From an uncultured Candidatus Binatia bacterium (GTDB lineage Bacteria > Desulfobacterota > Binatia > UBA9968 > JAJDTQ01), in the NCBI GenBank assembly GCA_965213675.1, contig OZ243916.1, positions 2,368,001-2,432,000 on the forward strand: a stretch of DNA of 64,000 bases. Direction: 5' to 3'. Shown here one piece after another: positions 1-64,000 of the stretch; positions within the stretch are counted from its first letter, which is position 1, and the number at the start of each line of letters is the position of its first letter. A program made the translations under genes and the position numbers. The notes beneath the pieces are model-generated. The model did not search any database and was not told the DNA's origin. It saw only the letters and a list, made by a program, of their open reading frames with translations.

Positions 1-1014
1 GTTGTCCACCAGCGTCAGATAGAACAGCGCCAATCCCCGCAGGGTGAACACCGCGGCAATCAGTTTTCGGGGATCGACCCGATCGGTCAACCAGCCCGAG
101 AACAGCGTTCCGATGATGTTCATGATCCCCATGAGGGCGAACGCAAAACTGACGGTCGCCACCTCGAATCCCTCCTCCAGGGCGTGAGGGATCAGGTGGG
201 TTCCGATGAGCCCGTTGGCGGTGCCGCCACAGATGGAGAACACCCCGCACAGGAGCCAGAAGGTGGGCGTCTTGATGGCGTCCCGGATGCCCATCACCGG
301 TCCGGCGGGCTTCGCTTCCTCCTGCTTGCCTGCCGGTTTGTCCACCGCCGGCGCCTTCTCCGCTCCGATGCCTTCGTTATAGGGCTCCAGGCCAACGTCC
401 GAAGGCTTGTCGCGCATGAGCAACCAGACCATCGTCACCGCCACGCCCGTGCAGGCCACCAGCACGTAGGAGCCCATGCGCCAGCCGATGATTCCGATGA
501 TCAGGAGCATCAACGGGGCGAAGACGATCTGTCCCGAAGAGCTGCCGCTGCTGAGAATACCCACCGCGAGTCCGCGCCGGGCGTTGAACCAGCGATGCGC
601 CACCGAAGCGGAGAGTACGCCGGACATGCCCCCGGCCCCCAGACCGACCATGACGCCCCAGGTCAGCCAGAACTGCCATAGCTCGCTCACGACAGTGGTG
701 CCCAGAAGACCCGCCGACAGCAGGGTCAGCGAGGTCATCATGACCCGGCGCGGACCGTACTTGTCCAGGATCCAGCCCACCACCGGTGCGGCAACGCCGT
801 AGAGCAGGAGATTGATGGAGATCCCGAACGTGATCGCCGAGCGGGCCCATCCGAAGTCCGCTTCGAGGGGATGGATCAGCACGGTGGGGACCACGCGGAT
901 GCCGGCGCCGTTGAAGCTGGCGAAGAAGGTGACGGCGACGACGAGCCAGGCGTAGTGAAAGGGCAGCGGTATGGGCGGACGCGGCCCGGTACCCGGGTTG
1001 GCGGGTTGATTCAT
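1..1014 (-). CDS. MFS transporter (3' end runs off the window)
   Basis: Not in the ORF track. Translated by hand from ATG 1014: MNQPANPGTGPRPPIPLPFHYAWLVVAVTFFASFNGAGIRVVPTVLIHPLEADFGWARSAI...; clearly paralogous to the MFS at 7673-8995. Confidence 0.85.
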   Translation of the reverse strand, partial: MNQPANPGTGPRPPIPLPFHYAWLVVAVTFFASFNGAGIRVVPTVLIHPLEADFGWARSAITFGISINLLLYGVAAPVVGWILDKYGPRRVMMTSLTLLSAGLLGTTVVSELWQFWLTWGVMVGLGAGGMSGVLSASVAHRWFNARRGLAVGILSSGSSSGQIVFAPLMLLIIGIIGWRMGSYVLVACTGVAVTMVWLLMRDKPSDVGLEPYNEGIGAEKAPAVDKPAGKQEEAKPAGPVMGIRDAIKTPTFWLLCGVFSICGGTANGLIGTHLIPHALEEGFEVATVSFAFALMGIMNIIGTLFSGWLTDRVDPRKLIAAVFTLRGLALFYLTLVDN

Positions 1015-1097
1015 CCGATCTCGCTTTCTCGGGAAACATGGGAACGGGGACCCCTCCGAAGACGGATCCCCGTTCCCTTATTGCTGCCGGACTACCA

Positions 1098-2075
1098 TCA
1101 CTTCGGCAACGCGTCGCGCATGGCCTGGGTATGTTCGCTGTAGGCCTTGACGTAGTTGTCCAGGTCGGCCTGCGCCACCTTGGAGTCGCCGGGCACGATG
1201 GGGCTCTTGGACTTGGCCAGGAACTCCTTGTATTCCGGATCGGTCATGGCCTTCATGAACAGGTCTTCGAGGATCTTCTTCCTGTCGTCGGGCACGCCCG
1301 GAGGCGCCACGATGCTTCGGCCCACGTACAGTCGGAGATCGACCCCCTGCTCCTTGGCGGTGGGCGTGTTCGGCGCGTTCACTGCCCGCTCGCCGTGCAG
1401 GTGAAGCACGGGCCGCACGTCGCCCGACGCGATGTAGGTGGCGGTGGTGGGGTGGTCAATGGGTTGCAGATAAACGTCGAAGTCGTTGCGGATCATGGCC
1501 GGTATGCCCTCGCTCGTGCCGGCGTAGCCCGACACCACGTCCATGTGGATGCCGAGCGACTTCGCCGCCACGAAGGTGGGAATCCAGCGCGACACGCCGA
1601 TGCCTTCCACGCCCCATTTCACCCGCTCGGCCTTTCGCAAATCCTCCAGCGTGTGGAACCTGGAGTTCTTGCCCACGATCAGGCTGTAGGGCTCGGCCCC
1701 GACCCGCGCGATGTAGGTGAACTTGGTGACGTCGTAGCCCGTCTTCTCCACGCCGCTGATCAACTGTTTGCCCAGCATGCCGTCGGTGAACAGGTGGCCC
1801 AGCGTGTAGCCGTCGGGCTTGGCCTTGTACATGGCCACCGTGCCGATGACCAGTCCCCCGCCGGTGATGTTCTTCACCACCACGTGGACGCCCTTGGGCA
1901 GGTACTTCCGCATGGTCCTGCCGATGGCCCGGGCCAGACGGTCAAATCCGCCGCCCGGAGAGCCCGCGACGATGATGGTAATGTTCTTCTTCGGAAAGTC
2001 CGCCGCCGAAACGACGGTCGACTGCGCAAAGGCCGTCAGGGCAAACAAAACAGCAATGGCAACCCACTTTCTCAT
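1098..2075 (-). CDS. Tripartite tricarboxylate transporter substrate-binding protein (Bug/TctC family)
   Basis: Signal peptide; FPKKNITIIV, PGGGFDRLAR, VVKNITGGG, KAKPDGYTL and PPGVP motifs. Confidence 0.92.
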   Translation of the reverse strand: MRKWVAIAVLFALTAFAQSTVVSAADFPKKNITIIVAGSPGGGFDRLARAIGRTMRKYLPKGVHVVVKNITGGGLVIGTVAMYKAKPDGYTLGHLFTDGMLGKQLISGVEKTGYDVTKFTYIARVGAEPYSLIVGKNSRFHTLEDLRKAERVKWGVEGIGVSRWIPTFVAAKSLGIHMDVVSGYAGTSEGIPAMIRNDFDVYLQPIDHPTTATYIASGDVRPVLHLHGERAVNAPNTPTAKEQGVDLRLYVGRSIVAPPGVPDDRKKILEDLFMKAMTDPEYKEFLAKSKSPIVPGDSKVAQADLDNYVKAYSEHTQAMRDALPK

Positions 2076-2260
2076 AACCGTCCTCCTGTTCGTAAGCGCC
2101 GTATCTGCCCGATTTTTCAGGGTTCCCCAAGAAACACCATCAGGGGTTCGATGTCAAACCGAGATTTCTCGGACGCCAACACGCAAGGCGTTGCAACGAG
2201 AATCCACGGTGGCATAGTGGCGTAAACTGGTTAGGTCCGTCGACACCAGGAGGAAAGCGT

Positions 2261-2836
2261 ATGGAAATCCGCAAACTCGTCACCGTTGTCGAAGAGACCC
2301 GGCGCGAGTTCCACCGGCCGGTGGAGCCGGCGTCGCGTCAGGCCGCCGCCATCGCGGTCATCGTCAACCCCTACGCGGGGATCTACGACGAGAAGCTCGA
2401 AGAGTTGCAGAAGGCGGGCGCGGAACTCGGCGGCCTGCTGGCTCAACGCGCCATCGACGCGCTGGGAATCGACGGCGGCGCCGTCCACAGCTACGGCAAG
2501 GCGGCCATCGTCGGCGAGAAGGGGGAGCGGGAGCACGCCGCCGCGGTCATGCACCCGCGGCTCGGCAAGCCGGTGCGCGAGATCGTCGGGCCGGCGAGCG
2601 CCGTCATGCCCTCGACCACGAAGATCGGCGGACCGGGGACGGCCATCGATTGCCCGCTACACCACAAGGACGACGTCTGGAAGTTCAGCCACTTCGACTC
2701 GATGCAGGTCTCCGTACCGGACGCCCCGCGGGCCGGCGAGATCGTGGTGGTCCTGGCCATCAGCGACTCCGGCCGGCCGCTGCACCGGGTCGGCGAGGAC
2801 CTGGCCGCCGCCGACGTGATGGCCAAAACCGAATAG
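2261..2836 (+). CDS. 'Amino acid synthesis' (AA_synth) family protein
   Basis: IAVIVNPYAG, SYGKAAIVG.GEREHAAA, SHFDSM and DAPRAGEIVV motifs; AGGAGG RBS upstream. Confidence 0.85.
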   Translation: MEIRKLVTVVEETRREFHRPVEPASRQAAAIAVIVNPYAGIYDEKLEELQKAGAELGGLLAQRAIDALGIDGGAVHSYGKAAIVGEKGEREHAAAVMHPRLGKPVREIVGPASAVMPSTTKIGGPGTAIDCPLHHKDDVWKFSHFDSMQVSVPDAPRAGEIVVVLAISDSGRPLHRVGEDLAAADVMAKTE

Positions 2837-2903
2837 ACAGGCCTCATTGTTTCCTGAATGAGCTCTCTTTGCCTGAAACCACAACAAAGAGTAAATTTCA
2901 CTC

Positions 2904-3896
2904 ATGGTCATCGACGTCCACGCCCACTTCACTCCGCCCGAGTGGATCCGGGCCATGCGCCGGGACGGCGCCCGGCACGGCTGCCACATTGAGGAGGACG
3001 GCTCCGGCGGGCTGTCGCTCCGGGTGGGGGAAGCGCGGCCCGCGGCGCTGCAGCCGTTCCTCTCCGACCTTCCCGCCCGCCTGAGCGCCATGCGGGAGCG
3101 CGGGCTGGACCGGCAGGTGCTGTCGCCGCCCATGACCATCGTCACCTACCAGTTGGAAGGGGTGCACGGGCAGGCGGTGGCGCGGCTCTTCAACGAGACC
3201 AACGCCGAGGCGGCGCGCGACGAGCCGGGGTTGGTCCCCGTGGCCACGATTCCCATGCAGTCGAGCCGGGCGGCGGTGGAGGAACTGCGCTACGCGGTGG
3301 ACGCGCTGGGCATCCGCATGGTGGAGATCGGCACCCACATCGACGGCGTCAACCTCGACGACGAGGCGTTCCGGCCCTTCTTCGAGTGCGCGGCCGACAT
3401 GGGCGTGCTGGTGCAACTGCATCCGCACCGTGTCGCCGCCGCGGAGCGGCTCAGCCGGTACTACATGAACAACCTCGTGGGCAATCCCATGGACACCGCC
3501 ATTGCCGCGGCATCGCTGATCCTCGGCGGCGTGATGGAGCGTTACCCATCGCTCAACATCTGCCTGGTGCACGGCGGCGGCGCCCTTCCGTATCTCCTCG
3601 GCCGCGTGGTCCACGGCCACGGCGCGGTGGACGCGGCGCGCGCCGTAGCGGGCGACCCGGAGTCGTACTTCCGCCGCTTCTACTTCGACACCATCCTGCA
3701 CGACCCGCGCATGCTCGCCTTCCTGCGCCAACTGGCCGGCGAGGAACGCCTCCTGCTGGGCACCGACTACCCCTACGACATGGGCGAGACCGATCCCCTG
3801 GGACTGCTGGGGCGCGCGGGGCTAGGCGGTTCCGGCGCGGTGCGCGGCGGCAACGCGGCGAGGCTCCTGGGGCTGGACAGCGGCAACGGCTCCTGA
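2904..3896 (+). CDS. Amidohydrolase_2 family protein (ACMSD-like decarboxylase/hydratase)
   Basis: IDVHAH, LHPH, VHGGG and GTDYPYDM metal-site motifs. Confidence 0.9.
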   Translation: MVIDVHAHFTPPEWIRAMRRDGARHGCHIEEDGSGGLSLRVGEARPAALQPFLSDLPARLSAMRERGLDRQVLSPPMTIVTYQLEGVHGQAVARLFNETNAEAARDEPGLVPVATIPMQSSRAAVEELRYAVDALGIRMVEIGTHIDGVNLDDEAFRPFFECAADMGVLVQLHPHRVAAAERLSRYYMNNLVGNPMDTAIAAASLILGGVMERYPSLNICLVHGGGALPYLLGRVVHGHGAVDAARAVAGDPESYFRRFYFDTILHDPRMLAFLRQLAGEERLLLGTDYPYDMGETDPLGLLGRAGLGGSGAVRGGNAARLLGLDSGNGS

Positions 3897-4016
3897 GGCG
3901 ACCCGCGAACTCCAGGGCGAATGAGCCGTGTATCCCCCGGAGGCGCCGCCATGCACGCTCAGCATGAACTTCCGGTTACGTTGTTTGTGCACTTCGCGTC
4001 GCCAGCCGGCGCATCG

Positions 4017-4490
4017 TTAATCGTTATCCTGGATCTGGCCACTTATCGTCATCGTGCTCGGCATGGACCGGATGCCGGACGTCGGTGTGACCCACCCCGT
4101 GACGCCGCGGTAGAGCCCGTTGACCTCCTGGTCGTAGAGCTTGAGCTTGAAGACTTCCGGGTCTTCTTTATCGCTGTCGTCAATCGTGTTCACAGAGATC
4201 TTCTTCGTCTTGACCCCCGAATTGAACGTCACGGTGCCGCTGGTGCCCTCGTAGTCCTCGCTTTGGACGGCCGCGTCGTCTTCCGTCTTGTACTTGTAGC
4301 GCACCGCCCAGCCGTTCGGTGCCGCCCCGAGTTCGACGGTGAACTCCATCGTATCGCCCTCGGTTGCGCCGGCGTCCGCGGCGTGGGCCGCTTGCGGCGC
4401 CACGAGCGCGACACCTCCCACCAGCACGACGGCTGCAAGGGCGGCGCGCCATGCGGACCATTCGGTTTTCCTGTTCGAATCCTGTCCCAT
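4017..4490 (-). CDS. Small secreted single Calx-beta domain protein
   Basis: Signal peptide ending AHA; T.D.AA..EDY.GTSGTVTF.SG...K.I.V.TIDD...E..E.F.L.L pattern. Confidence 0.75.
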   Translation of the reverse strand: MGQDSNRKTEWSAWRAALAAVVLVGGVALVAPQAAHAADAGATEGDTMEFTVELGAAPNGWAVRYKYKTEDDAAVQSEDYEGTSGTVTFNSGVKTKKISVNTIDDSDKEDPEVFKLKLYDQEVNGLYRGVTGWVTPTSGIRSMPSTMTISGQIQDND

Positions 4491-4608
4491 GATCCTTCCT
4501 CCTGTCTCGCAAAGGTCTTCTGTTGCGATCAGATCCTGGTCTCCATTTCACTGCCTTCACTGCCTCTCGCGACAATTCGAAAGACCCGGCAGGACATTCG
4601 GCACCGGA

Positions 4609-5103
4609 TCAGGATCCCGATTGAGAAGACGGCGCCACGTCCTTGATCTCGCCGTTAAGCGACTGCTCATTCGGAACGCCATAGAGCTGGTTCCGGAACG
4701 AGACCCACCCGGAGTGCACCGCCGAGAATCCTTTCGCTTCGATATTGTACAATTCCAACGTGAAGTATTCGTCATCCTCCTCAATCTGGTCTGTCAATGT
4801 CGACACGTCCACCGTGTTGGTGCTCTCACCCGAAGCGAAGACCACCTTTCCCGTGTGCGCGGTGTAGTCCTTTCCCGCTTCGGCGGTGCCGTCCACGGTC
4901 TTGAAGGTATAACGGATGGAATAGCCATTGGGAGCAAGGCCAAGGTTCACGGTGAAGGTCATCTTGTCTCCCTCGTCGGCGTCGGTGGCAATCTGGGTGG
5001 TCGCAAACGGCGTTCCTGAATTCATCACCATCACGAACGACACGGCGAGCACCGCAACCAGCGCCAGTCTCCACACCCGCAGCCTTTGCAATGAGCTTTT
5101 CAT
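4609..5103 (-). CDS. Small secreted single Calx-beta domain protein (tandem paralog)
   Basis: Start chosen at MKSSLQ (RBS GGAGG). TVDGTAEAGKDYTAHTGKVVFASGE...DDEYFTLEL; collinear with 4017-4490. Confidence 0.75.
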   Translation of the reverse strand: MKSSLQRLRVWRLALVAVLAVSFVMVMNSGTPFATTQIATDADEGDKMTFTVNLGLAPNGYSIRYTFKTVDGTAEAGKDYTAHTGKVVFASGESTNTVDVSTLTDQIEEDDEYFTLELYNIEAKGFSAVHSGWVSFRNQLYGVPNEQSLNGEIKDVAPSSQSGS

Positions 5104-5305
5104 GGTAGTCCCTCCCTTTCTGAGGCAGCCAGGATACCCCATATGTACGCCACCTGCGCCACAATTGCCTAAACTCGCATAAGACATAACATAATCGCTC
5201 GATATAGGGCAACCGCGAATGCGGCATAGCCGCGTGAGCCCAATGTCCTGAACCCCATTGATGGAACGGATCCTTGTTCATCCGTGGGACTGACTTCGAC
5301 CCCTC

Positions 5306-6331
5306 TCAGTCAACGGCGTTGTCCACGCCCGGCAGCGAGCGCAGGTAAACGGCAATGGCGGTGAGATCTTCATCGCTCAAGTGCTCGTAGCCGTGGACGA
5401 TGACCCGTTCCATGAGGCCCTGGACGTTGTCGCCGTCGGGCTTGTAGCTGCTCTTGAGCAGTTCCACCATGTCCTCCACCGACCAGTCGCCCACCCCGGT
5501 CTGCTCGTGGGGCGTGATGTTGGGGGCGGTCTCGCCCTCCGGCCCATCGGCGGCGCCGGCCATGAAGCGCTCGCGGTCGAGCCCGCCGGCCCAGTCCCGC
5601 GGCGTGTGGCACTCGCCGCAGTGGACCACCGCGTTCACCAGGTACGAACCGCGGTTCCATTGGGCGGACCGGGCCGGGTCCGGTTGCCACGCTCCCTCCT
5701 CGAAATAGCGCCACTTCCAACCCGCCACCAGAAAGCGCCAGCCGAAGGGCGTGGTCAACTCGGGCGCGCGGTTTTCCTTGCGCACGGGTTTCACCGTGGA
5801 CAGGTACGCCTTGAGAGCAAGGACATCCTCGTCGGTCATGCCCGTGAACGAGGTATAGGGGAAGGCAGGAAACAGGTGCTCGCCGCCGCGGCCGATGCCC
5901 CGGCGCATGGCCCGCAGGAACTCCTCGTCGCTCCAGCCGCCGATGCCCGTATCCGGATCCGGCGTGATGTTGGTGCTGTAGATGACGCCGAAGGGAACCT
6001 CGATGGCGTAGCCCCCGGCAAGTTCGGCGCCCTTGTTTTTGAAATCGGTGTGACAGGCGATGCACAGGCCGGCGCGGGCCAGGTACGCGCCTCGCGCCAC
6101 GGGATCATCCGCGGCCAGCGCCGTGGAATGCCTCGGAAGCTCCTTGCCGTTTCCAGCAAGCGCCTTCACCGGAGCGCGGTCCGCCGCCGCCTGCGCAAAC
6201 GTCAGCAGCACCACGGCGAGTAACGCCAACGCCGCCGCTTGTTGCCCTCTCCGACACATGATGCGCGAGCGGGGAGAAGCGACGTCGTGCGTCCCGAATT
6301 TCGCCCGGTAGTGGCTCTTGTCCCTCGCCAC
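5306..6331 (-). CDS. Di-heme c-type cytochrome (dehydrogenase cytochrome c subunit type); start may be 6259
   Basis: CIACH and CGECH heme motifs, NITPD/NITPH repeats, ARGAYL and RGSYLV. Confidence 0.88.
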   Translation of the reverse strand: MARDKSHYRAKFGTHDVASPRSRIMCRRGQQAAALALLAVVLLTFAQAAADRAPVKALAGNGKELPRHSTALAADDPVARGAYLARAGLCIACHTDFKNKGAELAGGYAIEVPFGVIYSTNITPDPDTGIGGWSDEEFLRAMRRGIGRGGEHLFPAFPYTSFTGMTDEDVLALKAYLSTVKPVRKENRAPELTTPFGWRFLVAGWKWRYFEEGAWQPDPARSAQWNRGSYLVNAVVHCGECHTPRDWAGGLDRERFMAGAADGPEGETAPNITPHEQTGVGDWSVEDMVELLKSSYKPDGDNVQGLMERVIVHGYEHLSDEDLTAIAVYLRSLPGVDNAVD

Positions 6332-6370
6332 GACACATCCTCCAGCGGGGCCTGGGAGCTTGCGCCGTGC

Positions 6371-7543
6371 CTACCCGTTGCGGCACACGAAGAGTTGCCT
6401 TGGGCAGTCGTGCATGTTCTCCAGTCCGGTCTCCGTCACACGCATCATCTCGCCAAACTGAACGCCGCGCAACCCGTCCACGGTGACCACGTTGGGCTGG
6501 ATGACGAGGCACATGTTCGCCTCGAAGCGGAAGTCCGGCGGCGCGCCGCGGTGGGTCTTGTGGGTGCGCAGGATCGGCGGCAACTGGCTGGCGCCGTGCA
6601 CCACGTCGTCGTAGACGGTGAAGCCGCGCTCGTGCACCACGTCCGCGGCCTTCAGCACTTCCTCCGTTCCCGCGCCCGCCTTGATGACCCCGGCAATGCG
6701 GTGGAACGCCTCCATGGCCACTTCGTGGAGGCGGCGGTACTCGGCGGTGGGTTCTTCGCCAATGGTAAAGGTGCGCAGCACCTGGCCGGTGTAGCCGCCG
6801 TAGTTGGTGCTGATCTCGGTGACGAGCACGTCGCCCTTCTGCAGGATGCGGTTGGACAGGTGCTGCTGCGGCACCCCACCGTGGGGGTCGCGCATGGAGG
6901 TGGTGATCATGAAGTGGATGCCGTTGATGCCGCCCTTGCCCAGGTAGACGTCCTCGACGATGCGCGCCAGCTCGTGTTCCGGGATGCCGGGGCGCGCGCC
7001 CTCGGCCAATGCCCGCACCGAGTCGTCGCTCATGGCCGAGGCCAGGCGCAGGCGCTCGATCTCCTCGTCGCTCTTGACCTGGCGCTGGTTGCGCATTTCG
7101 GCGCTGAAGTCCGACCACTTCACGCCCGGCAGCGCCTCCACCAGCCGCAGGTAGTGCCGGTACGGCACGCTGCCGCACAAACCCACCGCGCCGTGTTCCA
7201 GCCCCCGGTCCTTCAGGTTCTCCAGCACCCGCGGCACCGAGTCCACCGACCCCGTGGGGCTCGATCCGCCGAAACGCACGTCGTCGATGACGGCCATGCG
7301 GCGGGCGTTGGGCAGGTGGTTGGACAACTGCACGAACAGCGTCGGCTCCCCCGCGCGCGGATAGATGAAGTAGGCCTCGGAGGTGGTGAGCCAGTTGCAC
7401 AGGTAGTGGATGTCCGGCGCGGTGCGGCTGCCGTAGAACACCACCGCGTCCAGGCCCATGCGGTCCATGCGCGCCTGCACCGCGGCGTGGCGGCGGGCGT
7501 ACTCCGCGCCGGAAAAGCTCAGGTAGTCGGGATCGCAAGCCAT
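6371..7543 (-). CDS. M24 (Xaa-Pro peptidase/creatinase) fold protein
   Basis: FSGAEYARR, VKSDEEIERLR, RILQKGD, YGGY...RTF motifs. Confidence 0.82.
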   Translation of the reverse strand: MACDPDYLSFSGAEYARRHAAVQARMDRMGLDAVVFYGSRTAPDIHYLCNWLTTSEAYFIYPRAGEPTLFVQLSNHLPNARRMAVIDDVRFGGSSPTGSVDSVPRVLENLKDRGLEHGAVGLCGSVPYRHYLRLVEALPGVKWSDFSAEMRNQRQVKSDEEIERLRLASAMSDDSVRALAEGARPGIPEHELARIVEDVYLGKGGINGIHFMITTSMRDPHGGVPQQHLSNRILQKGDVLVTEISTNYGGYTGQVLRTFTIGEEPTAEYRRLHEVAMEAFHRIAGVIKAGAGTEEVLKAADVVHERGFTVYDDVVHGASQLPPILRTHKTHRGAPPDFRFEANMCLVIQPNVVTVDGLRGVQFGEMMRVTETGLENMHDCPRQLFVCRNG

Positions 7544-7672
7544 GCGTGTTCTCCGTTGGTTTTCGTCAGGTTGGTTCCAGGGGAGCCGTGGAGCTTGCGC
7601 CGTGATCCATGGTCACTTGGACGATGGCGTCCTGGGCGTAACGGAGCAAGGTCGAAGGACGCCCATCCATTC

Positions 7673-8995
7673 CTACGCGGCCGCCAGTCCGGGCCGGGGC
7701 GGCGTCAACGGGGCCGGCGGGTCCTTGGCGATGGCCATCGACATGAGGGCGGCGAGCACGGCCAGCACCGCGCCGGTGAGGAAGGCCGGCACGTAGTCGC
7801 CGAACACGTCATACGCGATGCCGCTGCCCTGGGCCATGGCGGCGCCGCCCAATTGGTGCGCCAGGAAGATCAGGCCGTAGATGCTGCCCACCGAGTTCTT
7901 GCCGAAGGTGTTGCCGGCGATGGCCACCACCGGCGGCACCGTCGCGAACCAGTCCAGGCCGTAGATCACCGCGAAGACGAACATGCCGGCGGGGCCGGTC
8001 ACCGACGGCAGAATGATCAGGGACACCGCCCGCAACGCATAGATCCAGGCCAGCACCTTGCGCGGGTCCATGCGGTCGCAGAGCCACCCGGCTCCCATGG
8101 TGCCAACGAAGTTCAGGCCGGCCATGATCCCCACGGTGATGCTGGCCACCTGAGGGCTGATACCGATGTCCAGGGCGTGCGGGATCATGTTCGCCCCGAT
8201 GAGGCCGTTGGAGGTGCCGCCGCAGATGGCGTAGGCGCCCGCCAGAAGCCAGAAGGTGCGCGTCCGGAGCGCGTCCCGCACCGTGGAGTTGAGCACCGGC
8301 GCCGCGCCGCCCGGTCTCGCGGCCGCTGCCGCGTTGGCCTCCGACTCGCCCAACGCCTCCTCCCCCACCTCCGCGGGATCGTTGCGCATGAGCCACCACA
8401 CCAGCAGGAACGCCACCACCGCCACGCCCGATAGCGCCATGGCCGCCACGCGCCAGCCCCAGGCCACGATCAGGCTCAAGACCAGCGGGATGAAGATGAG
8501 CTGTCCGGTGGAGCCGGCGCTGTTCAGCAGGCCCAGCACCACCCCGCGATGGCGCACGAACCAGCGATGGGCGACGCTGGCCGCCAGCACCGACGAAATG
8601 CCCCCCGCGCCGCTGCCGACGATCAGCCCCCACACCAGCAGGAACTCCCACAGCCGGTTGATGAACGCGGTGGCTCCCGCCCCCACCGCCAACAGCGTCA
8701 GCGCGATGAGCATCACCACCCGCGGCCCCTTGCGGTCCTGGAAGCGCCCGGCGATGGGACCGATGGCGCCATAGAGCACCAGGTTGATGGACACCGCGGC
8801 GTTGATCGCTCCGCGGCTCCAGCCGAAGTCCGCTTCCAGCGGACGCACGAAGGTCTGCGGCGCGGCGCGGATGCCCGCGGCCAGAAGCGACGCCGTGAAG
8901 GTCGTCGCCACCACCACCCAACCGTAGAAGAACCGGACGTTGAGCGGATTGCGGCGGCGCGGGACCTGTTCGTCGGGTTGCGTCGAGGACGTCAA
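7673..8995 (-). CDS. MFS transporter
   Basis: About 12 hydrophobic segments with FFYGWVVV, EADFGWSRG and WFVRHRG. Probable TTG start at 8995 overlaps the dppC stop (TTGA). Confidence 0.88.
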   Translation of the reverse strand: MTSSTQPDEQVPRRRNPLNVRFFYGWVVVATTFTASLLAAGIRAAPQTFVRPLEADFGWSRGAINAAVSINLVLYGAIGPIAGRFQDRKGPRVVMLIALTLLAVGAGATAFINRLWEFLLVWGLIVGSGAGGISSVLAASVAHRWFVRHRGVVLGLLNSAGSTGQLIFIPLVLSLIVAWGWRVAAMALSGVAVVAFLLVWWLMRNDPAEVGEEALGESEANAAAAARPGGAAPVLNSTVRDALRTRTFWLLAGAYAICGGTSNGLIGANMIPHALDIGISPQVASITVGIMAGLNFVGTMGAGWLCDRMDPRKVLAWIYALRAVSLIILPSVTGPAGMFVFAVIYGLDWFATVPPVVAIAGNTFGKNSVGSIYGLIFLAHQLGGAAMAQGSGIAYDVFGDYVPAFLTGAVLAVLAALMSMAIAKDPPAPLTPPRPGLAAA

Positions 8996-9909
8996 AGCCC
9001 TGTTCCCGCCCGCTTGAGCCGTGGGTCCAGGACGTCGCGCAGGGCGTCGCCCAGAAGGTTGATGCCCAGCACCGTGATGAAGATGGACAGCCCGGGGAAC
9101 AGCGCCAGCCACCATGCCGTGCTGATGTAGATGCGGCCGTCGGCGAGCATGGTGCCCCAGGTGGGAATCTCGGGAGGCACGCCCAGGCCCAGGAAGCTGA
9201 GGCTGGCCTCGGAGATGATGGACGAGGCCATGGCGAAGGTGCCGATGACCAGCGACACCTGGATCAGGTTCGGGATGATGTGGCGCGAGATGATCTGAGC
9301 GTCACTGGCGCCCAGCGATTTGGCCGAGATAACGAACTCCCGCGCCTTGAGGGACAGGCTCTGGCCCCGGGTCACGCGGCAGTACTGGATCCAGCGCTGC
9401 GCCACCAGCGCGATGATCAGGTTGAACAGGCCCTGGCCCAGGAACGCCATGATGGTCAGGGCCAGCAGCAGCGGCGGAAAGGCCCACACCACCTCCACGA
9501 GCTTCTGGATGGTGAAGTCCACGTTGCCGCCGAAATACCCCGAGGTGGCCCCTAGCACCACCCCGACGAGTCCGGAGATGAACACCACGGCAAAGGCGAT
9601 GAGCAACGACACCCGGGCGCCGAAGACGATGCGGCTCAAAATGTCACGGCCGAGGTTGTCGGTGCCAAGGAAGTGGGGACCCCAGAACCACTGGGGCGCG
9701 TTCAGCATGGTCTCCAGGCTCTGCTGGTTCGGGTCGTAGGGCGCTACCAGAGGCCCGAGAGCCCCGGCGATGATGAAGATCAACACGATGGAGCCGCCCA
9801 CGTAGACCTTGACGCGCATCCACGGACGCCACCACTGGTTGCGGGGCTTCCGGGCGCCGGAGTCCGGAGCGCCGGTGCTAATACCGTATTCTTGGGTCGA
9901 TGACTGCAT
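8992..9909 (-). CDS. Peptide/nickel ABC transporter permease (DppC/OppC-like)
   Basis: LGTDNLGRDILSRIVFGARVSL, EAA-loop-like EFVISAKSLGA, GDALRDVLDPR. Confidence 0.93.
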   Translation of the reverse strand: MQSSTQEYGISTGAPDSGARKPRNQWWRPWMRVKVYVGGSIVLIFIIAGALGPLVAPYDPNQQSLETMLNAPQWFWGPHFLGTDNLGRDILSRIVFGARVSLLIAFAVVFISGLVGVVLGATSGYFGGNVDFTIQKLVEVVWAFPPLLLALTIMAFLGQGLFNLIIALVAQRWIQYCRVTRGQSLSLKAREFVISAKSLGASDAQIISRHIIPNLIQVSLVIGTFAMASSIISEASLSFLGLGVPPEIPTWGTMLADGRIYISTAWWLALFPGLSIFITVLGINLLGDALRDVLDPRLKRAGTGL

Positions 9910-10879
9910 AGAACACGTCGATCAGAAAGTTGATGGCCACGAACGCCACCGTGTACACCAGCACCAGCCCGGTCACCAGCGGATGATCGCGCGCGTTGAG
10001 CGCCGTCACCAGCAGGCTGCCGCTGCCGGGCCACGAGAAGACCGTCTCCACGATGATCGAGCCGCTCAGAAGCGTGCCCAGCTCCAGCCCCACCACCGTA
10101 ATCACCGGGATGAGCGCGTTGCGGACCACATGGCGCCACAGCACCTTGCGCTCCACCAGCCCCTTGGCGCGGGCCGTGGTGACGTAGTCCTCATGCATGA
10201 CCTCCAGCACCGACGACCGGGTCACGCGCATGAGGATCCCGAGCATGTTGGAGCCCAGGGCCAGCGCTGGCAGGAACACGTGCTCCAGGCCGTCGCGCAC
10301 CCCCGCCCAGTTCCCCTGTATGGCGCTGTCCAGAATGTAGAAGCCGGTGATGCGGTCGCCGGCGATGCCGTAGGTGTCCCGTCCCGCGGACGGGAGGATA
10401 TTCAGGATGCCGGCGAACAACAGGATCAGCATGATGCCGAACCAGAAACTGGGCATGCTGATACCGAACAGGCCGAAGGTCGTTCCGGTGTTGTCCACCC
10501 AGGAATTGGGCTTGGCCGCAGCCCACACCCCCAAGGGTATGGCGAAGATGACGGCGATGAGGACCGAGGCGCTGGCCAGTTCCAGGGTCGCGGGAATGCG
10601 GCTCAGGATCACGTCCAGGACGGGCTCGTCGTACTTGAAGGAGCGGCCGAAGTCTCCTTGGGCCGCGGACGTGAAGAACTTGAGGTACTGGACGTAGACG
10701 GGCTGGTCGAGGCCCCATCGTTCCCGCGCCTCGGCGATGTCCTCGGCGGTGCTGTCCTCGCCCAGCAGCATGAGCGTCGGATCGCCGGGCGCGGCCTGGA
10801 TCAGCAGGAAGACGAGCAGGCTGATAAGGACCATGACCGGGATGGTCCCGGCCAAGCGACGTAGCAGATAGGTTCCCAT
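9878..10879 (-). CDS. Peptide/nickel ABC transporter permease (DppB/OppB-like)
   Basis: YLLRRL, PGDP, GLDQP, DYVTTARAKGL, YAVIDPRIRY. Confidence 0.93.
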   Translation of the reverse strand: MGTYLLRRLAGTIPVMVLISLLVFLLIQAAPGDPTLMLLGEDSTAEDIAEARERWGLDQPVYVQYLKFFTSAAQGDFGRSFKYDEPVLDVILSRIPATLELASASVLIAVIFAIPLGVWAAAKPNSWVDNTGTTFGLFGISMPSFWFGIMLILLFAGILNILPSAGRDTYGIAGDRITGFYILDSAIQGNWAGVRDGLEHVFLPALALGSNMLGILMRVTRSSVLEVMHEDYVTTARAKGLVERKVLWRHVVRNALIPVITVVGLELGTLLSGSIIVETVFSWPGSGSLLVTALNARDHPLVTGLVLVYTVAFVAINFLIDVFYAVIDPRIRY

Positions 10880-11096
10880 GGGGCAGTCTCTCGAAAAACC
10901 TACCGTCTATGCCATAGGCGGCGGGAATTCAAGGACTCGCGCCGTGCGTTGACTCGTCCACATGGACACCGGATGCGCCAGGAGAACGGGCTCGGGAGTC
11001 CGCGGGAAGCGTCCGCGGGCGTCCACCGGAGGGGCCGTCTACAACCGCACATGAGTGTGTTATGGAATTGTCAGCCGGTTGTGAGCATGATGGCGC

Positions 11097-11233
11097 CCTT
11101 CGGCTTCGCTACGCCTGTCCCGAGCCTGTCGAAGGGCTCAGGGCGAACGGGTCAGGGGTTCCGCCGTGCGCGGAGCGAACGGGTGAAGACGAACGGTGGA
11201 ATGGCCGTGGCACGCCGGTTCCGCCGTGCGCGG
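11097..11233. repeat. Intergenic REP-like element
   Basis: CCCTTCG...CGAAGGG stem around GAGCCTGTCGAAGGGCTCAGGGCGAACGG; GGTTCCGCCGTGCGCGG occurs twice (11157, 11217). Confidence 0.5.
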
Positions 11234-11307
11234 CTCCTACAGGCAGTACGGGTTGGCAGCACGGTTTTCTACCGCGTCCACCGCGCGACGACGAAAGGAT
11301 CGCATTC

Positions 11308-12744
11308 ATGGCAAGGGACCTGCGCGCTTTCATCGACGAGCTTGCCGCCGCGGCGCCGGACCAGATCCACATGGTCACACAACGGGTGGACCGCAGGTTC
11401 GACATCACCGCCATCGCCGAACGGCTGGGCGAGGACGGGCGCTTTCCCGCGCTGGTGTTCACCGACGTGGAAGGCGCCTCCATGCCGCTGGCCATCAACC
11501 TGACCGCCACCTACGAGCGGCTCGCCCTCGCGCTGGGCGCCGGCGTCCACGACATGGTGCGGGTCTACGGCGAGCGGCAGGCCAGGCCCATCCAGGCAAA
11601 GACCGTGTCCGACGGGCCGGTGAAGGAGGTGGTGCTCACGGGCGACGCCGCCGACCTGTCCGTCCTGCCCATCCCGTTTCACAACGAACTCGACGCCGGT
11701 CCGTACATCACCGGCGGCGTCATGATCGTCAAGGACCCGGACAGCGGCGCCCAGAACGCCGGCCTCTACCGCCACCAGGTGCACGACCCCCGCACCCTCG
11801 GGGTCTACATCCAGGGGAGCCACCACGGCGGCTACATCTACCGGCGCAACTCGGAGCGCGGCGAGGCCACCGAGTTCGCCCTGGTGGTGGGGCACTACCC
11901 CACGTTCATGCTCGGGGCGGTGTCGCGGCTGCCGGGCATCGGCGGTGAGTTCGCCGAGGCCGGCGCGCTCCTGCAGGAGCCCATCGAACTGGTCAAGGCC
12001 GAAACCGTGGACCTCCTGGTGCCGGCCCACGCGGAGATCGTCATCGAGGGGCGGCTCTTGCCCGGCGAGACCCGCCTCGAAGGCCCCTTCGGGGAATGGA
12101 CCGGCTACTACGTGAGCGTGGGCGCCCAGCCGGTGATGCGCGTGTCCGCCATGACCATGCGCCGCAATCCCATCTATTACGACGTCTTCCCCGCCGGCCA
12201 GGAACACCTGGTGCTGGGCAGCCTGCCGCGCATGGGCACCATCTACCGGCGGGTGCGGGAGGCGGTCCCCGGCGTGGTCAACGTCAACGTGCCCGCCCAC
12301 GCGCGCACCCACTGCTACATCTCCATCCGCAAGACCCGCGACTCCGAGGTCAAGCGCGCGGCCCTGGCGGCCATCGCCACCGAGCCCGAGAACCTCCGCT
12401 GCGTGGTGGTGGTGGACGACGACATCAACGTGTTCCACGAGCCCGAGGTGACCTGGGCCGTGGGCACGCGCATGCGCCCGGACAAGGACGTGCTCACCAT
12501 CCCTGACTGGAACGGCCCCGGCGACCTCCTGCCGTCCAACTGGAACTACCGGGTGGACGGCGCCCACGAGCCGGTCATGGGCGCCGTCATGATTCTGGAC
12601 GCCACCAAGCCGGCGCCGCCGGTGCAGTACCCGCAACGAGCCCGCCCGCCCCGGGACAAGGTGCGGGAAGTGCGGCTGGAGGGGCTGCTGCGGGACTTCG
12701 ACCCGGCGCTGCTGCGGTCGCGAAACACCTTGACCGGCGATTGA
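11308..12744 (+). CDS. UbiD family prFMN-dependent decarboxylase
   Basis: MARDLRAFI start, DAGPYIT, NAGLYR, EIVIEG, EGPFGEWTGYY, VVVDDDIN, ILDATKP. The longer ORF-track extension runs over an intergenic repeat. Confidence 0.92.
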   Translation: MARDLRAFIDELAAAAPDQIHMVTQRVDRRFDITAIAERLGEDGRFPALVFTDVEGASMPLAINLTATYERLALALGAGVHDMVRVYGERQARPIQAKTVSDGPVKEVVLTGDAADLSVLPIPFHNELDAGPYITGGVMIVKDPDSGAQNAGLYRHQVHDPRTLGVYIQGSHHGGYIYRRNSERGEATEFALVVGHYPTFMLGAVSRLPGIGGEFAEAGALLQEPIELVKAETVDLLVPAHAEIVIEGRLLPGETRLEGPFGEWTGYYVSVGAQPVMRVSAMTMRRNPIYYDVFPAGQEHLVLGSLPRMGTIYRRVREAVPGVVNVNVPAHARTHCYISIRKTRDSEVKRAALAAIATEPENLRCVVVVDDDINVFHEPEVTWAVGTRMRPDKDVLTIPDWNGPGDLLPSNWNYRVDGAHEPVMGAVMILDATKPAPPVQYPQRARPPRDKVREVRLEGLLRDFDPALLRSRNTLTGD

Positions 12745-12882
12745 AGGAGTGCCACACTTTTCGCTCCGGTCAGGAAGCTCTGATCGATGGTCGCCGCCAG
12801 AATGGCGCGTTTCGCCCGGGCGCAGCGCAGTCTGGAAGGTTCTCGCCTGAAGAGGTTCTCCTCAACACGAAAGGATCCCGTG

Positions 12883-13875
12883 ATGCAGATTCCGAAATCG
12901 TTGTCTGGAGCTTGTCTCGCAGCCCTGGTTACCTTGGCGCTGGCCGCCTCGCCGGCGTTCGCCGCCGATCCGTGGAAGCCCAGCAAGCCCATCACCATCC
13001 TCGTCGGGTTCTCGGTGGGCGGCGCCATGGACACCGCCGCACGGCTCCAGGCCGAGGTGATGTCCAAGGCATTGGGTGTGCCCGTGGTGGTGCGGAACGT
13101 GCCCGGCGCCGGGGGCCGGAACTCCGTGACCATCCTGCACCGCTCCAAGCCCGACGGCCACACCATGGCCGCCCTGAACCTGCCCGGTCAGGCCGTCAAT
13201 CAGGCGGCCCGGGGCATGGACCCGGACCTGCGTAGTTTCACCTGGATCGGACGCCAAGTGTCCAACCCCTACTTCATGCAGGCCACCACCAAGGCGGGCA
13301 AGGACCAATGGACATCGCTCAAGCAGATGAAGGCGGCCAAGAAACCCATCAAGGCGGGCATCACCGGGACCGGCGGCAACACGTTCCCCATCTCCGTCAT
13401 CACCGCCAATCTGGTGGGCTTCCCGGTGGAGTTCATCGCCGGCTTCAAGGGTCCCGAGTTGATCACCGGCATCATTCGCGGCGACTTCTCCTTCACCAAC
13501 CTGCCGCTGGTCAAGCGCTGGACCACCGCGGTGGACTCGGGCGAGGCCAAGGCCATTGCCGTCTACCTGCCGGAACGGCATCCCAAGTTCCCCAACATCC
13601 CCACGGGGGTGGAGCAGGGCTTCCCCGAACTGGGGTCTTCCTCCCTGGTGGGACAGAACCTCTACGCGCTGCCGCCCAATACGCCTCCGGAGATCGCTTC
13701 GGTCATCGAGGCGGCCTTGGTGAAGGCCAACAACGACGCGGCCCTCAAGGAGAAGATCGAGGCCAACGGCAATATCGTCGCGCCGTTGAGCAAGGCGGAC
13801 ACCGCCAAGCTGGTGGGCGACATGCTCGGCCTGGTGGAGAAGAACGCCGCGTTGCTCAAGAAATACATCAAGTGA
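12883..13875 (+). CDS. tctC: TTT substrate-binding protein TctC
   Basis: Signal peptide; PSKPITILVGFSVGGAMD, VRNVPGAGG, SKPDGHT. Confidence 0.88.
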   Translation: MQIPKSLSGACLAALVTLALAASPAFAADPWKPSKPITILVGFSVGGAMDTAARLQAEVMSKALGVPVVVRNVPGAGGRNSVTILHRSKPDGHTMAALNLPGQAVNQAARGMDPDLRSFTWIGRQVSNPYFMQATTKAGKDQWTSLKQMKAAKKPIKAGITGTGGNTFPISVITANLVGFPVEFIAGFKGPELITGIIRGDFSFTNLPLVKRWTTAVDSGEAKAIAVYLPERHPKFPNIPTGVEQGFPELGSSSLVGQNLYALPPNTPPEIASVIEAALVKANNDAALKEKIEANGNIVAPLSKADTAKLVGDMLGLVEKNAALLKKYIK

Positions 13876-13890
13876 ACCCAGCCGGCATTC

Positions 13891-15375
13891 ATGTTTGAAG
13901 GATTCGGCGGCGCGCTGGTCACCATCGCCGAACCGCACGTCCTGTTGACGCTGTTCTTCGGCAGCGTCATCGGACTGATCTTCGGCGCGGTGCCAGGACT
14001 TGGCGGCATTCTCGCCATGTCCATGCTGCTGCCGTTTACCTTCACCTGGGACGCCATCACCGCCGTCTACCTGTTCTCCGGCATCATGGGGGCCAGCTCC
14101 TTCGGCGGCTCCATCAGCGCCATCCTGCTCAATACCCCGGGCACGCCGGTGAACGCCGCCACCTGCTTCGACGGCTACCCCATGGCCAAGCGCGGCGAGG
14201 CCGCCCGGGCGCTGGGGCTGTCGGCGGGAGCGTGCCTCCTCGGGGCGCTGTTCGGCCTCGTGATCCTGGCGCTGCTGATCCAGGTCATGCGCCCGCTGGT
14301 CATCGCCTTTGGTCACCCGGAGATCTTCTGGCTGGTGGTGTTCGGACTGGTCACCACGGCCACCGTGAGCCAGGGCTCGATCTTGAACGGCCTCATTGCC
14401 GGCGGCGTCGGCATCCTGCTTTCGCTGGTGGGCCTCAACGAGCCCACCGGACTCATCCGCTACACCATGGGCAGCGAGTACCTGTGGGACGGCATCCCGC
14501 TGATCCCGTTCTTCGTCGGCCTGTTCGCCATCGGCGAGTTGATCAACTACTCGGCCCAAGGGGGCACCATCGCCCGCGACGACATCCAGGCCAGCATACG
14601 CGGCGCGTGGCAGGGGGTGATGGAAAACTTCCGCTACGCCTTCTGCCTCCTGCGCAGCTCGTCCATCGGCACGCTGGTGGGGATCATCCCCGGGGTGGGG
14701 GGCGAAACCGCCAACCTCATCGCCTACACCGTGGCGGTGCAGTCCTCCAAAGACCCGGGCGCCTTCGGCACGGGCAACCCCGAGGGGGTCATCGCCAGCG
14801 AGGCGGCCAACGACTCCAAGGACGGGGGCGCGCTGCTGACCACCCTGAGCTTCGGCATTCCCGGCAGCCTGGCCATGGCGCTGCTGCTGAGCATCTTCAT
14901 CATGCACGGGATCTCGCCCGGCCCGCAGTTGATCCTGGACAACCCCATCTTCATCTGGACCCTGCTCATCGGCTACGTGGTGTCCAATGCCTTCGCCAGC
15001 ATCTTCGGCCTGCTGGCCGCGCGCTACCTGGCCATCATCACCCGGGTGCCGGTGCACTACCTGTCCGCGGTCATCGCGGTGGTGGCCCTGGCCGGCACCT
15101 ACATCCTGCGGGACAACATCTGGGACGTGGCGCTGGTGGTGCTTCTGGGCGTGTTCGGCTTCGCCATGCGCCGGGCGGGCGTGCCGGTGCTGCCCCTGGT
15201 CATCGGCTTCGTGCTCGGCAACCTGGCAGAGAAGTCGTTCCTGCTGACGCTCCGGATCCACGACGGCAGCTATTTCGGCTTCTTCAACAGCACCATCTCC
15301 TGGATCCTCATCCTGACCATGGTGGCGGTCCCCGTCATCACACGGATGCGCACCCGCTCCACGGCGACGTCATGA
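13891..15375 (+). CDS. tctA: TTT large permease TctA
   Basis: GAVPGLG, GGSISAILLNTPGTP, DGYPMAKRG, GIIPGVG, EAANDS, GIPGS. Confidence 0.93.
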   Translation: MFEGFGGALVTIAEPHVLLTLFFGSVIGLIFGAVPGLGGILAMSMLLPFTFTWDAITAVYLFSGIMGASSFGGSISAILLNTPGTPVNAATCFDGYPMAKRGEAARALGLSAGACLLGALFGLVILALLIQVMRPLVIAFGHPEIFWLVVFGLVTTATVSQGSILNGLIAGGVGILLSLVGLNEPTGLIRYTMGSEYLWDGIPLIPFFVGLFAIGELINYSAQGGTIARDDIQASIRGAWQGVMENFRYAFCLLRSSSIGTLVGIIPGVGGETANLIAYTVAVQSSKDPGAFGTGNPEGVIASEAANDSKDGGALLTTLSFGIPGSLAMALLLSIFIMHGISPGPQLILDNPIFIWTLLIGYVVSNAFASIFGLLAARYLAIITRVPVHYLSAVIAVVALAGTYILRDNIWDVALVVLLGVFGFAMRRAGVPVLPLVIGFVLGNLAEKSFLLTLRIHDGSYFGFFNSTISWILILTMVAVPVITRMRTRSTATS

Positions 15376-15833
15376 AGCGGGTGAACACCAGTTACCTGAT
15401 CGTCAACCTGTTCTACCTGGCGGTGGCGCTGGTGGTGGTCGTTCCGTCCTTCGGCTTCGAGGGTCAGGGCGGGCTCGTGCCGCTGGTGCTGGGAATCCCG
15501 ACGCTGGCTTTCATCCTGTTCTGCATGTTGCGGGAGTGGCTCTCCCCGCGCGCGGCGCCTGACGACACCGTGGAGGTGGCCCCCTGGGCCAAGGCCGCGC
15601 CGGTGGTGACGTGGCTTGCGGTCTTCTGCGCGCTGGTGATCCTCATCGGCTTCCAGCCCACCATCCCCATCTACATCGTGCTCTTCCTGCGGAGCTTCGG
15701 CCGGCTTTCCTGGACGCGGTGCGCGGTGGCCGCCGCGGCCGTGTGGACGCTGGTCTACCTTGGCGTGGAGTTGGCGCTGCAACGGACGCTCTTCGAGGGC
15801 GTGCTGTTCGGCGCCATTCTGCCGCTGCTTTGA
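15372..15833 (+). CDS. tctB: TTT small permease TctB
   Basis: ATG overlaps the tctA stop (ATGA); 153-aa protein with 4-5 hydrophobic segments, equal to the C-terminal part of ORF 14232..15833. Confidence 0.78.
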   Translation: MKRVNTSYLIVNLFYLAVALVVVVPSFGFEGQGGLVPLVLGIPTLAFILFCMLREWLSPRAAPDDTVEVAPWAKAAPVVTWLAVFCALVILIGFQPTIPIYIVLFLRSFGRLSWTRCAVAAAAVWTLVYLGVELALQRTLFEGVLFGAILPLL

Positions 15834-15865
15834 GTTGGCCAGATTTTCCGCTCGGCCTTGGGGCG

Positions 15866-17026
15866 ATGAAGACCACACCCGACGCCGCGCGTCCATGGCC
15901 TGTGTTCGAGATGGGCTTCCGGCCGTTGTACCTGTTGGCCGCGGCTTTCGCGGCAACGGCGGTGCCGTTGTGGCGGTTTGGAGCCGATCTGCCGCTGCCG
16001 GACGCCGGTTATCTCGTGGGGACGGCGTGGCACGCCCACGAGATGGTGTTCGGCTTCGCCGCCGCGGTGCTGGCGGGGTTTCTATTGACGGCGGCACGGG
16101 CCTGGACCGGCCGGCCCACGCTGTCGGGCGCCAGTCTCGCGGCCCTGGCCGGCCTCTGGGTGGCGGGACGGTTGATGGCCGGCACCGGCCCGGCGCTGGC
16201 GGCCGCCGTCGTCGATTGCCTGTTCCTGCCGTGCGTCGCCCTCGCCATTGGCGTGCCGGTGGTCCAGGCCGGCAACTGGCGCAACGTCAAGGTGGTGGCC
16301 GTGGTGCTACTGCTGGCGGCGGCCAACCTGCTGTTTCATCTTGAATACGCCGGCGTCACGGCGCTGCCTTGGGGAAACGGCGGCGCGCGGCTGGCCCTGG
16401 ACCTGTTCGCGCTGATGGTGACGCTGATCGCCGGCCGGGTGATCCCCGCCTTTACGGCCAACGCGGTGCCCACGGCACGGCCCCGGCACAATCAATGGGT
16501 GGACTTCGTCGCCTTCGGTTCCCTCGCCACTCTCGCGGTGGCCGAACCCGGGGAGCCGTGGCTGGCGGCGGTGGCGGCCGGCGGCGCGGTGGCCCACGGG
16601 GTGAGACTGTGGCTCTGGGACCCCTTCGCGACGGCCCGGGAGCCGCTGTTGTGGGTGCTGCCGCTGTCCTACGGCTGGCTCGTGGTGTCGCTGGCCCTGC
16701 GTGCGTTGTGGCTCGCCGGGGCCGCGCTTCCAGCGGCCTCGTTTGTGCACGCGTTGGCGGTGGGAGTCATGGGCGGCCTGATGCTGGGGATGATGACGCG
16801 CAGCGCCCGCGGGCACACCGGCCGCGCTCTCGCGGCAGGGCCGGCGGACACCGCGGCCTTCGTCCTGGTGCACCTGGCCGCCCTGGCCCGGGTCCTGGGC
16901 GCCCTCGCCGGCCCGGAGGCGGGGGAACTGGCCGTGGACGCCGCCGCGGTCCTGTGGTCGGCCGCCTTCGCGGTTTTCTTCCTGGCCTACTGGCCCGCGC
17001 TCACGCGCCCGCGGCTGGAAGCGTGA
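15866..17026 (+). CDS. nnrS: NnrS family membrane protein
   Basis: GFRPLYL, WHAHEMVFGF, GFLLTA, GRVIPAFT, HAL.VG, ARGHTGR. Confidence 0.9.
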   Translation: MKTTPDAARPWPVFEMGFRPLYLLAAAFAATAVPLWRFGADLPLPDAGYLVGTAWHAHEMVFGFAAAVLAGFLLTAARAWTGRPTLSGASLAALAGLWVAGRLMAGTGPALAAAVVDCLFLPCVALAIGVPVVQAGNWRNVKVVAVVLLLAAANLLFHLEYAGVTALPWGNGGARLALDLFALMVTLIAGRVIPAFTANAVPTARPRHNQWVDFVAFGSLATLAVAEPGEPWLAAVAAGGAVAHGVRLWLWDPFATAREPLLWVLPLSYGWLVVSLALRALWLAGAALPAASFVHALAVGVMGGLMLGMMTRSARGHTGRALAAGPADTAAFVLVHLAALARVLGALAGPEAGELAVDAAAVLWSAAFAVFFLAYWPALTRPRLEA

Positions 17027-17172
17027 CTGGACGCCAAGCCCGGTCCACGGGCTTGCGACGGCCCTGTTCCTGGTTCAAGATACAGGCTGCTTTGGACGGC
17101 CGGTCGAAACCTGCCGCCGGGGGGCTTTCCTCGGACGGCCTGCCGGTGGCCGCCTGATCGCCGCAATATCTC

Positions 17173-18036
17173 ATGCCTGCCGAATTCGTCGCCCTCGCCG
17201 CCGCCATCCTCTACTCCGGCGGCTCCATCACCGCGCGCATGGGCATGCAGCACTCTTCTCCCTTGACCGCGGCCTGCGTGCTGTTGTTCCTGCGTACGGT
17301 GGTGTTCTGGGGCGGGGTATTCCTGATGGGGGGGATTCCCCACGTCGAATGGCTGCCGCTGCTGCTGTTCGTCGGACTGGGCGTCCTCCAGACCGCCACG
17401 AGCCTGCTCCAGTTGACCGGCATACATCGCCTCGGCGCGTCCCGGGCCGAGCCCCTGCGCAATACCTACCCGCTGTGGAGCGCGGTCATCGCCATCGCCT
17501 TTCTGGGAGAACATGCGAGTCCCGGGATCCTTGCCGGAACCATCCTGGTGGTGGGCGGCATCGCGCTCATCTCCTGGCAACCGGCGGACTCGGGCCTGCG
17601 CTACCAATGGTGGGAGGCGGTCTTTCCGCTGCTGGCCGCGCTCTTTGCCGGCATCGCGTTTCCGATTCGGCGCATCGCCTTCGACGTCTCCAATGAGCCG
17701 CTCTACTTCGCCGCCGTCCTGGCCGTGGTGTCCTTTGTTTCGCTGGGTCCGTACGTGGGCGTCCGCCTGCGGACCGAATCGTTCGTACTCGGCCGCCGCG
17801 CCGTGACGCCTTTCATCCTGTCGGGCTGCTTCGAATCCGCGGCCTCGCTCCTGTCCCTCATCGCCGTGAGCCTCGGGCGGGTGGTGGTGGTGTCTCCCAT
17901 TGTCGCCTCCACCCCCTTGTGGACTCTGATCCTCACCGTGGTCTTCCTGCGTGGCATCGAGCGCATCAACGCGCGCACGGTCACCGGCACCTTCGCGGTC
18001 ATGTCCGGCACCATCTCCATTATCCTGAGCCGGTGA
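17173..18036 (+). CDS. DMT/EamA family transporter
   Basis: Two hydrophobic repeats: GASRAEPL..TYPLW..IA..FLGE and VVVVSPI...PLW..L...FL...E. Confidence 0.85.
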   Translation: MPAEFVALAAAILYSGGSITARMGMQHSSPLTAACVLLFLRTVVFWGGVFLMGGIPHVEWLPLLLFVGLGVLQTATSLLQLTGIHRLGASRAEPLRNTYPLWSAVIAIAFLGEHASPGILAGTILVVGGIALISWQPADSGLRYQWWEAVFPLLAALFAGIAFPIRRIAFDVSNEPLYFAAVLAVVSFVSLGPYVGVRLRTESFVLGRRAVTPFILSGCFESAASLLSLIAVSLGRVVVVSPIVASTPLWTLILTVVFLRGIERINARTVTGTFAVMSGTISIILSR

Positions 18037-18098
18037 ATGCCGTGTCCGGGAGCCTGCGCCGCAGGACTTCGCGAAAGCGAAAGTCCGACCGGGCCTGT

Positions 18099-19106
18099 TC
18101 AGGCGAGAGAAACGCGTTCCAGGCAAGCCTGGATGACCGTGTTGTACCAGGGCGTCCTGGCGCCGCGGCCGTGAAACCCCACGTGGCCGCCGTCATCGGT
18201 GAGAACGAGCGTGGCATTGGAGGGTAGTTCGCGACCGACGTCGTCGTACGGAGCGACCGGAATCCACGGATCGTTCCGGGAATGGAGCAGCAACAGCGGC
18301 GTGTCGATGCGTTCCAGAAGCCCGGTGGCGGAGCAGCGCGCATAGTAGTCGTCGGCGTCCACAAAGCCGTGGTGCGGCGCGGTAAAGGCGTTGTCGAACT
18401 CTGGAATGCTGCGCGCGGCCAGGACGGCGGCCCGTTGCTCCGGGGAAATCTCGGAGGCGCCGGTGATGACGGCCTGCTTCATGCGCGCAAGCAGCCACCG
18501 GTGGTAGAGCACGTTGCGAGGCCGCATCAATCTGCGGATGGCGGTCGCCATGTCGAGCGGAGTCGACACCGTTACCGCGCAGAGGGGCCGCACCGCGCAC
18601 TCGATACGCGCCAGAAAGTGCAGGACGACGGTGCCGCCGAGGGAAAACCCGACCAGCACGACGCCGCGGCGCGCCTCTTCGATTTCGAGCGCCGACAGCA
18701 CCGCGGCGACGTTGTCTCCGGAGCCCGCGCAATAGCTTCTGCGGCAAGTCTCACGCGACGGACCGGCGCCGCGGAGGTTGAGGCGCATGACCGGATAACC
18801 GAGCGTGAGCAAGGAGCGCGTGGTCTCGATCATGTACGAACTGCCCTCGCAGCCGGTGAGGCCGTGCACGAGAATCACCAGCGGGCGGTGGGTGGCCTCG
18901 TGCGGTCGATGAAGCATGGCAAGGAGCGAATCGCCGGCGGCATCGGGAAACGGGATGCGGATGCGCTCACCGGACCAGGCGGACAGGTCCTCACTGACGG
19001 GAAAGAAGTAGTACCGCAGCGTCTGCAGGTCGCCGCCCAGCCACGGGAAACGGGGCGTAAAATTCACCTGTGCGGGATCGGGCAACAACATGGACGGCCT
19101 GCTCAA
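18099..19106 (-). CDS. YheT-like alpha/beta hydrolase
   Basis: GGDLQT, HGLTGC, GFSLGG nucleophile, NDPWIP, GGHVGF. Confidence 0.88.
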   Translation of the reverse strand: MSRPSMLLPDPAQVNFTPRFPWLGGDLQTLRYYFFPVSEDLSAWSGERIRIPFPDAAGDSLLAMLHRPHEATHRPLVILVHGLTGCEGSSYMIETTRSLLTLGYPVMRLNLRGAGPSRETCRRSYCAGSGDNVAAVLSALEIEEARRGVVLVGFSLGGTVVLHFLARIECAVRPLCAVTVSTPLDMATAIRRLMRPRNVLYHRWLLARMKQAVITGASEISPEQRAAVLAARSIPEFDNAFTAPHHGFVDADDYYARCSATGLLERIDTPLLLLHSRNDPWIPVAPYDDVGRELPSNATLVLTDDGGHVGFHGRGARTPWYNTVIQACLERVSLA

Positions 19107-19172
19107 GGATACCGCTGAGAAAGCATACGGTCGTGCAGCACACGTTTCCTGGAATCCCGGAGTTGACGCGTG

Positions 19173-20237
19173 TCAATTCCGGGTGACACCCAGGCCGGGG
19201 CCTTCCGGGGCAGAGAGCTTGCCGTCCACCACCTGGATGCCCGTGAACGGGTCGCCGGTAAGGGCCTCGCACTCGCCGATTTCGCAGAAATCGGACACGC
19301 CCGGCGAGCTGAGTGCCAGATGCAGCAGGGCGGCGTCGCCCACCATGCAGGCGGCGATGTTGCTGAGGCCGCACTGGGTTCCCGTGAGCGCGCACATCTC
19401 GGCGATCTGTCGCGCCTGCTGCACGCCGCCCGCCTTGAGAATGCCGGTGTTGATGGAATCGCAGGCGTCGTCCCGAATGAGCCGGAAGGCTTCGTACACC
19501 GAGCTTGCCGACTGGTCGGCTTCGATCTTGATACTTGACTGGGCCTTTACGGTGGCAAGCGCCACGTCATGATGCCGCGACAGCGGCTGCTCGAACACCG
19601 CCACCCCCAACTCCGCCATGCCCGCGGCCATGCGGATGGCGGACTTGGCGTCGAAGGCCTCGTTGGCGTCCACCTTGATGTAGATGTCCGGTCCCACCGC
19701 GTCGCGCACCGCGGTCACCCGCGCCAGGTCCAATCCCACTTCCCCCTTCACCTTGAGCTTGAGCGCGCGATAACCCTGCCCCACCAGGTCGCGGCACTCC
19801 CGGGCCATCTCCATCGGCTGTCCCACGCTCACCATCTTGATGACCGTGATTTCCTTGCGCACGAGCCCGCCCAGAAGCACGTAGAGCGGCGCCCCGTAGC
19901 ACTTGCCCAGCAAATCGTGCAGCGCCATGTCCAGGCCGCCCTTGGCGCGCCGGTTGTCCACCATCCGGTAGTTGATGAGCTGGTTCAGCCGGTTCAACTC
20001 CTCGATGGGCTGCCCCACCAGGATCGGCCGCATGATCTCCTCGAGGGCGTAGCGGACCGAAGCGGGGGTCTCGCCGGTCCGGGGAAACACGTCGATGTAG
20101 CCGTAGCCCACGTGCCCCGAATCCGACTCCACGCTCACCAGCAACCCGTTGGACGCGTAGAACTGGTTGGTGGCGGTAATGAGAGGCTTCTTGTAGGGCA
20201 ACTCCAACGCCTCGATCCGTACGTCCGTGATATTCAT
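19173..20237 (-). CDS. Mandelate racemase/muconate lactonizing enzyme (enolase superfamily) protein
   Basis: DMALHDL.GK, KLKV, VDANE, FEQP, ADQS, PEGPGLG. Confidence 0.88.
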   Translation of the reverse strand: MNITDVRIEALELPYKKPLITATNQFYASNGLLVSVESDSGHVGYGYIDVFPRTGETPASVRYALEEIMRPILVGQPIEELNRLNQLINYRMVDNRRAKGGLDMALHDLLGKCYGAPLYVLLGGLVRKEITVIKMVSVGQPMEMARECRDLVGQGYRALKLKVKGEVGLDLARVTAVRDAVGPDIYIKVDANEAFDAKSAIRMAAGMAELGVAVFEQPLSRHHDVALATVKAQSSIKIEADQSASSVYEAFRLIRDDACDSINTGILKAGGVQQARQIAEMCALTGTQCGLSNIAACMVGDAALLHLALSSPGVSDFCEIGECEALTGDPFTGIQVVDGKLSAPEGPGLGVTRN

Positions 20238-20358
20238 GATGGGACTCCTTGAATGCGCGCGCAGATGCGGGTTTCATTCACCAGACTTGAGAGAAAGGTC
20301 GAGCAGCAACCTCATCCAGGGGCCTGCGCCGCAGGACTTCACGGCTGCAAATCCGCTC

Positions 20359-22695
20359 TCATCCGTCCTGCGCGCCGGCGCGCCGGATCAGCGTGTCCAC
20401 CGCCACCACTCCCTGTCCCTCGGGCAGGACCATGAGCGGGTTGCATTCGACTTCGTCCACTTCGTCGCGAAAGTCCAGCGCCAGCCGCGACAGGGCGACA
20501 ATGGCCTCGGCCAAGGCCGCGACATCGGCCTTGGGCCGGCCGCGCGCGCCGGCGAGCAAGGGATAGGTGCGGATTTCCCGGATCATGTCGTGGGCATCGG
20601 CCAGACCCAGCGGCGGCAGCCGGAAAGCCACATCCTTCAGCACCTCGGTGTAGATGCCCCCCAGGCCGAACACAACGCAGATGCCCAGGTCCGGCGTGCG
20701 CGAAGTGCCGATGATGACCTCGGCCACCCCTTCCACCATCTTCTGCACCAGCACGCCGTCGATGCGGGCCTCCGGCGCCTTCGTACCCACATCCTCCAGC
20801 AGCCGGTCGTACGCCTGTGCCACCTGTTCGGCACTCGCCAGGTTGAGCCGCACGCCACCGGCCTCGGTCTTGTGGGGCAGGTCTGCGGACTCGACCTTCA
20901 GGGCCACCGGGAAACCCAAGGTCCCGGCGGCTTCCACCGCCGCCTCCCGCGAACGCGCCAAGTGCTCGGGGGTCGCGGGAATGCCATAGGCCTGGAGCAG
21001 CCGTCGCACCGTGCCCTGGGAGCGGTCGCCCCCTGCCAGCAGCCGGCGCAGTGCCGTGAGTTCAGCCGGGGCCGCCGCTGAGACGCGGGACGCCGGGGTG
21101 TCCGTCGCGTTCGCAGCGGCCTCCGACGGGTCGCTGGAGGGCTGCGCCGCACCGCCGGCCGCGACGGACGCAACCGGCGCGCCGGTTGCCCCGGACTCCA
21201 CGGACGCACCGGATGCGGCGCTCGCGCGGCGCCGCGACAACGCCAGCACGTCGCGCACCGCGCGCAGCGATTTCTCGTATTCCAGCAGCAGCGGCACGCC
21301 CAGCTCCTTGAAAAACTCGCACCAGGAACCGTCCAGTTGCTCGCTCGCACGGGAGAGGAACAGAAACGGCTTGCCGCCGCGCCTCAGCGCGTCTGTCGAA
21401 TCCCGGTACAACTGCATCAGGCGGTCGCTGGGGCGTTTGGGCAGGTTCAGGCGGCAACAGATCACGGCGAAGTTGTCGTCGCCCATGAAGGTTTCCAGGC
21501 ACTCGAGATAGCCGGGGCGGTTCGCCCAGTGCAGTTCCTCGATATCGAGGGGGTTGCCGTTGAAACGTTCCTTGTCGAAGTAGCGGCGCAGCGCCTCGTA
21601 GGTGTCGCTGGACGGTTCGGGCAGATCGACGTGGTTGCGTTCGCAGATGTCGGCCAGAAAGCTGCAATCGCCGCCCGAGATGGTGACGATGCCGACGCCG
21701 GCGGCTGCGGAGGCCCGCCGCGTCAGGGCATCGGGCGCGGCGCCGGACTCCGGCGACACCGCCGAGCCGGCCATTTGGTACGGGTCGGGAATACCCACGG
21801 CCAAGGCGGTGACCTCCAACATCTGATCGAGGTTGTCCACGGGGATGACGCCCTTTTGCCGAAAGAGCCCGTCCCATACCGCGCCGGAGGTGGCCATGTT
21901 GCCCGAGTGCGAGGCGACCGCGCGGCCGCCCTTTTGGGAGCGTCCAAGCCGCAGCGCAACCACCACCTTTTCCCGTTCCCGCGCCAGGTCCAGCAGCCCG
22001 GCCATCTCCTCGGGACGGCTCATGGACTCGATGACGGCGACGATGACCCGGGTGCCGTGGTCATCCACCGCGGCGCGCAGGTAGTCGGTGAAGCCCGCGC
22101 CCACCTGGTTGCCCGGCGCGATGGCGTAGCGAAAGCCCAGGCAGCGGTCGGCGGCGGTGTTGAGGAAAAGGTTGAGCAGGCCGGCGCTGCTGAACACCGC
22201 GCTCACCGGTCCGGTGATGAGGCGTTCCGGAAGCGGCGACGACCACAGCGCGGCGCCGCACTCCAGAGCCAGATACCCCAGGGTGTTGGGACCGGCCAGG
22301 GCCATGCCGCTCTCGCGCACGATGCGCGCCAGTTCCGTTTGGTATCGCCGGCCGGTCCCGTCGAACTCGCCGAACCCCGTGGCCACGGTAAGCGCGGCGC
22401 GCACGCCCTTGGCGGCGCATTCCTCCATCACCTGCACGGTGCGGTCGCGCGGAATGGCGATGACCGCCAGATCCACCTCGCCCGGCACCGCGCCCACCGA
22501 CGGGTAGCACGGCAGATCGAAGAGCTGCGCGTAGCGCGGGTTGACGGGATAGATGTTCTCTTTCGGGAAACCGAAGCGAAACAGGTTGCGCATGAGCGCC
22601 GCCGCGTGAGGGGCGCGCTCGGAGGCGCCAATCAGCGCAATGGTGCGGGGGCGGAGCAACGCCTCCATGCAGCCTGGGGTGGGAGTGGCATTCAT
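20359..22695 (-). CDS. Acetate/acyl-CoA ligase (NDP-forming, fused alpha-beta)
   Basis: IALIGAS, YPVNP, GPNTLG, ASHSG phospho-His, NPLD, HKTEAGGV, ECNPL. Confidence 0.9.
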   Translation of the reverse strand: MNATPTPGCMEALLRPRTIALIGASERAPHAAALMRNLFRFGFPKENIYPVNPRYAQLFDLPCYPSVGAVPGEVDLAVIAIPRDRTVQVMEECAAKGVRAALTVATGFGEFDGTGRRYQTELARIVRESGMALAGPNTLGYLALECGAALWSSPLPERLITGPVSAVFSSAGLLNLFLNTAADRCLGFRYAIAPGNQVGAGFTDYLRAAVDDHGTRVIVAVIESMSRPEEMAGLLDLAREREKVVVALRLGRSQKGGRAVASHSGNMATSGAVWDGLFRQKGVIPVDNLDQMLEVTALAVGIPDPYQMAGSAVSPESGAAPDALTRRASAAAGVGIVTISGGDCSFLADICERNHVDLPEPSSDTYEALRRYFDKERFNGNPLDIEELHWANRPGYLECLETFMGDDNFAVICCRLNLPKRPSDRLMQLYRDSTDALRRGGKPFLFLSRASEQLDGSWCEFFKELGVPLLLEYEKSLRAVRDVLALSRRRASAASGASVESGATGAPVASVAAGGAAQPSSDPSEAAANATDTPASRVSAAAPAELTALRRLLAGGDRSQGTVRRLLQAYGIPATPEHLARSREAAVEAAGTLGFPVALKVESADLPHKTEAGGVRLNLASAEQVAQAYDRLLEDVGTKAPEARIDGVLVQKMVEGVAEVIIGTSRTPDLGICVVFGLGGIYTEVLKDVAFRLPPLGLADAHDMIREIRTYPLLAGARGRPKADVAALAEAIVALSRLALDFRDEVDEVECNPLMVLPEGQGVVAVDTLIRRAGAQDG

Positions 22696-22885
22696 GATCG
22701 TCCTCGCGTGGTGAACGCCCCATGCAAGACGCCGTGTCCGTTACGTGGACAGACCGCCGGTTGTCCATGCAATGCGCGGCGATCATTACGTGGGCGGACT
22801 GCCGGCCGGCAAGTCATCGCGCCTTGCCGGCAACCAGAATCCCTGCGCGACTCGTCCCGGGAGTTCACGGGACACGACACCGGCC

Positions 22886-23359
22886 TCAACCCGCACTCAT
22901 GCGCACCGCCGCGGCACGCACGGCGCGCATGATGTGGGGATAGCCGCCGCAGCGGCACAGGTTGCCGGAGAGATGATCGCGGATCTGTTCGTCGGAGGGG
23001 TCGGCGTGCTCTTCGAGGAGCGCCTTGGTGGCCATGATGAAGCCCGGGGTGCAGTAGCCGCACTGGGCGGCGTCGTTCTCAAGGAACGCCTGCTGGATGG
23101 GGTGCAGGGCGTCGCCGCCGCCCAGCCCCTCGACGGTCTCCACCGAGCGGCCGTCCAGGCGCGCGGCCAGCAGAAAGCACGCGCTCACCGGCCTGCCGTC
23201 CAGCAGCACCGTGCAGCTCCCGCACGCGCCCACGCCGCAGGACTCCCGAACGCTCCAGAGCTTGAGCCCGTCGCGCAGGACCTCCAGCAAGGTGTCGGCG
23301 TCGTCGACCCCGATCTCGCGCTGTTGGCCGTTCACCGTCATGCTGATGTGACGTTGCAT
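22886..23359 (-). CDS. 2Fe-2S subunit of XDH-family molybdoenzyme (CoxS-like)
   Basis: C..G.CG.C, QCGYCTPG, GNLCRCGGY; start taken at MQRHISM. Confidence 0.93.
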   Translation of the reverse strand: MQRHISMTVNGQQREIGVDDADTLLEVLRDGLKLWSVRESCGVGACGSCTVLLDGRPVSACFLLAARLDGRSVETVEGLGGGDALHPIQQAFLENDAAQCGYCTPGFIMATKALLEEHADPSDEQIRDHLSGNLCRCGGYPHIMRAVRAAAVRMSAG

Positions 23360-23446
23360 GAAACTCGCTCCACGACACCGAGCCCCATTTTCATGGACTC
23401 CAAATTCATAGACTCCAAAGAACACATCATTTCCGACTGCCCACCC

Positions 23447-25933
23447 TTACTCACGACTGCCCTCCGTCATTCCCCTGTTCACCTTCCCAGCCGCCTTGAG
23501 CGCCTGATGAATCCTCTCCGCGGTGAGCGGGATGTCGCGCACGCGCACACCCACCGCGTCTTCCAGCGCGTTGGCCACGGCGGCGGCCACGGTGAGGGCG
23601 CCGGTTTCGCCGATGCCCTTGGCGCCGAAGGGGCCGTCCTTGTGGGGCACCTGCACCACGATGGGGTGGCAGACAGCGGGCACGTCCTTGATGGAGGCGA
23701 TCTGGTAGTCCAGCAGGGAACCGTTGAGGAGCTGGCCGTCCTGGAACACCATTTGCTCGAACAGGGTCAGCCCGAGGTGCATGGTGGCCGCGCCCACGAG
23801 CTGCTGCTCGCAGTACTTGGGGTTGATGGCGGTGCCGGCGTCGCCGGCGACGTGGAACTGCAGCACCTCCAGTCGGCCGGTCTCCAGGTCCACCTCCACC
23901 TCCACCGCGCTGGCCGAGGCGAACCAGTACTCGGTGCACTTCTCCGACATGCCGGTCTCGGGATCCATGGGCGTCACCACCGGCTGGCACAGGCCTTCCC
24001 CGACGATCGTGGTGCCGAGGCTTCCGAACTTCGCCAGGAACGCCTCGGTGACGGTCATGCCGCGCTCCTCGGCGCCGCGCACGAACACCCGGCCGTCGCG
24101 CGCTTCGAGGTCGGCGGCGTCGATCTCCAGCTTGCCGGCCACGGCCTCGAACAGTTCCGCCTTGACGTTGGCGGCGGCGGTGCGCACGGCGTTGCCCATG
24201 TGATAGGTGGAACGGCTGCCGGCGCTGATGGTGTCGTAGGGCGTCACGTCGGTGTCGGGCTGCACCACGTGCACCTTGTCGAAGGAAATTCCCAATTCCT
24301 CGGCCGCGATCTGCGCCAAGAGGCTCTCGGAGCCCTGCCCCATCTCCACCGTGCTGCTGAGCACGTTGGCGCTGCCATCGGCGTTGAGGATGACGATGGC
24401 CCCGGAGATGGACGGCGTCAGCACCGCCTTGACGCCGCAGGCAATGCCCTTGCCCCGGCGCTTGTTGCCGGAAAGCATGTTGCCGGAAAGCTCTTGGCCC
24501 GAAGCCTTGTCGTCCGGACGGTTCCGCCGTGCCCCGCTCACCCGCGGGGCGATGCCAGACCGAGCCGCGTCAGTGTCCGCCGCGGTGGGCTTCACCGGCT
24601 CCCCGCCGGGAACCTCCTCCCGCTTCTCCCAACCCACCGCGTCCGCCGCCCGCCGCACCGCTTCCTTGAGACCGCAGGCGTGGACCGGCGTGCCGGTGAC
24701 GAAGAGGTCCCCCTCCTCCAGCGCGTGCTCCAGGCGAAACTCCACCGGGTCCGCCCCCAGCCCCCGGGCGACGATGTCCATCTGCGAGTCATAGGCCCAG
24801 ATCACCTGCGGCACGCCGAAGCCGCGGAACGGCCCGGCCGGCGGCTTGTTGGTGTAGATGCAGTAGGAGTCGATGGAGACGTTGGGAATCTTGTACGGCC
24901 CCGACGAAGTGTAGCCCGACTTGTGGACGATGCGCGGGCCGATCTCGGCGAAGGCGCCGGTGTCCCAATAGACCTCGCACTTGCGCGCGGTCATGGCCGA
25001 GCCCTTCACCGCGGTCTTGAGCTTCACCACCACGCCGTGCTTGGTGACGGTCTGAAACTCCTCCTCGCGGCTCAGGCTGTACTTCACCGGCCGGCCCGTC
25101 TTCAGGGCGAGGATCGCCACCAGCGGCTCCAGCTTGTTGTAGAGCTTGGCGCCGTAGCCGCCCCCCAGGTAGGGCACGCGCACGCGGATGCGGTTCATGG
25201 GCACGCCCAGCATGCGCGCCAGCTCTCCGCGGACGAAGGACGGTGACTGGCTGGCGGTATGGATGTGGATGCGCCCGCCCTCGTCCACGTAAGCCAGCGA
25301 GACGTGTGGCTCCATGGGCACGTGCTGGGCCGGCGGCGCCGTGAACACATCCTCGAAGATGCGGTCCGCCTCGTCGAACGCCATATCCACGTCGCCCTTG
25401 CGGAGCTTGTAGTGGTAGCAGATGTTGGAACGCTCGCCGGCCTTGACGTGGGCCAGGTCGGCGAACGCTCCCGAGGGGCGCAACTCTTCGTGGATGATGG
25501 GCGCGTCCGGCTTGATGGCGTCCAGCACATCCAGCACCACCGGCAGAGGCTCGTACTCCACCTCCACCTGCTCCAGCGCCTCCTCCGCCGCGCGCCGGCT
25601 CTCCGCCGCCACCGCCACCACCTGCTCGCCCTCATGGCGCACGCGGTCGATGGCCAGCACCGGCTGATCCGCGAACGCCGGCCCGTGGTAGGGCGTGATG
25701 CCAGGCATGGCGGCGATGTCCGCGCCGGTCAGCACCGCGGCCACGCCGGGGTGGACCTCGGCGCAAGACTTGTCGATGCGCACGATGCGCGCGTGCGGAT
25801 GCGGGCTTCTCAGCACCGCCACGTGCAGCAGCCCGGGCGGTTCCATGTTACCCACGTGCAGCGCCCGCCCCGTCACTTTCTGGACGGCGTCACGGCGGTC
25901 CACCGGCTTGCCGACAATGGAATAGTCCGCCAC
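23447..25933 (-). CDS. Xanthine dehydrogenase family molybdopterin-binding large subunit
   Basis: KVTG, LRSPHPHA, GGGYGAK, PFRGFG, EMGQG, AGSRST, GAKGIGE. Confidence 0.93.
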   Translation of the reverse strand: MADYSIVGKPVDRRDAVQKVTGRALHVGNMEPPGLLHVAVLRSPHPHARIVRIDKSCAEVHPGVAAVLTGADIAAMPGITPYHGPAFADQPVLAIDRVRHEGEQVVAVAAESRRAAEEALEQVEVEYEPLPVVLDVLDAIKPDAPIIHEELRPSGAFADLAHVKAGERSNICYHYKLRKGDVDMAFDEADRIFEDVFTAPPAQHVPMEPHVSLAYVDEGGRIHIHTASQSPSFVRGELARMLGVPMNRIRVRVPYLGGGYGAKLYNKLEPLVAILALKTGRPVKYSLSREEEFQTVTKHGVVVKLKTAVKGSAMTARKCEVYWDTGAFAEIGPRIVHKSGYTSSGPYKIPNVSIDSYCIYTNKPPAGPFRGFGVPQVIWAYDSQMDIVARGLGADPVEFRLEHALEEGDLFVTGTPVHACGLKEAVRRAADAVGWEKREEVPGGEPVKPTAADTDAARSGIAPRVSGARRNRPDDKASGQELSGNMLSGNKRRGKGIACGVKAVLTPSISGAIVILNADGSANVLSSTVEMGQGSESLLAQIAAEELGISFDKVHVVQPDTDVTPYDTISAGSRSTYHMGNAVRTAAANVKAELFEAVAGKLEIDAADLEARDGRVFVRGAEERGMTVTEAFLAKFGSLGTTIVGEGLCQPVVTPMDPETGMSEKCTEYWFASASAVEVEVDLETGRLEVLQFHVAGDAGTAINPKYCEQQLVGAATMHLGLTLFEQMVFQDGQLLNGSLLDYQIASIKDVPAVCHPIVVQVPHKDGPFGAKGIGETGALTVAAAVANALEDAVGVRVRDIPLTAERIHQALKAAGKVNRGMTEGSRE

Positions 25934-25942
25934 GCGATCACC

Positions 25943-26809
25943 TCACAAGGACGCAGGGGAAACCAGCCCCCGGAGCGTCCGCCTGACCCATACCCGGGTC
26001 ATCTCGCGCTTGTAGTCCGCGCTGCCGCGCAAGTCCGACACCGGAGAAATCTGCCCGTCGACGACGTCGCACACCGCGTCCCAAAGCTCTTCGGAACAGG
26101 CCCCCCCGTGGAACCGGTCCAGCCCGGCCGCCAGGAGCGGCGCTTCCGCCACCCCGCTGAGGCCGAGCCGAAGCTCGCCGACCTCGTCCCCGTCGAGCAA
26201 CAGGAACGCCGCCACCCCGATGCACGGCCAATCGTTGGCCGAAAGCGAACTGAACCGCGAGTAGAGCGTCCGCGCCCCTTCCGGCGCCCGCGGCACCCGC
26301 ACTTCGGTCAGAATCTCGCCCGGCTCCAGCACCGTCTCGTACATGCCGCGGTAGAAGTCCTTGAGCGGCACCCGCCGCGTATCCTCTCCCTTGGCCAAAA
26401 CGACCCCCGCGTCAAGGACCAGCAGCGCCGGCGGCGGATCCAGCCGGTAGTCGGCGTGCGCCAGATTCCCGCCCACCGACGCCGTCTCACGGATGCGCAC
26501 GTTGCCGACGTGACTGAACGCCTGCGCCAGCGCCGGCGCGCGCCGCTGCACCAGCGGCGAACGCTCCACCGACCGGTGCGTGGCCAGCGCCCCGATGCTC
26601 AGGCCATCATCGTTGTCGGTGATTCGTTCGAGCCCGGGAATCGACTGCAAGTCCACGAGGTGGGAGAAGCGCAACGCCCGCTGCTTCATGAGGATCACCA
26701 GCGTGGTGCCGCCGGCGATGGGCCGGGCCTCATCGCCGTGCTCGAGCAGCATCTCGCTGGCTTCAGCCACCGAGCCGGGCTTCAGCAGATCGAAAGCGGG
26801 AATGGTCAT
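25943..26809 (-). CDS. FAD-binding medium subunit (CoxM-like)
   Basis: IAGGTTL, IGALATH, RETASVGGNL, DLRGSADYKR. Confidence 0.92.
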   Translation of the reverse strand: MTIPAFDLLKPGSVAEASEMLLEHGDEARPIAGGTTLVILMKQRALRFSHLVDLQSIPGLERITDNDDGLSIGALATHRSVERSPLVQRRAPALAQAFSHVGNVRIRETASVGGNLAHADYRLDPPPALLVLDAGVVLAKGEDTRRVPLKDFYRGMYETVLEPGEILTEVRVPRAPEGARTLYSRFSSLSANDWPCIGVAAFLLLDGDEVGELRLGLSGVAEAPLLAAGLDRFHGGACSEELWDAVCDVVDGQISPVSDLRGSADYKREMTRVWVRRTLRGLVSPASL

Positions 26810-27111
26810 GGCGGATCGGCTGCCCGTCCGAGCGGTCGGCAGGCAATCGCCCGGTTATAGCCCCTACGGTCGCCGTTGACAATTGACACCAACTTGCAAG
26901 TGAACTGCCCGGGTTTATCTCGAAATCTTGACTCCTTGTGTCAGGATCGGATGAATCAAGGAGTTCCAGCCATGAGTCGCGCCGCGGGCAATGGGGGCTG
27001 GACTGGGTGAGAGTGGCGGCGGAGGCGTACGCTTACCAGCTATTGGCAGCATGCGACGCCATTGCCGCGAAGGAGTAACCCTTCGAAAGCTGGCTTGAGT
27101 TCTTGCGTAGA

Positions 27112-27132
27112 GTGCATTACATTGTCATTCAC
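27112..27132. promoter_or_regulatory. Imperfect palindrome upstream of the antitoxin; probable TA autoregulatory operator
   Basis: GTGCATTACATTGTCATTCAC is 16/21 self-complementary and ends 18 nt before ATG 27151. Confidence 0.5.
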
Positions 27133-27150
27133 GACAAAGGAGAACCGACT

Positions 27151-27414
27151 ATGGCTGCCAATCAAGTTGTCCAAGCGCGCATTGACGGAGCGGTGAAAGA
27201 AGAGGCGGCTGCGGTGCTGGCTGCGATGGGGCTTACCGTGTCGGACGCCGTGCGGCTTCTTCTGACCAGGGTTGCGCAGGAGAAGGCATTGCCGTTCGAG
27301 CCGCTGATTCCAAACCCCGTAACCATCGCGGCCATGAAGGAGGCGCGCAAGGGCGGCTTGCCCCGGTTCGACAGCGTCCAGGCCCTCATGGACGATCTGC
27401 ATGAGGACGATTGA
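27151..27414 (+). CDS. dinJ: RelB/DinJ family antitoxin
   Basis: VQARID..VKEEAAAVLAAMGLTVSDAVRLLL..VA.EKALPFE...PN..T; AGGAG RBS. Confidence 0.9.
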   Translation: MAANQVVQARIDGAVKEEAAAVLAAMGLTVSDAVRLLLTRVAQEKALPFEPLIPNPVTIAAMKEARKGGLPRFDSVQALMDDLHEDD

Positions 27415-27682
27415 ACGGACCGGCCAATTCAAGCGCGACTACAAACGTATGGCCAGGGGCCGGCACCGGGCGACCCTCGATGGTGATCTGGTGCCTGTCC
27501 TGGTCGCCCTCGCCAATAACCAACCGCTGGAAACTCGACACCGCGACCATGCGCTTACAGGCGACTGGAAACACTACCGCGATTGCCACGTAAAGCCTGA
27601 TCTGGTTCTGATCTACGAAAAACCTGATGCCGACACTCTGCGGCTCGTTCGCCTCGGCTCACATTCAGAACTCGGGCTATGA
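27401..27682 (+). CDS. yafQ: YafQ family mRNA interferase toxin
   Basis: FKRDYKR, DHALTGDW..YRDCHVKPDLVLIY, RLGSHSEL; overlaps the antitoxin. Confidence 0.92.
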   Translation: MRTIERTGQFKRDYKRMARGRHRATLDGDLVPVLVALANNQPLETRHRDHALTGDWKHYRDCHVKPDLVLIYEKPDADTLRLVRLGSHSELGL

Positions 27683-27750
27683 CGCTTCTCCTCGGGTGTT
27701 CTCCTGTCGTTGTCCGCCCCAGCCTTCGGTAACTTGATGAAGGACGCGTC

Positions 27751-28176
27751 ATGGCCCTGAATCCCGTCGCCTACACCGAAAACGTCGTCCGCAGTTTTCT
27801 GCGCTATCAACTTTCCGCCTACCCCTTCGCCGACCCGCGTCTGTACGCGCAGATGCGCGACCTGCTTTCGCTGGATGAGACGCGTCACTCGCCTCTGCTG
27901 AAGGGACCTTACGTCAGTTTGTCGAGGCCGTTTCGGGAAGGTGCGGGCCTGGACGCACTGATCGCCGAAGGGCTGCTCCACCCGCACCTGCGGGAGCGCA
28001 TTCCCAAGGACATCACCCACCTGTACAGCCATCAGGAGCATGCGGTCCGGGCCATCACCGAGGGCCGCACGACACTGGTGTCGACCGGCACCGGCTCAGG
28101 CAAGACCGAGTCGCCGCTGAACCGTCGCCGTGTGCTCATTACGTATCCCTCCCTCAGTCGGTGGAATACACCTTAG
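27751..28176 (+). pseudogene. 5' fragment of a large DEAD/DEAH-box helicase
   Basis: KGPYVSL, LYSHQE (Q motif) and TGTGSGKTE (Walker A), then helicase-like sequence stops at ~28110. Confidence 0.75.
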
Positions 28177-28180
28177 CTAC

Positions 28181-28206
28181 CTGTCCGTTTTTCCGGGACC
28201 ACCTCA
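28181..28206 (-). mobile_element. Possible isolated IS3-family terminal inverted repeat
   Basis: Reads TGAGGTGGTCCCGGAAAAACGGACAG on the - strand, just after the helicase breakpoint; no transposase nearby. Confidence 0.35.
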
Positions 28207-28333
28207 GTCAGACTCCAGGATTCAAGGAGTTTGGAAACTCGGTTTCCAGGAATAGCCGGCTGCGCCTTCCCAGTTGCATCCAATATAGCCGGAGATTGCA
28301 GTGCTCCGGCCGCACTGCGACAATGAAGCCCTC

Positions 28334-28957
28334 ATGACCATCGGCATTCTCGCGTATGGTTCGCTGATCCCCAATCCCGGAGAAGAGATCGGGCCGGTGA
28401 CGGTGCGCCGCATCGGCGGTGTGAAGACGCCGTTCCGGGTGGAGTTCTCCCGCAGCAGCCGCGTGCGCGACGGGGCGCCGACGCTGGTGCCGGTGGAGCG
28501 GGGCGGCGCCAGGGTGGCGGGGGTGATGCTGGTGTTGCACGACTCGGTCACCGAGGCCGATGCCCAGGATGTGCTATACCGGCGGGAACGAAACCGGGTT
28601 GGCACCGGCGACCGCTACGCGGACGTGGACCCGGCCGACCCGGACAGCGTCTTCCTGGGACGGCTGAACGGCTTTGCCGGGCTGGACGTGGTGCTCCACG
28701 CGGCGTTGCGGGCCAACATCGAAGAGCCGGCGCCCGAACTGCTGGCGCGTCTGGCCATCGCCAGTGCCGCGGCGCCCTCGGGCGGCGTGGGGCGGGACGG
28801 CATCCGCTATCTCACGGATGCGCAGCAGTGCGGCATCGTCACGCCGCTCATGCCGGAGTACGAAGAGGAAATCCTCCGCCAGACGGGCGGTCGCGACCTG
28901 GAGGAGGCACGGACCATCGCCTTGGGTAAGCATTCCGGGCCGTATCATCGTCCGTAG
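28334..28957 (+). CDS. Hypothetical protein with gamma-glutamylcyclotransferase-like N-terminus
   Basis: IGILAYGSL, F.R.S..R.GAPTLVP, LYRRE motifs. Confidence 0.6.
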   Translation: MTIGILAYGSLIPNPGEEIGPVTVRRIGGVKTPFRVEFSRSSRVRDGAPTLVPVERGGARVAGVMLVLHDSVTEADAQDVLYRRERNRVGTGDRYADVDPADPDSVFLGRLNGFAGLDVVLHAALRANIEEPAPELLARLAIASAAAPSGGVGRDGIRYLTDAQQCGIVTPLMPEYEEEILRQTGGRDLEEARTIALGKHSGPYHRP

Positions 28958-28971
28958 CAAGGATCCCGCAC

Positions 28972-30309
28972 TTGAAACGCGTAGCTGCCATCCTGGTTGT
29001 TCTGGCGCTTGTCGGCGCGGCGCTCTACTACCTCGGCGTCGGGTCGCAGCTCGGCATCGGGCCGTTTGCCATCGGCGCCGCCAAGGACAAGCCAGCGCAG
29101 GCGCGCGGAGGCAATCGCAGGGGCGGCCGCGCAGTCACGGTCAAGGCCGCGCGGGTGCGGACGGGGGACGTCGAGGCCAAGCTCAGCTACGTGGGCTCCC
29201 TGGCGCCCAACGCCGCGGTCACCATCGCGCCAAAGACCTCCGGCAGGGTCGCCAAACTGTTCGTCACCGTGGGCGAGCGCGTCGAAGAGGGCCAACTGCT
29301 GGGGCAACTCGCCAAGGACGAACTTGCGGAAGAGTTGCGCGAGGCGCAGGCATCGCTTCGCGTGGCCCAAGCCACTCTCAAGGGCCGCCAAGCGGAACTC
29401 GAAAACCTGAAACGGCGCCAGCAGAACGTCAAGGTCCTGGCCCGCAAGGACCTGGTATCCCGCGAGGAGTTGAACAACCTGGAAACCCAGGTTCTCTCCG
29501 CCGAGTCCCAGGTCGAGTTGACCAAGGCCCAATTGCTGCAGATGGAGGCACGGCGGGACAACGCCCGCATTCGCCTGGCACACACAGGGATCCGCTCGCC
29601 GTTCACGGGTCACGTGAGCCGGCGCATGGTGGACCGAGGCGCCCTTGTCAGTCCCAGCACCCCCTTGTTCGAGGTCGTGGACATCGACCGGATCAAGGTC
29701 GGCATGGACGTGGTGGAGGGCGACTACCGCAAGGTTTCCCTGGGCCAGCTGGTGGCCGTCAAGGTGGATGCATACCCGGACCAACGCTTCGACGGCGCCA
29801 TCACGCGCAAGTCGCCGGTCCTCGACCCGCGGACCCGCACCGCCGAGGTGGAGGTCGAGCTCGACAACCCCGACGGCGCCCTCAAACCCGGGATGTTCGC
29901 GCGCACGACCATCGTGGTGGAGCGGAAACGCGGCGTCCTGGTGGTTCCGGAAGCCGCGCCGGTGAAATCCGCCACCGGCTACGGTGTGTTCAGAATCACG
30001 GCCGGCGGCACGGTCGAGCGAATCACGGTCGAGCCGGGGCTGAAGGCCGATGATGGCATCGAGGTGACGGGAGACTTGCGGGAGGGGGACCGCGTCGTCA
30101 CTCTGGGCAGCAGCCTCCTGAGGGACGGTCAACGCGTTCGCATCGCCGGCGACGGCCCGCGCGCGGGTGGGCGGCAGGGACGGCGAGGGTCCGGCAGCCA
30201 AGGTCGCGGAACGCGCATGTCCCGTGATCGCGCGCAACAGACGTCCGGAGGGGAAGGTCGGGGGCCACGGACACCCGGCGCGGAAGGGCGCGGCCGCCGC
30301 GGCTCCTGA
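28972..30309 (+). CDS. RND efflux periplasmic adaptor (MFP)
   Basis: N-terminal TM segment, PKTSGRV..LFV.VGERVEEGQLL, IRSPFTG, LKPGMFA; G/R-rich tail. Confidence 0.9.
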   Translation: MKRVAAILVVLALVGAALYYLGVGSQLGIGPFAIGAAKDKPAQARGGNRRGGRAVTVKAARVRTGDVEAKLSYVGSLAPNAAVTIAPKTSGRVAKLFVTVGERVEEGQLLGQLAKDELAEELREAQASLRVAQATLKGRQAELENLKRRQQNVKVLARKDLVSREELNNLETQVLSAESQVELTKAQLLQMEARRDNARIRLAHTGIRSPFTGHVSRRMVDRGALVSPSTPLFEVVDIDRIKVGMDVVEGDYRKVSLGQLVAVKVDAYPDQRFDGAITRKSPVLDPRTRTAEVEVELDNPDGALKPGMFARTTIVVERKRGVLVVPEAAPVKSATGYGVFRITAGGTVERITVEPGLKADDGIEVTGDLREGDRVVTLGSSLLRDGQRVRIAGDGPRAGGRQGRRGSGSQGRGTRMSRDRAQQTSGGEGRGPRTPGAEGRGRRGS

Positions 30310-30328
30310 CGGAAGGGATGCTTGAACC

Positions 30329-33300
30329 ATGAATCTCACCGCGCTTTGTCTTCGGCGTCCGGTGGCCACCTGCATGGCCGTCATGATCGTCATCATCCTC
30401 GGGGTGGTGTCCTTTCTCAAGATCCCGGTGGACCTCATGCCGGAGATCACCTTCCCCAGGGTCACCATCTCGACCAACTATGGCAACGTGGGACCGCTGG
30501 AGATGGAGACGCTGGTAACGGTGCCCGTGGAGAAGGCGGTGAGCTCCGTGGAAGGCGTGGAGGACATGAGCTCCGTGTCCGTCGAAGGCCGCAGCCAGGT
30601 CCGGGTGAGTTTCGGCTGGGACAAGGACCTGGAGGTGGCGGTGAGCGACGTGCGCGCGCGCATCGACCGCATCCGCGACGACCTGCCGCCGGGGGCGGAA
30701 GCCCCGGTGGTCTCGAAGTATGACGTCAATGCGTCGCCGATCATGTTCATCGGCGTGTCGGGACGCATGGACCCGGTGGCGCTCCGAACCTTCGTGGAGC
30801 AGGAGATTCGCTATCGCCTGGAACGGGTCGCCGGCGTGGCCGCGGCGGACATCCGCGGCGGATTGGAACGCGAAATCCACGTCCACCTGTCACTGGACCG
30901 GCTCAAGGCGTTCCAGCTCTCGGTGGATCAAGTGGTCCGGGCGTTGCGGGCGAGCAACATCAACCTGCCCGCCGGCAACCTCGGCCGCGCGCACCTGGAA
31001 GTATCGGTACGGACACTCGGCGAGTTCACCGACCTGGATCAATTGCGCAACACGGTGGTGGCCAACCGCGCGGGCACCCCCATCTACGTCAAGGACCTCG
31101 GGCAGGTGGAGGACTCCTTCAAGGACCTGGACCACACCGTGCGCATCGACGGCGCCCACGCCGTCGTGATCTCCCTGCGGCGTCAGCCTTCTGCCAACAC
31201 CATCGCGGTGGTGGACCGCGTCAAACAGGCCATCGAGGACATCAATCGGGAACTCCCCGCGGTTCGGGTCACCGTGCTGCGCGAGAATGCGCACTATATT
31301 CGCAACGCCGTGAACAACGTGACCCTGGCCGCGCTCTGGGGCGGCATGCTGGCCCTGGCCGTGCTGCTGTTCTTCCTGCGCAGCCTGCGCAGCACGGTGG
31401 TCATCGCCACCGCCATTCCCATCTCCATCGTTGCCACCTTCGCGCTGATGTATTTCCAGGGCTTCAGCATCAATATCATCTCGTTCGGCGGACTCGCCCT
31501 GGGCATCGGGCTTTTGCTGGACAATTCCGTGGTGGTGCTGGAGAACATCTTCCGGCACCACGAGAGCGGCGCCGACCGACGTGAGGCCGTGCTCAGGGGC
31601 ACCCGCGAGGTGGCGGGCGCCATCACCGCGTCCACGCTGACGACGGTGGTGGTGTTTCTGCCGCTGATCTTCGTACCCGGCTCCGCCGGCATCCTGTTCA
31701 AGCAACTTGCGTGGGTGGTGTTCTTCTCCCTCGCCGCCTCCCTGGCCGTGGCCCTCACCGTGGTTCCGGTGCTCGCGCACCATCTCCTGGGGCGGCCGGG
31801 CCATGCCGGGACCGGACGTTTCCTGTCGCGTCTCATGCGCGCGGGCTCAAGCTCCCAAACGGGGCTGGACAGCGCCTACCAGGGACTGTTGCGCTGGAGC
31901 CTGCGCCATCGCTTTACCGTGGTGACGGCCGCCGCGCTCCTGCTCGCCAGCAGCTTCTTCCTCTCCCAGGGCATCGACAGCGAGTTCATGCCCCGCGCCG
32001 ACGAAGGCAACGTGATCGTCATGGCCGAGACCGAGGCCGGGTCGAAGCTCGAGGAAACGGACCGCGCCTTCCAGCAAATCGAAGCCATCGTGCGCCAGGA
32101 GGTCACCGAGCCGCACAGGAACTTCACCCGCTTCGGCCAGTTCGGCTGGCGCGCCCGCGGCAAGAACAACGGGCGCGTATACGTGTGGCTGGGGCCCCGG
32201 GGAACCCGTGAGCGCTCCGATCAGGACATCGTCCAGGTCTTGCGCCGGCGGGTCGGCGAGGTACCCGGCGTGCGCGCCCGGGTGCGCGCCAGTTCCGGAC
32301 TGTGGATCTTCAGGCGCCTTGGGTTCAGCGACAGCGACAACCTGGACGTGAGCGTCCGCGGTCACGACCTGGGCCAGATCCAACGCGTGGCCCGCCAGGT
32401 GAAGGACGCCATGGAAGGGGTTGACGGGGTTGCGGGCGTGCGCATCAGCCGGCAGGCCGGTCAGCCCGAAATGGGAATCCACGTGGACCGGGAGCGGGCG
32501 GCGAGCCTGGGCATACCCGTGGAGACCATTGCCCGCGGCCTGCAAGCGAGCCTGGGCGGCGCCCGGGCGACCTTCTATCGCGAGGGCGGCAATGAATACA
32601 ACGTGCGCGTGCGCCTGAGCGGCGATGACCGCGCCGACCTGAGCGGCCTGCTGGATCAGAGCGTCTCCGACGGCTCGGGTCGGGTTCTGTCGCTCAAGAA
32701 CCTGGTCCGGCTGGAGGAACGCCGCGGACCGACGTCGATCCAGCGCCTCAACCAGGAACGCGTCGTGTCCATCTCGGGCGAGGTCGCGGGGCGTGACATG
32801 GCTGGCGCCGTAGCGGAGATTCAGACCGCGCTCGCACAAATCCCGCTGCCGCAAGGCATGGTCATCCACGTGGGCGGCGACTTCGAGGAGCAACAGAAGG
32901 CCTTTGGAGAACTGCGCATCGGCCTGCTCCTGGCCTTGATCATGGTCTACATGGTCATGGCGGGGCAGTTCGAGCGCTTGCTCGATCCACTGGTGATCAT
33001 GTTCGCGGTGCCGTTCGCCGCCATCGGCGTGCTCGCATCGCTTCACGTGACCGGCACGACCTTCAACGTCAATTCCTACATCGGCATCATCCTGCTGGTG
33101 GGCATCGTCGTGAACAACGCCATCGTGCTGGTGGATTACATCAACCTCAAGATGCGTGAGGAAGGCATGAGCGTGGTGGACGCCGTGGTCCTCGCCGGCC
33201 GCACCCGTCTCCGGCCGATCCTCATGACCACACTGACCACGGTGCTCGCGCTCGTGCCGCTGGCACTGGCGTGGGGCGAAGGCGGCGAGATTCAGGCGCC

Positions 33301-33463
33301 CATGGCGCGGGTGGTGATCGGCGGCCTGATCACCTCCATGCTGGTGACCCTGGTGCTGATTCCGGTGCTCTACGCCACGGTGCGGGAAAGGGTGTGGCGG
33401 AAGGCCCACGCCCGCGACCGAGCCCCAGCCGAACCCGGCGGCGCTGCAGCCGGACCGTTCTAG
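30329..33463 (+). CDS. RND efflux permease (AcrB/MdtC family)
   Basis: RRPVAT, LMPEI.FP, GLLLDNSVVVLENI, GIVVNNAIVLVD, RLRPILMTTLTT. Confidence 0.95.
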   Translation: MNLTALCLRRPVATCMAVMIVIILGVVSFLKIPVDLMPEITFPRVTISTNYGNVGPLEMETLVTVPVEKAVSSVEGVEDMSSVSVEGRSQVRVSFGWDKDLEVAVSDVRARIDRIRDDLPPGAEAPVVSKYDVNASPIMFIGVSGRMDPVALRTFVEQEIRYRLERVAGVAAADIRGGLEREIHVHLSLDRLKAFQLSVDQVVRALRASNINLPAGNLGRAHLEVSVRTLGEFTDLDQLRNTVVANRAGTPIYVKDLGQVEDSFKDLDHTVRIDGAHAVVISLRRQPSANTIAVVDRVKQAIEDINRELPAVRVTVLRENAHYIRNAVNNVTLAALWGGMLALAVLLFFLRSLRSTVVIATAIPISIVATFALMYFQGFSINIISFGGLALGIGLLLDNSVVVLENIFRHHESGADRREAVLRGTREVAGAITASTLTTVVVFLPLIFVPGSAGILFKQLAWVVFFSLAASLAVALTVVPVLAHHLLGRPGHAGTGRFLSRLMRAGSSSQTGLDSAYQGLLRWSLRHRFTVVTAAALLLASSFFLSQGIDSEFMPRADEGNVIVMAETEAGSKLEETDRAFQQIEAIVRQEVTEPHRNFTRFGQFGWRARGKNNGRVYVWLGPRGTRERSDQDIVQVLRRRVGEVPGVRARVRASSGLWIFRRLGFSDSDNLDVSVRGHDLGQIQRVARQVKDAMEGVDGVAGVRISRQAGQPEMGIHVDRERAASLGIPVETIARGLQASLGGARATFYREGGNEYNVRVRLSGDDRADLSGLLDQSVSDGSGRVLSLKNLVRLEERRGPTSIQRLNQERVVSISGEVAGRDMAGAVAEIQTALAQIPLPQGMVIHVGGDFEEQQKAFGELRIGLLLALIMVYMVMAGQFERLLDPLVIMFAVPFAAIGVLASLHVTGTTFNVNSYIGIILLVGIVVNNAIVLVDYINLKMREEGMSVVDAVVLAGRTRLRPILMTTLTTVLALVPLALAWGEGGEIQAPMARVVIGGLITSMLVTLVLIPVLYATVRERVWRKAHARDRAPAEPGGAAAGPF

Positions 33464-36400
33464 CCGATGGCCTTGGCTATAGAGTCCGGCTTCGACACAT
33501 CGATAACGCAGACGGAGATCTTGCGGCGCTCCTCGGGGGAGAGGTTCGCGACAGCAATGAGTTGGTTGCGCAGGGCGGAAGGGGTTTCGGGCGCAGGCCC
33601 GGTCGGCGGCCGCTTGCACCTGTCGCGCCCGAACCAGAACACCAGGTAGATGCCGTACCCGGCCGCTCCCGAATCCCGCGTGTACTTCTCGATCAACTGG
33701 CCGCGGATGGCTTTCCAAAGATCGTCGTGCGAGCTCTTCTTGATCTCGGCCGGTACGTTAAAGCCGTTGCACAAGACGCAAATGTCTGCTCGTTTATCGT
33801 CGGCGTAAGCTCCTTCGGGCTGGGCATAGACGCCTTTTGGCGCCAGTCTTTGTTTCAAATCGGACAGCAGCGCATCGCGGCAAGCGTCTTCGGGCTTCGG
33901 GTCTTGAGCCCTGTTGTATGAATCTACGTTCCAGTACTGTCGCCAGTCCGATGTGTTTCCGTCGCGAATCTCCCTTTCCAAGCTGCCCAGCACGTCCGCT
34001 GTCAAGGCCGCCAAGTCGGCTGCATTCGCCGGACGTTGGTTGGCAAGAGTCTCCAGCACCTGTCCGACCGACGGGGGGCTGAAGTAGGCTTCCCGGCGCA
34101 CGTCCCGCTGCCGGCTCAGTGCGTCCCGTAACTTGAGCTGCCAGGGACGTAGCGTGTCTTCGTTGGACAGGCGTTCGAGTGCGGCCGTGGCCTGGCGGTC
34201 CGGTCTCGAAGACAGTGCATTGATCAGTAGTGAGTCAACGATGACACCCGTGTAAGCCGAATCTTTCGCAGCAGTGTTCCCCGTCATCCCCGAACCGTTG
34301 CCCGGCCAACTCAAGGGGCGGTACGAATTGCCAAGGGATTCGATGAGCAGCTCCAATGCGGGGATGTCCAGAACGTCAAGGGACGGGACGTCAAGGGCGT
34401 ACAGGAACGCAGCGACGTGCCTCACCCGCCGTTCGCACCCCCGTCCGCCGAGTTCTTGTCGCAACCGATCAACGAAGAGCGCCGGTTTCAGAAGCAGGCC
34501 GGCGCATATCCAGTACATCTCCTGCGAGGCGTCCATGCTCTGGAGCTTGAGCTTGTTCTCCACGATCCGCAGCAAGGCGTTCTTGTCGGCATGACGGGAT
34601 GCGACGTGTAGCAGTGCCTTCAGCACGTGAAGTTGCTCCAGCTTCTGACGGGTGGGGAAGGATTTCAGTAACGGCACGACTACCATCTCGGCAACCGTTT
34701 GGTAGTCGTCGTCGTGCCCCAATGCATGAAGACCGAGACCCGACTTCGCGCCCCGCCGCAGGTCGGCGCGAACGGATCGGATCAGCACCTCGGCCACCAA
34801 GTCGGGGCGGGACCGCAACACGGACCGGTACCACTTCGGTTCCTGGTTCCAGAAATCCGGCGCCTTGAAACGAAAAGCCAAGGCCCGGCGCATGCCTTGC
34901 TCGTCGAGCGGCGCCTTGCCGGGTCGAAGTGAAGGGATCTCGTCCAGCCCCGCGAGAAACGGCAACATCAGGAAATGATGCTCTTGCTTGTCCGCGAGGC
35001 GAAATATCTCGGCCATTTCGGGCAGGTCTGCTCGTGCCGTCGAGGCCCGGAATGCATGGATTGTCAGATCCACCAAGTCGTCATTACCCAGCAGGTCTCG
35101 AAGGCGAGTTCGCCCATCGGCGCCTTGTACGTCAACGAACTGGCCGAGGTACGCGGATGCCAAACGGTGCAGCAGCGCCGGGGCTGCCCGGTTCTCTCGT
35201 ATCGCCGACTCGTGGTCCTCTACGAGGTCACGCCACTCCCGACGGCGTTGCCCTGCTTCGGCCTCGCGCCTCTGCTCCAATTCGCTCTGTTCGGACTCAA
35301 TGTCGGAAATCGAACGTCTGCGACTTTCTTGTAGCGCCTTGTACTTGGCGACCAGGCTTGGATCATGTGCCAGACGGTCTTCAACGACTTCGCAGAAAAT
35401 TCTCTCGCCGTCCTGCCGGGCGATGACGTTGTCCAGAAAGAACTCCGTGGCCGCCGCCGTGTTCCGCTCCGTCTCGAGAGCTTGGCTGAGACACCATGCG
35501 CCGAAGTCTGATGGCTCCACCGCCAAGAAAAGGCGCCTGCGCACTTCGTCGCCGAGTTGATGTGAGCCGGCAGAGTGGTCCGCGGCCACACGGACCAAGG
35601 CCTTGTAGGACGAGGAATGGTCGCTGAGCCATGCACGGATAGAGGCTCGGGCATCGTGGCTTGCCTCCTCGGCCGCGAGTCCAAGCCAAACAAACAAGCG
35701 TTCGTGGTCAACCGTGGACGAGATCTCAAGGTACGCGACGAGAAGTTTGCCCGGAATCGTACGTAGCCAGTAGGACGCGGGTGCGCCGTCGTGGGTCTCT
35801 CCCAACTCCTCAACGTTCTCGATCAGCGAATCCAGGACATCGGCAAGCTGGTGGGAGTCCGTGGATTGCTCGATGATGTCGTGGTTCCAGAAGGCAGCAT
35901 ACGACGCGAAGACGGCGCTCTTTCGTTCCCGCAAGAATCGGCCGACTTCGGCAGGCGGGAGCAGCTTCGGAAAGAGCCTTTTCAACAAGAGCCCGAGGAG
36001 ATTGTCCAGAGGATCGGGCACAACTCCCTCATAAACATCGGCCAGCAGGGCCTTCAGGTTCTCCTGTGCCTCATCGTCGTTGCGGGACTGCCACACAAAG
36101 GCTTCAAGCGCTGCATCTCTGACGGCGGGCCAACAACCGCCGTCCCTGACGACATCCAGCAGCATAGGGGCAAGGCCTGGAATGATAGCGCCGCGCTCAA
36201 GCGACCTGAGCACGGCTAGCGCTACCGTCTGTTTCCCCATGCTTCCTTCCGCGCCCGTAAGGATTTCCCGGAACGTCTCCGCCATGTCCGGCGTGGCAAG
36301 GTCCGCCCATCGAGAATCCAGATCATGCATTGCGCCAAACACCCGGGGGTCGCGTTCTGCGTCTTGCTCCAGGCAGCTTAGCAACAAGCGCTTGTCGGAG

Positions 36401-37530
36401 ACGGAGAAATCTCTCACGTCGCCGTACAGGACGGTGCCCAAAGGATCCCGCTCTATGATCTCACTGCGGGCTGTTCCGCAATGGGCGGCAAGCCAGGCGG
36501 CCAAGCCGCGAAATGCCGAAACAATTTGACCATCATCGCCGGTCAACAAGGCAAGCACCCGTCGTACCGGGAGACCATCATCGACAAGACGCGAAAGGTG
36601 CCGCCCCGCCAGAAACTCGGCGACGTGCCTGTGGACGGGTCTGGCCAATCCGTCGATGACGTCGAATAGCTTGGTGCGCAGCGCGGCCAGCATAGTCTTC
36701 TGGTCTGGTTCCGGAATGTCCCGCAAGTCGATGTAACTGGCGGAATCCTCGGCAGTCATGGGTTGACGAAAACCCGTCAGGCCGGTCAGCAGTTGCATGG
36801 CGCACAGACGGTCTGCCGTGCGAAGCAACTCTGAATCGGCTCCTTGGGGAACCGCCTGCAGGTGCTCTTGATTGAGTTCGCGGATCAGTTTTACGCACGC
36901 TGCTTCGAATGTCCCTTTTCGCGTTGCTGGCCAGTTGCCATCGCCGACCGCATCCGCCAGCAACCTCAGGGTTTCAGGGTTCGACAGCAGCCCTCCAAGC
37001 CCGCGGTCCCTCGCTTCGTCAATGAAGCCGTCGATATCTGCGACGCCTTTCCCACCCAATATCTCGCGGACGTCATCTTCTGACAGAGGATCCAGGCGCA
37101 GGACCATGACCACGCCGTCGCGGGATACCGACTCAAGGCGCGTCCGGTCTGGCGCTCCGAACCAGTCCGCTTCCCGACAAGAGAGCCGGAACCGGGGCCG
37201 TCCCAGTCCGTCGAGTTTCCCTCGGATCACGTCAAGCGGAGTTCGCCCGTCTGTCTGTCCAGCCCGCGCCTCGTCCAGGCCGTCGATGAACAGCGTCTGC
37301 AGGCCCGCCCAGCGCTTGCAGTCCAGGCTCGTGAGGTCGCGAACGTCGCAAAACTCTTGCTGTCCGGCCTCGTGCTTGAACGCTTCTGTCTTGCCTGCGC
37401 CAGGCGCTGCCAACAGTACGTAGGCGCTGCAACCGCGAAAATCGGAAAGTGGCCGGGACAGGGTTTGACCTGTGACGCCGTCCTGATCCGCAACTACCGT
37501 ACAGGTGCGGTCAACGTAGCTGTCCATCAC
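33460..37530 (-). CDS. NACHT/STAND-like NTPase with C-terminal PD-(D/E)xK-like nuclease domain
   Basis: VLLAAPGAGKT (Walker A), LFIDGLDE (Walker B), RLSCR, HRHVAEFLAG; C-terminal E..CRD...RADI...EIK. Confidence 0.72.
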   Translation of the reverse strand: MMDSYVDRTCTVVADQDGVTGQTLSRPLSDFRGCSAYVLLAAPGAGKTEAFKHEAGQQEFCDVRDLTSLDCKRWAGLQTLFIDGLDEARAGQTDGRTPLDVIRGKLDGLGRPRFRLSCREADWFGAPDRTRLESVSRDGVVMVLRLDPLSEDDVREILGGKGVADIDGFIDEARDRGLGGLLSNPETLRLLADAVGDGNWPATRKGTFEAACVKLIRELNQEHLQAVPQGADSELLRTADRLCAMQLLTGLTGFRQPMTAEDSASYIDLRDIPEPDQKTMLAALRTKLFDVIDGLARPVHRHVAEFLAGRHLSRLVDDGLPVRRVLALLTGDDGQIVSAFRGLAAWLAAHCGTARSEIIERDPLGTVLYGDVRDFSVSDKRLLLSCLEQDAERDPRVFGAMHDLDSRWADLATPDMAETFREILTGAEGSMGKQTVALAVLRSLERGAIIPGLAPMLLDVVRDGGCWPAVRDAALEAFVWQSRNDDEAQENLKALLADVYEGVVPDPLDNLLGLLLKRLFPKLLPPAEVGRFLRERKSAVFASYAAFWNHDIIEQSTDSHQLADVLDSLIENVEELGETHDGAPASYWLRTIPGKLLVAYLEISSTVDHERLFVWLGLAAEEASHDARASIRAWLSDHSSSYKALVRVAADHSAGSHQLGDEVRRRLFLAVEPSDFGAWCLSQALETERNTAAATEFFLDNVIARQDGERIFCEVVEDRLAHDPSLVAKYKALQESRRRSISDIESEQSELEQRREAEAGQRRREWRDLVEDHESAIRENRAAPALLHRLASAYLGQFVDVQGADGRTRLRDLLGNDDLVDLTIHAFRASTARADLPEMAEIFRLADKQEHHFLMLPFLAGLDEIPSLRPGKAPLDEQGMRRALAFRFKAPDFWNQEPKWYRSVLRSRPDLVAEVLIRSVRADLRRGAKSGLGLHALGHDDDYQTVAEMVVVPLLKSFPTRQKLEQLHVLKALLHVASRHADKNALLRIVENKLKLQSMDASQEMYWICAGLLLKPALFVDRLRQELGGRGCERRVRHVAAFLYALDVPSLDVLDIPALELLIESLGNSYRPLSWPGNGSGMTGNTAAKDSAYTGVIVDSLLINALSSRPDRQATAALERLSNEDTLRPWQLKLRDALSRQRDVRREAYFSPPSVGQVLETLANQRPANAADLAALTADVLGSLEREIRDGNTSDWRQYWNVDSYNRAQDPKPEDACRDALLSDLKQRLAPKGVYAQPEGAYADDKRADICVLCNGFNVPAEIKKSSHDDLWKAIRGQLIEKYTRDSGAAGYGIYLVFWFGRDRCKRPPTGPAPETPSALRNQLIAVANLSPEERRKISVCVIDVSKPDSIAKAIG

Positions 37531-38783
37531 GTCTTGAACCAGTCGTCTGCCGGAGTCGACAGGAACTCTTCCAACGGCACGCCGTCGCCGCCGACCACCT
37601 CGGCGTTCACTGGATGAAATTGCTCGCGGAAGCGTTGAAGCCCTCGGCGGTCAGCAGGCCCCTCACCACTCTTGACCTCGAACGCCACCAACCGCGGCCC
37701 TCTTTCAAGCACGAAGTCCACCTCGGAGCCGTTTCGCCGCCAGTACCAGAGGCGAGTCAGCGTGGTCGCGGTGTTCCACAGGTGGGCGCCGACGGCGCTC
37801 TCGACCAGATGTCCCCAGAACGTTCGGTCCGCACGGGCTTCTTCGAACGTGTAACGGGAGAGGGCTGACATCAGGGCGGTGTTGAGCACGTTGAGCTTCG
37901 GGCTGGAAGCCTTGTATCGATCGATTCCAGCACTGTAGTTTTGCAAGCCTGCGATGAGACCCGCCTTTTCCAGCAGGTCCAGATAGCGCGCCAGGGTTGT
38001 GGTGTTGCCTGCATCCTGAAGTTGACCCTGTATTTTCCTGTAGGACAGAATTTGCCCGGAGGATGTGGCACCGACCTCGAACAGCCGTTTCATCAACGCG
38101 GGCTTGTCCACTCGTTGCATAGCAAGGATGTCGCGCTCGATATTGGGCTCTATAAGTCCGCGCACAATATACTCGTGCCAGCGATCATGATCGTGCATGT
38201 ATTCCACCGCACCCGGATAGCCGCCGAAGTAGACATATTCATCCACGTCCAAGCCGAACGCCTCCGACATTTCGGTGAAGGACCAGTGCTTGAGTTGAAT
38301 GGACTCGAAGCGTCCATGCAAGCTCTCGGTCAGACCACGCTGCATCAACAGTGGCGCCGAGCCTGACAGGATTACATGCAAACGGCGTCGCTCGTAGCGG
38401 TCTGCATCCCAGAGGCCTTTTACGGCTTCCGACCAGTTCGGCACCTTCTGAATTTCGTCCAGCGCCAGCACATACCCTCGCTCCGACCGGTCGGCGTCCA
38501 GTCGGGCCTTTTCCCACAAGTCCACGAGCCATCTCGTGTCGGGTTCTCGTGGCACCGGGTTTGTGGCCGTCGTATCGAGCGCTGTTGCTGTGGTGGGCAA
38601 GTATCTCGATCCGGGCTCATCCACGCGTACGAGCAGAAGGGCGCGGTCGAGCTTTTCCTTGGCCTGTTCAATCACCGTGGTCTTGCCAGCTTGTCGTGGC
38701 CCGGCGATCAGGATCAACCGCCGCGGAGGCTCGTGCAAACGGCCGAGAAGAGTGTCAAGCTGGTGCCGTGCAAAGGATGCCAT
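37527..38783 (-). CDS. AAA_14 ATPase with DUF4143 domain
   Basis: GPRQAGKTT, LDEIQK, SGSA, ESLHGR, GGYP, ESAVG, WRRNGSEVDFV, FEVKSG. Confidence 0.9.
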   Translation of the reverse strand: MASFARHQLDTLLGRLHEPPRRLILIAGPRQAGKTTVIEQAKEKLDRALLLVRVDEPGSRYLPTTATALDTTATNPVPREPDTRWLVDLWEKARLDADRSERGYVLALDEIQKVPNWSEAVKGLWDADRYERRRLHVILSGSAPLLMQRGLTESLHGRFESIQLKHWSFTEMSEAFGLDVDEYVYFGGYPGAVEYMHDHDRWHEYIVRGLIEPNIERDILAMQRVDKPALMKRLFEVGATSSGQILSYRKIQGQLQDAGNTTTLARYLDLLEKAGLIAGLQNYSAGIDRYKASSPKLNVLNTALMSALSRYTFEEARADRTFWGHLVESAVGAHLWNTATTLTRLWYWRRNGSEVDFVLERGPRLVAFEVKSGEGPADRRGLQRFREQFHPVNAEVVGGDGVPLEEFLSTPADDWFKT

Positions 38784-38791
38784 TCTACAAT

Positions 38792-38827
38792 ACTATTCTA
38801 TTGAGCAAATTTGCTCAATAGAATAGT
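38792..38827. promoter_or_regulatory. Perfect 36-bp AT-rich palindrome directly upstream of the AAA ATPase start
   Basis: ACTATTCTATTGAGCAAA|TTTGCTCAATAGAATAGT. Confidence 0.75.
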
Positions 38828-39263
38828 CCGAGCCACTGGATTGTATGTTTGATCCTAGTTGAAACCGGGAACCGGCCGAAACGTACCGGTCGGCTGGGCC
38901 TGATGGTCTCGCCGGGTAGCGGCCGAGAACAACCGCTATGGCAGGAAACGTTAACAGAGCCCGAAATCACGCTCCATGCTCTTCGGTTCCAGATTGTATG
39001 GGCGGTGAGGCGGGTGTAACGGGACGCCGCGGCCGGCGGCGACGCGGTGGGCCGCAACACCCTGTAGCCACGGCTGGCGGCGCTGCGGCCGGCGGTTCCG
39101 TAGCGGTCGATACCGGCTTGCCGTCGTCGCGAGGATGCAAACACGCGCGTATTGAATTTCCACCGGACTCGGCGTAATGTACGCCAAACGCGACAGGCAA
39201 TGACCGGCAGAGGTATGGGCAGCGCGGGCCAGCGGGTCGGGCGACAGCTTCGGAGGCGATGCG

Positions 39264-42200
39264 ATGGTCATGGTGAACGAAGGACGAGATGGGAACCGGG
39301 CGTTGGGCAGGAGGCATGGGGAGATAGCGGGGCGCGCGGAAAATAGTTTGGCTCAGGACTTGACAAGGCCTGAGTCAACCCATAATCGCCGGATCGCCGG
39401 ATCGCCGGATCGCCGGATCGCCGGATCGCCGGATCGCCGGATCGCCGGATCGCCGGATCGCCGGATCGCCGGATCGCCGGATCGCCGGATCGCCGGATCG
39501 CCGGATCGCCGGATCGCCGGATCGCCGGATCGCCGGATCGCCGGATCGCCGGATCGCCGGATCGCCGGATCGCCGGATCGCCGGATCGCCGGATCGCCGG
39601 ATCGCCGGATCGCCGGATCGCCGGATCGCCGGATCGCCGGATCGCGCTTGGTGCGTCTTCATGGTGGCGCCGTCTAGGGCGCTCCGCCTCCCGGCCTGAA
39701 TCTTCCGCATCCGCCCGCGGGCGTTCCGACACCCGCCGGCCCGCTTCCTCTTCCGACAGCTTCGCTCCCTCTCCCGCCCGCGCCGCGGCGGGCGCCCGTG
39801 CCGCCGCCCGCAATCTGCGGCGTGGCCTGCTGCCGGCCCTGCTTTGCCTGCCGCTGCTGTTCGGCCTTGCCGCCCCGGCCGCCGCACAGACGACACCGAC
39901 AATCTCCCCATCGACGCTGATCGAGGAAGGGAGCCGCGGTCGTCTCGGGATCGGTGTGACTATCAGCAATATCCCGTCGAGTTGGGTTGCTCCCATTACG
40001 CACTCGCTGACGACGACCGGCACCGGCACCGGTCACGCGACGCTCGCCTCAGGCGTTTGCCGCGATGTAGACACCTTAAATACCTCGTTAGACGCCTACG
40101 ACGTATGCGACGACGAAGGCACAGGCTACAGCTCGGGCTCGAACCTCTACACTCTCGCACTTAGGGCGAGCATCGATACTCACTCGGATTCGGGCGAGAC
40201 CTTCACGGTGACGCTGACGGACTCGTCGACGCCGCGGAATACCGTTTCGTTCACAATGACGATCAACGATCCGCCGGTGAGGATCGGGGTGTCGCTGCCC
40301 GACCAGGAGGGCGTATCCCGCGTCGGCGGCAATCAGCCCCATGAGGAGAGCACGGGCAGCGTTGTGTTCGACCTGAGCGCCGACGAGCCGCTGGCGAACG
40401 ATCTGACGGTGTGCGTGCGGGTGAGCGAGAGCGGCGGCAACCGGGTGACCTCGGGCAGGGGTATCCGGACCGCGACCCTGCTGGCCAGCGGCGTCAGCAA
40501 CGGGTCGGGCAGCTACACGGTCAACTGGACCGACACCGCCGCCGACGACCCGGACAGCACCGTCATCGTCCGGGTAGTGCCGCCGGAGGAGGCGGGCTGC
40601 TCGGCGACCGACGGCAGCTACGGGGTATCCGGTGACGACCCCTTGGATACGATTCTCATCCAGGACGACGAGGACACCACGGTCTCGCTCACGAGTTCGG
40701 ACAGGACCATGACCGAGGGCGACGCCTCGGACACGGCGACCCTGACGGTCTCGCTGGATCGCCGGCTTTATGGCGGAGAGACAATCGGCGTGCCGATCGC
40801 GCTGGCGTCGACCACCGGGGCGCGGCTGCCGGGGAGCGTGGACGGCGGCAGCACCGCCAACCACGACTTCACGGTCGCGGCCGCGGCCGGGAGCGGGCAC
40901 AGCGGGGTGACGCTGGCGAACGCATCGACGGCCAACCCGCGGGTGGTCTTCACCGGCCACGACAGCAACACGGTGCAGACGGCGACGGTAACGCTGACCC
41001 CGGTGGCGAACCGCGACGACGGCGACGCGGCCCATGAGACGATCACCGCGACGCTGAGCTCGCTCGGCCTGGTTGACACGACGGTAAGCGGCGGCGTGGC
41101 GGCGCATGGGACGAACAACGCGGCGACCCTGACGCTGGCGGACGACGAGGCCGCGCCGCCGCCGGTGACATGCTCCGCCCAGAACCCCATCTTCAATGAT
41201 ACCAGCCTTCGCATCCTCGAGACCGGCGAAACGACCTATTGCGTGCGCCTGACGACCGCCCCGTCCGGCGGTGACACCACCGTCACCATCGGCAGGATTG
41301 GCGGGGGCGCGACCGTCAGTCCCGCGTCGCTCACGTTCACGTCATCGAATTACGAAACACCCCAGCAGGTAACGGTGACCGGCATGGATGAGCCCGGTTC
41401 GCATCGGAATCGCACGACGCAGTTGACCCACACGGCCAGCGGCGGCGGCTATTCGAGCCAGAACCTGGGCCGTGTCCGGGTAGAGGTGGACGACGCGCCC
41501 GAGGTCGAGGCGTATTGGTACATCAAGGGCGGCGCGGGCGGCGTGCGGATCCGGCGACCGCATACGATAACGTCAACGCCCGGGCTGACGCCGTGGCAGA
41601 ACGCGGCACCCGGCGACAGGATATCCTATGCCGTGCGCCTGTCGAACCGCCCGGAGCCGGGCGGCACGGTGACCGTGATGGCGACGGTGCCTTCGGACAA
41701 GCGGAACCTCGTCGGCCTGTCGCTGACCAAGGACCGCGCCGCGCAAGACACGGTGACGGTGGAGTTCAAGGACCGCAGTCCCGGCGCAGGCACGGGCTGC
41801 AGCAACTGGTTCGGCCATCAAGCGCATCAATACTTCGACAGCCACGGCAACACGCGGACAGTGTCGGGCCGGCAGCCGAGCGAGAGCTACGACGGCACGG
41901 CGGACACGCCCTGGGAGTGCTGGCGCATGATTTATGTGGTCCGCAAGGACGCCTCGCGGAACATCGACGACACCTGCGCCGACATCACCCACACCGCCAC
42001 AGGCGGCGGCGTGCGCAAGGTCACGGTCGATACGATCCGCGCCCATGTAAGGAACCCGTCGCGCAACAGGCGGGGGTCAAGCGGTTACAACACCCAATGC
42101 CGCAACCTGACCGGCAACACGCAAGCGGCACCCGCGACGGCCGCCCCGGCGCCCACCGAGGCGGTGGCCAACCTGCAGGTGACGGCGGTGGACGACGCCA

Positions 42201-45200
42201 GCGCCAGCGTCACCTGGGACGCGGTGGAGCATGCCACCTCCTATGACGTGTCGTGGAGTGCCGAGAGCGGCGACTCGCTGAACGCTTCCGCCGGTGACTT
42301 GCCCGGCGTGACAGGCACCACGACCACCATCGACCACGGCGCCTCGGTGCCGATGACACTGACGGTCACGGTGACGCCGGAATATGTCGACAAGAACGGC
42401 GACACGCAGCAATTGGACAGCCTCGCCGGCACGGCAACCCTGGCGGTAGGGCCGGGCAGCGACGCGCTGAGCGCCAGCGCGCAGAGCACCGACAGCCAGG
42501 CGCCGGCCTGCGTCTCCGACGCCCTGCTGGCCGACGCCCGGAAGGCTGCGGGCGAGACCTGGCGGACGTCGCCGGGCCATGTCGAGCGCTGGAGCCGGGT
42601 GCTTGCCGCCTTCGGGGAGAGCAACGCCTGGAGCAACAACCCGATGACCATCGCCGAGGCGCAGGCGCAGGCGGACCGCGGCCTGAAGCGCTGGGCGCCG
42701 GTGGCGCCGGCGCTGGAATGCCTGGAGAAGGAGCCGGCGCAGGCGAAGGCGCAAGTAGAGGCGCAACAGGCGGTTCCCGCGATCACCGTAACCGCGGGAG
42801 CGGGGGTGACGGAAGGCACGGCGGCGGGCTTCACGCTCAAGGCCGATCCGGCGCCGGCGGAAGAACTCGCGGTGACGGTGGCGGTGGCCCAGACCGGCGC
42901 CATCGCGGATGCCTCGGCGCTCGGCGAGCGCATTGTGACGATCCCGGCCGGGAAGGCGGAGGCGGCCTTCACGGTGGCGACGCTGGCCGATGAGACCGAC
43001 GAGCCGGCGGGCGCCGTCACGGCGACGGTGAGCGACGGCCCCGGCTATACGGTGGACGACCAGGGCAAGAGCGCAAGCGTGGCGGTGGCGGACGACGACG
43101 CCACCGCGGTAGTGCTGACGGCGCCGGATGGCGACCTGCCCGAGGCGTCGGGCTCCAAGACGCTGACGCTGACGCTCGGGCGGGCGCTGGTGGAGGGCGA
43201 GAGCCTGTCGGTGCCGCTGGCGCTTGCCGGCACGGCCACGCTCGGCTCCGACTACACGCTGGCCGCGCCGGAGACGGCGCCCGCGGGCGTGACCTATACC
43301 CACCTTGGCGGTACCGACCCGAAGAACCCGCCGGAGGTGACCTTCGCCGGCGCCGCGGGGCGCAAGTCGGCGACAGCGGCGACGCTGGTGCTGGCGACGG
43401 TGGCGGACAGCGTGGCCGAGGGCGAGCGGGAGACGGTGACGGTGAAGCCGGGCACGCCGGTCGCCACCGGCCTCGGCGGCGGGGCGGCGGCCTCGGGCGC
43501 GGCCGGCTTCGCCATCCTGGAGCCGCCGCCGGAGATCGCGATCGCGGCGAAGACCGGGACCGTGGCAGAGGGCGCGGATGCCGCCTTCACCCTGACCGCG
43601 AGCCGGGCCCCCGGCGCGGACCTGACGGTCAACCTCACGGTCTCGGAGCCAGACGGCAGCGACTTCGTGGCAGCCGAGCATGAAGGGACCACCACGGCGA
43701 CCATGCCGAAGGGGGAGACCGAGGCCACCTTTACGGTGCCGACGGTGAACGATGTGGCGGACGAGCCCGGCGGGACGGTGACCGCGACCCTTGCCGGGGA
43801 CGGCGACAAGGGACTGCGCTACACGGTGGCAGCGGCGCCGGACAATGCGGCCTCCGTGAAGGTGACCGACGACGATGCGGCGGCGACAGCCCCCACCTTC
43901 TCGGTGGGCGACGAGACCGCCAACGAGGATGTCGGGTTGATGTATTTCACGGTGCGGCTCGACCGGGCCGTGCAGCAGGCGGTGAAGGTGACCTTCACGG
44001 CGCGCGAGGCGAGCCCGGTCTCGGCCCGGCAGGGCGAGGACTGGTTCTGGTGGTGGCCGAACGGCATCGCGCTCACCTTCCATCCGGGCCAGACCGAGAA
44101 GCGGATGTGGGTCTACGTCTACAACGACAATCACGACGAGGACCCGGAGACCTTCGAGGTGGCGCTGTCGAACCCGACGGGGGGCACGGCCATCGGCGAC
44201 GGGGTTGCGGTGGGCACCATCGTCAACAACGACCCGATGCCCAAGGCGTGGCTGAGCCGGTTCGGCCGCACGGTGGCGCAGCAGGCGCTGGACGGCATCG
44301 CGAGCCGGATGAGGGCGCCGCGGGAGGCGGGCGTGCAGGGCACCCTGGCGGGACAGGCGCTGCCGGACGGCAGCACCGCTTCCCAGGAAACCGGGTCCGG
44401 CCCGGGATGGCAGACCGCGGCCCATGACCACGCGGCGCCCGGAGCCCGGGCCACGGGCTTTACCGGCGGCGTCCAGGACGGCGCCGAGCCAGGGACCGCT
44501 TCAACATGGAGAGCCCTGAGCTTGCGGGAACTCATGCTCCAGAGCCGCTTCACCGCCACCGGCGGCAAGGACGCCAAGGGCGGCAGCCTGGCCTTCTGGG
44601 GGCGGGCCGCGCAGGCGCACTTCGACGGCAGGGAGGGAACCTTCTCCCTTGACGGCGACACCACCACCGGCATGCTCGGGGCGGACTACGCCCGGAACCG
44701 CTGGATGGCCGGCCTCGCCCTCACCCACAGCGAGGGGGAGGGCGCCTATGCGGACACGGACACGGCCCCTGAACCCTGCGCCGAAGCCGGCGCGGACCAC
44801 ATGAGCGACGATGCCAGTAAGGTTCTGTGCGAAGGCGCCGTGCGCGAGGGCGACGGCAGCCTCGACGCCTCGCTGACCGCGGCCATACCCTACGCCTCTT
44901 TCCAGGCCACCGAGCGGCTGAAGCTCTGGGGCGCGGCAGGCTACGGCGCCGGCGCGGTGACCCTCAAGCCGGAGGTCGGCGGCGTGTTCAAGTCGGACGT
45001 TTCCTGGACCATGGCGGCGTTGGGCTTCCGTGGGAACCTGTGGCCCCCGCAGAAGCAACGCTCCGGGCCGGCGCTGGCGCTTGAGTCGGACGCGCTCTGG
45101 GCGCGCACCTCTTCGGAGAAGACCCGGGACCTCGCGGCCTCGGACTCCGATGTGACCCGGCTCAGGCTCGGTCTGGAGGGAAGCTGGAAGATCGCCCTGG

Positions 45201-45790
45201 ACCAAAACGGCCATCTGACGCCCAGGCTCGAAGTGGGCGCGCGCCATGACGGCGGCGATGCCGAGACCGGCACGGGCATCGAACTCGGCGGCGGCATTGC
45301 CTGGAGCGACCCCGCCCTGGGCCTCCGCCTCGATGTCGAGGGCCGCACCCTGCTGGCCCACGGGTCCGATGATCTGGAGGACCGGGGCTTTGCCGCCTCC
45401 CTCGCCTACAACCCCGACCCGGCAACCACTCTCGGCCCCTCCCTGACTCTTCGTCAGGACTGGGGCGGACAGGCCAAAGGCGGCATCGACGCCCTGTTCG
45501 CCCCCGACCCCCTGGACACCCGCGGCGGCGCGGGCGGTACCGCCGAGAGCCGCTGGCTGGCCGAAGCCGCCTACGGCTTCCCGGTCCTCGACCGCCGCTT
45601 CGCCGCCAGCCCCCATCTAGGCTTCGGCTTCGCCGCCGGCACCCGCGACTACAGCCTGGGCTGGCGCTTCAACCCCCTGGCACGCAACAACGCCCCCGAT
45701 CTCCAACTCGGCCTAAACGCCACCCGAAGGGACGCCGCCCACTCAAAACCCGAACACATCCTCCGCTTCAAGGTCGCCCTCAACTGGTGA
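39264..45790 (+). CDS. Giant Calx-beta/FN3-like surface protein with C-terminal autotransporter-like beta-barrel; frameshifted at an octamer repeat in this assembly
   Basis: ATG 39264 with GGAGG RBS; leader homologous to the paralog start at 54727. The body frame is open from 39386 to 45790 and includes the signal peptide LRRGLLPALLCLPLLFGLAAPAAA/Q. Calx-beta-like repeats, RHDGGDAETG, terminal W. Confidence 0.8.
39385..39645 (+). repeat. Simple sequence repeat (ATCGCCGG)x32 plus ATCGC
   Basis: Counted directly: 39385-39640 is 256 nt, i.e. 32 perfect units. Confidence 0.97.
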
Positions 45791-45908
45791 CCTCCAAAAT
45801 GGCTTGGCACCCGCAACGCGTCCCGTCGGACTTGGCTGCGAGCACCCCGTGTTCGTGCGGCTACGGCCATTGAGGCGCTGTCGGTCAGGTCGATCACCTC
45901 CACGTCCA
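45701..45908 (+). repeat. Direct repeat copy 1 (3' end of surface-protein gene plus downstream DNA)
   Basis: Matches 55570-55758 (CTCCAACTCGGCCT...TTCAAGGTCGCCCTCAACTGGTGACCTC...GGTCGATCACCTCCACGTCCA). Confidence 0.9.
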
Positions 45909-46057
45909 TAGCGGGCGGCGCCCACGGGACGAACCGCCACGCCCATGCCGGCTGCGCGATGGCCTCCGCCCGCTCACGCGGACGCTCCCAGTAGTGGTTC
46001 AGGTCCGCCAGACGACGGGACGGTTCACTCGGTTCATTCCAGTATCGGATACGGGTC

Positions 46058-46492
46058 TCATCGCGGCTCGGCCGTCCATGGATCGATGGTCTCAACGCCG
46101 GTATTGCGGAACTCACCCGTGTTTCGCGTCACGATAGAGAGAGCCCGACATGCTGCGGCTCCAGCGAGAAAGGCGTCCGGAACATGATCGTCGAGCGGCT
46201 CACCGCGTCGGCGCTTTTCTTCCATGATCCGGGCACACGCCTCGGCATCGGCCATGGACCAGTCGAGGATGCGGTCCTCGAACAACTCGTCGAGAAGATC
46301 GTGGAACCGATCGGCGAGACTGTCCCGACGCCGGCCGGGAGCGAGACGTCCGATGCCGTTGAGGATCTCCCAAACGGTGATGGACGCGAGGCCGATGCCC
46401 TCGGCGGCGATGGAATCGAGAAAGGCGGCAACGCGGGGTTCAGGTCGCGGCCGCATCATTTCGGAGACGACGTTCGTGTCAATTAGATACAT
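46058..46492 (-). CDS. PIN-domain toxin (VapC/FitB family)
   Basis: MYLIDTNVVSEMMRP.P, ITVWEI..G, D.FLA..A, IVTRN..EF, IDPW. Confidence 0.9.
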   Translation of the reverse strand: MYLIDTNVVSEMMRPRPEPRVAAFLDSIAAEGIGLASITVWEILNGIGRLAPGRRRDSLADRFHDLLDELFEDRILDWSMADAEACARIMEEKRRRGEPLDDHVPDAFLAGAAACRALSIVTRNTGEFRNTGVETIDPWTAEPR

Positions 46493-46739
46493 CAAATTCT
46501 GAAGGCGATTCTGCCCTGTTTTACCCGTCGTCGCATGCCGCTCCTGATGCGATGTTGTCCTATAAGAGGTTGTATTGACGCGGTTATTCCTCATCTCTAC
46601 ACTGTCCTCCGCCTTGCCAACCCAGCGATGAGGCCGTCACAGCCTACGTCCACTGTTGCCGTCACCATGCTACCTCTGTGCTTACGGTTCTGCTACCGGA
46701 ATTCATCGCGCAGACGCCGCCTCGAAGGACCGCCGCACC

Positions 46740-46894
46740 ATGGCCGAACGCCAGTTCCGCACCCTCACCAAGCGCACCGTGGACCGTCTCTCGGTCAACG
46801 GCAAGGACGCCGTCTTCTGGGACAACGACCTTCCGGGCTTCGGCGTTCGAGTCTACCCCTCGGGCAGGAAGGTCTTCGTCGTCCAGACGCGCGC
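46740..46894 (+). pseudogene. Tyrosine integrase N-terminal arm-DNA-binding fragment
   Basis: MAERQFRTLTKRTVDRL...FWDNDLPGFGVRVYPSGRKVFVVQTR; catalytic domain absent. Confidence 0.8.
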
Positions 46895-47240
46895 CTTCGG
46901 CGACCAAGCTTTCGCGGATCGTGGCGTTGATTTCGTCGCGCAGCGCCCGCGTCGGGGCAATTACCCCGGTCGCTTCGCGCTGCAGCTCGTGCGGCAGGTT
47001 CAGCCACTGGCGCGCGGTCTCGGCCCCGATATCGCCATACTCCACTTGCCGGATGTTGTCGCCGAGCCTGGCGAACGCGCCCTTCACGTCGCCGGTGAGG
47101 CCGCCCGGATCGCCGCCTTCAACACGGCATCGCGCTGGCGGAGAATGTCGTCCATCATCGCCGTCTGCATCCCAGCGGCCCTGAGTTGCGCGAACGGCTT
47201 CGCGGCTGCGTTCCGCTTCGCGTCACCCGCCGCTGCACCA
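46887..47240 (-). pseudogene. MobF (TrwC/TraI) relaxase-helicase internal fragment, frameshifted
   Basis: KPFAQLRAAGMQTAMMDDILRQRD, followed in another frame by ARQWL.L...REATGVIAPTRALRDEINATIRESL. Confidence 0.7.
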
Positions 47241-47436
47241 TGCTGCGCATGAGTGCATCGGCGACTGCGCCGATCCCGGCGCACTTGCCCCGGACCGCGA
47301 TCCGGGACGGCCGCTCGCATCCCTCGCGGCACTCGTGCAGGCGCTCTTGCGGAGCCCGCCCGCACTTCGCCCGGCACTGTCTCGCGCAACCGCGCCGCAC
47401 TGCCAGCCGCTCAAGCGCCGCGGCGGCTCCATCGCG

Positions 47437-47718
47437 CCCATGTCGCGGCTTCAGGGATTCTTCCTTCTTCTCCGGATCGTTCGCCAGGATCACGCGGCGA
47501 CAGCACGAAAGGACTCCGTAGTAGACCAACAAGGGCTTCACGCTCATCTCCGAGCCGGCCGCGTTCCTGAAGTACTCTCGGCCATGCGCGAAGCATGCGT
47601 TGATCTGCCCTACCTTCGCGGAACTTGCGCTCCTCCCATGGACATTCCGATACCACTTCGCAACGAAATCGTGCGACTCGAAGCGCGAGATCGCCTTCCA
47701 ATGGATGCCTTCGACCAT
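47437..47718 (-). pseudogene. YaaC-like protein N-terminal fragment
   Basis: QINACF..GREYF.NA....SVKPLLVYYG...HG. Confidence 0.55.
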
Positions 47719-47900
47719 CCTCCCCAATCCCGTCGCACTCTCATCCACTCGCTCTGGAATGGTGGCTCGTTGTCGCCATCCTGCCTGCTTGCTGCCCACG
47801 GCGAAGCCAGTTTCTCGTGTTCCTCAGGGCGTCGGGAACCTGCGTCGCCACCGGCATCGCGCAACCGAGCTCCACGCCTGTTGCACACACTCCCGATCCC

Positions 47901-48595
47901 TTAGTTCCGGATTCCGCTCCGTCGGCTGACCCGATGGAGCCGATGCTCGAAATACCGCCGGAACGCCTCGTTCTCGGGCCACGCCCCCGGATCGGCCCAG
48001 ATCGCCCCCAGCCGTCCCACCAGCCCGGCGATCCAGTCCGCCGCCTGGATGGTCTGGTAGCGGTGGCTCTCCAGATGGAAGGGGGGTTCGATGAGATGGC
48101 GCCGCCGCTGGCTCCGCCCATACATGCTCTTGGCGGCTTCGGTCAGAAGCGCCGCACGCTGCTCATGCTCGTCGAGAATCAGGACGAACGCTTCCGGCGG
48201 ATCGCAATCTTCGCCGCAATGGCCGTCGATCCGCTTGATCGCCTCCAGGAACACCCTCGCATAGAGCCGGTTCGGGTTATGCCCACCCGGCGCCGCGGTC
48301 TTCCTCACACGGACATAGAACACGAAGCCGCCAAGCCGCTCGATCTTGTTGAACAGCCGGTTGGTGAACCTTCGGAGCTCGGGATACCGGGTCACGTTGG
48401 TCAGCGTGTAGAGGCTTGCTCCCTTCTTCTCCCACAGCGCGGGGTGCTCTCCCCGCCGTTCGATCTCGAAGGCGAGCAGCTCGCACTTGCGCTGGAAGAA
48501 CCAGGTCCCGAAGCCGCGCACCGCTTCCGCCGGAAGCACGAAGCCCGCCAGCCCGAACACCGGGCTCTCCCTGTATCTGGGGTGCTGGCGGCCGA
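47901..48595 (-). pseudogene. DUF3800-like protein lacking its N-terminus
   Basis: SPVFGLAGFV, WEKKG, LILDE, ESHRYQTIQAADWIA; 5' end replaced by relaxase sequence. Confidence 0.65.
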
Positions 48596-48735
48596 CGTAG
48601 AACGACTTCTGCGTGGTGAGATGGGGGTGGTTGGCTTCCATGGCGGCGATCACGGTATCGACCGTGCGGCCCTGGAAGGCATGCACGGTCGACGCCCAGG
48701 CCCGGTCGAGGTGGCGGAACTGCGGGTCGTCGTCA
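48596..48735 (-). pseudogene. TrwC/TraI helicase C-terminal fragment
   Basis: DPQFRHLDRAWASTVHAFQGRTVDTVIAAMEANHPHLTTQKSFYV. Confidence 0.72.
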
Positions 48736-48869
48736 AGCGCGTCGAGGCGCTCACCGCCGAAGGCCGGCTCCGCCTCGCCTCCGCACATCCCGACTACCCG
48801 CCCTACGAGTGCCGGGCCGACGAGGTCCACATCGTCGGCAAGGTGCTGTGGAAGGTCACCCGCGCCTGA
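48727..48869 (+). pseudogene. S24 peptidase (phage-repressor-like) C-terminal fragment
   Basis: VVKRVE....GRLRLAS.HPDYPPYE....EVHIVGKVLW. Confidence 0.62.
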
Positions 48870-48934
48870 CGCGTGGCGCGGCCCATGCCCCCCGCCGGCG
48901 CGGCGGGAGGCAATGGCAATGACGCCGCCGCGCC

Positions 48935-51900
48935 TCACCACCGCGCGTTGACTTCGAACCCGACGCTGTGCTCCGGCATGGCCGTGTCGCTCTCCCTGCG
49001 GGTCGCCTTCAGCCCGAAGGAGACATCGGGCGCGTTGGCGTTCGCCGCCGTGGTAAGGCGCCAGCCGAGGCTGTAGTCCCGCGCATCGGTGGCGAGGCCC
49101 AGCCCCATATGCGGGCTGCCGGTGAAGCGCCCCGAGAAGGCCGGGAAGCCCCAGGCCGCTTCCGCCGTCCAGCGGGAGGCGGCCTCCCCTCCGCCCATCC
49201 GGTCCGCCAGCGGGTCGGACGCGAACAGCGCGTCGAGCCCGCCCTTGGCCTGTCCGCCCCAGTCCTGGGTCAGCGTCAGCGAGGGACCGCGCGCGGTCGC
49301 CGGGTCGGGATCGAAGGCCAGCGAGGCCGCGAAGCCCCGATCCTCCAGATCGTCCGAGCCGTGCGCGACCAGCGTGCGGCCCGACAGGTCGAGCGACAGG
49401 CCGAGCGCCGGATCGACCCAGGCGAGCCCGCCGCCGAGTTCCACCCCGAAGCCGGTCTCGGCATCGCCCCCGTCGTGGCGCGCGCCTATTTCCAGCTTGG
49501 GTGTGAGACTGCCCCCGCCCTCGGTGGCGATGCGCCAGCTCCCCTCCAGGCCGAGCCGGAGACGGGTCACGTCGGACTCCGACGCCGCAAGCTCGTGCGT
49601 CTTCTCCGAGCTCGTCCGCGCCCACAAGGCATCCGAGGTCAGCGCCAGCGCAAGGCCGCTCCCTTCCCTCGACAGGGAAACAAGGTCGTTGCGAACCCCC
49701 GCCGCCGCCATCGTCCAGGCGATGTCGGAGCTGAGCGAGCCGCCCACCTCCGGCTTCAGCGTGACCTCGCCGGTGCCATGGCCCGCCGCGCCCCAGAGCT
49801 TCAGATGCTCGGACGCCTGGATCGCGGCATAGGGAACCGCCGCCGTCAGCGACGCATCCACCTTGCCGTCGCCTTCGCGGACGGCGCCGGCGCACAGATG
49901 CGCCATCGTGGCGGGGTCCATGCCCTCGCCAACATCCGGACAGTGCTGCGGCCCCGATTCCCTGTCGGCATAGCCGCCTTCCCCGCTGCTCCGCATCAGC
50001 GCCATGCCGACCAGCCAGTTGCCGCGCGCATAGTCCGCGCCCAGCATCGCCGAGGTCGCCTCGCCGTCGAGCGAGAACGTCCCCTCCCGTCCGTCGAAGC
50101 TCGACTGCGCCGCCCGGCCCCAGAAGGCCAGGCTGCCGCCCATGCCGTCCTTCTCCCCGGTCGCCGTGAAGCTGCTGCCCAGCAGAGCCTCGAGCCCGGT
50201 CATGGTGTACGAGCCCGCGCCGCCTGCCCCGGACACCGATCCGGTGGCGAAGCCATGAGCGTCATGGCCGATCGCGCCGCCGCCCCAACCGTCGGCGGAA
50301 GCGCCGAAGGCGCGGGCCACGTGGGAGCGTGCCGGCACGTCCTTGCCGGCAAGGCTGCCTGGTGCGGCATTGTCGTTCGCCGCCCCGGACCCGTCAGGGC
50401 TGCCGAAGCCGAGCGCCTGTCCGGCGATCGTGCCCTGCACCCCGGCGCCGCGCGAGGCCGCGATGCGCCCGGCTATGCCGTCCAGCGCCTGCTCCGCCGC
50501 CGTGCGACCGAAGCGCGCCAGCCACGCCGCCGGCATCGGGTCCGAGTTGGTGATGGTGCCCACCGCGACCCCGTCCGCAATCGATACCGACACCCCGGGC
50601 GGACCGTTCACGGCCGCGTCGAACAGCACCATCTCGAAGGTCTCCGGACCCTCGTCATGGCTGTCGTTGTAGAGGCGGACGTGGATCAGCGTTTCCGTCT
50701 GCCCCGGCCTGAACCGGGCCCGCAGCCGCCAGGACCGCTTCCACGCCAGGTAGTCCTGGCCCGCCACGGCCGACACCGGCGTCGAATCCCGCGTCGCGTA
50801 GTAGACATGGACCGGCCAGTCCACCGGCTCGCTCAACGTCACCTTGAAATTCCCCGTTATTCCGTTCTCCTTGAGCGTGGCATCGGCAATCGAGATCGTC
50901 GGACCCGAGGACGCCGCATCGTTGTCGGACACCGCCACCGTGGCCGCATTGTCCGGGGCGGCGGCCAGTGTGTAGCCGGCGCCAATGCCCAGGGTGGCGG
51001 TGATCGAGCCGTCCGGCTCGTCCGCGCCGTCGTCCACCGTGGCGACCTCCACGTCCACGCTGCCTGTGACCGGGACGGTGACCGTCCTCGACCCGGTCTC
51101 GCCCGAGGCGGCGAAATCGCCGCTCTGGCCGACGGTCAGCGTTACGTCGAGCGGTGCGACCGGCACCGGGCTCGCCGAGACCGTGAAGGAGGCCGACGTG
51201 CCTTCCGTCACCCCGCTGCCGGCGGCGATGCTCACCACCGGCTCGTCATTGTCGCGCACCGCCACCGCGGCGCTGCCCTTGCCCGTGGCCACGGTGTAGC
51301 CCGTGCCCGTGCCGAGGGTGACGCTCACCGACCCATCGGCCTCGTCCGCTGTGTCGTCCACCGTGGCCACCGAGAGTGCGACGCTGGTAGCCCCTGCTGC
51401 CAGTGTCACCGTCCGGCTGCCCGCGCCGGGGGCGTCCAGATACTCGCCGCTCTGGGCGACGGTCCAGGCAATCGTCAGGTCGGAATGCGGCGCCGGATCG
51501 GCCGTGACCGTGAAGGTGGCATTGCCGCCCTCGTCCACGGCGGAGCCCGCCGAAAGGCTGAGTTCGGGCGTGGCGGGTGTTACCGGCTGGACCTCAGCCT
51601 GTTCCGGCTGTTCCTCCTGCGGCGGGTTCGCCAGGCATTCCAGCGCCGGCGGCACGGGCGCCCAGCGCTTGAGGCCGCGATCCGCCTGCGCCCGCGCCTC
51701 GGCGACAGTCATCGGGTTGTTGCTGTAGGCGTTGCTCACCCCGAAGGCGGCAAGCACCCGGCTCCAGCGCTCGACATGGCCCGGCGAAGTCCGCCAGGTC
51801 TCGCTCGCAGCCGCCTGGGCGTCGGCAAGCAGGGCGTCGGAGACGCAGGCCGGAGCCTGGCTGTCGGCGCCTTGCGCGCTGGCGCTCAGCGCGTCGCCGC

Positions 51901-54727
51901 CCGGCCCCACGGCAAGCGTCGCCGTGGCGGCCAGCGCGTCGAGTTGCTGCACCGCGCCATTGCCGTCGATGTATTCCGGCGTCACCGTGACCGTCAGCGT
52001 CATCGCTTCTTGCGCATCATGCCGGATGGTGGCCGTAGTGCCGGTCACGCTCTCGACGCCGGAAACGGCGGTCTCGGAGCCGTTGGCATCCCATGACACG
52101 TCATAGGAGGTGGCATGTGCCACCGCGTCCCAGGTGGCGCTGGCGCTGGCGTCGTCCACCGCCGTCACCTGCAGGTTGGAGACCGCCGTGTCGGGCGCCT
52201 GGACCGCCGGCGCGTTGTTGCCCACGGGGCATAGCCCGTTATTGATCCGCACGCATTTGCTGCCCGGAGCCAGCCGGAACGGACGGCCGGTGGCCGTCAC
52301 CTTGAAGGTCACCGTGCCCGCCCCGGCGTCGTGCCGGATACTGATGGGCACCGTGAACTCGGAAAAGCCCCTATTAAGTGACTTGTAGCCCGACTTGCCC
52401 AGACCCTGCCTGCGGTTGTCATCGACCACCCCGCCGGTGTCCTCGACCTCCCACTTGACGTAGAGGCCGGTCGGCAGGGCGCCATTGACCGAAGTGATCG
52501 TGAATATCGCGCGGTACCGGCGGTCGCGCTTCGACGTGTCGTCATACCCCGACACCTTCAGAACGGGCAGGTCGTCCTTGATGGTGATGACCGTGCTGAT
52601 GGTCTCGTTGGCAATGCGGGTCGAGTCCGGAATCTCCAGCAGGGCCGTGGTCTCCTTGCCCGACACGGTGCTCCGCTGCAGCCGGATTTTCACCGACTCG
52701 TCCGGCTCGTCGCTGCTGCCGTCGTCGAACAGCGTCAGATCGAGGTAGGTGCCGAGTTGCCCCTTCGGCAGCGTCGCGGGGTGGCAGCCCGTCGTCGTGA
52801 CCTTCGTGCCGTCCTGGCCGACCAGCGTGTAGTCGTCGCCAAGCGTCGCCGAACCGCTCACACAGTACTCGAAATGCGCATCGACCTGCAGCGGCCGGTT
52901 GGGTATCGAGGAATGCGCAGGGGCCAGAGCGATCTTGATCCTGCGCCCGCTATCGACCCCGTCCCTCAGCACCGTCCCGCTCTCGTCGACCTTGAGCAGG
53001 GGCGTCGCTTCGTCGTCCTGGATGTATATCGTGATCCGGTTCGGCGAGCCCACCGCGTGGGTGCCCGTGCCCACCATCTCCAGGACCACCGTCTCGGTTC
53101 CCTCGATCAGTGTGTCCTCGATGACCGTGATCGGCAGCGACGCAAGCGTCTTCCCCTTCGCCAGCGTCATCGTGCCCCGGTTGTTGTTCCGGTTGTAGCC
53201 GCCGCGCAGGCGGTAGTCGGTGCCGTAGGTCGCCGTGCTCCCCCCGTCCTCATTCCCGGGTACCACCTGGTAGGTTACCGTGTTATCCCAGCCAGCCTGC
53301 GCCGAGAACGGGATGCCGACATCCTGATCGAGGGACGGTCTGCCTTCTCTCACGCCCGGTTTGCCGGCCCAGGTGCCGAAGGCAAGCGGCTGCTGGTGAT
53401 AATCGTCGTCATCGATCACCAGGGTCTGGCTTCTGAACACGCTGTCGATCCCGTAGGGTGAAGGGAGCGGCTTTACCGGGTTCGGATTCAGGGTGATTCT
53501 GACCGTTTCCTGCCCCGATATAACCAGCCGCTCCTGGCCGTCGATCCACATCGGCACCTGCTCGTGGTGGTTGTCGCCAAGCACCTGGATGCGGAACCTC
53601 TTCAGTTGCTGGTTGGCGGCGATGGACGAGTCGACGCAGCCACTGTTTCTGGTCTGCCAGGCGCTCCCCACCCGTTCCTGTATCAGATAATCGTCTTGCT
53701 CGGCATTGCCGCCGGTGCGTCGCCTGGCACTGCCGGAGAAGCACAGGCGGAAAGGCAGGGGAGACGAAGAGAGCTGTTCGGTCTTGACCTGGAACTCCAC
53801 ATTCTTCGGCGCTGAATCCGTCTCCTTCACGCATGTGTACGTTTTACTGCTGCCTCCACCAACAGAGCAGGTATCCTTGCCCCGGTCCAGCGAGAGCGAG
53901 AGAAACTGGTTTGCGGCCTTGATCGTGAATGTGGCGGAGAGGTCTGGAGGGAATGTGGCGTCGTTAATCTGCCCAAACCGAAGCAAGCCACTCCGAGTGC
54001 CTCCGGCGACAGTCACCGTCACCGGATCATCTGCCCTGATTAGCGAGCCGTGGTAAGCGAGGGTGATCTGCGCGGAGCGATGACTAAGGCTTCTGCCATG
54101 GGGGTGACCCGGCCGCTCTCGCCGGAGCAGCTTGCCGCTTGCGATCGTCAATCCCCGAGGGGCGCCCGACAATGTGATCAGGGCAAGACCTGCTGCGCTC
54201 AACCTGGCTTCGCCGTCCCTGAAGGGGATGGCTCCCTGGTCGTCCGGGTGAATATACTTCTGTCTGAAGGAGTCGGAGAGTTCAGTGGTACCGCCGCGGC
54301 CAGCTCCAAAAAACGTGGCGTTTTTCGGAATCAGTGTGATCGTTGCCCCGTGCAGAAAATGTGCCTGTATCTCGGTGGGAATGGTCTCCAGGTACGGCGC
54401 AGTCTGTGCCTGTGCACCAGTGGCGAGACTGAGCAGCACAGCGGCGAGACTGAACCGCAAATGGTGGATGGCAAAGAAATCCGCCAAAGCGCGGGCGGGA
54501 GACAGGCTGGAGCCGCCGGTGGCAGAAGGCTCAGGCCGGGAGGCTGGGTGCCCCGGGCGGCCAGCCATGCGAGCGCGCTCATGCCGGCGATCCGGCGATA
54601 TACCAAGGGGAGTCCCCTCAACCCTTGTCAACCCCTGCGCGAAACAATTTTTCGCGCGCCCGGCGGTGGCCGCAAGCGCTGCGCCCAGCGCGCGGATCGC
54701 ATGTTGTCCTTCCTTGAATATGGTCAT
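48935..54727 (-). CDS. Giant Calx-beta/FN3-like surface protein with autotransporter-like barrel (intact paralog)
   Basis: Start MTIFKEG (GGAG RBS); extended leader then signal peptide LRFSLAAVLLSLATGAQA/Q; Calx-beta repeats; RHDGGDAETG; ends NARW. Confidence 0.85.
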   Translation of the reverse strand: MTIFKEGQHAIRALGAALAATAGRAKNCFAQGLTRVEGTPLGISPDRRHERARMAGRPGHPASRPEPSATGGSSLSPARALADFFAIHHLRFSLAAVLLSLATGAQAQTAPYLETIPTEIQAHFLHGATITLIPKNATFFGAGRGGTTELSDSFRQKYIHPDDQGAIPFRDGEARLSAAGLALITLSGAPRGLTIASGKLLRRERPGHPHGRSLSHRSAQITLAYHGSLIRADDPVTVTVAGGTRSGLLRFGQINDATFPPDLSATFTIKAANQFLSLSLDRGKDTCSVGGGSSKTYTCVKETDSAPKNVEFQVKTEQLSSSPLPFRLCFSGSARRRTGGNAEQDDYLIQERVGSAWQTRNSGCVDSSIAANQQLKRFRIQVLGDNHHEQVPMWIDGQERLVISGQETVRITLNPNPVKPLPSPYGIDSVFRSQTLVIDDDDYHQQPLAFGTWAGKPGVREGRPSLDQDVGIPFSAQAGWDNTVTYQVVPGNEDGGSTATYGTDYRLRGGYNRNNNRGTMTLAKGKTLASLPITVIEDTLIEGTETVVLEMVGTGTHAVGSPNRITIYIQDDEATPLLKVDESGTVLRDGVDSGRRIKIALAPAHSSIPNRPLQVDAHFEYCVSGSATLGDDYTLVGQDGTKVTTTGCHPATLPKGQLGTYLDLTLFDDGSSDEPDESVKIRLQRSTVSGKETTALLEIPDSTRIANETISTVITIKDDLPVLKVSGYDDTSKRDRRYRAIFTITSVNGALPTGLYVKWEVEDTGGVVDDNRRQGLGKSGYKSLNRGFSEFTVPISIRHDAGAGTVTFKVTATGRPFRLAPGSKCVRINNGLCPVGNNAPAVQAPDTAVSNLQVTAVDDASASATWDAVAHATSYDVSWDANGSETAVSGVESVTGTTATIRHDAQEAMTLTVTVTPEYIDGNGAVQQLDALAATATLAVGPGGDALSASAQGADSQAPACVSDALLADAQAAASETWRTSPGHVERWSRVLAAFGVSNAYSNNPMTVAEARAQADRGLKRWAPVPPALECLANPPQEEQPEQAEVQPVTPATPELSLSAGSAVDEGGNATFTVTADPAPHSDLTIAWTVAQSGEYLDAPGAGSRTVTLAAGATSVALSVATVDDTADEADGSVSVTLGTGTGYTVATGKGSAAVAVRDNDEPVVSIAAGSGVTEGTSASFTVSASPVPVAPLDVTLTVGQSGDFAASGETGSRTVTVPVTGSVDVEVATVDDGADEPDGSITATLGIGAGYTLAAAPDNAATVAVSDNDAASSGPTISIADATLKENGITGNFKVTLSEPVDWPVHVYYATRDSTPVSAVAGQDYLAWKRSWRLRARFRPGQTETLIHVRLYNDSHDEGPETFEMVLFDAAVNGPPGVSVSIADGVAVGTITNSDPMPAAWLARFGRTAAEQALDGIAGRIAASRGAGVQGTIAGQALGFGSPDGSGAANDNAAPGSLAGKDVPARSHVARAFGASADGWGGGAIGHDAHGFATGSVSGAGGAGSYTMTGLEALLGSSFTATGEKDGMGGSLAFWGRAAQSSFDGREGTFSLDGEATSAMLGADYARGNWLVGMALMRSSGEGGYADRESGPQHCPDVGEGMDPATMAHLCAGAVREGDGKVDASLTAAVPYAAIQASEHLKLWGAAGHGTGEVTLKPEVGGSLSSDIAWTMAAAGVRNDLVSLSREGSGLALALTSDALWARTSSEKTHELAASESDVTRLRLGLEGSWRIATEGGGSLTPKLEIGARHDGGDAETGFGVELGGGLAWVDPALGLSLDLSGRTLVAHGSDDLEDRGFAASLAFDPDPATARGPSLTLTQDWGGQAKGGLDALFASDPLADRMGGGEAASRWTAEAAWGFPAFSGRFTGSPHMGLGLATDARDYSLGWRLTTAANANAPDVSFGLKATRRESDTAMPEHSVGFEVNARW

Positions 54728-55020
54728 CGCGATCTCTCCGAACCTGTCGCCCGGCTTGCCGGTGCGCACAGTGCACAAACCTGCCGAGCGTCACTATTTT
54801 TCCATTCGTACCGTATCCGAACACGGAGCGAAGGCAAGTCAGCCGCGCGTTTGTAAAGTCAGCGCGCACTTGCATCCACACACAACGACGGCGACGCCCT
54901 TGCCGGTATCGGCCGCCACAGAGCCGCCGACCGCAGCACCGATATCGTGCATGACGATGCAGGCCGCAGCGCCGTCACCATCGACCGAAATCCCCGCTGA
55001 CGCGGTAGCCGTCCAGCGTG

Positions 55021-55053
55021 CGTGTCAATCAGCCATGCAAGTGGCGCGGTCAA
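55021..55053 (-). pseudogene. 5' stub of PIN toxin (MTAPLAWLIDT) coupled to the antitoxin
   Basis: TTG overlaps the antitoxin stop; LIDT motif, after which PIN homology ends exactly at the 16-bp repeat. Confidence 0.65.
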
Positions 55054-55307
55054 TCCCTGTCCTCTTCGGAGAACGACAGCGGCCGGTATCCGTAACGCGC
55101 CGGTGGCGGCAGTTCGATCCCGTACTCCTCACCGAAATACCGCGCGAACGCTTCGGACGGCTTCGGACGGCTTTCGGACTTCGTGCGTTTTTCGTGAATC
55201 AACCGGCGTACGAACTCTTCCATAGACATGCCGACTTCGCGGGCCTCGCGCTTCAGCCAGGACTTGTCCCGGGAATCGATGTCTCGGACGGTGATGCTGG
55301 AGTTCAT
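55050..55307 (-). CDS. FitA-like ribbon-helix-helix antitoxin
   Basis: SITVRDID......L...A...G.SMEE.VR.LI; FGEEYGIEL; AGGAG RBS. Confidence 0.82.
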   Translation of the reverse strand: MNSSITVRDIDSRDKSWLKREAREVGMSMEEFVRRLIHEKRTKSESRPKPSEAFARYFGEEYGIELPPPARYGYRPLSFSEEDRD

Positions 55308-55569
55308 GTCAACGTCTCCTGTTCAGCCTATACGCCATCAAATTATGCTATCAAGGAATTTGGGTCAAGAGGTTGTAGCCTCCCGCGCGTTGGAGCCGGA
55401 GAAGGCGCTTCTTCAACTGCAAGCGCAGGGCACTTCGAGGCCCAATCGGATCTCGGTCACCATCCTGATGCCCCACCCTGGCGAGTCTCGGATCAGTGTG
55501 CACGTAAACCAGAATTTGGTTACAAGGGTCATCGGGGGCGGGCGCCCCGGGTTTCGGTAACAGGTCAAA

Positions 55570-55758
55570 CTCCAACTCGGCCTCAAGGCCACCCGAAGGG
55601 AGGCCGCCCACTCAAAACCCGAACACATCCTCCGCTTCAAGGTCGCCCTCAACTGGTGACCTCGAAAAAGGCTTGGCCAGACGCCGACCCGTCGGACTTG
55701 CCTGCGGCGGCTACGGCCATTGAGGTGCCGTCGGTCAGGTCGATCACCTCCACGTCCA
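55570..55758 (+). repeat. Direct repeat copy 2 (orphan 3' end of surface-protein gene)
   Basis: Encodes LQLGLKATRREAAHSKPEHILRFKVALNW*, as at 45701-45790. Confidence 0.9.
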
Positions 55759-55798
55759 GGTCCGCCAGAGGGCCGACGGCGGCGATGAACGTCTGATT

Positions 55799-57412
55799 TC
55801 ACGCGCCGCCGGCGAGCCTCTGGTCCACGTGCCACATGGCGACGCAGTCGTCCTCGTTGTAGCGGACGGCCTTTTCGGCCAGGGACCTGTCGCCGGTTTC
55901 GATGGAATCCCAGTAGCACAGTAGCGCTTCGTAGGCGCCGAATCTCTGCTGCCGCCAGTTGAAACCCAGGGCCGGAGCGACGCTCTTGATGGAGTAGCTC
56001 GGCACCGGCAGGTAGACCGCGTCCTGGATGCACTGCTTCAGGTCGACACAGGAGCCGATGAGGCGCGCCAGTCTTCCTTCCAGCCGCGGCCAGCGGCGCA
56101 TGACCGCCTTCATCTGCCACACCTCGTAGTCGGTCCAGTGGTACAGGCGCACGGCATCCATGTCATCGCCCACGTAGTCCAGGAACCCCTCGAAGATCTC
56201 GGGTTCGTCCTCGGGGCCGCGAGCCAGGAACCTGACGAACTGGTCGCGGGAGCCATCCCAACAACCGATGAGGTAGACGTGGGGCGGCAGGGTCGGATGC
56301 ACGTCATCGGAGGTCTCGAAGTCGAAGTAGAGGAGCCGTTTGGCCCGGGGTATCCGCAGCTCGCGGCCGGGCCTGGGAACGGGTTGTCCGGTCCGGTAGC
56401 TCTGGGCCACGTGGTAGGCCGTAGAGCCGTGGTGCGGACCAAGTATCTCGTTGATCTCCTCCGGCGAACGGCTCCATAGCTCATCCACACCGTGGATACC
56501 GGCGGCGCGCAGTTTCGCCCGCTCGGGCGCCCGCACCCCGGCCAGCAGCACCAGGTGCTGGCGCTCGTGCACCAGCTTGTTGCCGTACACACGCCAGGGG
56601 GAGTCGGTGACTTCCGGTGGGCGGTCGGGCTCCGGTTGCTCCACCGTACCGTCCCGCAGACTCGTCCAGCGCGCGGCCACTTCGCCCATCCTGTTCTCGA
56701 AACCCGCGACAGCCACCCGACGGGCCTCATCCCGCAACGCCACCGTCACCCGCGGCGGCGTGTGGCCCTGGATGGCGCCGATGGTGCGATTGTAGAAGGC
56801 CGCCTGGAGCACGTAGGCGTCCCGGAGCTTGCGCGCGCGCTTTATCTCGATGACGCGATAATGGTAGGGGCCGAGGTCCGAGGCGTGGCTGTCGTCGCGC
56901 ACCAGCAGGTCGCCGCGGCCGTAGACGTCGCGGCCCAAGTCCCATAGTTGCGGTTGAAGGACGGCGGGAACACCGTCGAGCATGGCGCGGAGGGTTCGGA
57001 CCAAGGCTTCGTGGCCGAAGTCGGGCCGGATCGCCACGGCGGCGGGATAGTGCGCGGCCACCCAGGCGTCCTCGTGCTCGACGCCGCGACGGTAGCGCAT
57101 CTGCTGGTAGCGGCCTACCTCGTTCACCGCTTCGCCCTTGGGCGCGTGGTAATGGCACCAGACCCAGAACGGGTCGCGCAGCACTTTTTCCACCAAGGAC
57201 GGACGCAGGCGGGAGCGGGCTCGGACTTTCTGCCCAGCGGTGGCGCGGTCGAGCAGCGCCCGCAGCCGGATCTCCGGCCCGTCAAGCGGCAACGTCAGCT
57301 GAATGCCGTGGTCTCCTTCCGATTCGCGGCGGTCGCGGCCGGCCAGGTTCGTTTCACAGACTCTCCGGCCCGCTTGTGACGCGGGCCGACCGCTCAACCC
57401 ACCGCCACTCAA
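55799..57412 (-). CDS. TM0106-family RecB-like nuclease with RNase H-like domain (start uncertain)
   Basis: GRGDLLVR...YRVIEIK...LQAAFY; YFDFET, YHW, DLK, SYSIKSVA..LGF.W, YNEDD. Confidence 0.82.
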   Translation of the reverse strand: MSGGGLSGRPASQAGRRVCETNLAGRDRRESEGDHGIQLTLPLDGPEIRLRALLDRATAGQKVRARSRLRPSLVEKVLRDPFWVWCHYHAPKGEAVNEVGRYQQMRYRRGVEHEDAWVAAHYPAAVAIRPDFGHEALVRTLRAMLDGVPAVLQPQLWDLGRDVYGRGDLLVRDDSHASDLGPYHYRVIEIKRARKLRDAYVLQAAFYNRTIGAIQGHTPPRVTVALRDEARRVAVAGFENRMGEVAARWTSLRDGTVEQPEPDRPPEVTDSPWRVYGNKLVHERQHLVLLAGVRAPERAKLRAAGIHGVDELWSRSPEEINEILGPHHGSTAYHVAQSYRTGQPVPRPGRELRIPRAKRLLYFDFETSDDVHPTLPPHVYLIGCWDGSRDQFVRFLARGPEDEPEIFEGFLDYVGDDMDAVRLYHWTDYEVWQMKAVMRRWPRLEGRLARLIGSCVDLKQCIQDAVYLPVPSYSIKSVAPALGFNWRQQRFGAYEALLCYWDSIETGDRSLAEKAVRYNEDDCVAMWHVDQRLAGGA

Positions 57413-58854
57413 CTGAACGCGGGCTTCTCCTTGGGATAGTGCGCTTCCATGGCGGACCGGTAGCGCTCCATAAGGACGCGGTTGAGTTCCAGCGGCGGCT
57501 GCTGGCCGTCGGGCAGCAACGGACGGTACTCCACGTCGCCGATCTCCTCCCTGAAGGTCTCCTTGGCCTGCGCCACCAGTTCCGGGTCCATCAGCAGGTC
57601 AACGGCGGAGGCGGCCATGGTCTTGGCGCCGGCAACCGCGCCCTTGTGGGCCACGGAGGTGGCCAGGGAGACGCCCGCGCCCCAGTGATGGTAGGCGATG
57701 CCCGGGATGTTGGACGGGAAGTTCACCACGCCCGAAGGCACCACCCAGCAGACGTCGCCGGAGTCGTTGGCGGACACGGACTGCACGGCCTCGCGTAGCT
57801 GGGCCACCTTCGTAGGCATTCCCGTGGCCTTGACGTTGACCTTGGTCTGAAGGTCGGTGACGAGTTTCTGCTCGGCTTCGCTCCACCGCGGCATGCCCAC
57901 GGCCTCGATGTTGTTCTGGATGACCTCGGCCAGCGTCTGGTTGCAACGGGTGGGCGCCACCGCGCTCAGCACGTTCACCGAGTAGGAGGTGTCGGTCATG
58001 GTGGCCGCGCCCTGGGCGACGCGCTTGGCTTTCTCGAACAGCGCCCGCGCCTTCTCTGCCGTGGCCTCGCGGAAGAACCACCAGATGGTGGCGGTGTTGG
58101 GGATGACGTTGGGCTGGTCGCCGCCGTTGCTGATGACCCGGTGGCTGCGCTGGGAAGGCTCGAGATGCTCCCGCAGCTTGTCCCAGCCGATGTCCATGAG
58201 CACCGCCGCGTCCAGCGCGTCGCGCGCGTTCCAGGGCGAGGTGGCGGCATGGGCGCTCTCGCCCTTGAAGGTGAACTCCGCGGAGATGAGCGCGTACTGC
58301 CGCAGGCCGTACACGGTGCCCAGGTTGGAGCCGATGTGATCGTGCAGCGCCACGTCCACGTCCTTGAAGTAGCCGTCCCGCACGAAGTAGGGCCGGCTCA
58401 CGAGCTGTTCCTCGGCCGGGGCGCCGTATACCCGCAGGGTCCCCTGGATACCGAACTGCTCCATGGTATTCTTCACCGCCACCGCGGCGCCGACCATCAC
58501 CGCGGCATTGACGTTGTGACCCTCGGTGTGGCCCGGCGCGCCGTCGACGATGGGCTTCTGCTCGGTCACGCCCGCCATCTGCGAGCTCGAGGGGGTGGCG
58601 TCGAACTCCGTGTGGAGCGCCACCACCGGCTTGCCGGATCCGTAAGTGGCGATGAAAGCAGTGGGCATCCCCGAGATGCCTCGCTCGATTTCGAAGCCCG
58701 CCTGCTCCAGGATCTCGGTCATGAGCCCGGTGGTGCGATATTCCTGCATTCCCAGCTCGGCGAAATAGAAGATGTTGTCGCCGAGGAGGGCGATGTTGTT
58801 CCCGTTCTCCTCCACGGCGTCGATGGCGAACCGTTTTTGCTTTGAATCCGGCAT
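57409..58854 (-). CDS. M20 amidohydrolase (AbgB-like)
   Basis: AELGMQEY, TAFIATYGSGKP, GH.EGHN, PAEE, AHAA..PW, GGDQPNV; start MPDSKQ with GAGGAGG RBS. Confidence 0.88.
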   Translation of the reverse strand: MPDSKQKRFAIDAVEENGNNIALLGDNIFYFAELGMQEYRTTGLMTEILEQAGFEIERGISGMPTAFIATYGSGKPVVALHTEFDATPSSSQMAGVTEQKPIVDGAPGHTEGHNVNAAVMVGAAVAVKNTMEQFGIQGTLRVYGAPAEEQLVSRPYFVRDGYFKDVDVALHDHIGSNLGTVYGLRQYALISAEFTFKGESAHAATSPWNARDALDAAVLMDIGWDKLREHLEPSQRSHRVISNGGDQPNVIPNTATIWWFFREATAEKARALFEKAKRVAQGAATMTDTSYSVNVLSAVAPTRCNQTLAEVIQNNIEAVGMPRWSEAEQKLVTDLQTKVNVKATGMPTKVAQLREAVQSVSANDSGDVCWVVPSGVVNFPSNIPGIAYHHWGAGVSLATSVAHKGAVAGAKTMAASAVDLLMDPELVAQAKETFREEIGDVEYRPLLPDGQQPPLELNRVLMERYRSAMEAHYPKEKPAFS

Positions 58855-58947
58855 GGTGTCCTCCTCATGGCATGCGCGGATCATATTACAAGGAGGGCGG
58901 CCCGTCGAGGGGGATCCGGGCCAACAACTGGATCGTCCCTCCGCGCT

Positions 58948-59066
58948 CCCCTCCGTCATTCCCCTCCGTCATTCCCGCGAAAGCGGGAATCCAGGGGCGG
59001 TGGGGGGTGCTGCAGCGGCGTTTCCCCCCTCCACCCCTCCTGGATTCCCGCATTCGCGGGAGTATC
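58948..59066. repeat. REP-like palindromic element
   Basis: CGTCATTCCCGCGAAAGCGGGAATCCAG ... CTGGATTCCCGCATTCGCGGGA inverted pair, preceded by CCCCTCCGTCATT x2. Confidence 0.75.
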
Positions 59067-59129
59067 GGTCATGGGGCGGCGTTGCCGTGCAGCCTTGCCC
59101 GGCCTTCGCGGACGTAATAAGTTCCCTCC

Positions 59130-60584
59130 ATGCCGACGAACCGACCCGTCATCAAGGGCGCCGCCACCGCCCTCGCCCACACCCCGAGCCTGGTCCGTTA
59201 CGGCTCCAAGCCGTTCCGGGAAGCCAAGGCCAAACCGGAGTTCCTGGCGGATCTGACGCGGGGGCTGTGGAGTTACGACGACGCGTGCCGTTACCTTCCC
59301 AACCAGGTGTTCATCGGCAGCCAGGCGCCGGCACGCCTCTGGGAAGTGGAGCAGCCCTGGTTCGACAAGCTGGCGGACGCGGATGGCGGCCACACGCCTT
59401 TCGGCCACATCATGGAGGAACGGCGGTTCCTCGCCCTGCTGGCCTGCGCGGACCCCTTCAAGCATGTGCTGCTGCGGGAACGGTTCTGGGAGGAGATGCA
59501 TCCCGCGCTCTCGGCCTCGCCGCTCTCGGCGCCGCTGGCCTCCGGCACGCCGGCGCTTGTGGACGACGCCCAACTGGGCAAGGAACTAGCGGCCGCCGAT
59601 TCCCTGCCGCTCTTCGCCGGCGGCGAAGGCGCGCCCGTGGGAGTGGTCAAGACGGGCCACTCCGAGGACGAAGCGCTCTCGGCGACAGTTCTGCTGGAGA
59701 ACCTCTGCTGCAAGGTTTCGGGCGCGCTGTCCGTGCACGAGCTGCTGAACCACGTGGACGGTCTTGACCTGAGCGACGTCGACCTGGTGCTGAGCTGCTC
59801 GGAGGAGGCGGTGGGCGACCGCTACCAGCGAGGCGGCGGCAACATGGCCAAGGCCATCGCCGAGTTCGCGGGCTGCGATCTCGGCACCGGCATCGACATC
59901 AAGGACTTCTGCGCCGCGCCCATTCCCGCCATGGTCATCGGTGCCTCGCTGGTGGACAGCGGCGTGTTCGAGAACGTGATCGTGGTGGGCGGCGGGTCGC
60001 TTCCCAAGCTCGGGATGAAGTCCCTATACCACCTCGAACAAGGCATCCCGGTGCTGGAAGACGCGCTGTCCGCGGTGGCCGTGTGGATCGGCCGCGACGA
60101 CGGCAAGAGCCCGGTGGTGAACCTGCAAGCCGTCGGACGCCATCCCGTCAAGGCCGGCGCCGCCCTCGACAAGCAGTTCCGTGAGCTTGTCCTGGAGCCG
60201 CTGCGGCGGTTAGAATGGGGCGTCGACCGGCTCGATCGGGTGGTGACCGAGTTGCACAACCCGGACATCATGGTGTCCGCCAAGGCAGGCGACGTGGCCG
60301 CCCGGAACTACAAGATGATGGCCGCCATGCTCGCCATGGCCAAGGAGATCGACCGGAGCGACATCGCCGGCTTCGCGCGCGCCAAGGGGGTGTGCGGCTA
60401 CGCCCCAACCCAAGGGCACATCGCGTCGGGATTCGTCTACGTGCCCCACGCGCTCCGGGAGATGGCCGCGGGCGCCATTCGGAACTGCATGCTGGTGGCC
60501 AGGGCGAGCCTGTTCCTGGGCCAGATGACCGAACTGACGGACGGAATGTCGGTGCTGATCGAGCGGAACGACAAGCGACAGTAG
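59130..60584 (+). CDS. grdC: Glycine/sarcosine/betaine reductase component C beta subunit
   Basis: PVIKG...L.HTP, H.EDE.LSA.VLLENL, CSEEAVGDRYQRGGGNMAKAIAE, FCA, KLGM, ELHNP, APTQGHI.SG, SLFLG.MT.L.DG.S. Confidence 0.88.
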   Translation: MPTNRPVIKGAATALAHTPSLVRYGSKPFREAKAKPEFLADLTRGLWSYDDACRYLPNQVFIGSQAPARLWEVEQPWFDKLADADGGHTPFGHIMEERRFLALLACADPFKHVLLRERFWEEMHPALSASPLSAPLASGTPALVDDAQLGKELAAADSLPLFAGGEGAPVGVVKTGHSEDEALSATVLLENLCCKVSGALSVHELLNHVDGLDLSDVDLVLSCSEEAVGDRYQRGGGNMAKAIAEFAGCDLGTGIDIKDFCAAPIPAMVIGASLVDSGVFENVIVVGGGSLPKLGMKSLYHLEQGIPVLEDALSAVAVWIGRDDGKSPVVNLQAVGRHPVKAGAALDKQFRELVLEPLRRLEWGVDRLDRVVTELHNPDIMVSAKAGDVAARNYKMMAAMLAMAKEIDRSDIAGFARAKGVCGYAPTQGHIASGFVYVPHALREMAAGAIRNCMLVARASLFLGQMTELTDGMSVLIERNDKRQ

Positions 60585-60667
60585 CTCTCAAACCCCGCGA
60601 AAATACGAAGTTTTACACCAATAGAGTCAAGTTCAAGGTTTGACCCTGCCAAACGAGGAGAACCCCC

Positions 60668-61138
60668 ATGTCAGCGCAACCCATCACACTCAACGGCAAG
60701 AAGCTCATCATCCTGGGGGAACGGGACGGCGTCCCCGCCCCGGTCATCGAGCAGGCCATCGCGGGACTGGGAGGTGAGGTCGCGTACGCCGCCACCCAGT
60801 GCTTCGTTTGAACAGCCGCTGGGGCCATGGACCTTGAGGATCAAGGTCGAATAAAAGAACTCGCTGAAGAATACGGAAAGGACGGCATCGTCGTGCTGCT
60901 CGGCGCCCCTACCACCGAGAGCAGCCAAGTCCAGTTCGAGACCGTTACCACCGGCGACCCCTCCTACGCCGGCCCCCTCGCCGGCGTGGAGCTCGGCCTC
61001 CCCGCCTACCACGTCTTCGAGCCCAACGTGAAAGCCGCCATCGACCCCGACCAGTACGCCGAGAACATCGAGGTCCTGGAGATGGGGCTGGAAGCGGACG
61101 CGATCGTGGACGCGTTGGCGGGGATGCGGGCAGGGTAG
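60668..61138 (+). CDS. grdA: Glycine/sarcosine/betaine reductase selenoprotein A (156 aa, Sec48 at TGA 60809-60811)
   Basis: MSAQPITLNGKKLIILGERDGVPAP...TQCFV-TGA-TAAGAMDLE...ETVTTGDPSYAGPLAGVELGL; GAGGAG RBS. The ORF track shows only the half after the TGA. Confidence 0.92.
60830..60848 (+). promoter_or_regulatory. Candidate SECIS hairpin
   Basis: GACCTTGA-GGA-TCAAGGTC, a perfect 8-bp stem with a G-containing loop, starting 18 nt after the UGA. Confidence 0.7.
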
Positions 61139-61193
61139 CATTGGGGTGACCGGTTCCGGGACTCGTTCTGGGGACACTAGAATGGCTGAAGCC

Positions 61194-61421
61194 ATGAACT
61201 ATCGAGATGTCATCACCATAGAACCCGGAAAGCGCGGCGGCAAACCGTGTATCCGAGGGCTTCGCATTACCGTTTACGATGTCCTCGAATATCTGGCATC
61301 CGGCATGTCCGAGGATCAAATACTCTCCGATTTCCCCAATCTCGAACGCGACGACATCCGCGCCTGCCTAGCGTTCGCCGCTGACCGGGAGCGCCGCTTC
61401 GTTTCGGTGCCATCCGAGTGA
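61194..61421 (+). CDS. DUF433 family antitoxin
   Basis: ITIEPGKRGGKPCIRGLRITVYDVLEYLASGMS.DQILSDFP.L...DIRACL. Confidence 0.9.
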   Translation: MNYRDVITIEPGKRGGKPCIRGLRITVYDVLEYLASGMSEDQILSDFPNLERDDIRACLAFAADRERRFVSVPSE

Positions 61422-61750
61422 GGTTGTTGTTCGACCAGAATCTGTCTCCGCGATTGCCTCGCAAGTTGGCGGGAATTTTTCCCGATTCCATACACGTTCG
61501 CGATGTAGAACTTCAGAGAGCGGACGATTCCGCGGTTTGGCAATATGCCCGCGAACACGGATTCACCATAGTCATCAAGGACTCGGACTTCCGGCAACTC
61601 AGTTTTTTGAACGGACACCCACCGAAGGTGATCTGGATTCGACGGGGCAACTGTTCTACCGATGAAATCGAGTCGATTCTTCGGCTATTCTCTGCCGACT
61701 TGGCAGACTTCAACTCGGACCCTTCGGTGTCCTACTTGGCTATGGCGTAG
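61418..61750 (+). CDS. DUF5615 PIN-like toxin
   Basis: LLFDQNLS, HVRD, DD.AVW, KDSDF, PPKVIWIR.GN; overlaps the antitoxin stop. Confidence 0.88.
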   Translation: MRLLFDQNLSPRLPRKLAGIFPDSIHVRDVELQRADDSAVWQYAREHGFTIVIKDSDFRQLSFLNGHPPKVIWIRRGNCSTDEIESILRLFSADLADFNSDPSVSYLAMA

Positions 61751-61818
61751 TTTGATGCCTCTGTCTGGCCAAGCGCTGTTTGTTGGAATCCATTAGACAC
61801 CAGCTCCTGGAGCGTTTC

Positions 61819-62045
61819 GTACCTTTTCGGACAGGAAGTGAACCCCGAGACCTGGGCGGTGTCGAAGTCGGACATCTTCATGAAAAATCCGACGGGCCGC
61901 GACGCCGAGAACATCGCGTTCGGGAGCACCCTGTCCAACGATCGTCACGCCGGCCAGACCTTCGACTACCTGATCGCCAACCCGCCCTACGGCAAGGACT
62001 GGAAACGCGACCAGGAGACTGTCGAGACCGAACACCAACGCGGTA
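61819..62045 (+). pseudogene. Type I RM HsdM internal fragment
   Basis: YLFGQEVNPETWA..KSD, GSTLSND, FDYLIANPPYGKDWK. Confidence 0.8.
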
Positions 62046-62049
62046 CGCT

Positions 62050-62276
62050 GTTTCCGCCAACGCCGCCAGTGGCCCTCACCGTTCAGTTCTACACCGACGC
62101 CGCTCGTGCTGACCGGTGGCAAGGCTACTTGAACCGGAATGCTTCACGGATCGCCACCGTACTTCGGTACCGTGGGTGAACTTCTCCGGTCCTTTCTTCG
62201 AGAGCCGTCGGATGCGATGGTACAGCGGTCGGAATTCAACGGGGTCTGGCCTAACGGTGGTCTGTGGCAGTACTGA
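62050..62276 (+). pseudogene. AbiEii-like nucleotidyltransferase C-terminal fragment, frameshifted at ~62140
   Basis: PPVALT.QFY.D..RA..W.GYL.RN, then F..VGELLRSFL.EP........F.G.WP.GG.W*. Confidence 0.5.
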
Positions 62277-62325
62277 CAACGCCCGGATACCTGCAGCGAC
62301 AATACCTCAATGGGAACGGGACGGG

Positions 62326-62441
62326 ATGACCAAGCGATCTACGGACACCGCGACCAGAAATAATTCCGGAGTCGCAGAAGACCCGATATTGGCGCCCGGG
62401 TTGAACCCCTATCCGTCCTACAAGGATTCTGGGGTCGAATG
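62326..62441 (+). pseudogene. Type I RM HsdS N-terminal fragment
   Basis: LNPYPSYKDSGVEW motif, after which homology ends. Confidence 0.7.
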
Positions 62442-62578
62442 GAGCGGTTCCGGGACGGTGAGGCTGCCGGAGGAGGATGCGAAGGAGTACGTAAGGACCC
62501 GATTCGGTGCACTACGGACATAAGCGGCGGCAAGTGGGGGCGCTTCTTCATTTGCCGTCCGCCATCCTGTGGCTCAAT

Positions 62579-64000
62579 CTATACTCTTCCGTGGACCTCC
62601 ACCGTCCCGGAAGGCGCCTGCTGCGGACACCGTTCCGCCATTTCGAGGTAGCGGCAGAAGGCGTTGGCCAGTTGCATCTGCCTCGGGGTACGGCATTCGG
62701 CTTCGAAGAGTTGCGGCGAAGCCACCAGGATCGACAGGCATTTGGCCCTGGACGTGGCGACATTGAGCCGGTTGAGACTGTAGAGGAACTCCATTCCCCG
62801 CGGCGCGTCCGTGTGTCTTGACGTGGCGGTCGAGTAGATGGCGATGGGAGCCTCCTGTCCCTGGAACTTGTCCACCGTGCCGACCCGTGCCCCCTCCGGG
62901 CAGGCGCGCTGGATCTCGAAGACCTGGGCGTTGTACGGCGTAATGATCACGATGTCCTTCAGCCTGACGGGGCATTCCCGGCCGTCGCGGTCGATCCAGG
63001 TCGCACCACCCTCCAGAATGCCGTTCACGAGCGCGCCGAGGACTTCCGCCTCTTCCGGGGAACAGTTTTGATTGCCGTGGTGCTCAACCGGCAGGTAGCG
63101 CAGGCCGGAGCCGCTCACCGGCCCCTTGGCGTGGATAACCTGTTGATCGAGGCCGGCCCTTGAACCGAGCTTGCCTTCATAGAACAGTTCGGACGTGTAT
63201 GCGGAGATGTCGGGATGGAGCCGCCAGGTCTCTTGCAGGAACAGTCCTTTCTCCGGTGGCAGCGTCTTGTCGCCGGCCAGGATATGATCCAGGGTGGACA
63301 CGCCGGTGCCGTCCGGATGACCGCCCTGGGTCGGCTGATCGAGTTGCTGCGGATCGTCGATAAGCACCACGGTCCTGGCCGCCTGCGAGACGGCCAGGAC
63401 GTTGGCAAGGGACATTTGCGCGGCTTCATCGACGAACAGCACCTCCAGCGTCTCGAATGCCTCCGGGCGGGACCACAGCCACGCGGTGCCGCCGCCGACG
63501 GATACGCCGGCTTCAAGCGCGTCGAAGAGGTCCTGATTCTTCGTGACCAGAGAAAGACCCGCCCGGGGTTCATCCGCTCCAACCGCTTGATGGAGTAGCT
63601 CTCCACGCCGGCCCGTATGCCGCGCCGCACGACCTGGTATAGATCGACGAACAGTCCGGCGCGAAGCATCCGGTCGATCTCGTCCTGCCGGGTGGCGTAA
63701 CCGCCCATCAGGCGTTTCAGGGCCGTCGGCTCGTAGGGAGCGTAGTGGTAGACGTGCATGTCCGGGAACCGTTCCCAGCGGTCCATGACGACGTCGACGA
63801 AATTCTCCAAGGCCCGTTTCTCCTCGGTTCGCGAGAAGGCCCAGTCGCCGCGGGACACGAGCTCGCCGGCGTCGCTCATCGACACGTAGCCGAACAGATA
63901 TTCAAGGCCGTGCTCACCCACGAACGGATCGCCTTCCAGGTCGAAGAAGATGTCGCCGTCCGACGGTTCCGGGAGCAAAGAGAGGCCGAAGTCCTTCTCC
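62579..64000 (-). pseudogene. TM0106-type nuclease/SF1 helicase fusion with internal deletion and frameshift (5' end off the window)
   Basis: FFDLEGDP...HVYHYAPYE...SYSIKRLE joins out of frame at ~63577 to GGTAWLW..FVDEAAQ..PQQL..VGTVDKFQGQE..NRLNVATSRA; Walker A missing. Confidence 0.8.

Follow-up and report, generated by a model that had tools for sequence, protein, structure and literature searches.

How a very long autotransporter gene can be translated when its reading frame provides no ATG, GTG or TTG in front of its signal peptide is the question raised by the locus at position 39264 of the window, which is the whole stretch of 64,000 nucleotides that was analysed. The features of the locus and of a convergent paralog are compiled in Table 1. 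The ORF starting at ATG 39264 begins with MVMVNEGRDG...LTR, reads the adjoining octamer tract as (IAGSPDRR)n and terminates at TAG 39675–39677. Its start context (GACAGnTTCGGAG...ATG) is kept at paralogous and related loci. Tandem Repeats Finder reported the tract as a perfect array with a period of 8, 100% matches and a score of 522; no other array in the 51 rows for the window came close to it. ORF reading and Tandem Repeats Finder confirmed the Shine-Dalgarno (SD)-led start, the perfect tract and the stop at 39677 described in the initial annotation. With the leader in frame 0 and the body in frame 2 (39386−39264 = 122), arithmetic on the ORF coordinates also bore out its proposal that 31, 28 or 34 units would restore a common phase at this locus.

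Table 1. Positions of the features of the 39264 locus and its paralog in the window.
Feature	Position	Strand	Description
Shine-Dalgarno-like GGAGG	39252..39256	+	7 nt upstream of leader ATG 39264
Leader ORF, current out-of-phase form, 137 aa	39264..39677	+	40 unique codons followed by (IAGSPDRR)n, short tail and TAG
TTGACA/CATAAT box	39360..39386	+	TTGACA 39360-39365 (Leu-Thr) and CATAAT 39381-39386; CATAAT overlaps first repeat unit
Simple sequence repeat (ATCGCCGG)32.6	39385..39645	+	perfect; all three frames without stop codon
Ser/Ala/Pro/Arg-rich linker	39646..39814	+	body frame open; other frames end at TAG 39675-39677 and TGA 39697-39699
Sec-type signal peptide LRRGLLPALLCLPLLFGLAAPAAA/QTT	39815..39886	+	RR n-region, hydrophobic core, AAA/Q; starts with CTG; assigned by eye
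Mature autotransporter	39887..45790	+	passenger and C-terminal beta-barrel, then stop; open frame, domain matches
Calx-beta in passenger	43886-44191	+	8.9e-9
PF03797 beta-barrel	44594-45274	+	E=5.6e-11, 43.1 bits versus cut-off 26; residues 53-279 of last 450 aa
Convergent paralog	48935..54727	-	same leader, TTGACA 54631-54626, 2 repeat units 54584-54599

From 39386 onwards the body frame runs open for 2,134 codons, and its earliest ATG, GTG or TTG is GTG 39956, past the signal peptide, in agreement with the initial annotation. The ORF starting at this GTG comprises 1,944 aa without signal peptide and is what standard gene calling would report, as had been predicted. The frame containing the signal peptide, the Calx-beta domain and the autotransporter is intact over 1,992 codons with a GC content of 66%. 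Visual inspection and a simple hydrophobicity rule gave the n-h-c pattern and the AAA/Q cleavage site of the signal peptide, and the signal is N-terminal only if the leader is counted in. PF03797 provides the C-terminal beta-domain of a type Va autotransporter; a search of NCBIfam with the whole protein gave no useful match. Initiation at CTG 39815, named earlier as a way in which the protein could be made whatever the tract length, was rejected, as this codon is not conserved and reads CCG in the closest copies (G012 and another locus).

The best-supported reading of this arrangement, which comparison of sequences makes probable, is a slipped-strand contingency switch acting on translation. 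Ribosomes would start at ATG 39264 with its good Shine-Dalgarno site and translate the short leader, the octamer tract as (IAGSPDRR)n and the Ser/Ala/Pro/Arg-rich linker in this order. Each unit gained or lost shifts the phase because 8 is not divisible by 3, and only an in-phase tract (31, 28 or 34 units) would lead into the signal peptide and the Calx-beta autotransporter of approx. 1,970 residues. With the 32 units of the assembly, translation would stop at TAG 39677 and the gene would be OFF. Tract length would leave the mature protein unaffected because the repeat peptide precedes the signal-peptidase site. A perfect repeat, whose unit is not divisible by 3, lies within an ORF before the functional part, tract length varies among close alleles with unchanged flanks, and both in-phase and otherwise intact out-of-phase alleles exist, as in phase variation by simple sequence repeats (SSR). 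The frame switch suggested in the initial annotation is thereby supported by start-less out-of-frame loci, by in-frame alleles and by length differences between close alleles. We infer that slippage occurs within the population, that a protein extended so far at its N-terminus is exported and that switching is selected for. Openness of the linker was abandoned as an argument for the switch; in shuffled sequences it is open in one given frame with a probability of 0.41–0.79, and the shuffle test was not significant.

At least 26 loci, spread over about 12 genomes, share the order of leader, repeat, linker and signal peptide and have 6 to 45 units (19 repeat-bearing loci in 5 genomes and 7 further loci from a scan of the collection). 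Repeat units of the related loci are 8 and 5 nt long, and in the source genome itself three different units make up at least five long tracts. Further genes with this leader, for which the initial annotation had suggested a search, were found, and the gene family is far larger than was initially seen. Its member in the window, the paralog in Table 1, starts with MTIFKEGQHAIRALG..., and 17 of 35 residues counted by hand are identical to the 39264 leader; the paralog leader is in frame through its two units as far as its signal peptide, both as previously noted. Among 28 genomes of the genus and 123 genomes of the order, the repeat pattern was found only in G000 and G012, an absence that means little in collections with many fragmented genomes.

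The path from leader to signal peptide is open and in frame in 5 of 21 octamer loci (L056 with 8 units, L074 with 9, a800k with 45, par2 with 2 and L090 with 14), a share equal to the random-phase expectation. The other 16 loci, independently assembled, are out of frame. Ten out-of-frame loci with ATCGCCGG or ATTGCCGG units were checked for canonical starts from the in-frame upstream stop to the signal peptide; seven of them, the 39264 locus included, have none in the body frame. As the codon preceding the n-region of the signal peptide, 11 of 12 loci with at least 7 units have CTG or CCG, and all four loci with no more than 2 units have TTG or ATG.

The predominance of out-of-frame loci (16/21) would also fit a gene that has lost its start and is decaying or silent, with the long tract as a neutral by-product of slippage without adaptive switching. 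The sister copy a800k is compatible with such a fate, since its tract is in phase but a frameshift follows 512 codons in, and very long tracts (32 and 45 units) are restricted to the source genome. Nevertheless, decay appears quite improbable. The body is open over 1,992 codons with a GC3 of 0.88 and is therefore still under selection, and public data contain many full-length alleles of related genes that are in frame. Moreover, meningococcal autB is likewise intact yet mostly out of phase (PMC5118866, in excerpt).

Every tract length given here derives from metagenome assemblies, and perfect repeats assemble poorly. The 261-nt repeat might have been collapsed or expanded at a locus that is in truth fixed in frame; four sequencing runs compared over 39606–41600 consisted of short Logan contigs (pieces of 36–330 nt), too short to span the tract, and none bridged it. 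Such an error is highly improbable as the explanation, given that 16 of 21 independently assembled loci are out of phase, that public protein sets often contain out-of-frame products of both kinds and that the chromosome contig measures 3.97 Mb. The repeat bin stood out by a very high depth of words, which reflects no more than the many copies of the repeat. In the RNA run, 8 of 10 contigs were only 90–95% alike to the locus; they probably derive from a relative and would be uninformative on expression here.

Differences in tract length were apparent between close copies. The 39264 gene carries 32.6 units in the source genome, 21.6 in G012 and 13.6 in L069. The public proteins P0080 and P0091 are 94% identical, and their difference of 48 aa (18 units) lies wholly inside the tract. 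Public protein sets contain 75 short out-of-frame leader-repeat products with many different tract lengths, and a single leader type occurs with many of them. Of 20 longer public proteins, 14 were examined; all 14 read from the leader through the repeat into a hydrophobic signal-like segment, and most run on as long proteins with an autotransporter-type C-terminus. P0084 represents an in-frame close relative of the 39264 gene, with 80% identity over 334 aa spanning linker, signal peptide and N-terminus.

While the anatomy given in the initial annotation was confirmed, it had overlooked a TTGACA/TATAAT box at the tract border and an ATG behind the repeat in some lineages. The hexamers of the box are separated by 15 nt at the 39264 locus and, with TATAAT, by 23 nt at most related loci. 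In loci filed under very different taxonomic labels both hexamers are perfect and the spacer is fixed at 23 nt (or 20 nt), although its sequence is variable. The codons TTG, ACA and ATA each account for only 7–8% of their own codon family in four genes of the window. A box that is conserved as nucleotide sequence and built of rare codons points to a role at the level of DNA or RNA, outside the frame-switch model. The ATG behind the tract, in an ATGAGY context, is in frame with the signal peptide and retained in a3050k, L077, L086–L088 and L090. In L064 the leader-repeat ORF is uncoupled from the downstream gene, which has its own SD and ATG, and in a1134k a TGA interrupts the leader frame ahead of the tract.

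Codon use of the leader is atypical; its GC3 is 0.65, compared with 0.70 for the linker and 0.88 for the body. Variable leader columns, summed over four groups, number 17, 15 and 14 at codon positions 1, 2 and 3, and shifted-frame controls were alike. Leader substitutions in these four groups showed neither codon-position bias nor a synonymous/non-synonymous coding signal.

These properties raise the alternative that the repeat acts at the level of the transcript or of an upstream ORF (uORF) and not as a simple ON/OFF frame switch. If the transcript were the target, the box would be an internal promoter or a sigma-70 pause site and the tract the 5′ end of the mRNA, as in Haemophilus influenzae hmw, where the hmw1A repeat is transcribed within the 5′UTR and sets the expression level (PMC12721329, in excerpt). 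If the leader-repeat ORF were regulatory, the position of its stop in the three phases would tune initiation at the main ORF. The perfect hexamers of rare codons with their fixed spacer, the retained ATGAGY, the L064 module in front of a gene that has an SD and ATG itself and a leader showing no amino-acid-level selection all speak for such a role. Several observations make it unlikely. A spacer of 23 nt is not a working sigma-70 spacing; near-consensus hexamer pairs in the source genome peak at 16–18 nt, with 18 nt in each of the two perfect pairs. A consensus scan for sigma-70 promoters found none on the plus strand in 38800–40000. The start ATG of L067 is located upstream of TATAAT. The 39264 locus and six others have no canonical start past the tract, and the CTG is changed to CCG in the closest copies. 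These seven loci lack a body-frame start after the tract, and box spacers of 15 or 23 nt fall outside the 16–18 nt of near-consensus pairs, which also sets them apart from an hmw-type promoter/5′UTR rheostat; some other lineages do have an ATG behind the repeat. Furthermore, in a frame-blind search 16 of 18 loci had an SD and ATG that share the phase of TTGACA, and among further loci with any SD-ATG candidate an in-phase one was present in 7 of 7. The distance between leader ATG and TTGACA is a multiple of 3 in 11 length classes (60–150 nt) versus one that is not (109 nt), and a pure promoter would not need this phasing.

A wider reading, which we put forward tentatively, regards leader ORF, TTGACA-N23/20-TATAAT box, GC-rich repeat and linker as a portable switch cassette shared by unrelated uncultured lineages and partly horizontally transferred, with the box as a DNA-level signal and three expression states. 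Records bearing the cassette are labelled Alphaproteobacteria, Arenicellales, Rhodobacter, Nitrospira and Gemmatimonadota. The box may serve as internal promoter, sigma-70 pause site or slippage-targeting site, and the three states may be a fused long pre-protein, a uORF stopping early and a uORF stopping late over a second start. If true, this would represent a new design of contingency locus and not a plain frame switch.

Understood as a frame switch, the locus is a variation on known SSR phase variation, with Neisseria autA/autB and opa as its closest counterparts. The opa genes carry a CTCTT pentamer in the signal-peptide coding region, encode small beta-barrels, and the hydrophobic core of the signal is encoded by the repeat. 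Like opa, the family at hand is a multi-copy surface-protein family whose copies would be switched independently and whose coding repeat would be removed with the leader; unlike in opa, the repeat is a hydrophilic spacer ahead of the hydrophobic core. ESPR, an N-terminal extension before the classical signal peptide in type V secreted proteins, occupies the equivalent position. The extension found here is several times longer and contains a repeat, and at E≤5 neither the leader of the 39264 gene nor the first 116 aa of the paralog matched any Pfam family, ESPR included. With 90 to 180 aa it far exceeds known extended signal peptides.

In Neisseria meningitidis autA/autB, an AAGC tetramer is repeated inside a signal sequence of normal length that is cleaved after residue 30 (PMC5118866, in excerpt). 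In both systems a slipped-strand repeat sits within the 5′ coding part of an autotransporter gene, ahead of the point where signal peptidase cuts, ON or OFF being set by the reading frame and most intact genes being out of phase (same source and excerpt). Whereas autA/autB come from a bacterium that is both commensal and pathogen of humans, the unit here is a GC-rich octamer, present up to 45 times in an extension of 90–180 aa ahead of the signal peptide, in a multi-gene family of uncultured bacteria with a conserved TTGACA/TATAAT box at the tract border. Many-copy repeats of 7–8 nt ahead of a very large adhesin gene also occur in H. influenzae hmw1A/hmw2A (heptamer ATCTTTC; in biogroup aegyptius the octamer GCATCATC in 12–15 copies; PMC3309571, in excerpt). 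There, the repeat is located in the 5′UTR before the start codon and expression is graded via an RNA hairpin and RNase III, whereas the tract described here lies downstream of SD and ATG and no start follows it. The NTHi autotransporter Lav is switched ON and OFF by the length of a GCAA repeat tract (PMC9022572, in excerpt). Unlike the 39264 family, Lav exists as one gene, has a tetramer as its unit and belongs to a human-associated bacterium.

For a few human pathogens, it is textbook knowledge that simple repeats switch surface proteins ON and OFF stochastically. Documentation is sparse for uncultured, probably host-associated environmental bacteria, and a library search for phase variation in sponge symbionts and for contingency loci in symbiont metagenome-assembled genomes retrieved no relevant paper. 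Standard gene calling resolves such loci into truncated signal-less proteins and orphan repeat peptides, as illustrated by the 75 short products in public sets. A family of giant autotransporters with such putative switches, and dozens of related loci elsewhere, would imply clonal variation of the cell surface.

The octamer array (ATCGCCGG)32.6 was by far the strongest among the 51 tandem-repeat rows of the window. Tandem-repeat scan and frame reading confirmed all elements that the initial annotation had combined into an ON/OFF switch of a surface protein, namely the array, a leader with SD sequence and ATG, an open body frame and a signal peptide. The body frame was open from 39386 over 2,134 codons, and a scan of it displayed no ATG, GTG or TTG before GTG 39956. 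The body was intact across 1,992 codons and contained a Calx-beta domain (8.9e-9) and a C-terminal autotransporter β-domain (PF03797; 5.6e-11, 43.1 bits, cut-off 26). As leader and body frames lie 2 nt apart in phase, frame arithmetic bore out that a tract of 31, 28 or 34 units would bring them into one frame. A single metagenome assembly supplies the count of 32 units and, with it, the present OFF state. Of ten contigs from the one RNA run, eight matched the locus at 90-95% likeness and probably represent a relative. The convergent paralog also read as annotated: its leader was identical to that of the window locus at 17/35 residues, and its frame was continuous. The neighbouring genes encode an AAA_14/DUF4143 ATPase (37527-38783, minus strand) and an AcrB-family pump (30329-33463, plus strand); nothing ties them to the switch.

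Features of the window locus and long arrays elsewhere on the main contig (C1) of the genome
Feature	Position	Strand	Remarks
GGAGG	39252-39256	+	7 nt before ATG 39264
Leader ORF, 137 aa	ATG 39264 to TAG 39675-39677	+	40 unique codons, (IAGSPDRR)n across the tract, then stop
Window-locus box	39360-39386	+	Spacer 15 nt, second hexamer CATAAT
Octamer array (ATCGCCGG)32.6	39385-39645	+	Tandem-repeat scan, 100% matches, score 522
Putative Sec-type signal peptide LRRGLLPALLCLPLLFGLAAPAAA, then QTT	39815-39886	+	Body frame, assigned by eye
Mature protein frame	After signal peptide to 45790	+	Uninterrupted open frame
Convergent paralog, 2 units of ATCGCCGG	48935-54727	-	Continuous from its ATG through the signal peptide
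ATCGCCGG x45	C1:800358-800722		Perfect-repeat scan
ATCGCCGG x11	C1:3050133-3050225		Perfect-repeat scan
GTCGAGCC x8	C1:1134042-1134108		Perfect-repeat scan
AGCCG x31	C1:3713837-3713992		Perfect-repeat scan
C22 run	C1:399035-399056		Perfect-repeat scan

A perfect-repeat scan of the whole source genome (4.53 Mb, 21 contigs, 65.7% GC on C1) revealed four further long arrays; each heads a giant ORF, lying after a short leader and ahead of its signal peptide. The x45, x11 and GTCGAGCC x8 loci belong to the autotransporter family of the window gene, an assignment that covers the octamer loci only. An AGCCG remnant of three units was found behind a GGGTTGACAA motif in the C1:1382040 region. The x45 copy is a recent duplicate of the window gene, with 85% identity across 38991-39877, 99% over the 260 nt preceding the tract and 93.8% over 5.46 kb of the body. 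The first ~0.5-1.4 kb of the passenger were unrelated (38991-45808 versus C1:793286-801116), and such mosaic copies suggest cassette exchange between paralogs. The x45 copy was in phase at the tract, and its body frameshifts 512 codons in (C1:799307), beside a short duplicated stretch, which marks a pseudogene or else a misassembly.

Within a genome of the same genus (G012), the copy closest to the window gene carried 21.6 units. Of family members, 21 5' ends were fetched, 20 via the C-terminal domain from three other chromosome-level genomes and one from G012, and 12 of the 21 contained arrays (ATCGCCGG x7-29, ATTGCCGG x11, AGCCG x9 and x19). When 185,579 species genomes were scanned for an exact match to TATAAT followed by three units, 16 loci turned up in 9 records. 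The labels of these records are Alphaproteobacteria, Rhodospirillales, Rhodobacter, Arenicellales, Nitrospira and Gemmatimonadota; those of the last two are short contigs from binned genomes. Seven of the loci were new and readable downstream of the tract; L084, an eighth new one, ends 7 nt past the tract. An identical box-repeat junction was present in L084, L087 and L088 (labelled Nitrospira, Arenicellales and Gemmatimonadota) and in records labelled Alphaproteobacteria. This sharing across labels could mean that the module has spread horizontally or that contigs were mis-binned; of the three, two are short contigs.

The phase of the leader ATG, missing start codons and public in-frame and out-of-frame alleles support the interpretation as a translational frame switch, and we regard a slipped-repeat switch of this kind as the probable, if not assured, function of the window locus. 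When ATGs preceded by an SD-like site were sought upstream of the TTGACA at the tract border regardless of frame, the ATG was in phase at 16 of 18 loci, and at 7/7 further loci having any candidate (two more had none). The ATG-TTGACA distances that were multiples of three fell into 11 classes (60, 63, 66, 72, 78, 87, 96, 108, 114, 123 and 150 nt), which is very unlikely by chance at 1/3 each if phase were free, even though the classes are partly dependent. The lone non-multiple class (109 nt) came from an orthologous pair that has neither box nor repeat. Seven of ten out-of-phase ATCGCCGG/ATTGCCGG loci, including the window locus, lacked a canonical start in the stretch of body frame that runs from the upstream stop to the signal-peptide core, so that their long ORFs are untranslatable in the present state; the frames of the other six stay open for 1,858 aa or more. 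The path from leader ATG to signal peptide was in frame and open at 5 of 21 octamer loci (L056 x8, L074 x9, the x45 copy, the two-unit paralog and L090 x14). Repeat-less relatives (G022, 2943k with its G012 ortholog, and 2590k) were also in frame.

CTG 39815 was considered as a start independent of tract length. The codon before the signal-peptide Arg-Arg was CTG or CCG in 11/12 loci with at least seven units (CCG in the G012 copy), which argues against this candidate since the codon cannot act as a start there; it was TTG or ATG in 4/4 loci with two units or fewer.

With the 137-aa out-of-phase product as query (8,000 candidates scored), 75 short public proteins matched at E<=1e-3. The 37 that were read consisted mostly of a leader, which in most cases showed the LT...II context, then (IAGSPDRR)n and an out-of-frame tail drawn from a few that recur, and one leader type occurred with many tract lengths. 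Among longer proteins 20 matches were obtained; in-phase forms are long by construction and their number is therefore no measure of selection. In the 14 fetched, leader and repeat were followed by a hydrophobic signal-like segment, either directly (P0079) or via a linker, and most were long with an autotransporter-type C-terminus. P0084 is an in-frame close relative of the window gene (80% identity across 334 aa that take in the linker and the signal peptide). P0080 and P0091 were 94% identical; over the displayed portion of their alignment they differed in length by 48 aa, corresponding to 18 units, all within the tract. Together these proteins indicate that tract length shifts fast between near-identical alleles and that in-phase forms occur. 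The anatomy, the tract polymorphism and the existence of both phases are those of translational phase variation by simple sequence repeats.

At 39661-39699 of the window, a short ATG...TGA frame (MVAPSRALRLPA, then stop) is kept at sister loci, with ATG replaced by GTG at two; it terminates in a conserved CCTCCCGGCCTGA and forms the tail of one of two out-of-phase products among the public proteins. P0005, a hypothetical protein that its source assigns to Burkholderia mayonis, is made up largely of VAGSPGRR/ITGSPDHR repeats and is thus the product of a related octamer tract, likewise GC-rich, in a genus with cultured members.

The box at the 5' border of the tract holds a fixed reading phase and directly adjoins the repeat at the window locus and at related loci (L056-L092). 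TTGACA (Leu-Thr) and TATAAT are invariant at related loci, the last two bases of TATAAT beginning the first unit. The spacer varies in sequence and measured 23 nt in 11 of 16 box-bearing loci; among nine further loci, of which L064 and L084 lie outside the seven new loci, it was 23 nt in seven and 20 nt in two. Within their codon families, TTG, ACA and ATA reach only 7-8% apiece in four window genes, and rare codons in invariant hexamers argue for selection on the DNA or RNA sequence of the box itself. Near-consensus hexamer pairs of the source genome showed a spacer peak at 16-18 nt (18 nt in two perfect pairs), and a consensus scan detected no plus-strand promoter at the locus. A normal σ70 promoter was therefore rejected. 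The box is a real element that a plain frame switch leaves unexplained.

The invariant box in rare codons also fits a module that may, at least in some lineages, act on the transcript or serve as an upstream ORF; the spacing of the box, however, is unlike that of the near-consensus hexamer pairs of the genome. Further observations fit such a role. Leader substitutions lacked codon-position bias (17, 15 and 14 variable columns at positions 1, 2 and 3, shifted-frame controls being alike), GC3 was lower in the leader (0.65) and the linker (0.70) than in the body (0.88), and openness of the linker was not significant at 70-79% GC. The in-phase share equals the random-phase expectation, which fits a neutral switch and equally no constraint. 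A post-tract ATGAGY in frame with the signal peptide is kept at the x11 locus, G022, L077, L086-L088 and L090. In L064 the leader-repeat ORF stays open in no frame, and a separate SD and ATG of the gene lie ~205 nt further downstream, and at the GTCGAGCC locus a TGA precedes the tract in the leader frame. At the window locus and its nearest relatives the post-repeat ATG is lost, which leaves the frame switch as the only visible route to protein there.

The CTCTT repeats of opa are a close known system. The closest are the meningococcal autotransporters autA/autB, where AAGC repeats lie inside signal-sequence coding DNA and the majority of intact genes are found out of phase (PMC5118866). Unlike the window tract, the repeats of hmw1A/hmw2A, a heptamer (PMC12721329) or, in biogroup aegyptius, the octamer GCATCATC x12-15 (PMC3309571), are placed in the 5' UTR. 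Within a limited literature collection, no report of loci of this kind was found for symbionts or for metagenome-assembled genomes. New features are the position of the tract in a long pre-signal leader, GC-rich octamer tracts that reach 45 units, the use of several different units at one site within a single gene family, the conserved box beside the tract and the setting in uncultured bacteria. Beyond the window locus, the genome carries further hypermutable tracts.

Follow-up and report, generated by a model that had tools for sequence, protein, structure and literature searches.

How does an antitoxin gene come to lie 8.5 kb away from the toxin gene that it should directly precede? The question is raised by a 64,000-nucleotide stretch of DNA (the window) from an uncultured Candidatus Binatia bacterium (contig OZ243916.1), in which a fitA-like gene is coupled to a stub of a fitB toxin gene, MTAPLAWLIDT, and the remainder of a PIN toxin gene lies 8.5 kb off on the same strand. 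The adjacent, co-oriented operon that is usual for type II toxin-antitoxin pairs is thus missing here. An earlier note had attributed the separation to an integrative element that inserted into fitB, and its coordinates for this arrangement all hold. The features, from one toxin half to the other, are as follows.

46058–46492, minus strand: fitB′, a PIN toxin ORF of 144 aa, beginning ATG TAT CTA ATT GAC ACG.
46484–46739, no strand: integrase-proximal arm (attP-derived side), with the motifs CCGTAAGC and AATACAAC and the replacement codons ATG TAT CTA.
46740–46901, plus strand: IntA stub, first 54 codons only; the DNA match stops at about 46900.
46885–47200, minus strand: fragment of a TrwC-type relaxase gene, running opposite to the integrase stub.
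47155–47799, minus strand: fragment of a YaaC-like gene (PF14175, E 4.6e-12, profile positions 12–91 of 307 only).
47901–48800, minus strand: DUF3800 gene (PF12686, E 3e-10), with a piece of a relaxase/helicase C-terminus in its N-terminal region.
48935–54778, minus strand: gene for a 1947-aa Calx-beta repeat protein (Pfam Calx-beta, E 1.4e-12).
54991–55022, minus strand: internal fragment, 32 nt, of an excisionase-type (HTH_17) gene, joined to the core without a gap.
55021–55053, minus strand: 5′ stub of fitB, 11 codons (MTAPLAWLIDT), terminating in the core ATTGACACG (55021–55029).
55050–55307, minus strand: fitA-like antitoxin gene (85 aa, ribbon-helix-helix), intact, with no toxin gene now behind it.

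The fitA product has an N-terminal ribbon-helix-helix domain (Pfam PF22513, FitA-like_RHH; E 7.8e-07, 29.4 bits against a cut-off of 27) and is 86–87% identical to the FitA proteins of uninterrupted pairs in genomes G020, G025 and G026. The fitB stub, whose start overlaps the fitA stop, reads TTG ACC GCG CCA CTT GCA TGG CTG ATT GAC ACG (55053–55021, minus strand), with TTG as the start codon where relatives have ATG. On the other side, fitB′ consists of the original gene from its Ile-Asp-Thr codons onward (46058–46483), preceded by the element-derived ATG TAT CTA (46484–46492). It matches the PIN profile almost throughout (PF01850, E 6.2e-12, positions 1–117 of 120), is hit by NCBIfam VapC models only at sub-cut-off scores, and retains, as read from the ORF, Asp5 and Glu42, which we take to be catalytic residues. 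The body of fitB′ is 92–94% identical to the intact FitB of relatives, with dN/dS of 0.09–0.14. ATTGACACG is found at both junctions, and the core common to them, CGTGTCAAT, is a 9-bp perfect direct repeat (46475–46483 and 55021–55029); with its flanks the repeat has 14 of 16 matches by hand count, as the earlier note had reported for a repeat encoding IDT.

The two halves are continuous elsewhere. Uninterrupted fitB (MTAPLAWLIDTNVVSEMMRP...) is present in three genomes of the same genus (G020, G025 and G026), which read ATG ACC GCG CCA TTG GCA TGG CTG ATT GAC ACG AAC GTC GTC without a break, and in which antitoxin and toxin form an adjacent, antitoxin-first pair with the toxin start ATG overlapping the antitoxin stop TGA. 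In BLAST comparisons with these genomes, window segments 46020–46486 and 55017–55382 abut, with a subject overlap of 16 nt. A public metagenome contig (X5 record 17) likewise joins 46474 straight to 55021, matching 46017–46474 and 55021–55386 with 11 mismatches in 824 nt (98.7% identity). Because a continuous fitAB in relatives runs through both halves, the junction repeat is not a chance likeness, and the splitting of fitAB by an insertion in the window is confirmed. Joining the halves in silico and searching relatives, as had been proposed, thus recovers the intact pair in G020, G025, G026 and the X5 contig, and an att core at both junctions together with an uninterrupted target in other genomes is what an integrative element leaves. 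The X5 contig is an uninterrupted allele and not proof of an empty site at the window locus, its flanks beyond fitAB being different; at that chromosomal locus the closest relatives, G012 and G009, are without the entire 33418–55771 block and are uninformative about an empty site.

A false join in a metagenome-derived genome could in principle mimic such a split, and repeats abound in this region: integrase N-termini, relaxase pieces, giant paralogous genes and one repeat of 209 bp. Short-read contigs of public runs do break there. We nevertheless regard an assembly artefact as very improbable, since the window lies within a 3.97-Mb contig, contigs of X1 and X2 cover 54993–55537 and 54993–55599 with zero mismatches, and the left junction is built like the junctions in at least 22 other assemblies. 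These X1 and X2 contigs take in the stub and reach 28 nt into the element, 3 nt below the length at which we count a junction as bridged; the left junction is not bridged by the X1 or X2 contigs shown. One X1 contig covering 46269–46484 runs 285 nt further, in a sequence that does not fit the window arm at 90% identity or more.

What was inserted is best recognized at the left junction. The arm there is 253–256 nt long, with the integrase ATG (46740, plus strand) 256 nt inside the junction, and aligns over its full length with the arms of seven loci from other genomes, most columns being conserved. The alignment holds up to TTTGATGTATCTAATNGAYAC (CTAATNGAYAC), beyond which the sequences diverge; the same arm end at these seven other loci bears out the claim that the element donates ATG TAT CTA. 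The integrase start about 250 nt inside the left end, also claimed earlier, stands as well, whereas the implied integrity of the element does not: codons 1–54 are all that the window has of an integrase gene at this end. The stub is 78% identical to residues 1–54 of the 390-aa IntA of G003, with no further match. Over 319 nt, the adjoining TrwC fragment shares 71% identity with the TrwC gene of the G003 element (L071:14416–14728), and of transfer functions the window shows nothing beyond relaxase fragments. Within the DUF3800 gene, the N-terminal fragment matches UvrD_C_2 (PF13538, E 2.4e-4), and 48593–48713 matches, at 70%, DNA about 20–40 kb inside the G024 element. Much of the remaining space is taken by the Calx-beta gene (48935–54778), an inverted paralog of the gene at 39956–45790 outside the insert, with inverted repeats 74–86% identical to 42133–45544; it may be either element cargo or an acquisition made afterwards.

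The opposite end of the insert has been reduced further. Its excisionase fragment matches L198:2377–2408, at the far end of the G061 element, at 29 of 32 nt (E 2e-07, short-word BLAST), a position inside a 72-aa HTH_17 gene (PF12728, E 3.9e-11) about 620 nt within the distal end of that element. The window lacks the element's distal arm and the 5′ half of the excisionase gene. The distal side of the window (54779–55020, 242 nt) has no homolog in 60 relatives, and its MAFFT alignment with four distal arms was forced and uninformative, so that one 32-nt match is what ties this side to the element. Rather than an intact element, the 8.5 kb from one junction to the other hold a scrambled remnant. 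With the integrase a stub, 32 nt of the excisionase left and the distal arm deleted, the window copy can no longer excise, and the earlier proposal that excision would rebuild fitAB describes an event that is impossible for this copy.

Better preserved relatives indicate what the element may have been. In G003, genes for IntA, IntB and a TrwC relaxase (TrwC and AAA_30 by Pfam) follow one another on one strand, with a PIN_3 gene 231 nt upstream and divergent from intA; the intact IntA (390 aa) has Phage_integrase, Arm-DNA-bind_3 and SAM-like domains. A coupling-protein match (PF02534) lies inside the elements of G024, G062 and G063, and the host genomes of these three have no match to the VirB4 family PF03135. 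A census of the integrase returned 80 loci from genome contigs, 34 with at least 64% identity to IntA and 46 below, of which those with at least 700 nt upstream (31 of the 34 close and 41 of the 46 distant homologs) were used to count adjacent PIN genes. Nineteen of the 31 close homologs have a Pfam PIN ORF joined to the arm at its DTN codons, about 230–380 nt from the integrase start, and none of the 41 distant ones has, the 64% threshold having been picked after the data were seen and many loci being related MAGs of similar habitats, with counts that are not fully independent. Integrase homologs beside PIN genes, which the earlier note had suggested looking for, are therefore common. Eleven of the 31 adjoin other genes (an SDR gene, an ABC ATPase, an FAA hydrolase, a response regulator and seven Pfam-less ORFs), and in a twelfth, G013, a truncated IntA lies beside an intact fitAB.

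Metagenome contigs added three further arm–PIN junctions, each with a new PIN gene, which brings the total, with the window, to 23 PIN genes joined at their (L)(I)DTN codons. The 23 toxin remainders form 23 clusters at 90% identity, 15 at 50% and 5 at 30%. That the same arm abuts 22 other, diverse PIN genes at these codons upholds the proposal that the IDT(N) codons serve as the attachment site, and this widespread family would seem to land, in toxin genes of many kinds, on the codons for the PIN active-site motif.

The far ends of other elements complete the picture, and give the attachment-site claim a second line of support: a FitA-like antitoxin gene with a stub of 10–39 aa is found at the far end in G024 (112 kb), G062 (86 kb) and G063 (117 kb), and in G026 on another contig. 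These four far ends have the distal motif CCGTAAGC...AAGCGGATTG in common. A fifth orphan FitA, with a 20-aa stub, lies on another contig in G061, where CCGTAAGC is present and the remainder of the motif absent. G003 carries an uninterrupted ortholog of the gene that is split in G024. Within 40 kb of the integrase no far end was found in G024 or G003, that of G024 being located later by a family search; the FitA family query gave no far end for G003 (with its PIN_3 target), G064 or G065, and the antitoxins of these three elements may belong to other families. In G061 the excisionase gene comes first at the distal end, in the same orientation as the antitoxin. The idea that transcription generally runs on from the antitoxin promoter into an excisionase gene was considered and set aside; such an arrangement is seen in G061 only, the other four distal ends having other genes or insertion sequences.

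Pairs of junctions from the same element also bound the exchange. In G024, G026, G062 and G063, GACAC is followed by A at the stub and by C or G at the toxin, and the two flanks differ from each other 2–3 nt ahead of it; these differences confine the exchange to 7–8 bp. The crossover is probably an overlap of about 7 bp, NNGACAC, within the (L)(I)DTN active-site codons, and integration would be catalysed by IntA, IntB or both. An in-frame start codon (ATG, GTG or TTG) lies no more than 6 codons from the Asp codon at 18 of 20 junctions by script, and at 19 of 20 after one by-eye motif correction, as compared with 5 of 20 and 3 of 20 in the other two frames, and each of the 23 PIN remainders has an open frame of 123 aa or more. 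We infer that the start codon at the junction is maintained by selection.

Could the 144-aa toxin instead be element cargo that natively begins MYLIDT, with the stub behind fitA the remnant of an unrelated, truncated fitB, and the 14/16 repeat a product of the shared LIDTN codons? Conserved codons do give any two PIN genes some likeness in DNA, native MYLIDTN starts exist (as in L221, with a Shine-Dalgarno-like GGGAGG upstream), and the truncated IntA that adjoins an intact fitAB in G013 is compatible with such a history. For the window we find it scarcely credible. The closest homologs of the toxin body (92–94%) start MTAPLAWLIDT, not MYLIDT, and follow a FitA 86–87% identical to that of the window, and in the contig with 98.7% identity the halves meet precisely at 46474|55021. 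The two findings that the earlier note had named as refuting it, native MYLIDT starts in the closest homologs and a lack of PIN-adjacent integrases, are both contradicted. Moreover, the arm is attached to 23 PIN bodies, some less than 30% identical, a pattern that a single cargo gene could not yield, and matching stubs stand behind cognate antitoxins at the far ends. Hardly any weight is left to a transposon or insertion sequence whose resemblance to PIN–integrase junctions is coincidental, even though both junctions carry a perfect 9-bp direct repeat and several transposon families make target duplications of that size: no terminal inverted repeats are seen by eye, no transposase family occurs among the scanned ORFs of the insert, the match exceeds 9 bp (14/16), the left 250 nt or so is homologous to the arms of seven elements, each ending in a different PIN gene and always at the same codons, and the base differences flanking 7–8 bp in four elements fit an attP × attB exchange, not a simple duplication.

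We therefore consider it highly probable that a large site-specific integrative element of the tandem IntA–IntB family entered the 5′ end of fitB and then decayed, freezing the split. A member of this family would have recombined site-specifically into the 5′ end of a VapC-type PIN gene. The hallmark of the family is its tandem tyrosine integrases, IntA and IntB, and it carries a TrwC relaxase where this was checked (G003, and as fragments in the window) and, in three elements, a coupling protein. Its attP is predicted to mimic the start of a PIN gene, with the sequence CTAATNGACAC expected in the attP of intact elements, so that the toxin would keep an in-frame start (ATG TAT CTA ATT GAC, MYLID) beside the integrase gene and the antitoxin gene, with a short dead toxin stub, would be stranded at the far end. 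In the course of decay IntA was cut after codon 54 and IntB lost, the relaxase pieces were inverted and scattered, and the space was filled by unrelated genes, and a deletion of about 620 nt took half of the excisionase gene together with the distal arm; both endpoints of this deletion have CGCA in the related element. Decay of the element leaves fitAB frozen in its split form, with fitA on its own putative promoter and fitB′ as an intact predicted ORF.

Catalogues of integrative elements usually go by landing site, typically tRNA genes and a handful of housekeeping genes, and among the toxins of bacterial toxin-antitoxin systems the PIN family is the most numerous. The P4-type integrases of genomic islands, which target tRNA genes, have an Arm-DNA-bind_3 plus Phage_integrase architecture; IntA and IntB resemble them in having Arm-DNA-bind_3, SAM-like and catalytic domains, and both systems use a conserved landing sequence and a carried copy of the displaced gene end that keeps the target intact. 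They differ in that the target here is a protein-coding toxin gene, its 5′ and not its 3′ end is restored, and the segment of identity is 7–9 bp with partial flanks. The conjugative SXT/R391 elements use a tyrosine integrase to enter the 5′ end of prfC and supply a new start, and reportedly a promoter, to give a functional hybrid gene; they have a single essential-gene target, a single integrase and a MOBH relaxase, as opposed to the TrwC (MOBF-type) relaxase of the PIN-targeting family. FitAB of Neisseria gonorrhoeae and VapBC likewise have a ribbon-helix-helix antitoxin gene overlapping the PIN toxin gene that follows, as the uninterrupted relatives do, whereas here the pair is parted by 8.5 kb (86–117 kb in intact elements) and the toxin has a foreign N-terminus. 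GInts are said to have several tandem tyrosine recombinases and to be defined by four genes.

SEs have several tyrosine recombinases, four shared coding sequences and a strand-biased circularization that leaves no empty site (PMC9345347). The present family resembles GInts and SEs in having more than one tyrosine recombinase gene at one element end, and differs from them as described in having two Arm-domain integrases with a relaxase behind them and in that uninterrupted alleles of the target exist. A neisserial ICE provides another parallel, its attP exploiting DNA uptake sequences that are present in many copies per genome, so that in both cases attP is adapted to a short multi-copy sequence; the target in that study is a non-coding uptake signal and fitAB is cargo, whereas here the target is a coding catalytic motif (PMC7371117).

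A close likeness in target use is to the dusA-associated integrases, tyrosine integrases that are grouped as a family by what they target, namely the 5′ end of a protein gene, with relatives less often in paralogous and unrelated genes; dusA islands put sequence of their own in place of the 5′ end of the gene, and the protein may stay functional (Farrugia et al. 2015, PMC4482086). As in those islands, the integrase gene here adjoins the junction and the 5′ end of the target is replaced, the replacement keeps the frame open, as judged from reading frames, and the position of the target recurs beside homologous integrases in many genomes. For the present family, excision is a predicted step. Unlike dusA, a single housekeeping gene, the target here is a short motif across the PIN toxin superfamily (at least five groups below 30% identity), which is large, multi-copy and horizontally mobile; the insertion parts two operon genes whose products neutralize each other; and there are two tandem integrases. 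In the openly accessible literature that we searched, PIN or VapC genes are not mentioned as attachment sites; large island catalogues such as TIGER/Islander may include them in their supplements.

If the reading is correct, an orphan antitoxin with a toxin stub, and a PIN gene beside divergent tandem integrases, are a signature that delimits large mobile elements, usable in genomes of uncultured organisms too, and one that accounts for a share of the 'orphan' toxins and antitoxins produced by annotation pipelines. It would also pose the question of whether parting a toxin from its antitoxin, with both left intact, benefits the element. A speculative answer, which we think unlikely, is that the family co-opts the host toxin-antitoxin module as a control circuit, in which loss of antitoxin under stress leads to excision and transfer. 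The attP start codon would then be selected so that a live toxin sits by the integrase promoter region; the stress-sensitive, autoregulated antitoxin promoter would read into the distal end of the element, where the first gene in the lineage of the window, in the same orientation, is that for the excisionase (G061); and excision would bring toxin and antitoxin together again, leaving no scar. Since the target motif occurs in dozens of PIN genes per genome and also on plasmids, landing sites would on this reading be numerous, in hosts of several bacterial classes. Genome engineers might also take an interest in a natural integrase whose target is short and present in many copies. The window itself offers modest biology, as the frozen scar of an integration event.

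Upstream of fitB′ a promoter scan found no promoter-like site, and no clear Shine-Dalgarno or other ribosome-binding site is present there either. The scan upstream of fitA reported nothing; by eye, a TTGACC/CATAAT pair with a 15-nt spacer is visible in that region, outside the spacing rule of the scan.

The fitA/fitB antitoxin–PIN toxin pair of the window lies in two parts on the minus strand:

55050-55307, minus strand, fitA, 85 aa, with a Pfam FitA-like_RHH match above cut-off
46058-46492, minus strand, fitB', the toxin ORF 8.5 kb beyond the fitB stub, 144 aa, with a complete PIN domain (PF01850, E 6.2e-12)

The start codon of the stub – TTG in the window, ATG in relatives – overlaps the TGA stop of fitA, and the stub runs for 11 minus-strand codons (MTAPLAWLIDT) with nothing PIN-like following in its reading frame. 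The PIN ORF, 8.5 kb from this fitA stub and on the same strand, begins ATG TAT CTA ATT GAC ACG AAC GTC. Both junctions share ATTGACACG (plus-strand 46475-46483 and 55021-55029), with 14 of 16 positions identical by manual count when the flanks are included, and an integrase start codon is found 256 nt in from the left junction. The earlier note had proposed that an element integrated into fitB; the split pair with its junction repeat is real, and uninterrupted relatives and recurring PIN junctions show the main interpretation to be right. The region upstream of fitA (55308-55382) is conserved among relatives (loci L002-L004), and its two direct repeats, TTGATAGCA and TTGATGGCR, could be an antitoxin operator.

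Uninterrupted fitAB, sought as the earlier note had suggested, was found in three genomes of the same genus and in a contig assembled from a public sequencing run. A six-frame search of 60 relatives identified toxin homologues at 92-94% identity in the three congeners (G020, G025, and G026) and at 76% in G005 and G013, with a FitA homolog directly upstream in all five. In the congeners fitB begins ATG ACC GCG CCA TTG GCA TGG CTG ATT GAC ACG AAC GTC GTC TCC GAA ATG ATG, translated as MTAPLAWLIDTNVVSEMM. BLAST comparison of the window with 20-kb stretches of these three genomes placed 46020-46486 and 55017-55382 next to each other in the subject, overlapping by 16 nt, and gave no alignment besides these fitAB halves; because they are adjacent, the two pieces are the halves of one module of ~830 nt, the neighbourhoods of which differ from genome to genome. 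The contig, of 1671 nt from run X5, joins 46017-46474 directly to 55021-55386 (4 and 7 mismatches, 98.7% identity), and its flanks do not match the window. Run X6 has a loose end at 46480 and a separate contig that begins to fit at 55021, and these ends suggest another uninterrupted variant. Contigs from runs X1 and X2 match 54993-55537 and 54993-55599 without mismatch, so the stub junction is present outside this assembly, the element side being just 28 nt.

The integrase ORF of the window is a stub, residues 1-54 of which are 78% identical to a 390-aa integrase (IntA) of genome G003, with nothing beyond. In G003, IntA is followed on one strand by IntB (413 aa), the second of the tandem tyrosine integrases, and a TrwC relaxase/helicase (1045 aa); 231 nt upstream of IntA is the start of a divergent PIN_3 gene, which reads GTG CTT CTA ATC GAC ACC AAC GTC. 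G026 and G024 have the same PIN/IntA geometry with two other PIN genes. Searching 185,579 species genomes with IntA gave 80 loci, of which 34 are at least 64% identical – a threshold chosen after the data were seen – and for 31 of these the upstream sequence extends over 700 nt or more. The expectation that close integrase homologs would sit beside PIN genes held for 19 of the 31, where a Pfam PIN or PIN_3 ORF diverges from the integrase start and its profile begins at the junction; IntB follows IntA in 14 of these. Eleven adjoin non-PIN sequences (an SDR gene, an ABC ATPase, an FAA hydrolase, a response regulator, and seven unmatched ORFs), and one, in G013, is an N-terminally truncated IntA beside an intact fitAB. 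No PIN ORF was found upstream of the integrase in the 41 loci with enough upstream sequence among the 46 below 64% identity.

The G013 homolog (L120, G013:C1:2932038-2938569) is without its first 26 codons and the arm, and diverges from the intact window-type (76% identical) fitAB; in G005 (L024) the sequence upstream of an intact fitAB includes an N-terminal integrase fragment, oriented like the fitAB. Both arrangements misfit simple integration and may be later rearrangements at the same hot spot. IntA-like matches reach 23 per genome in this genus (G020), mostly as tandem pairs of a 55-60% identical subfamily not associated with PIN genes, some of them inverted pairs separated by a few kb; this subfamily is a multi-copy tandem-recombinase element.

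The 253-nt integrase-proximal arm of the window element aligns full-length with the arms of seven PIN-linked loci, with most columns conserved as far as TTTGATGTATCTAATNGAYAC, immediately past which the sequences diverge. A metagenome search with the arm-end motif gave six matches: three are further junctions of the conserved arm with new PIN genes, one (L222) is a junction inside a glucan-branching-enzyme-like ORF, and two are AT-rich PIN genes with an apparently native MYLIDTN start. The PIN bodies of the window, the 19 loci, and the three metagenome junctions, 23 in all, are pairwise less than 90% identical, forming 15 clusters at 50% and five at 30%. One arm is thus joined at the same codons to many unrelated PIN genes, so the target is a DNA motif and the toxin belongs to the host DNA and is not cargo, in agreement with the proposal that the catalytic-motif codons are the landing site. 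At L117, L126, L134, and L222 the arm adjoins, respectively, a short-chain dehydrogenase, an ABC ATPase, a response-regulator protein, and the glucan-branching-enzyme-like ORF; these junctions are still core-like (e.g. ATG GAC TCC, ATC GAT ACC AAT, ATT GAC ACT) and are probably secondary sites.

The element also supplies a replacement start, as had been proposed. By script, the Asp codon has an in-frame ATG, GTG, or TTG within the six codons before it, uninterrupted by a stop, at 18 of 20 junctions, which are not fully independent of one another, and at 19 after motif correction of L125 (ATG AGG TGT CTC ATG GAC); the same test in the other two frames gives 5/20 and 3/20. Because the arms fall into several sequence lineages (ATG TAT CTA AT; ATG AGT TKT CTT CT; GTG ATT ACT AGT TT; GTG ATC GCA AT), the start codon has stayed conserved while the arms diverged; integrase core binding may be a further constraint on its bases. 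The toxin reading frame is open in all 23 remainders. For fitB', dN/dS is 0.09-0.14 against intact relatives, like that of intact pairs among themselves; no decay is seen, in a value that spans more than the time since insertion. No promoter-like site or clear ribosome-binding site was found upstream of fitB'.

A FitA-family search, run on four genomes and then on five, yielded distal ends in which an antitoxin gene is followed by a stub in place of a toxin:

G024, antitoxin and stub MIVLDTN that ends at a stop 5 codons later, 112 kb from the toxin remainder
G026, antitoxin and stub, on another contig
G062, antitoxin and stub, 86 kb away
G063, antitoxin and stub, 117 kb away
G061, orphan FitA and stub, on another contig, assumed to be the distal end of the L133 element

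The split gene of G024 has an uninterrupted ortholog in G003. At four junction pairs GACAC is followed by A next to the stub and by C or G next to the toxin, and the two sides differ again 2-3 nt before GACAC; these differences bound the exchange to the shared 7-8 bp, the size of a tyrosine-recombinase overlap region. The motif CCGTAAGC...AAGCGGATTG occurs ~100 nt inside the distal ends of G024, G026, G062, and G063, and the G061 end has CCGTAAGC without the rest. CCGTAAGC is present in the proximal arm too; these motifs plausibly serve as arm-type sites for the integrase. A coupling-protein match lies inside all three elements that were measured (G024, G062, and G063), and a search of these genomes for VirB4 (PF03135) gave no match.

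The insert in the window holds the following:

past the integrase stub, inverted orientation, TrwC fragment of 316 nt
beyond the TrwC fragment, YaaC-like fragment
within the insert, DUF3800 gene with a fused fragment of a relaxase C-terminus
48935-54778, minus strand, Calx-beta protein gene (1947 aa), inverted paralog of a gene just outside the insert

At its distal side, the 32 nt directly past the core (55022-54991) match at 29 positions a central stretch of an excisionase-type gene (HTH_17, 72 aa) that the related G061 element carries ~620 nt in from its distal end; no homology to the DNA beyond was found in the 60 relatives searched. The G061 junction is GACACGCATATCG, and its excisionase stretch is preceded by CCCCGCA; the window junction is GACACGCA, followed by the excisionase stretch. 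A deletion between two CGCA tetranucleotides would explain the loss of the distal arm together with the 5' half of the excisionase gene. Because integrase, excisionase, and distal arm are all missing, the window copy is dead, a fossil. The interest lies in the general PIN-targeting phenomenon behind it.

SXT in prfC behaves similarly to dusA islands. The closest described behaviour is that of dusA-associated integrases, whose islands insert in the dusA 5' end and replace it with their own sequence (PMC4482086). Relative to these systems, the target here is a catalytic-motif sequence common to a large family of mobile, multi-copy toxin genes, and the toxin is parted from its antitoxin with both intact. 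Full-text literature searches gave no description of PIN-gene targeting, although catalogues of island targets may list such targets.

The split pair lies within a 22.3-kb block (33418-55771), a variable island that G012 and G009, the closest relatives, lack; at the syntenic site G009 has 157 bp and G012 has 2.1 kb of other DNA. The block is bordered by an RND-pump (AcrB-type) gene and a conserved RNase_H_2-family gene, no tRNA gene was found nearby, and it includes:

33460-37530, minus strand, 1356-aa ORF with no Pfam match
within the block, DUF4143 ATPase gene

A 209-bp direct repeat (45701-45908 and 55570-55758; 86% identical with gaps, 95-96% in long blocks) brackets the whole fitB'–fitA stretch. 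It comprises the last ~90 nt of the Calx-beta gene at 39956-45790 and the region downstream of that gene; in the right copy this gene end is a remnant that no gene precedes, and more copies occur elsewhere in the genome and in G012. Campbell-type insertion of a fitAB-bearing segment, or duplication followed by deletion, are possible origins. A perfect tandem array of the octamer ATCGCCGG (39385-39645; 32.6 copies, 100% identity) lies ~310 nt upstream of the start of the 1944-aa Calx-beta protein gene, for which it could be a length-variable switch. The inverted Calx-beta paralogs (39956-45790, plus strand, and 48935-54778, minus strand; products of ~1945 aa) are 74-86% identical in DNA over their 3' two-thirds, and their protein C-terminal ends (...NW and ...RW) had no match in a Pfam search. 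X1 and X2 contigs pile up on the second of these genes at very high summed depth, and Calx-beta-related genes are therefore abundant in those samples.
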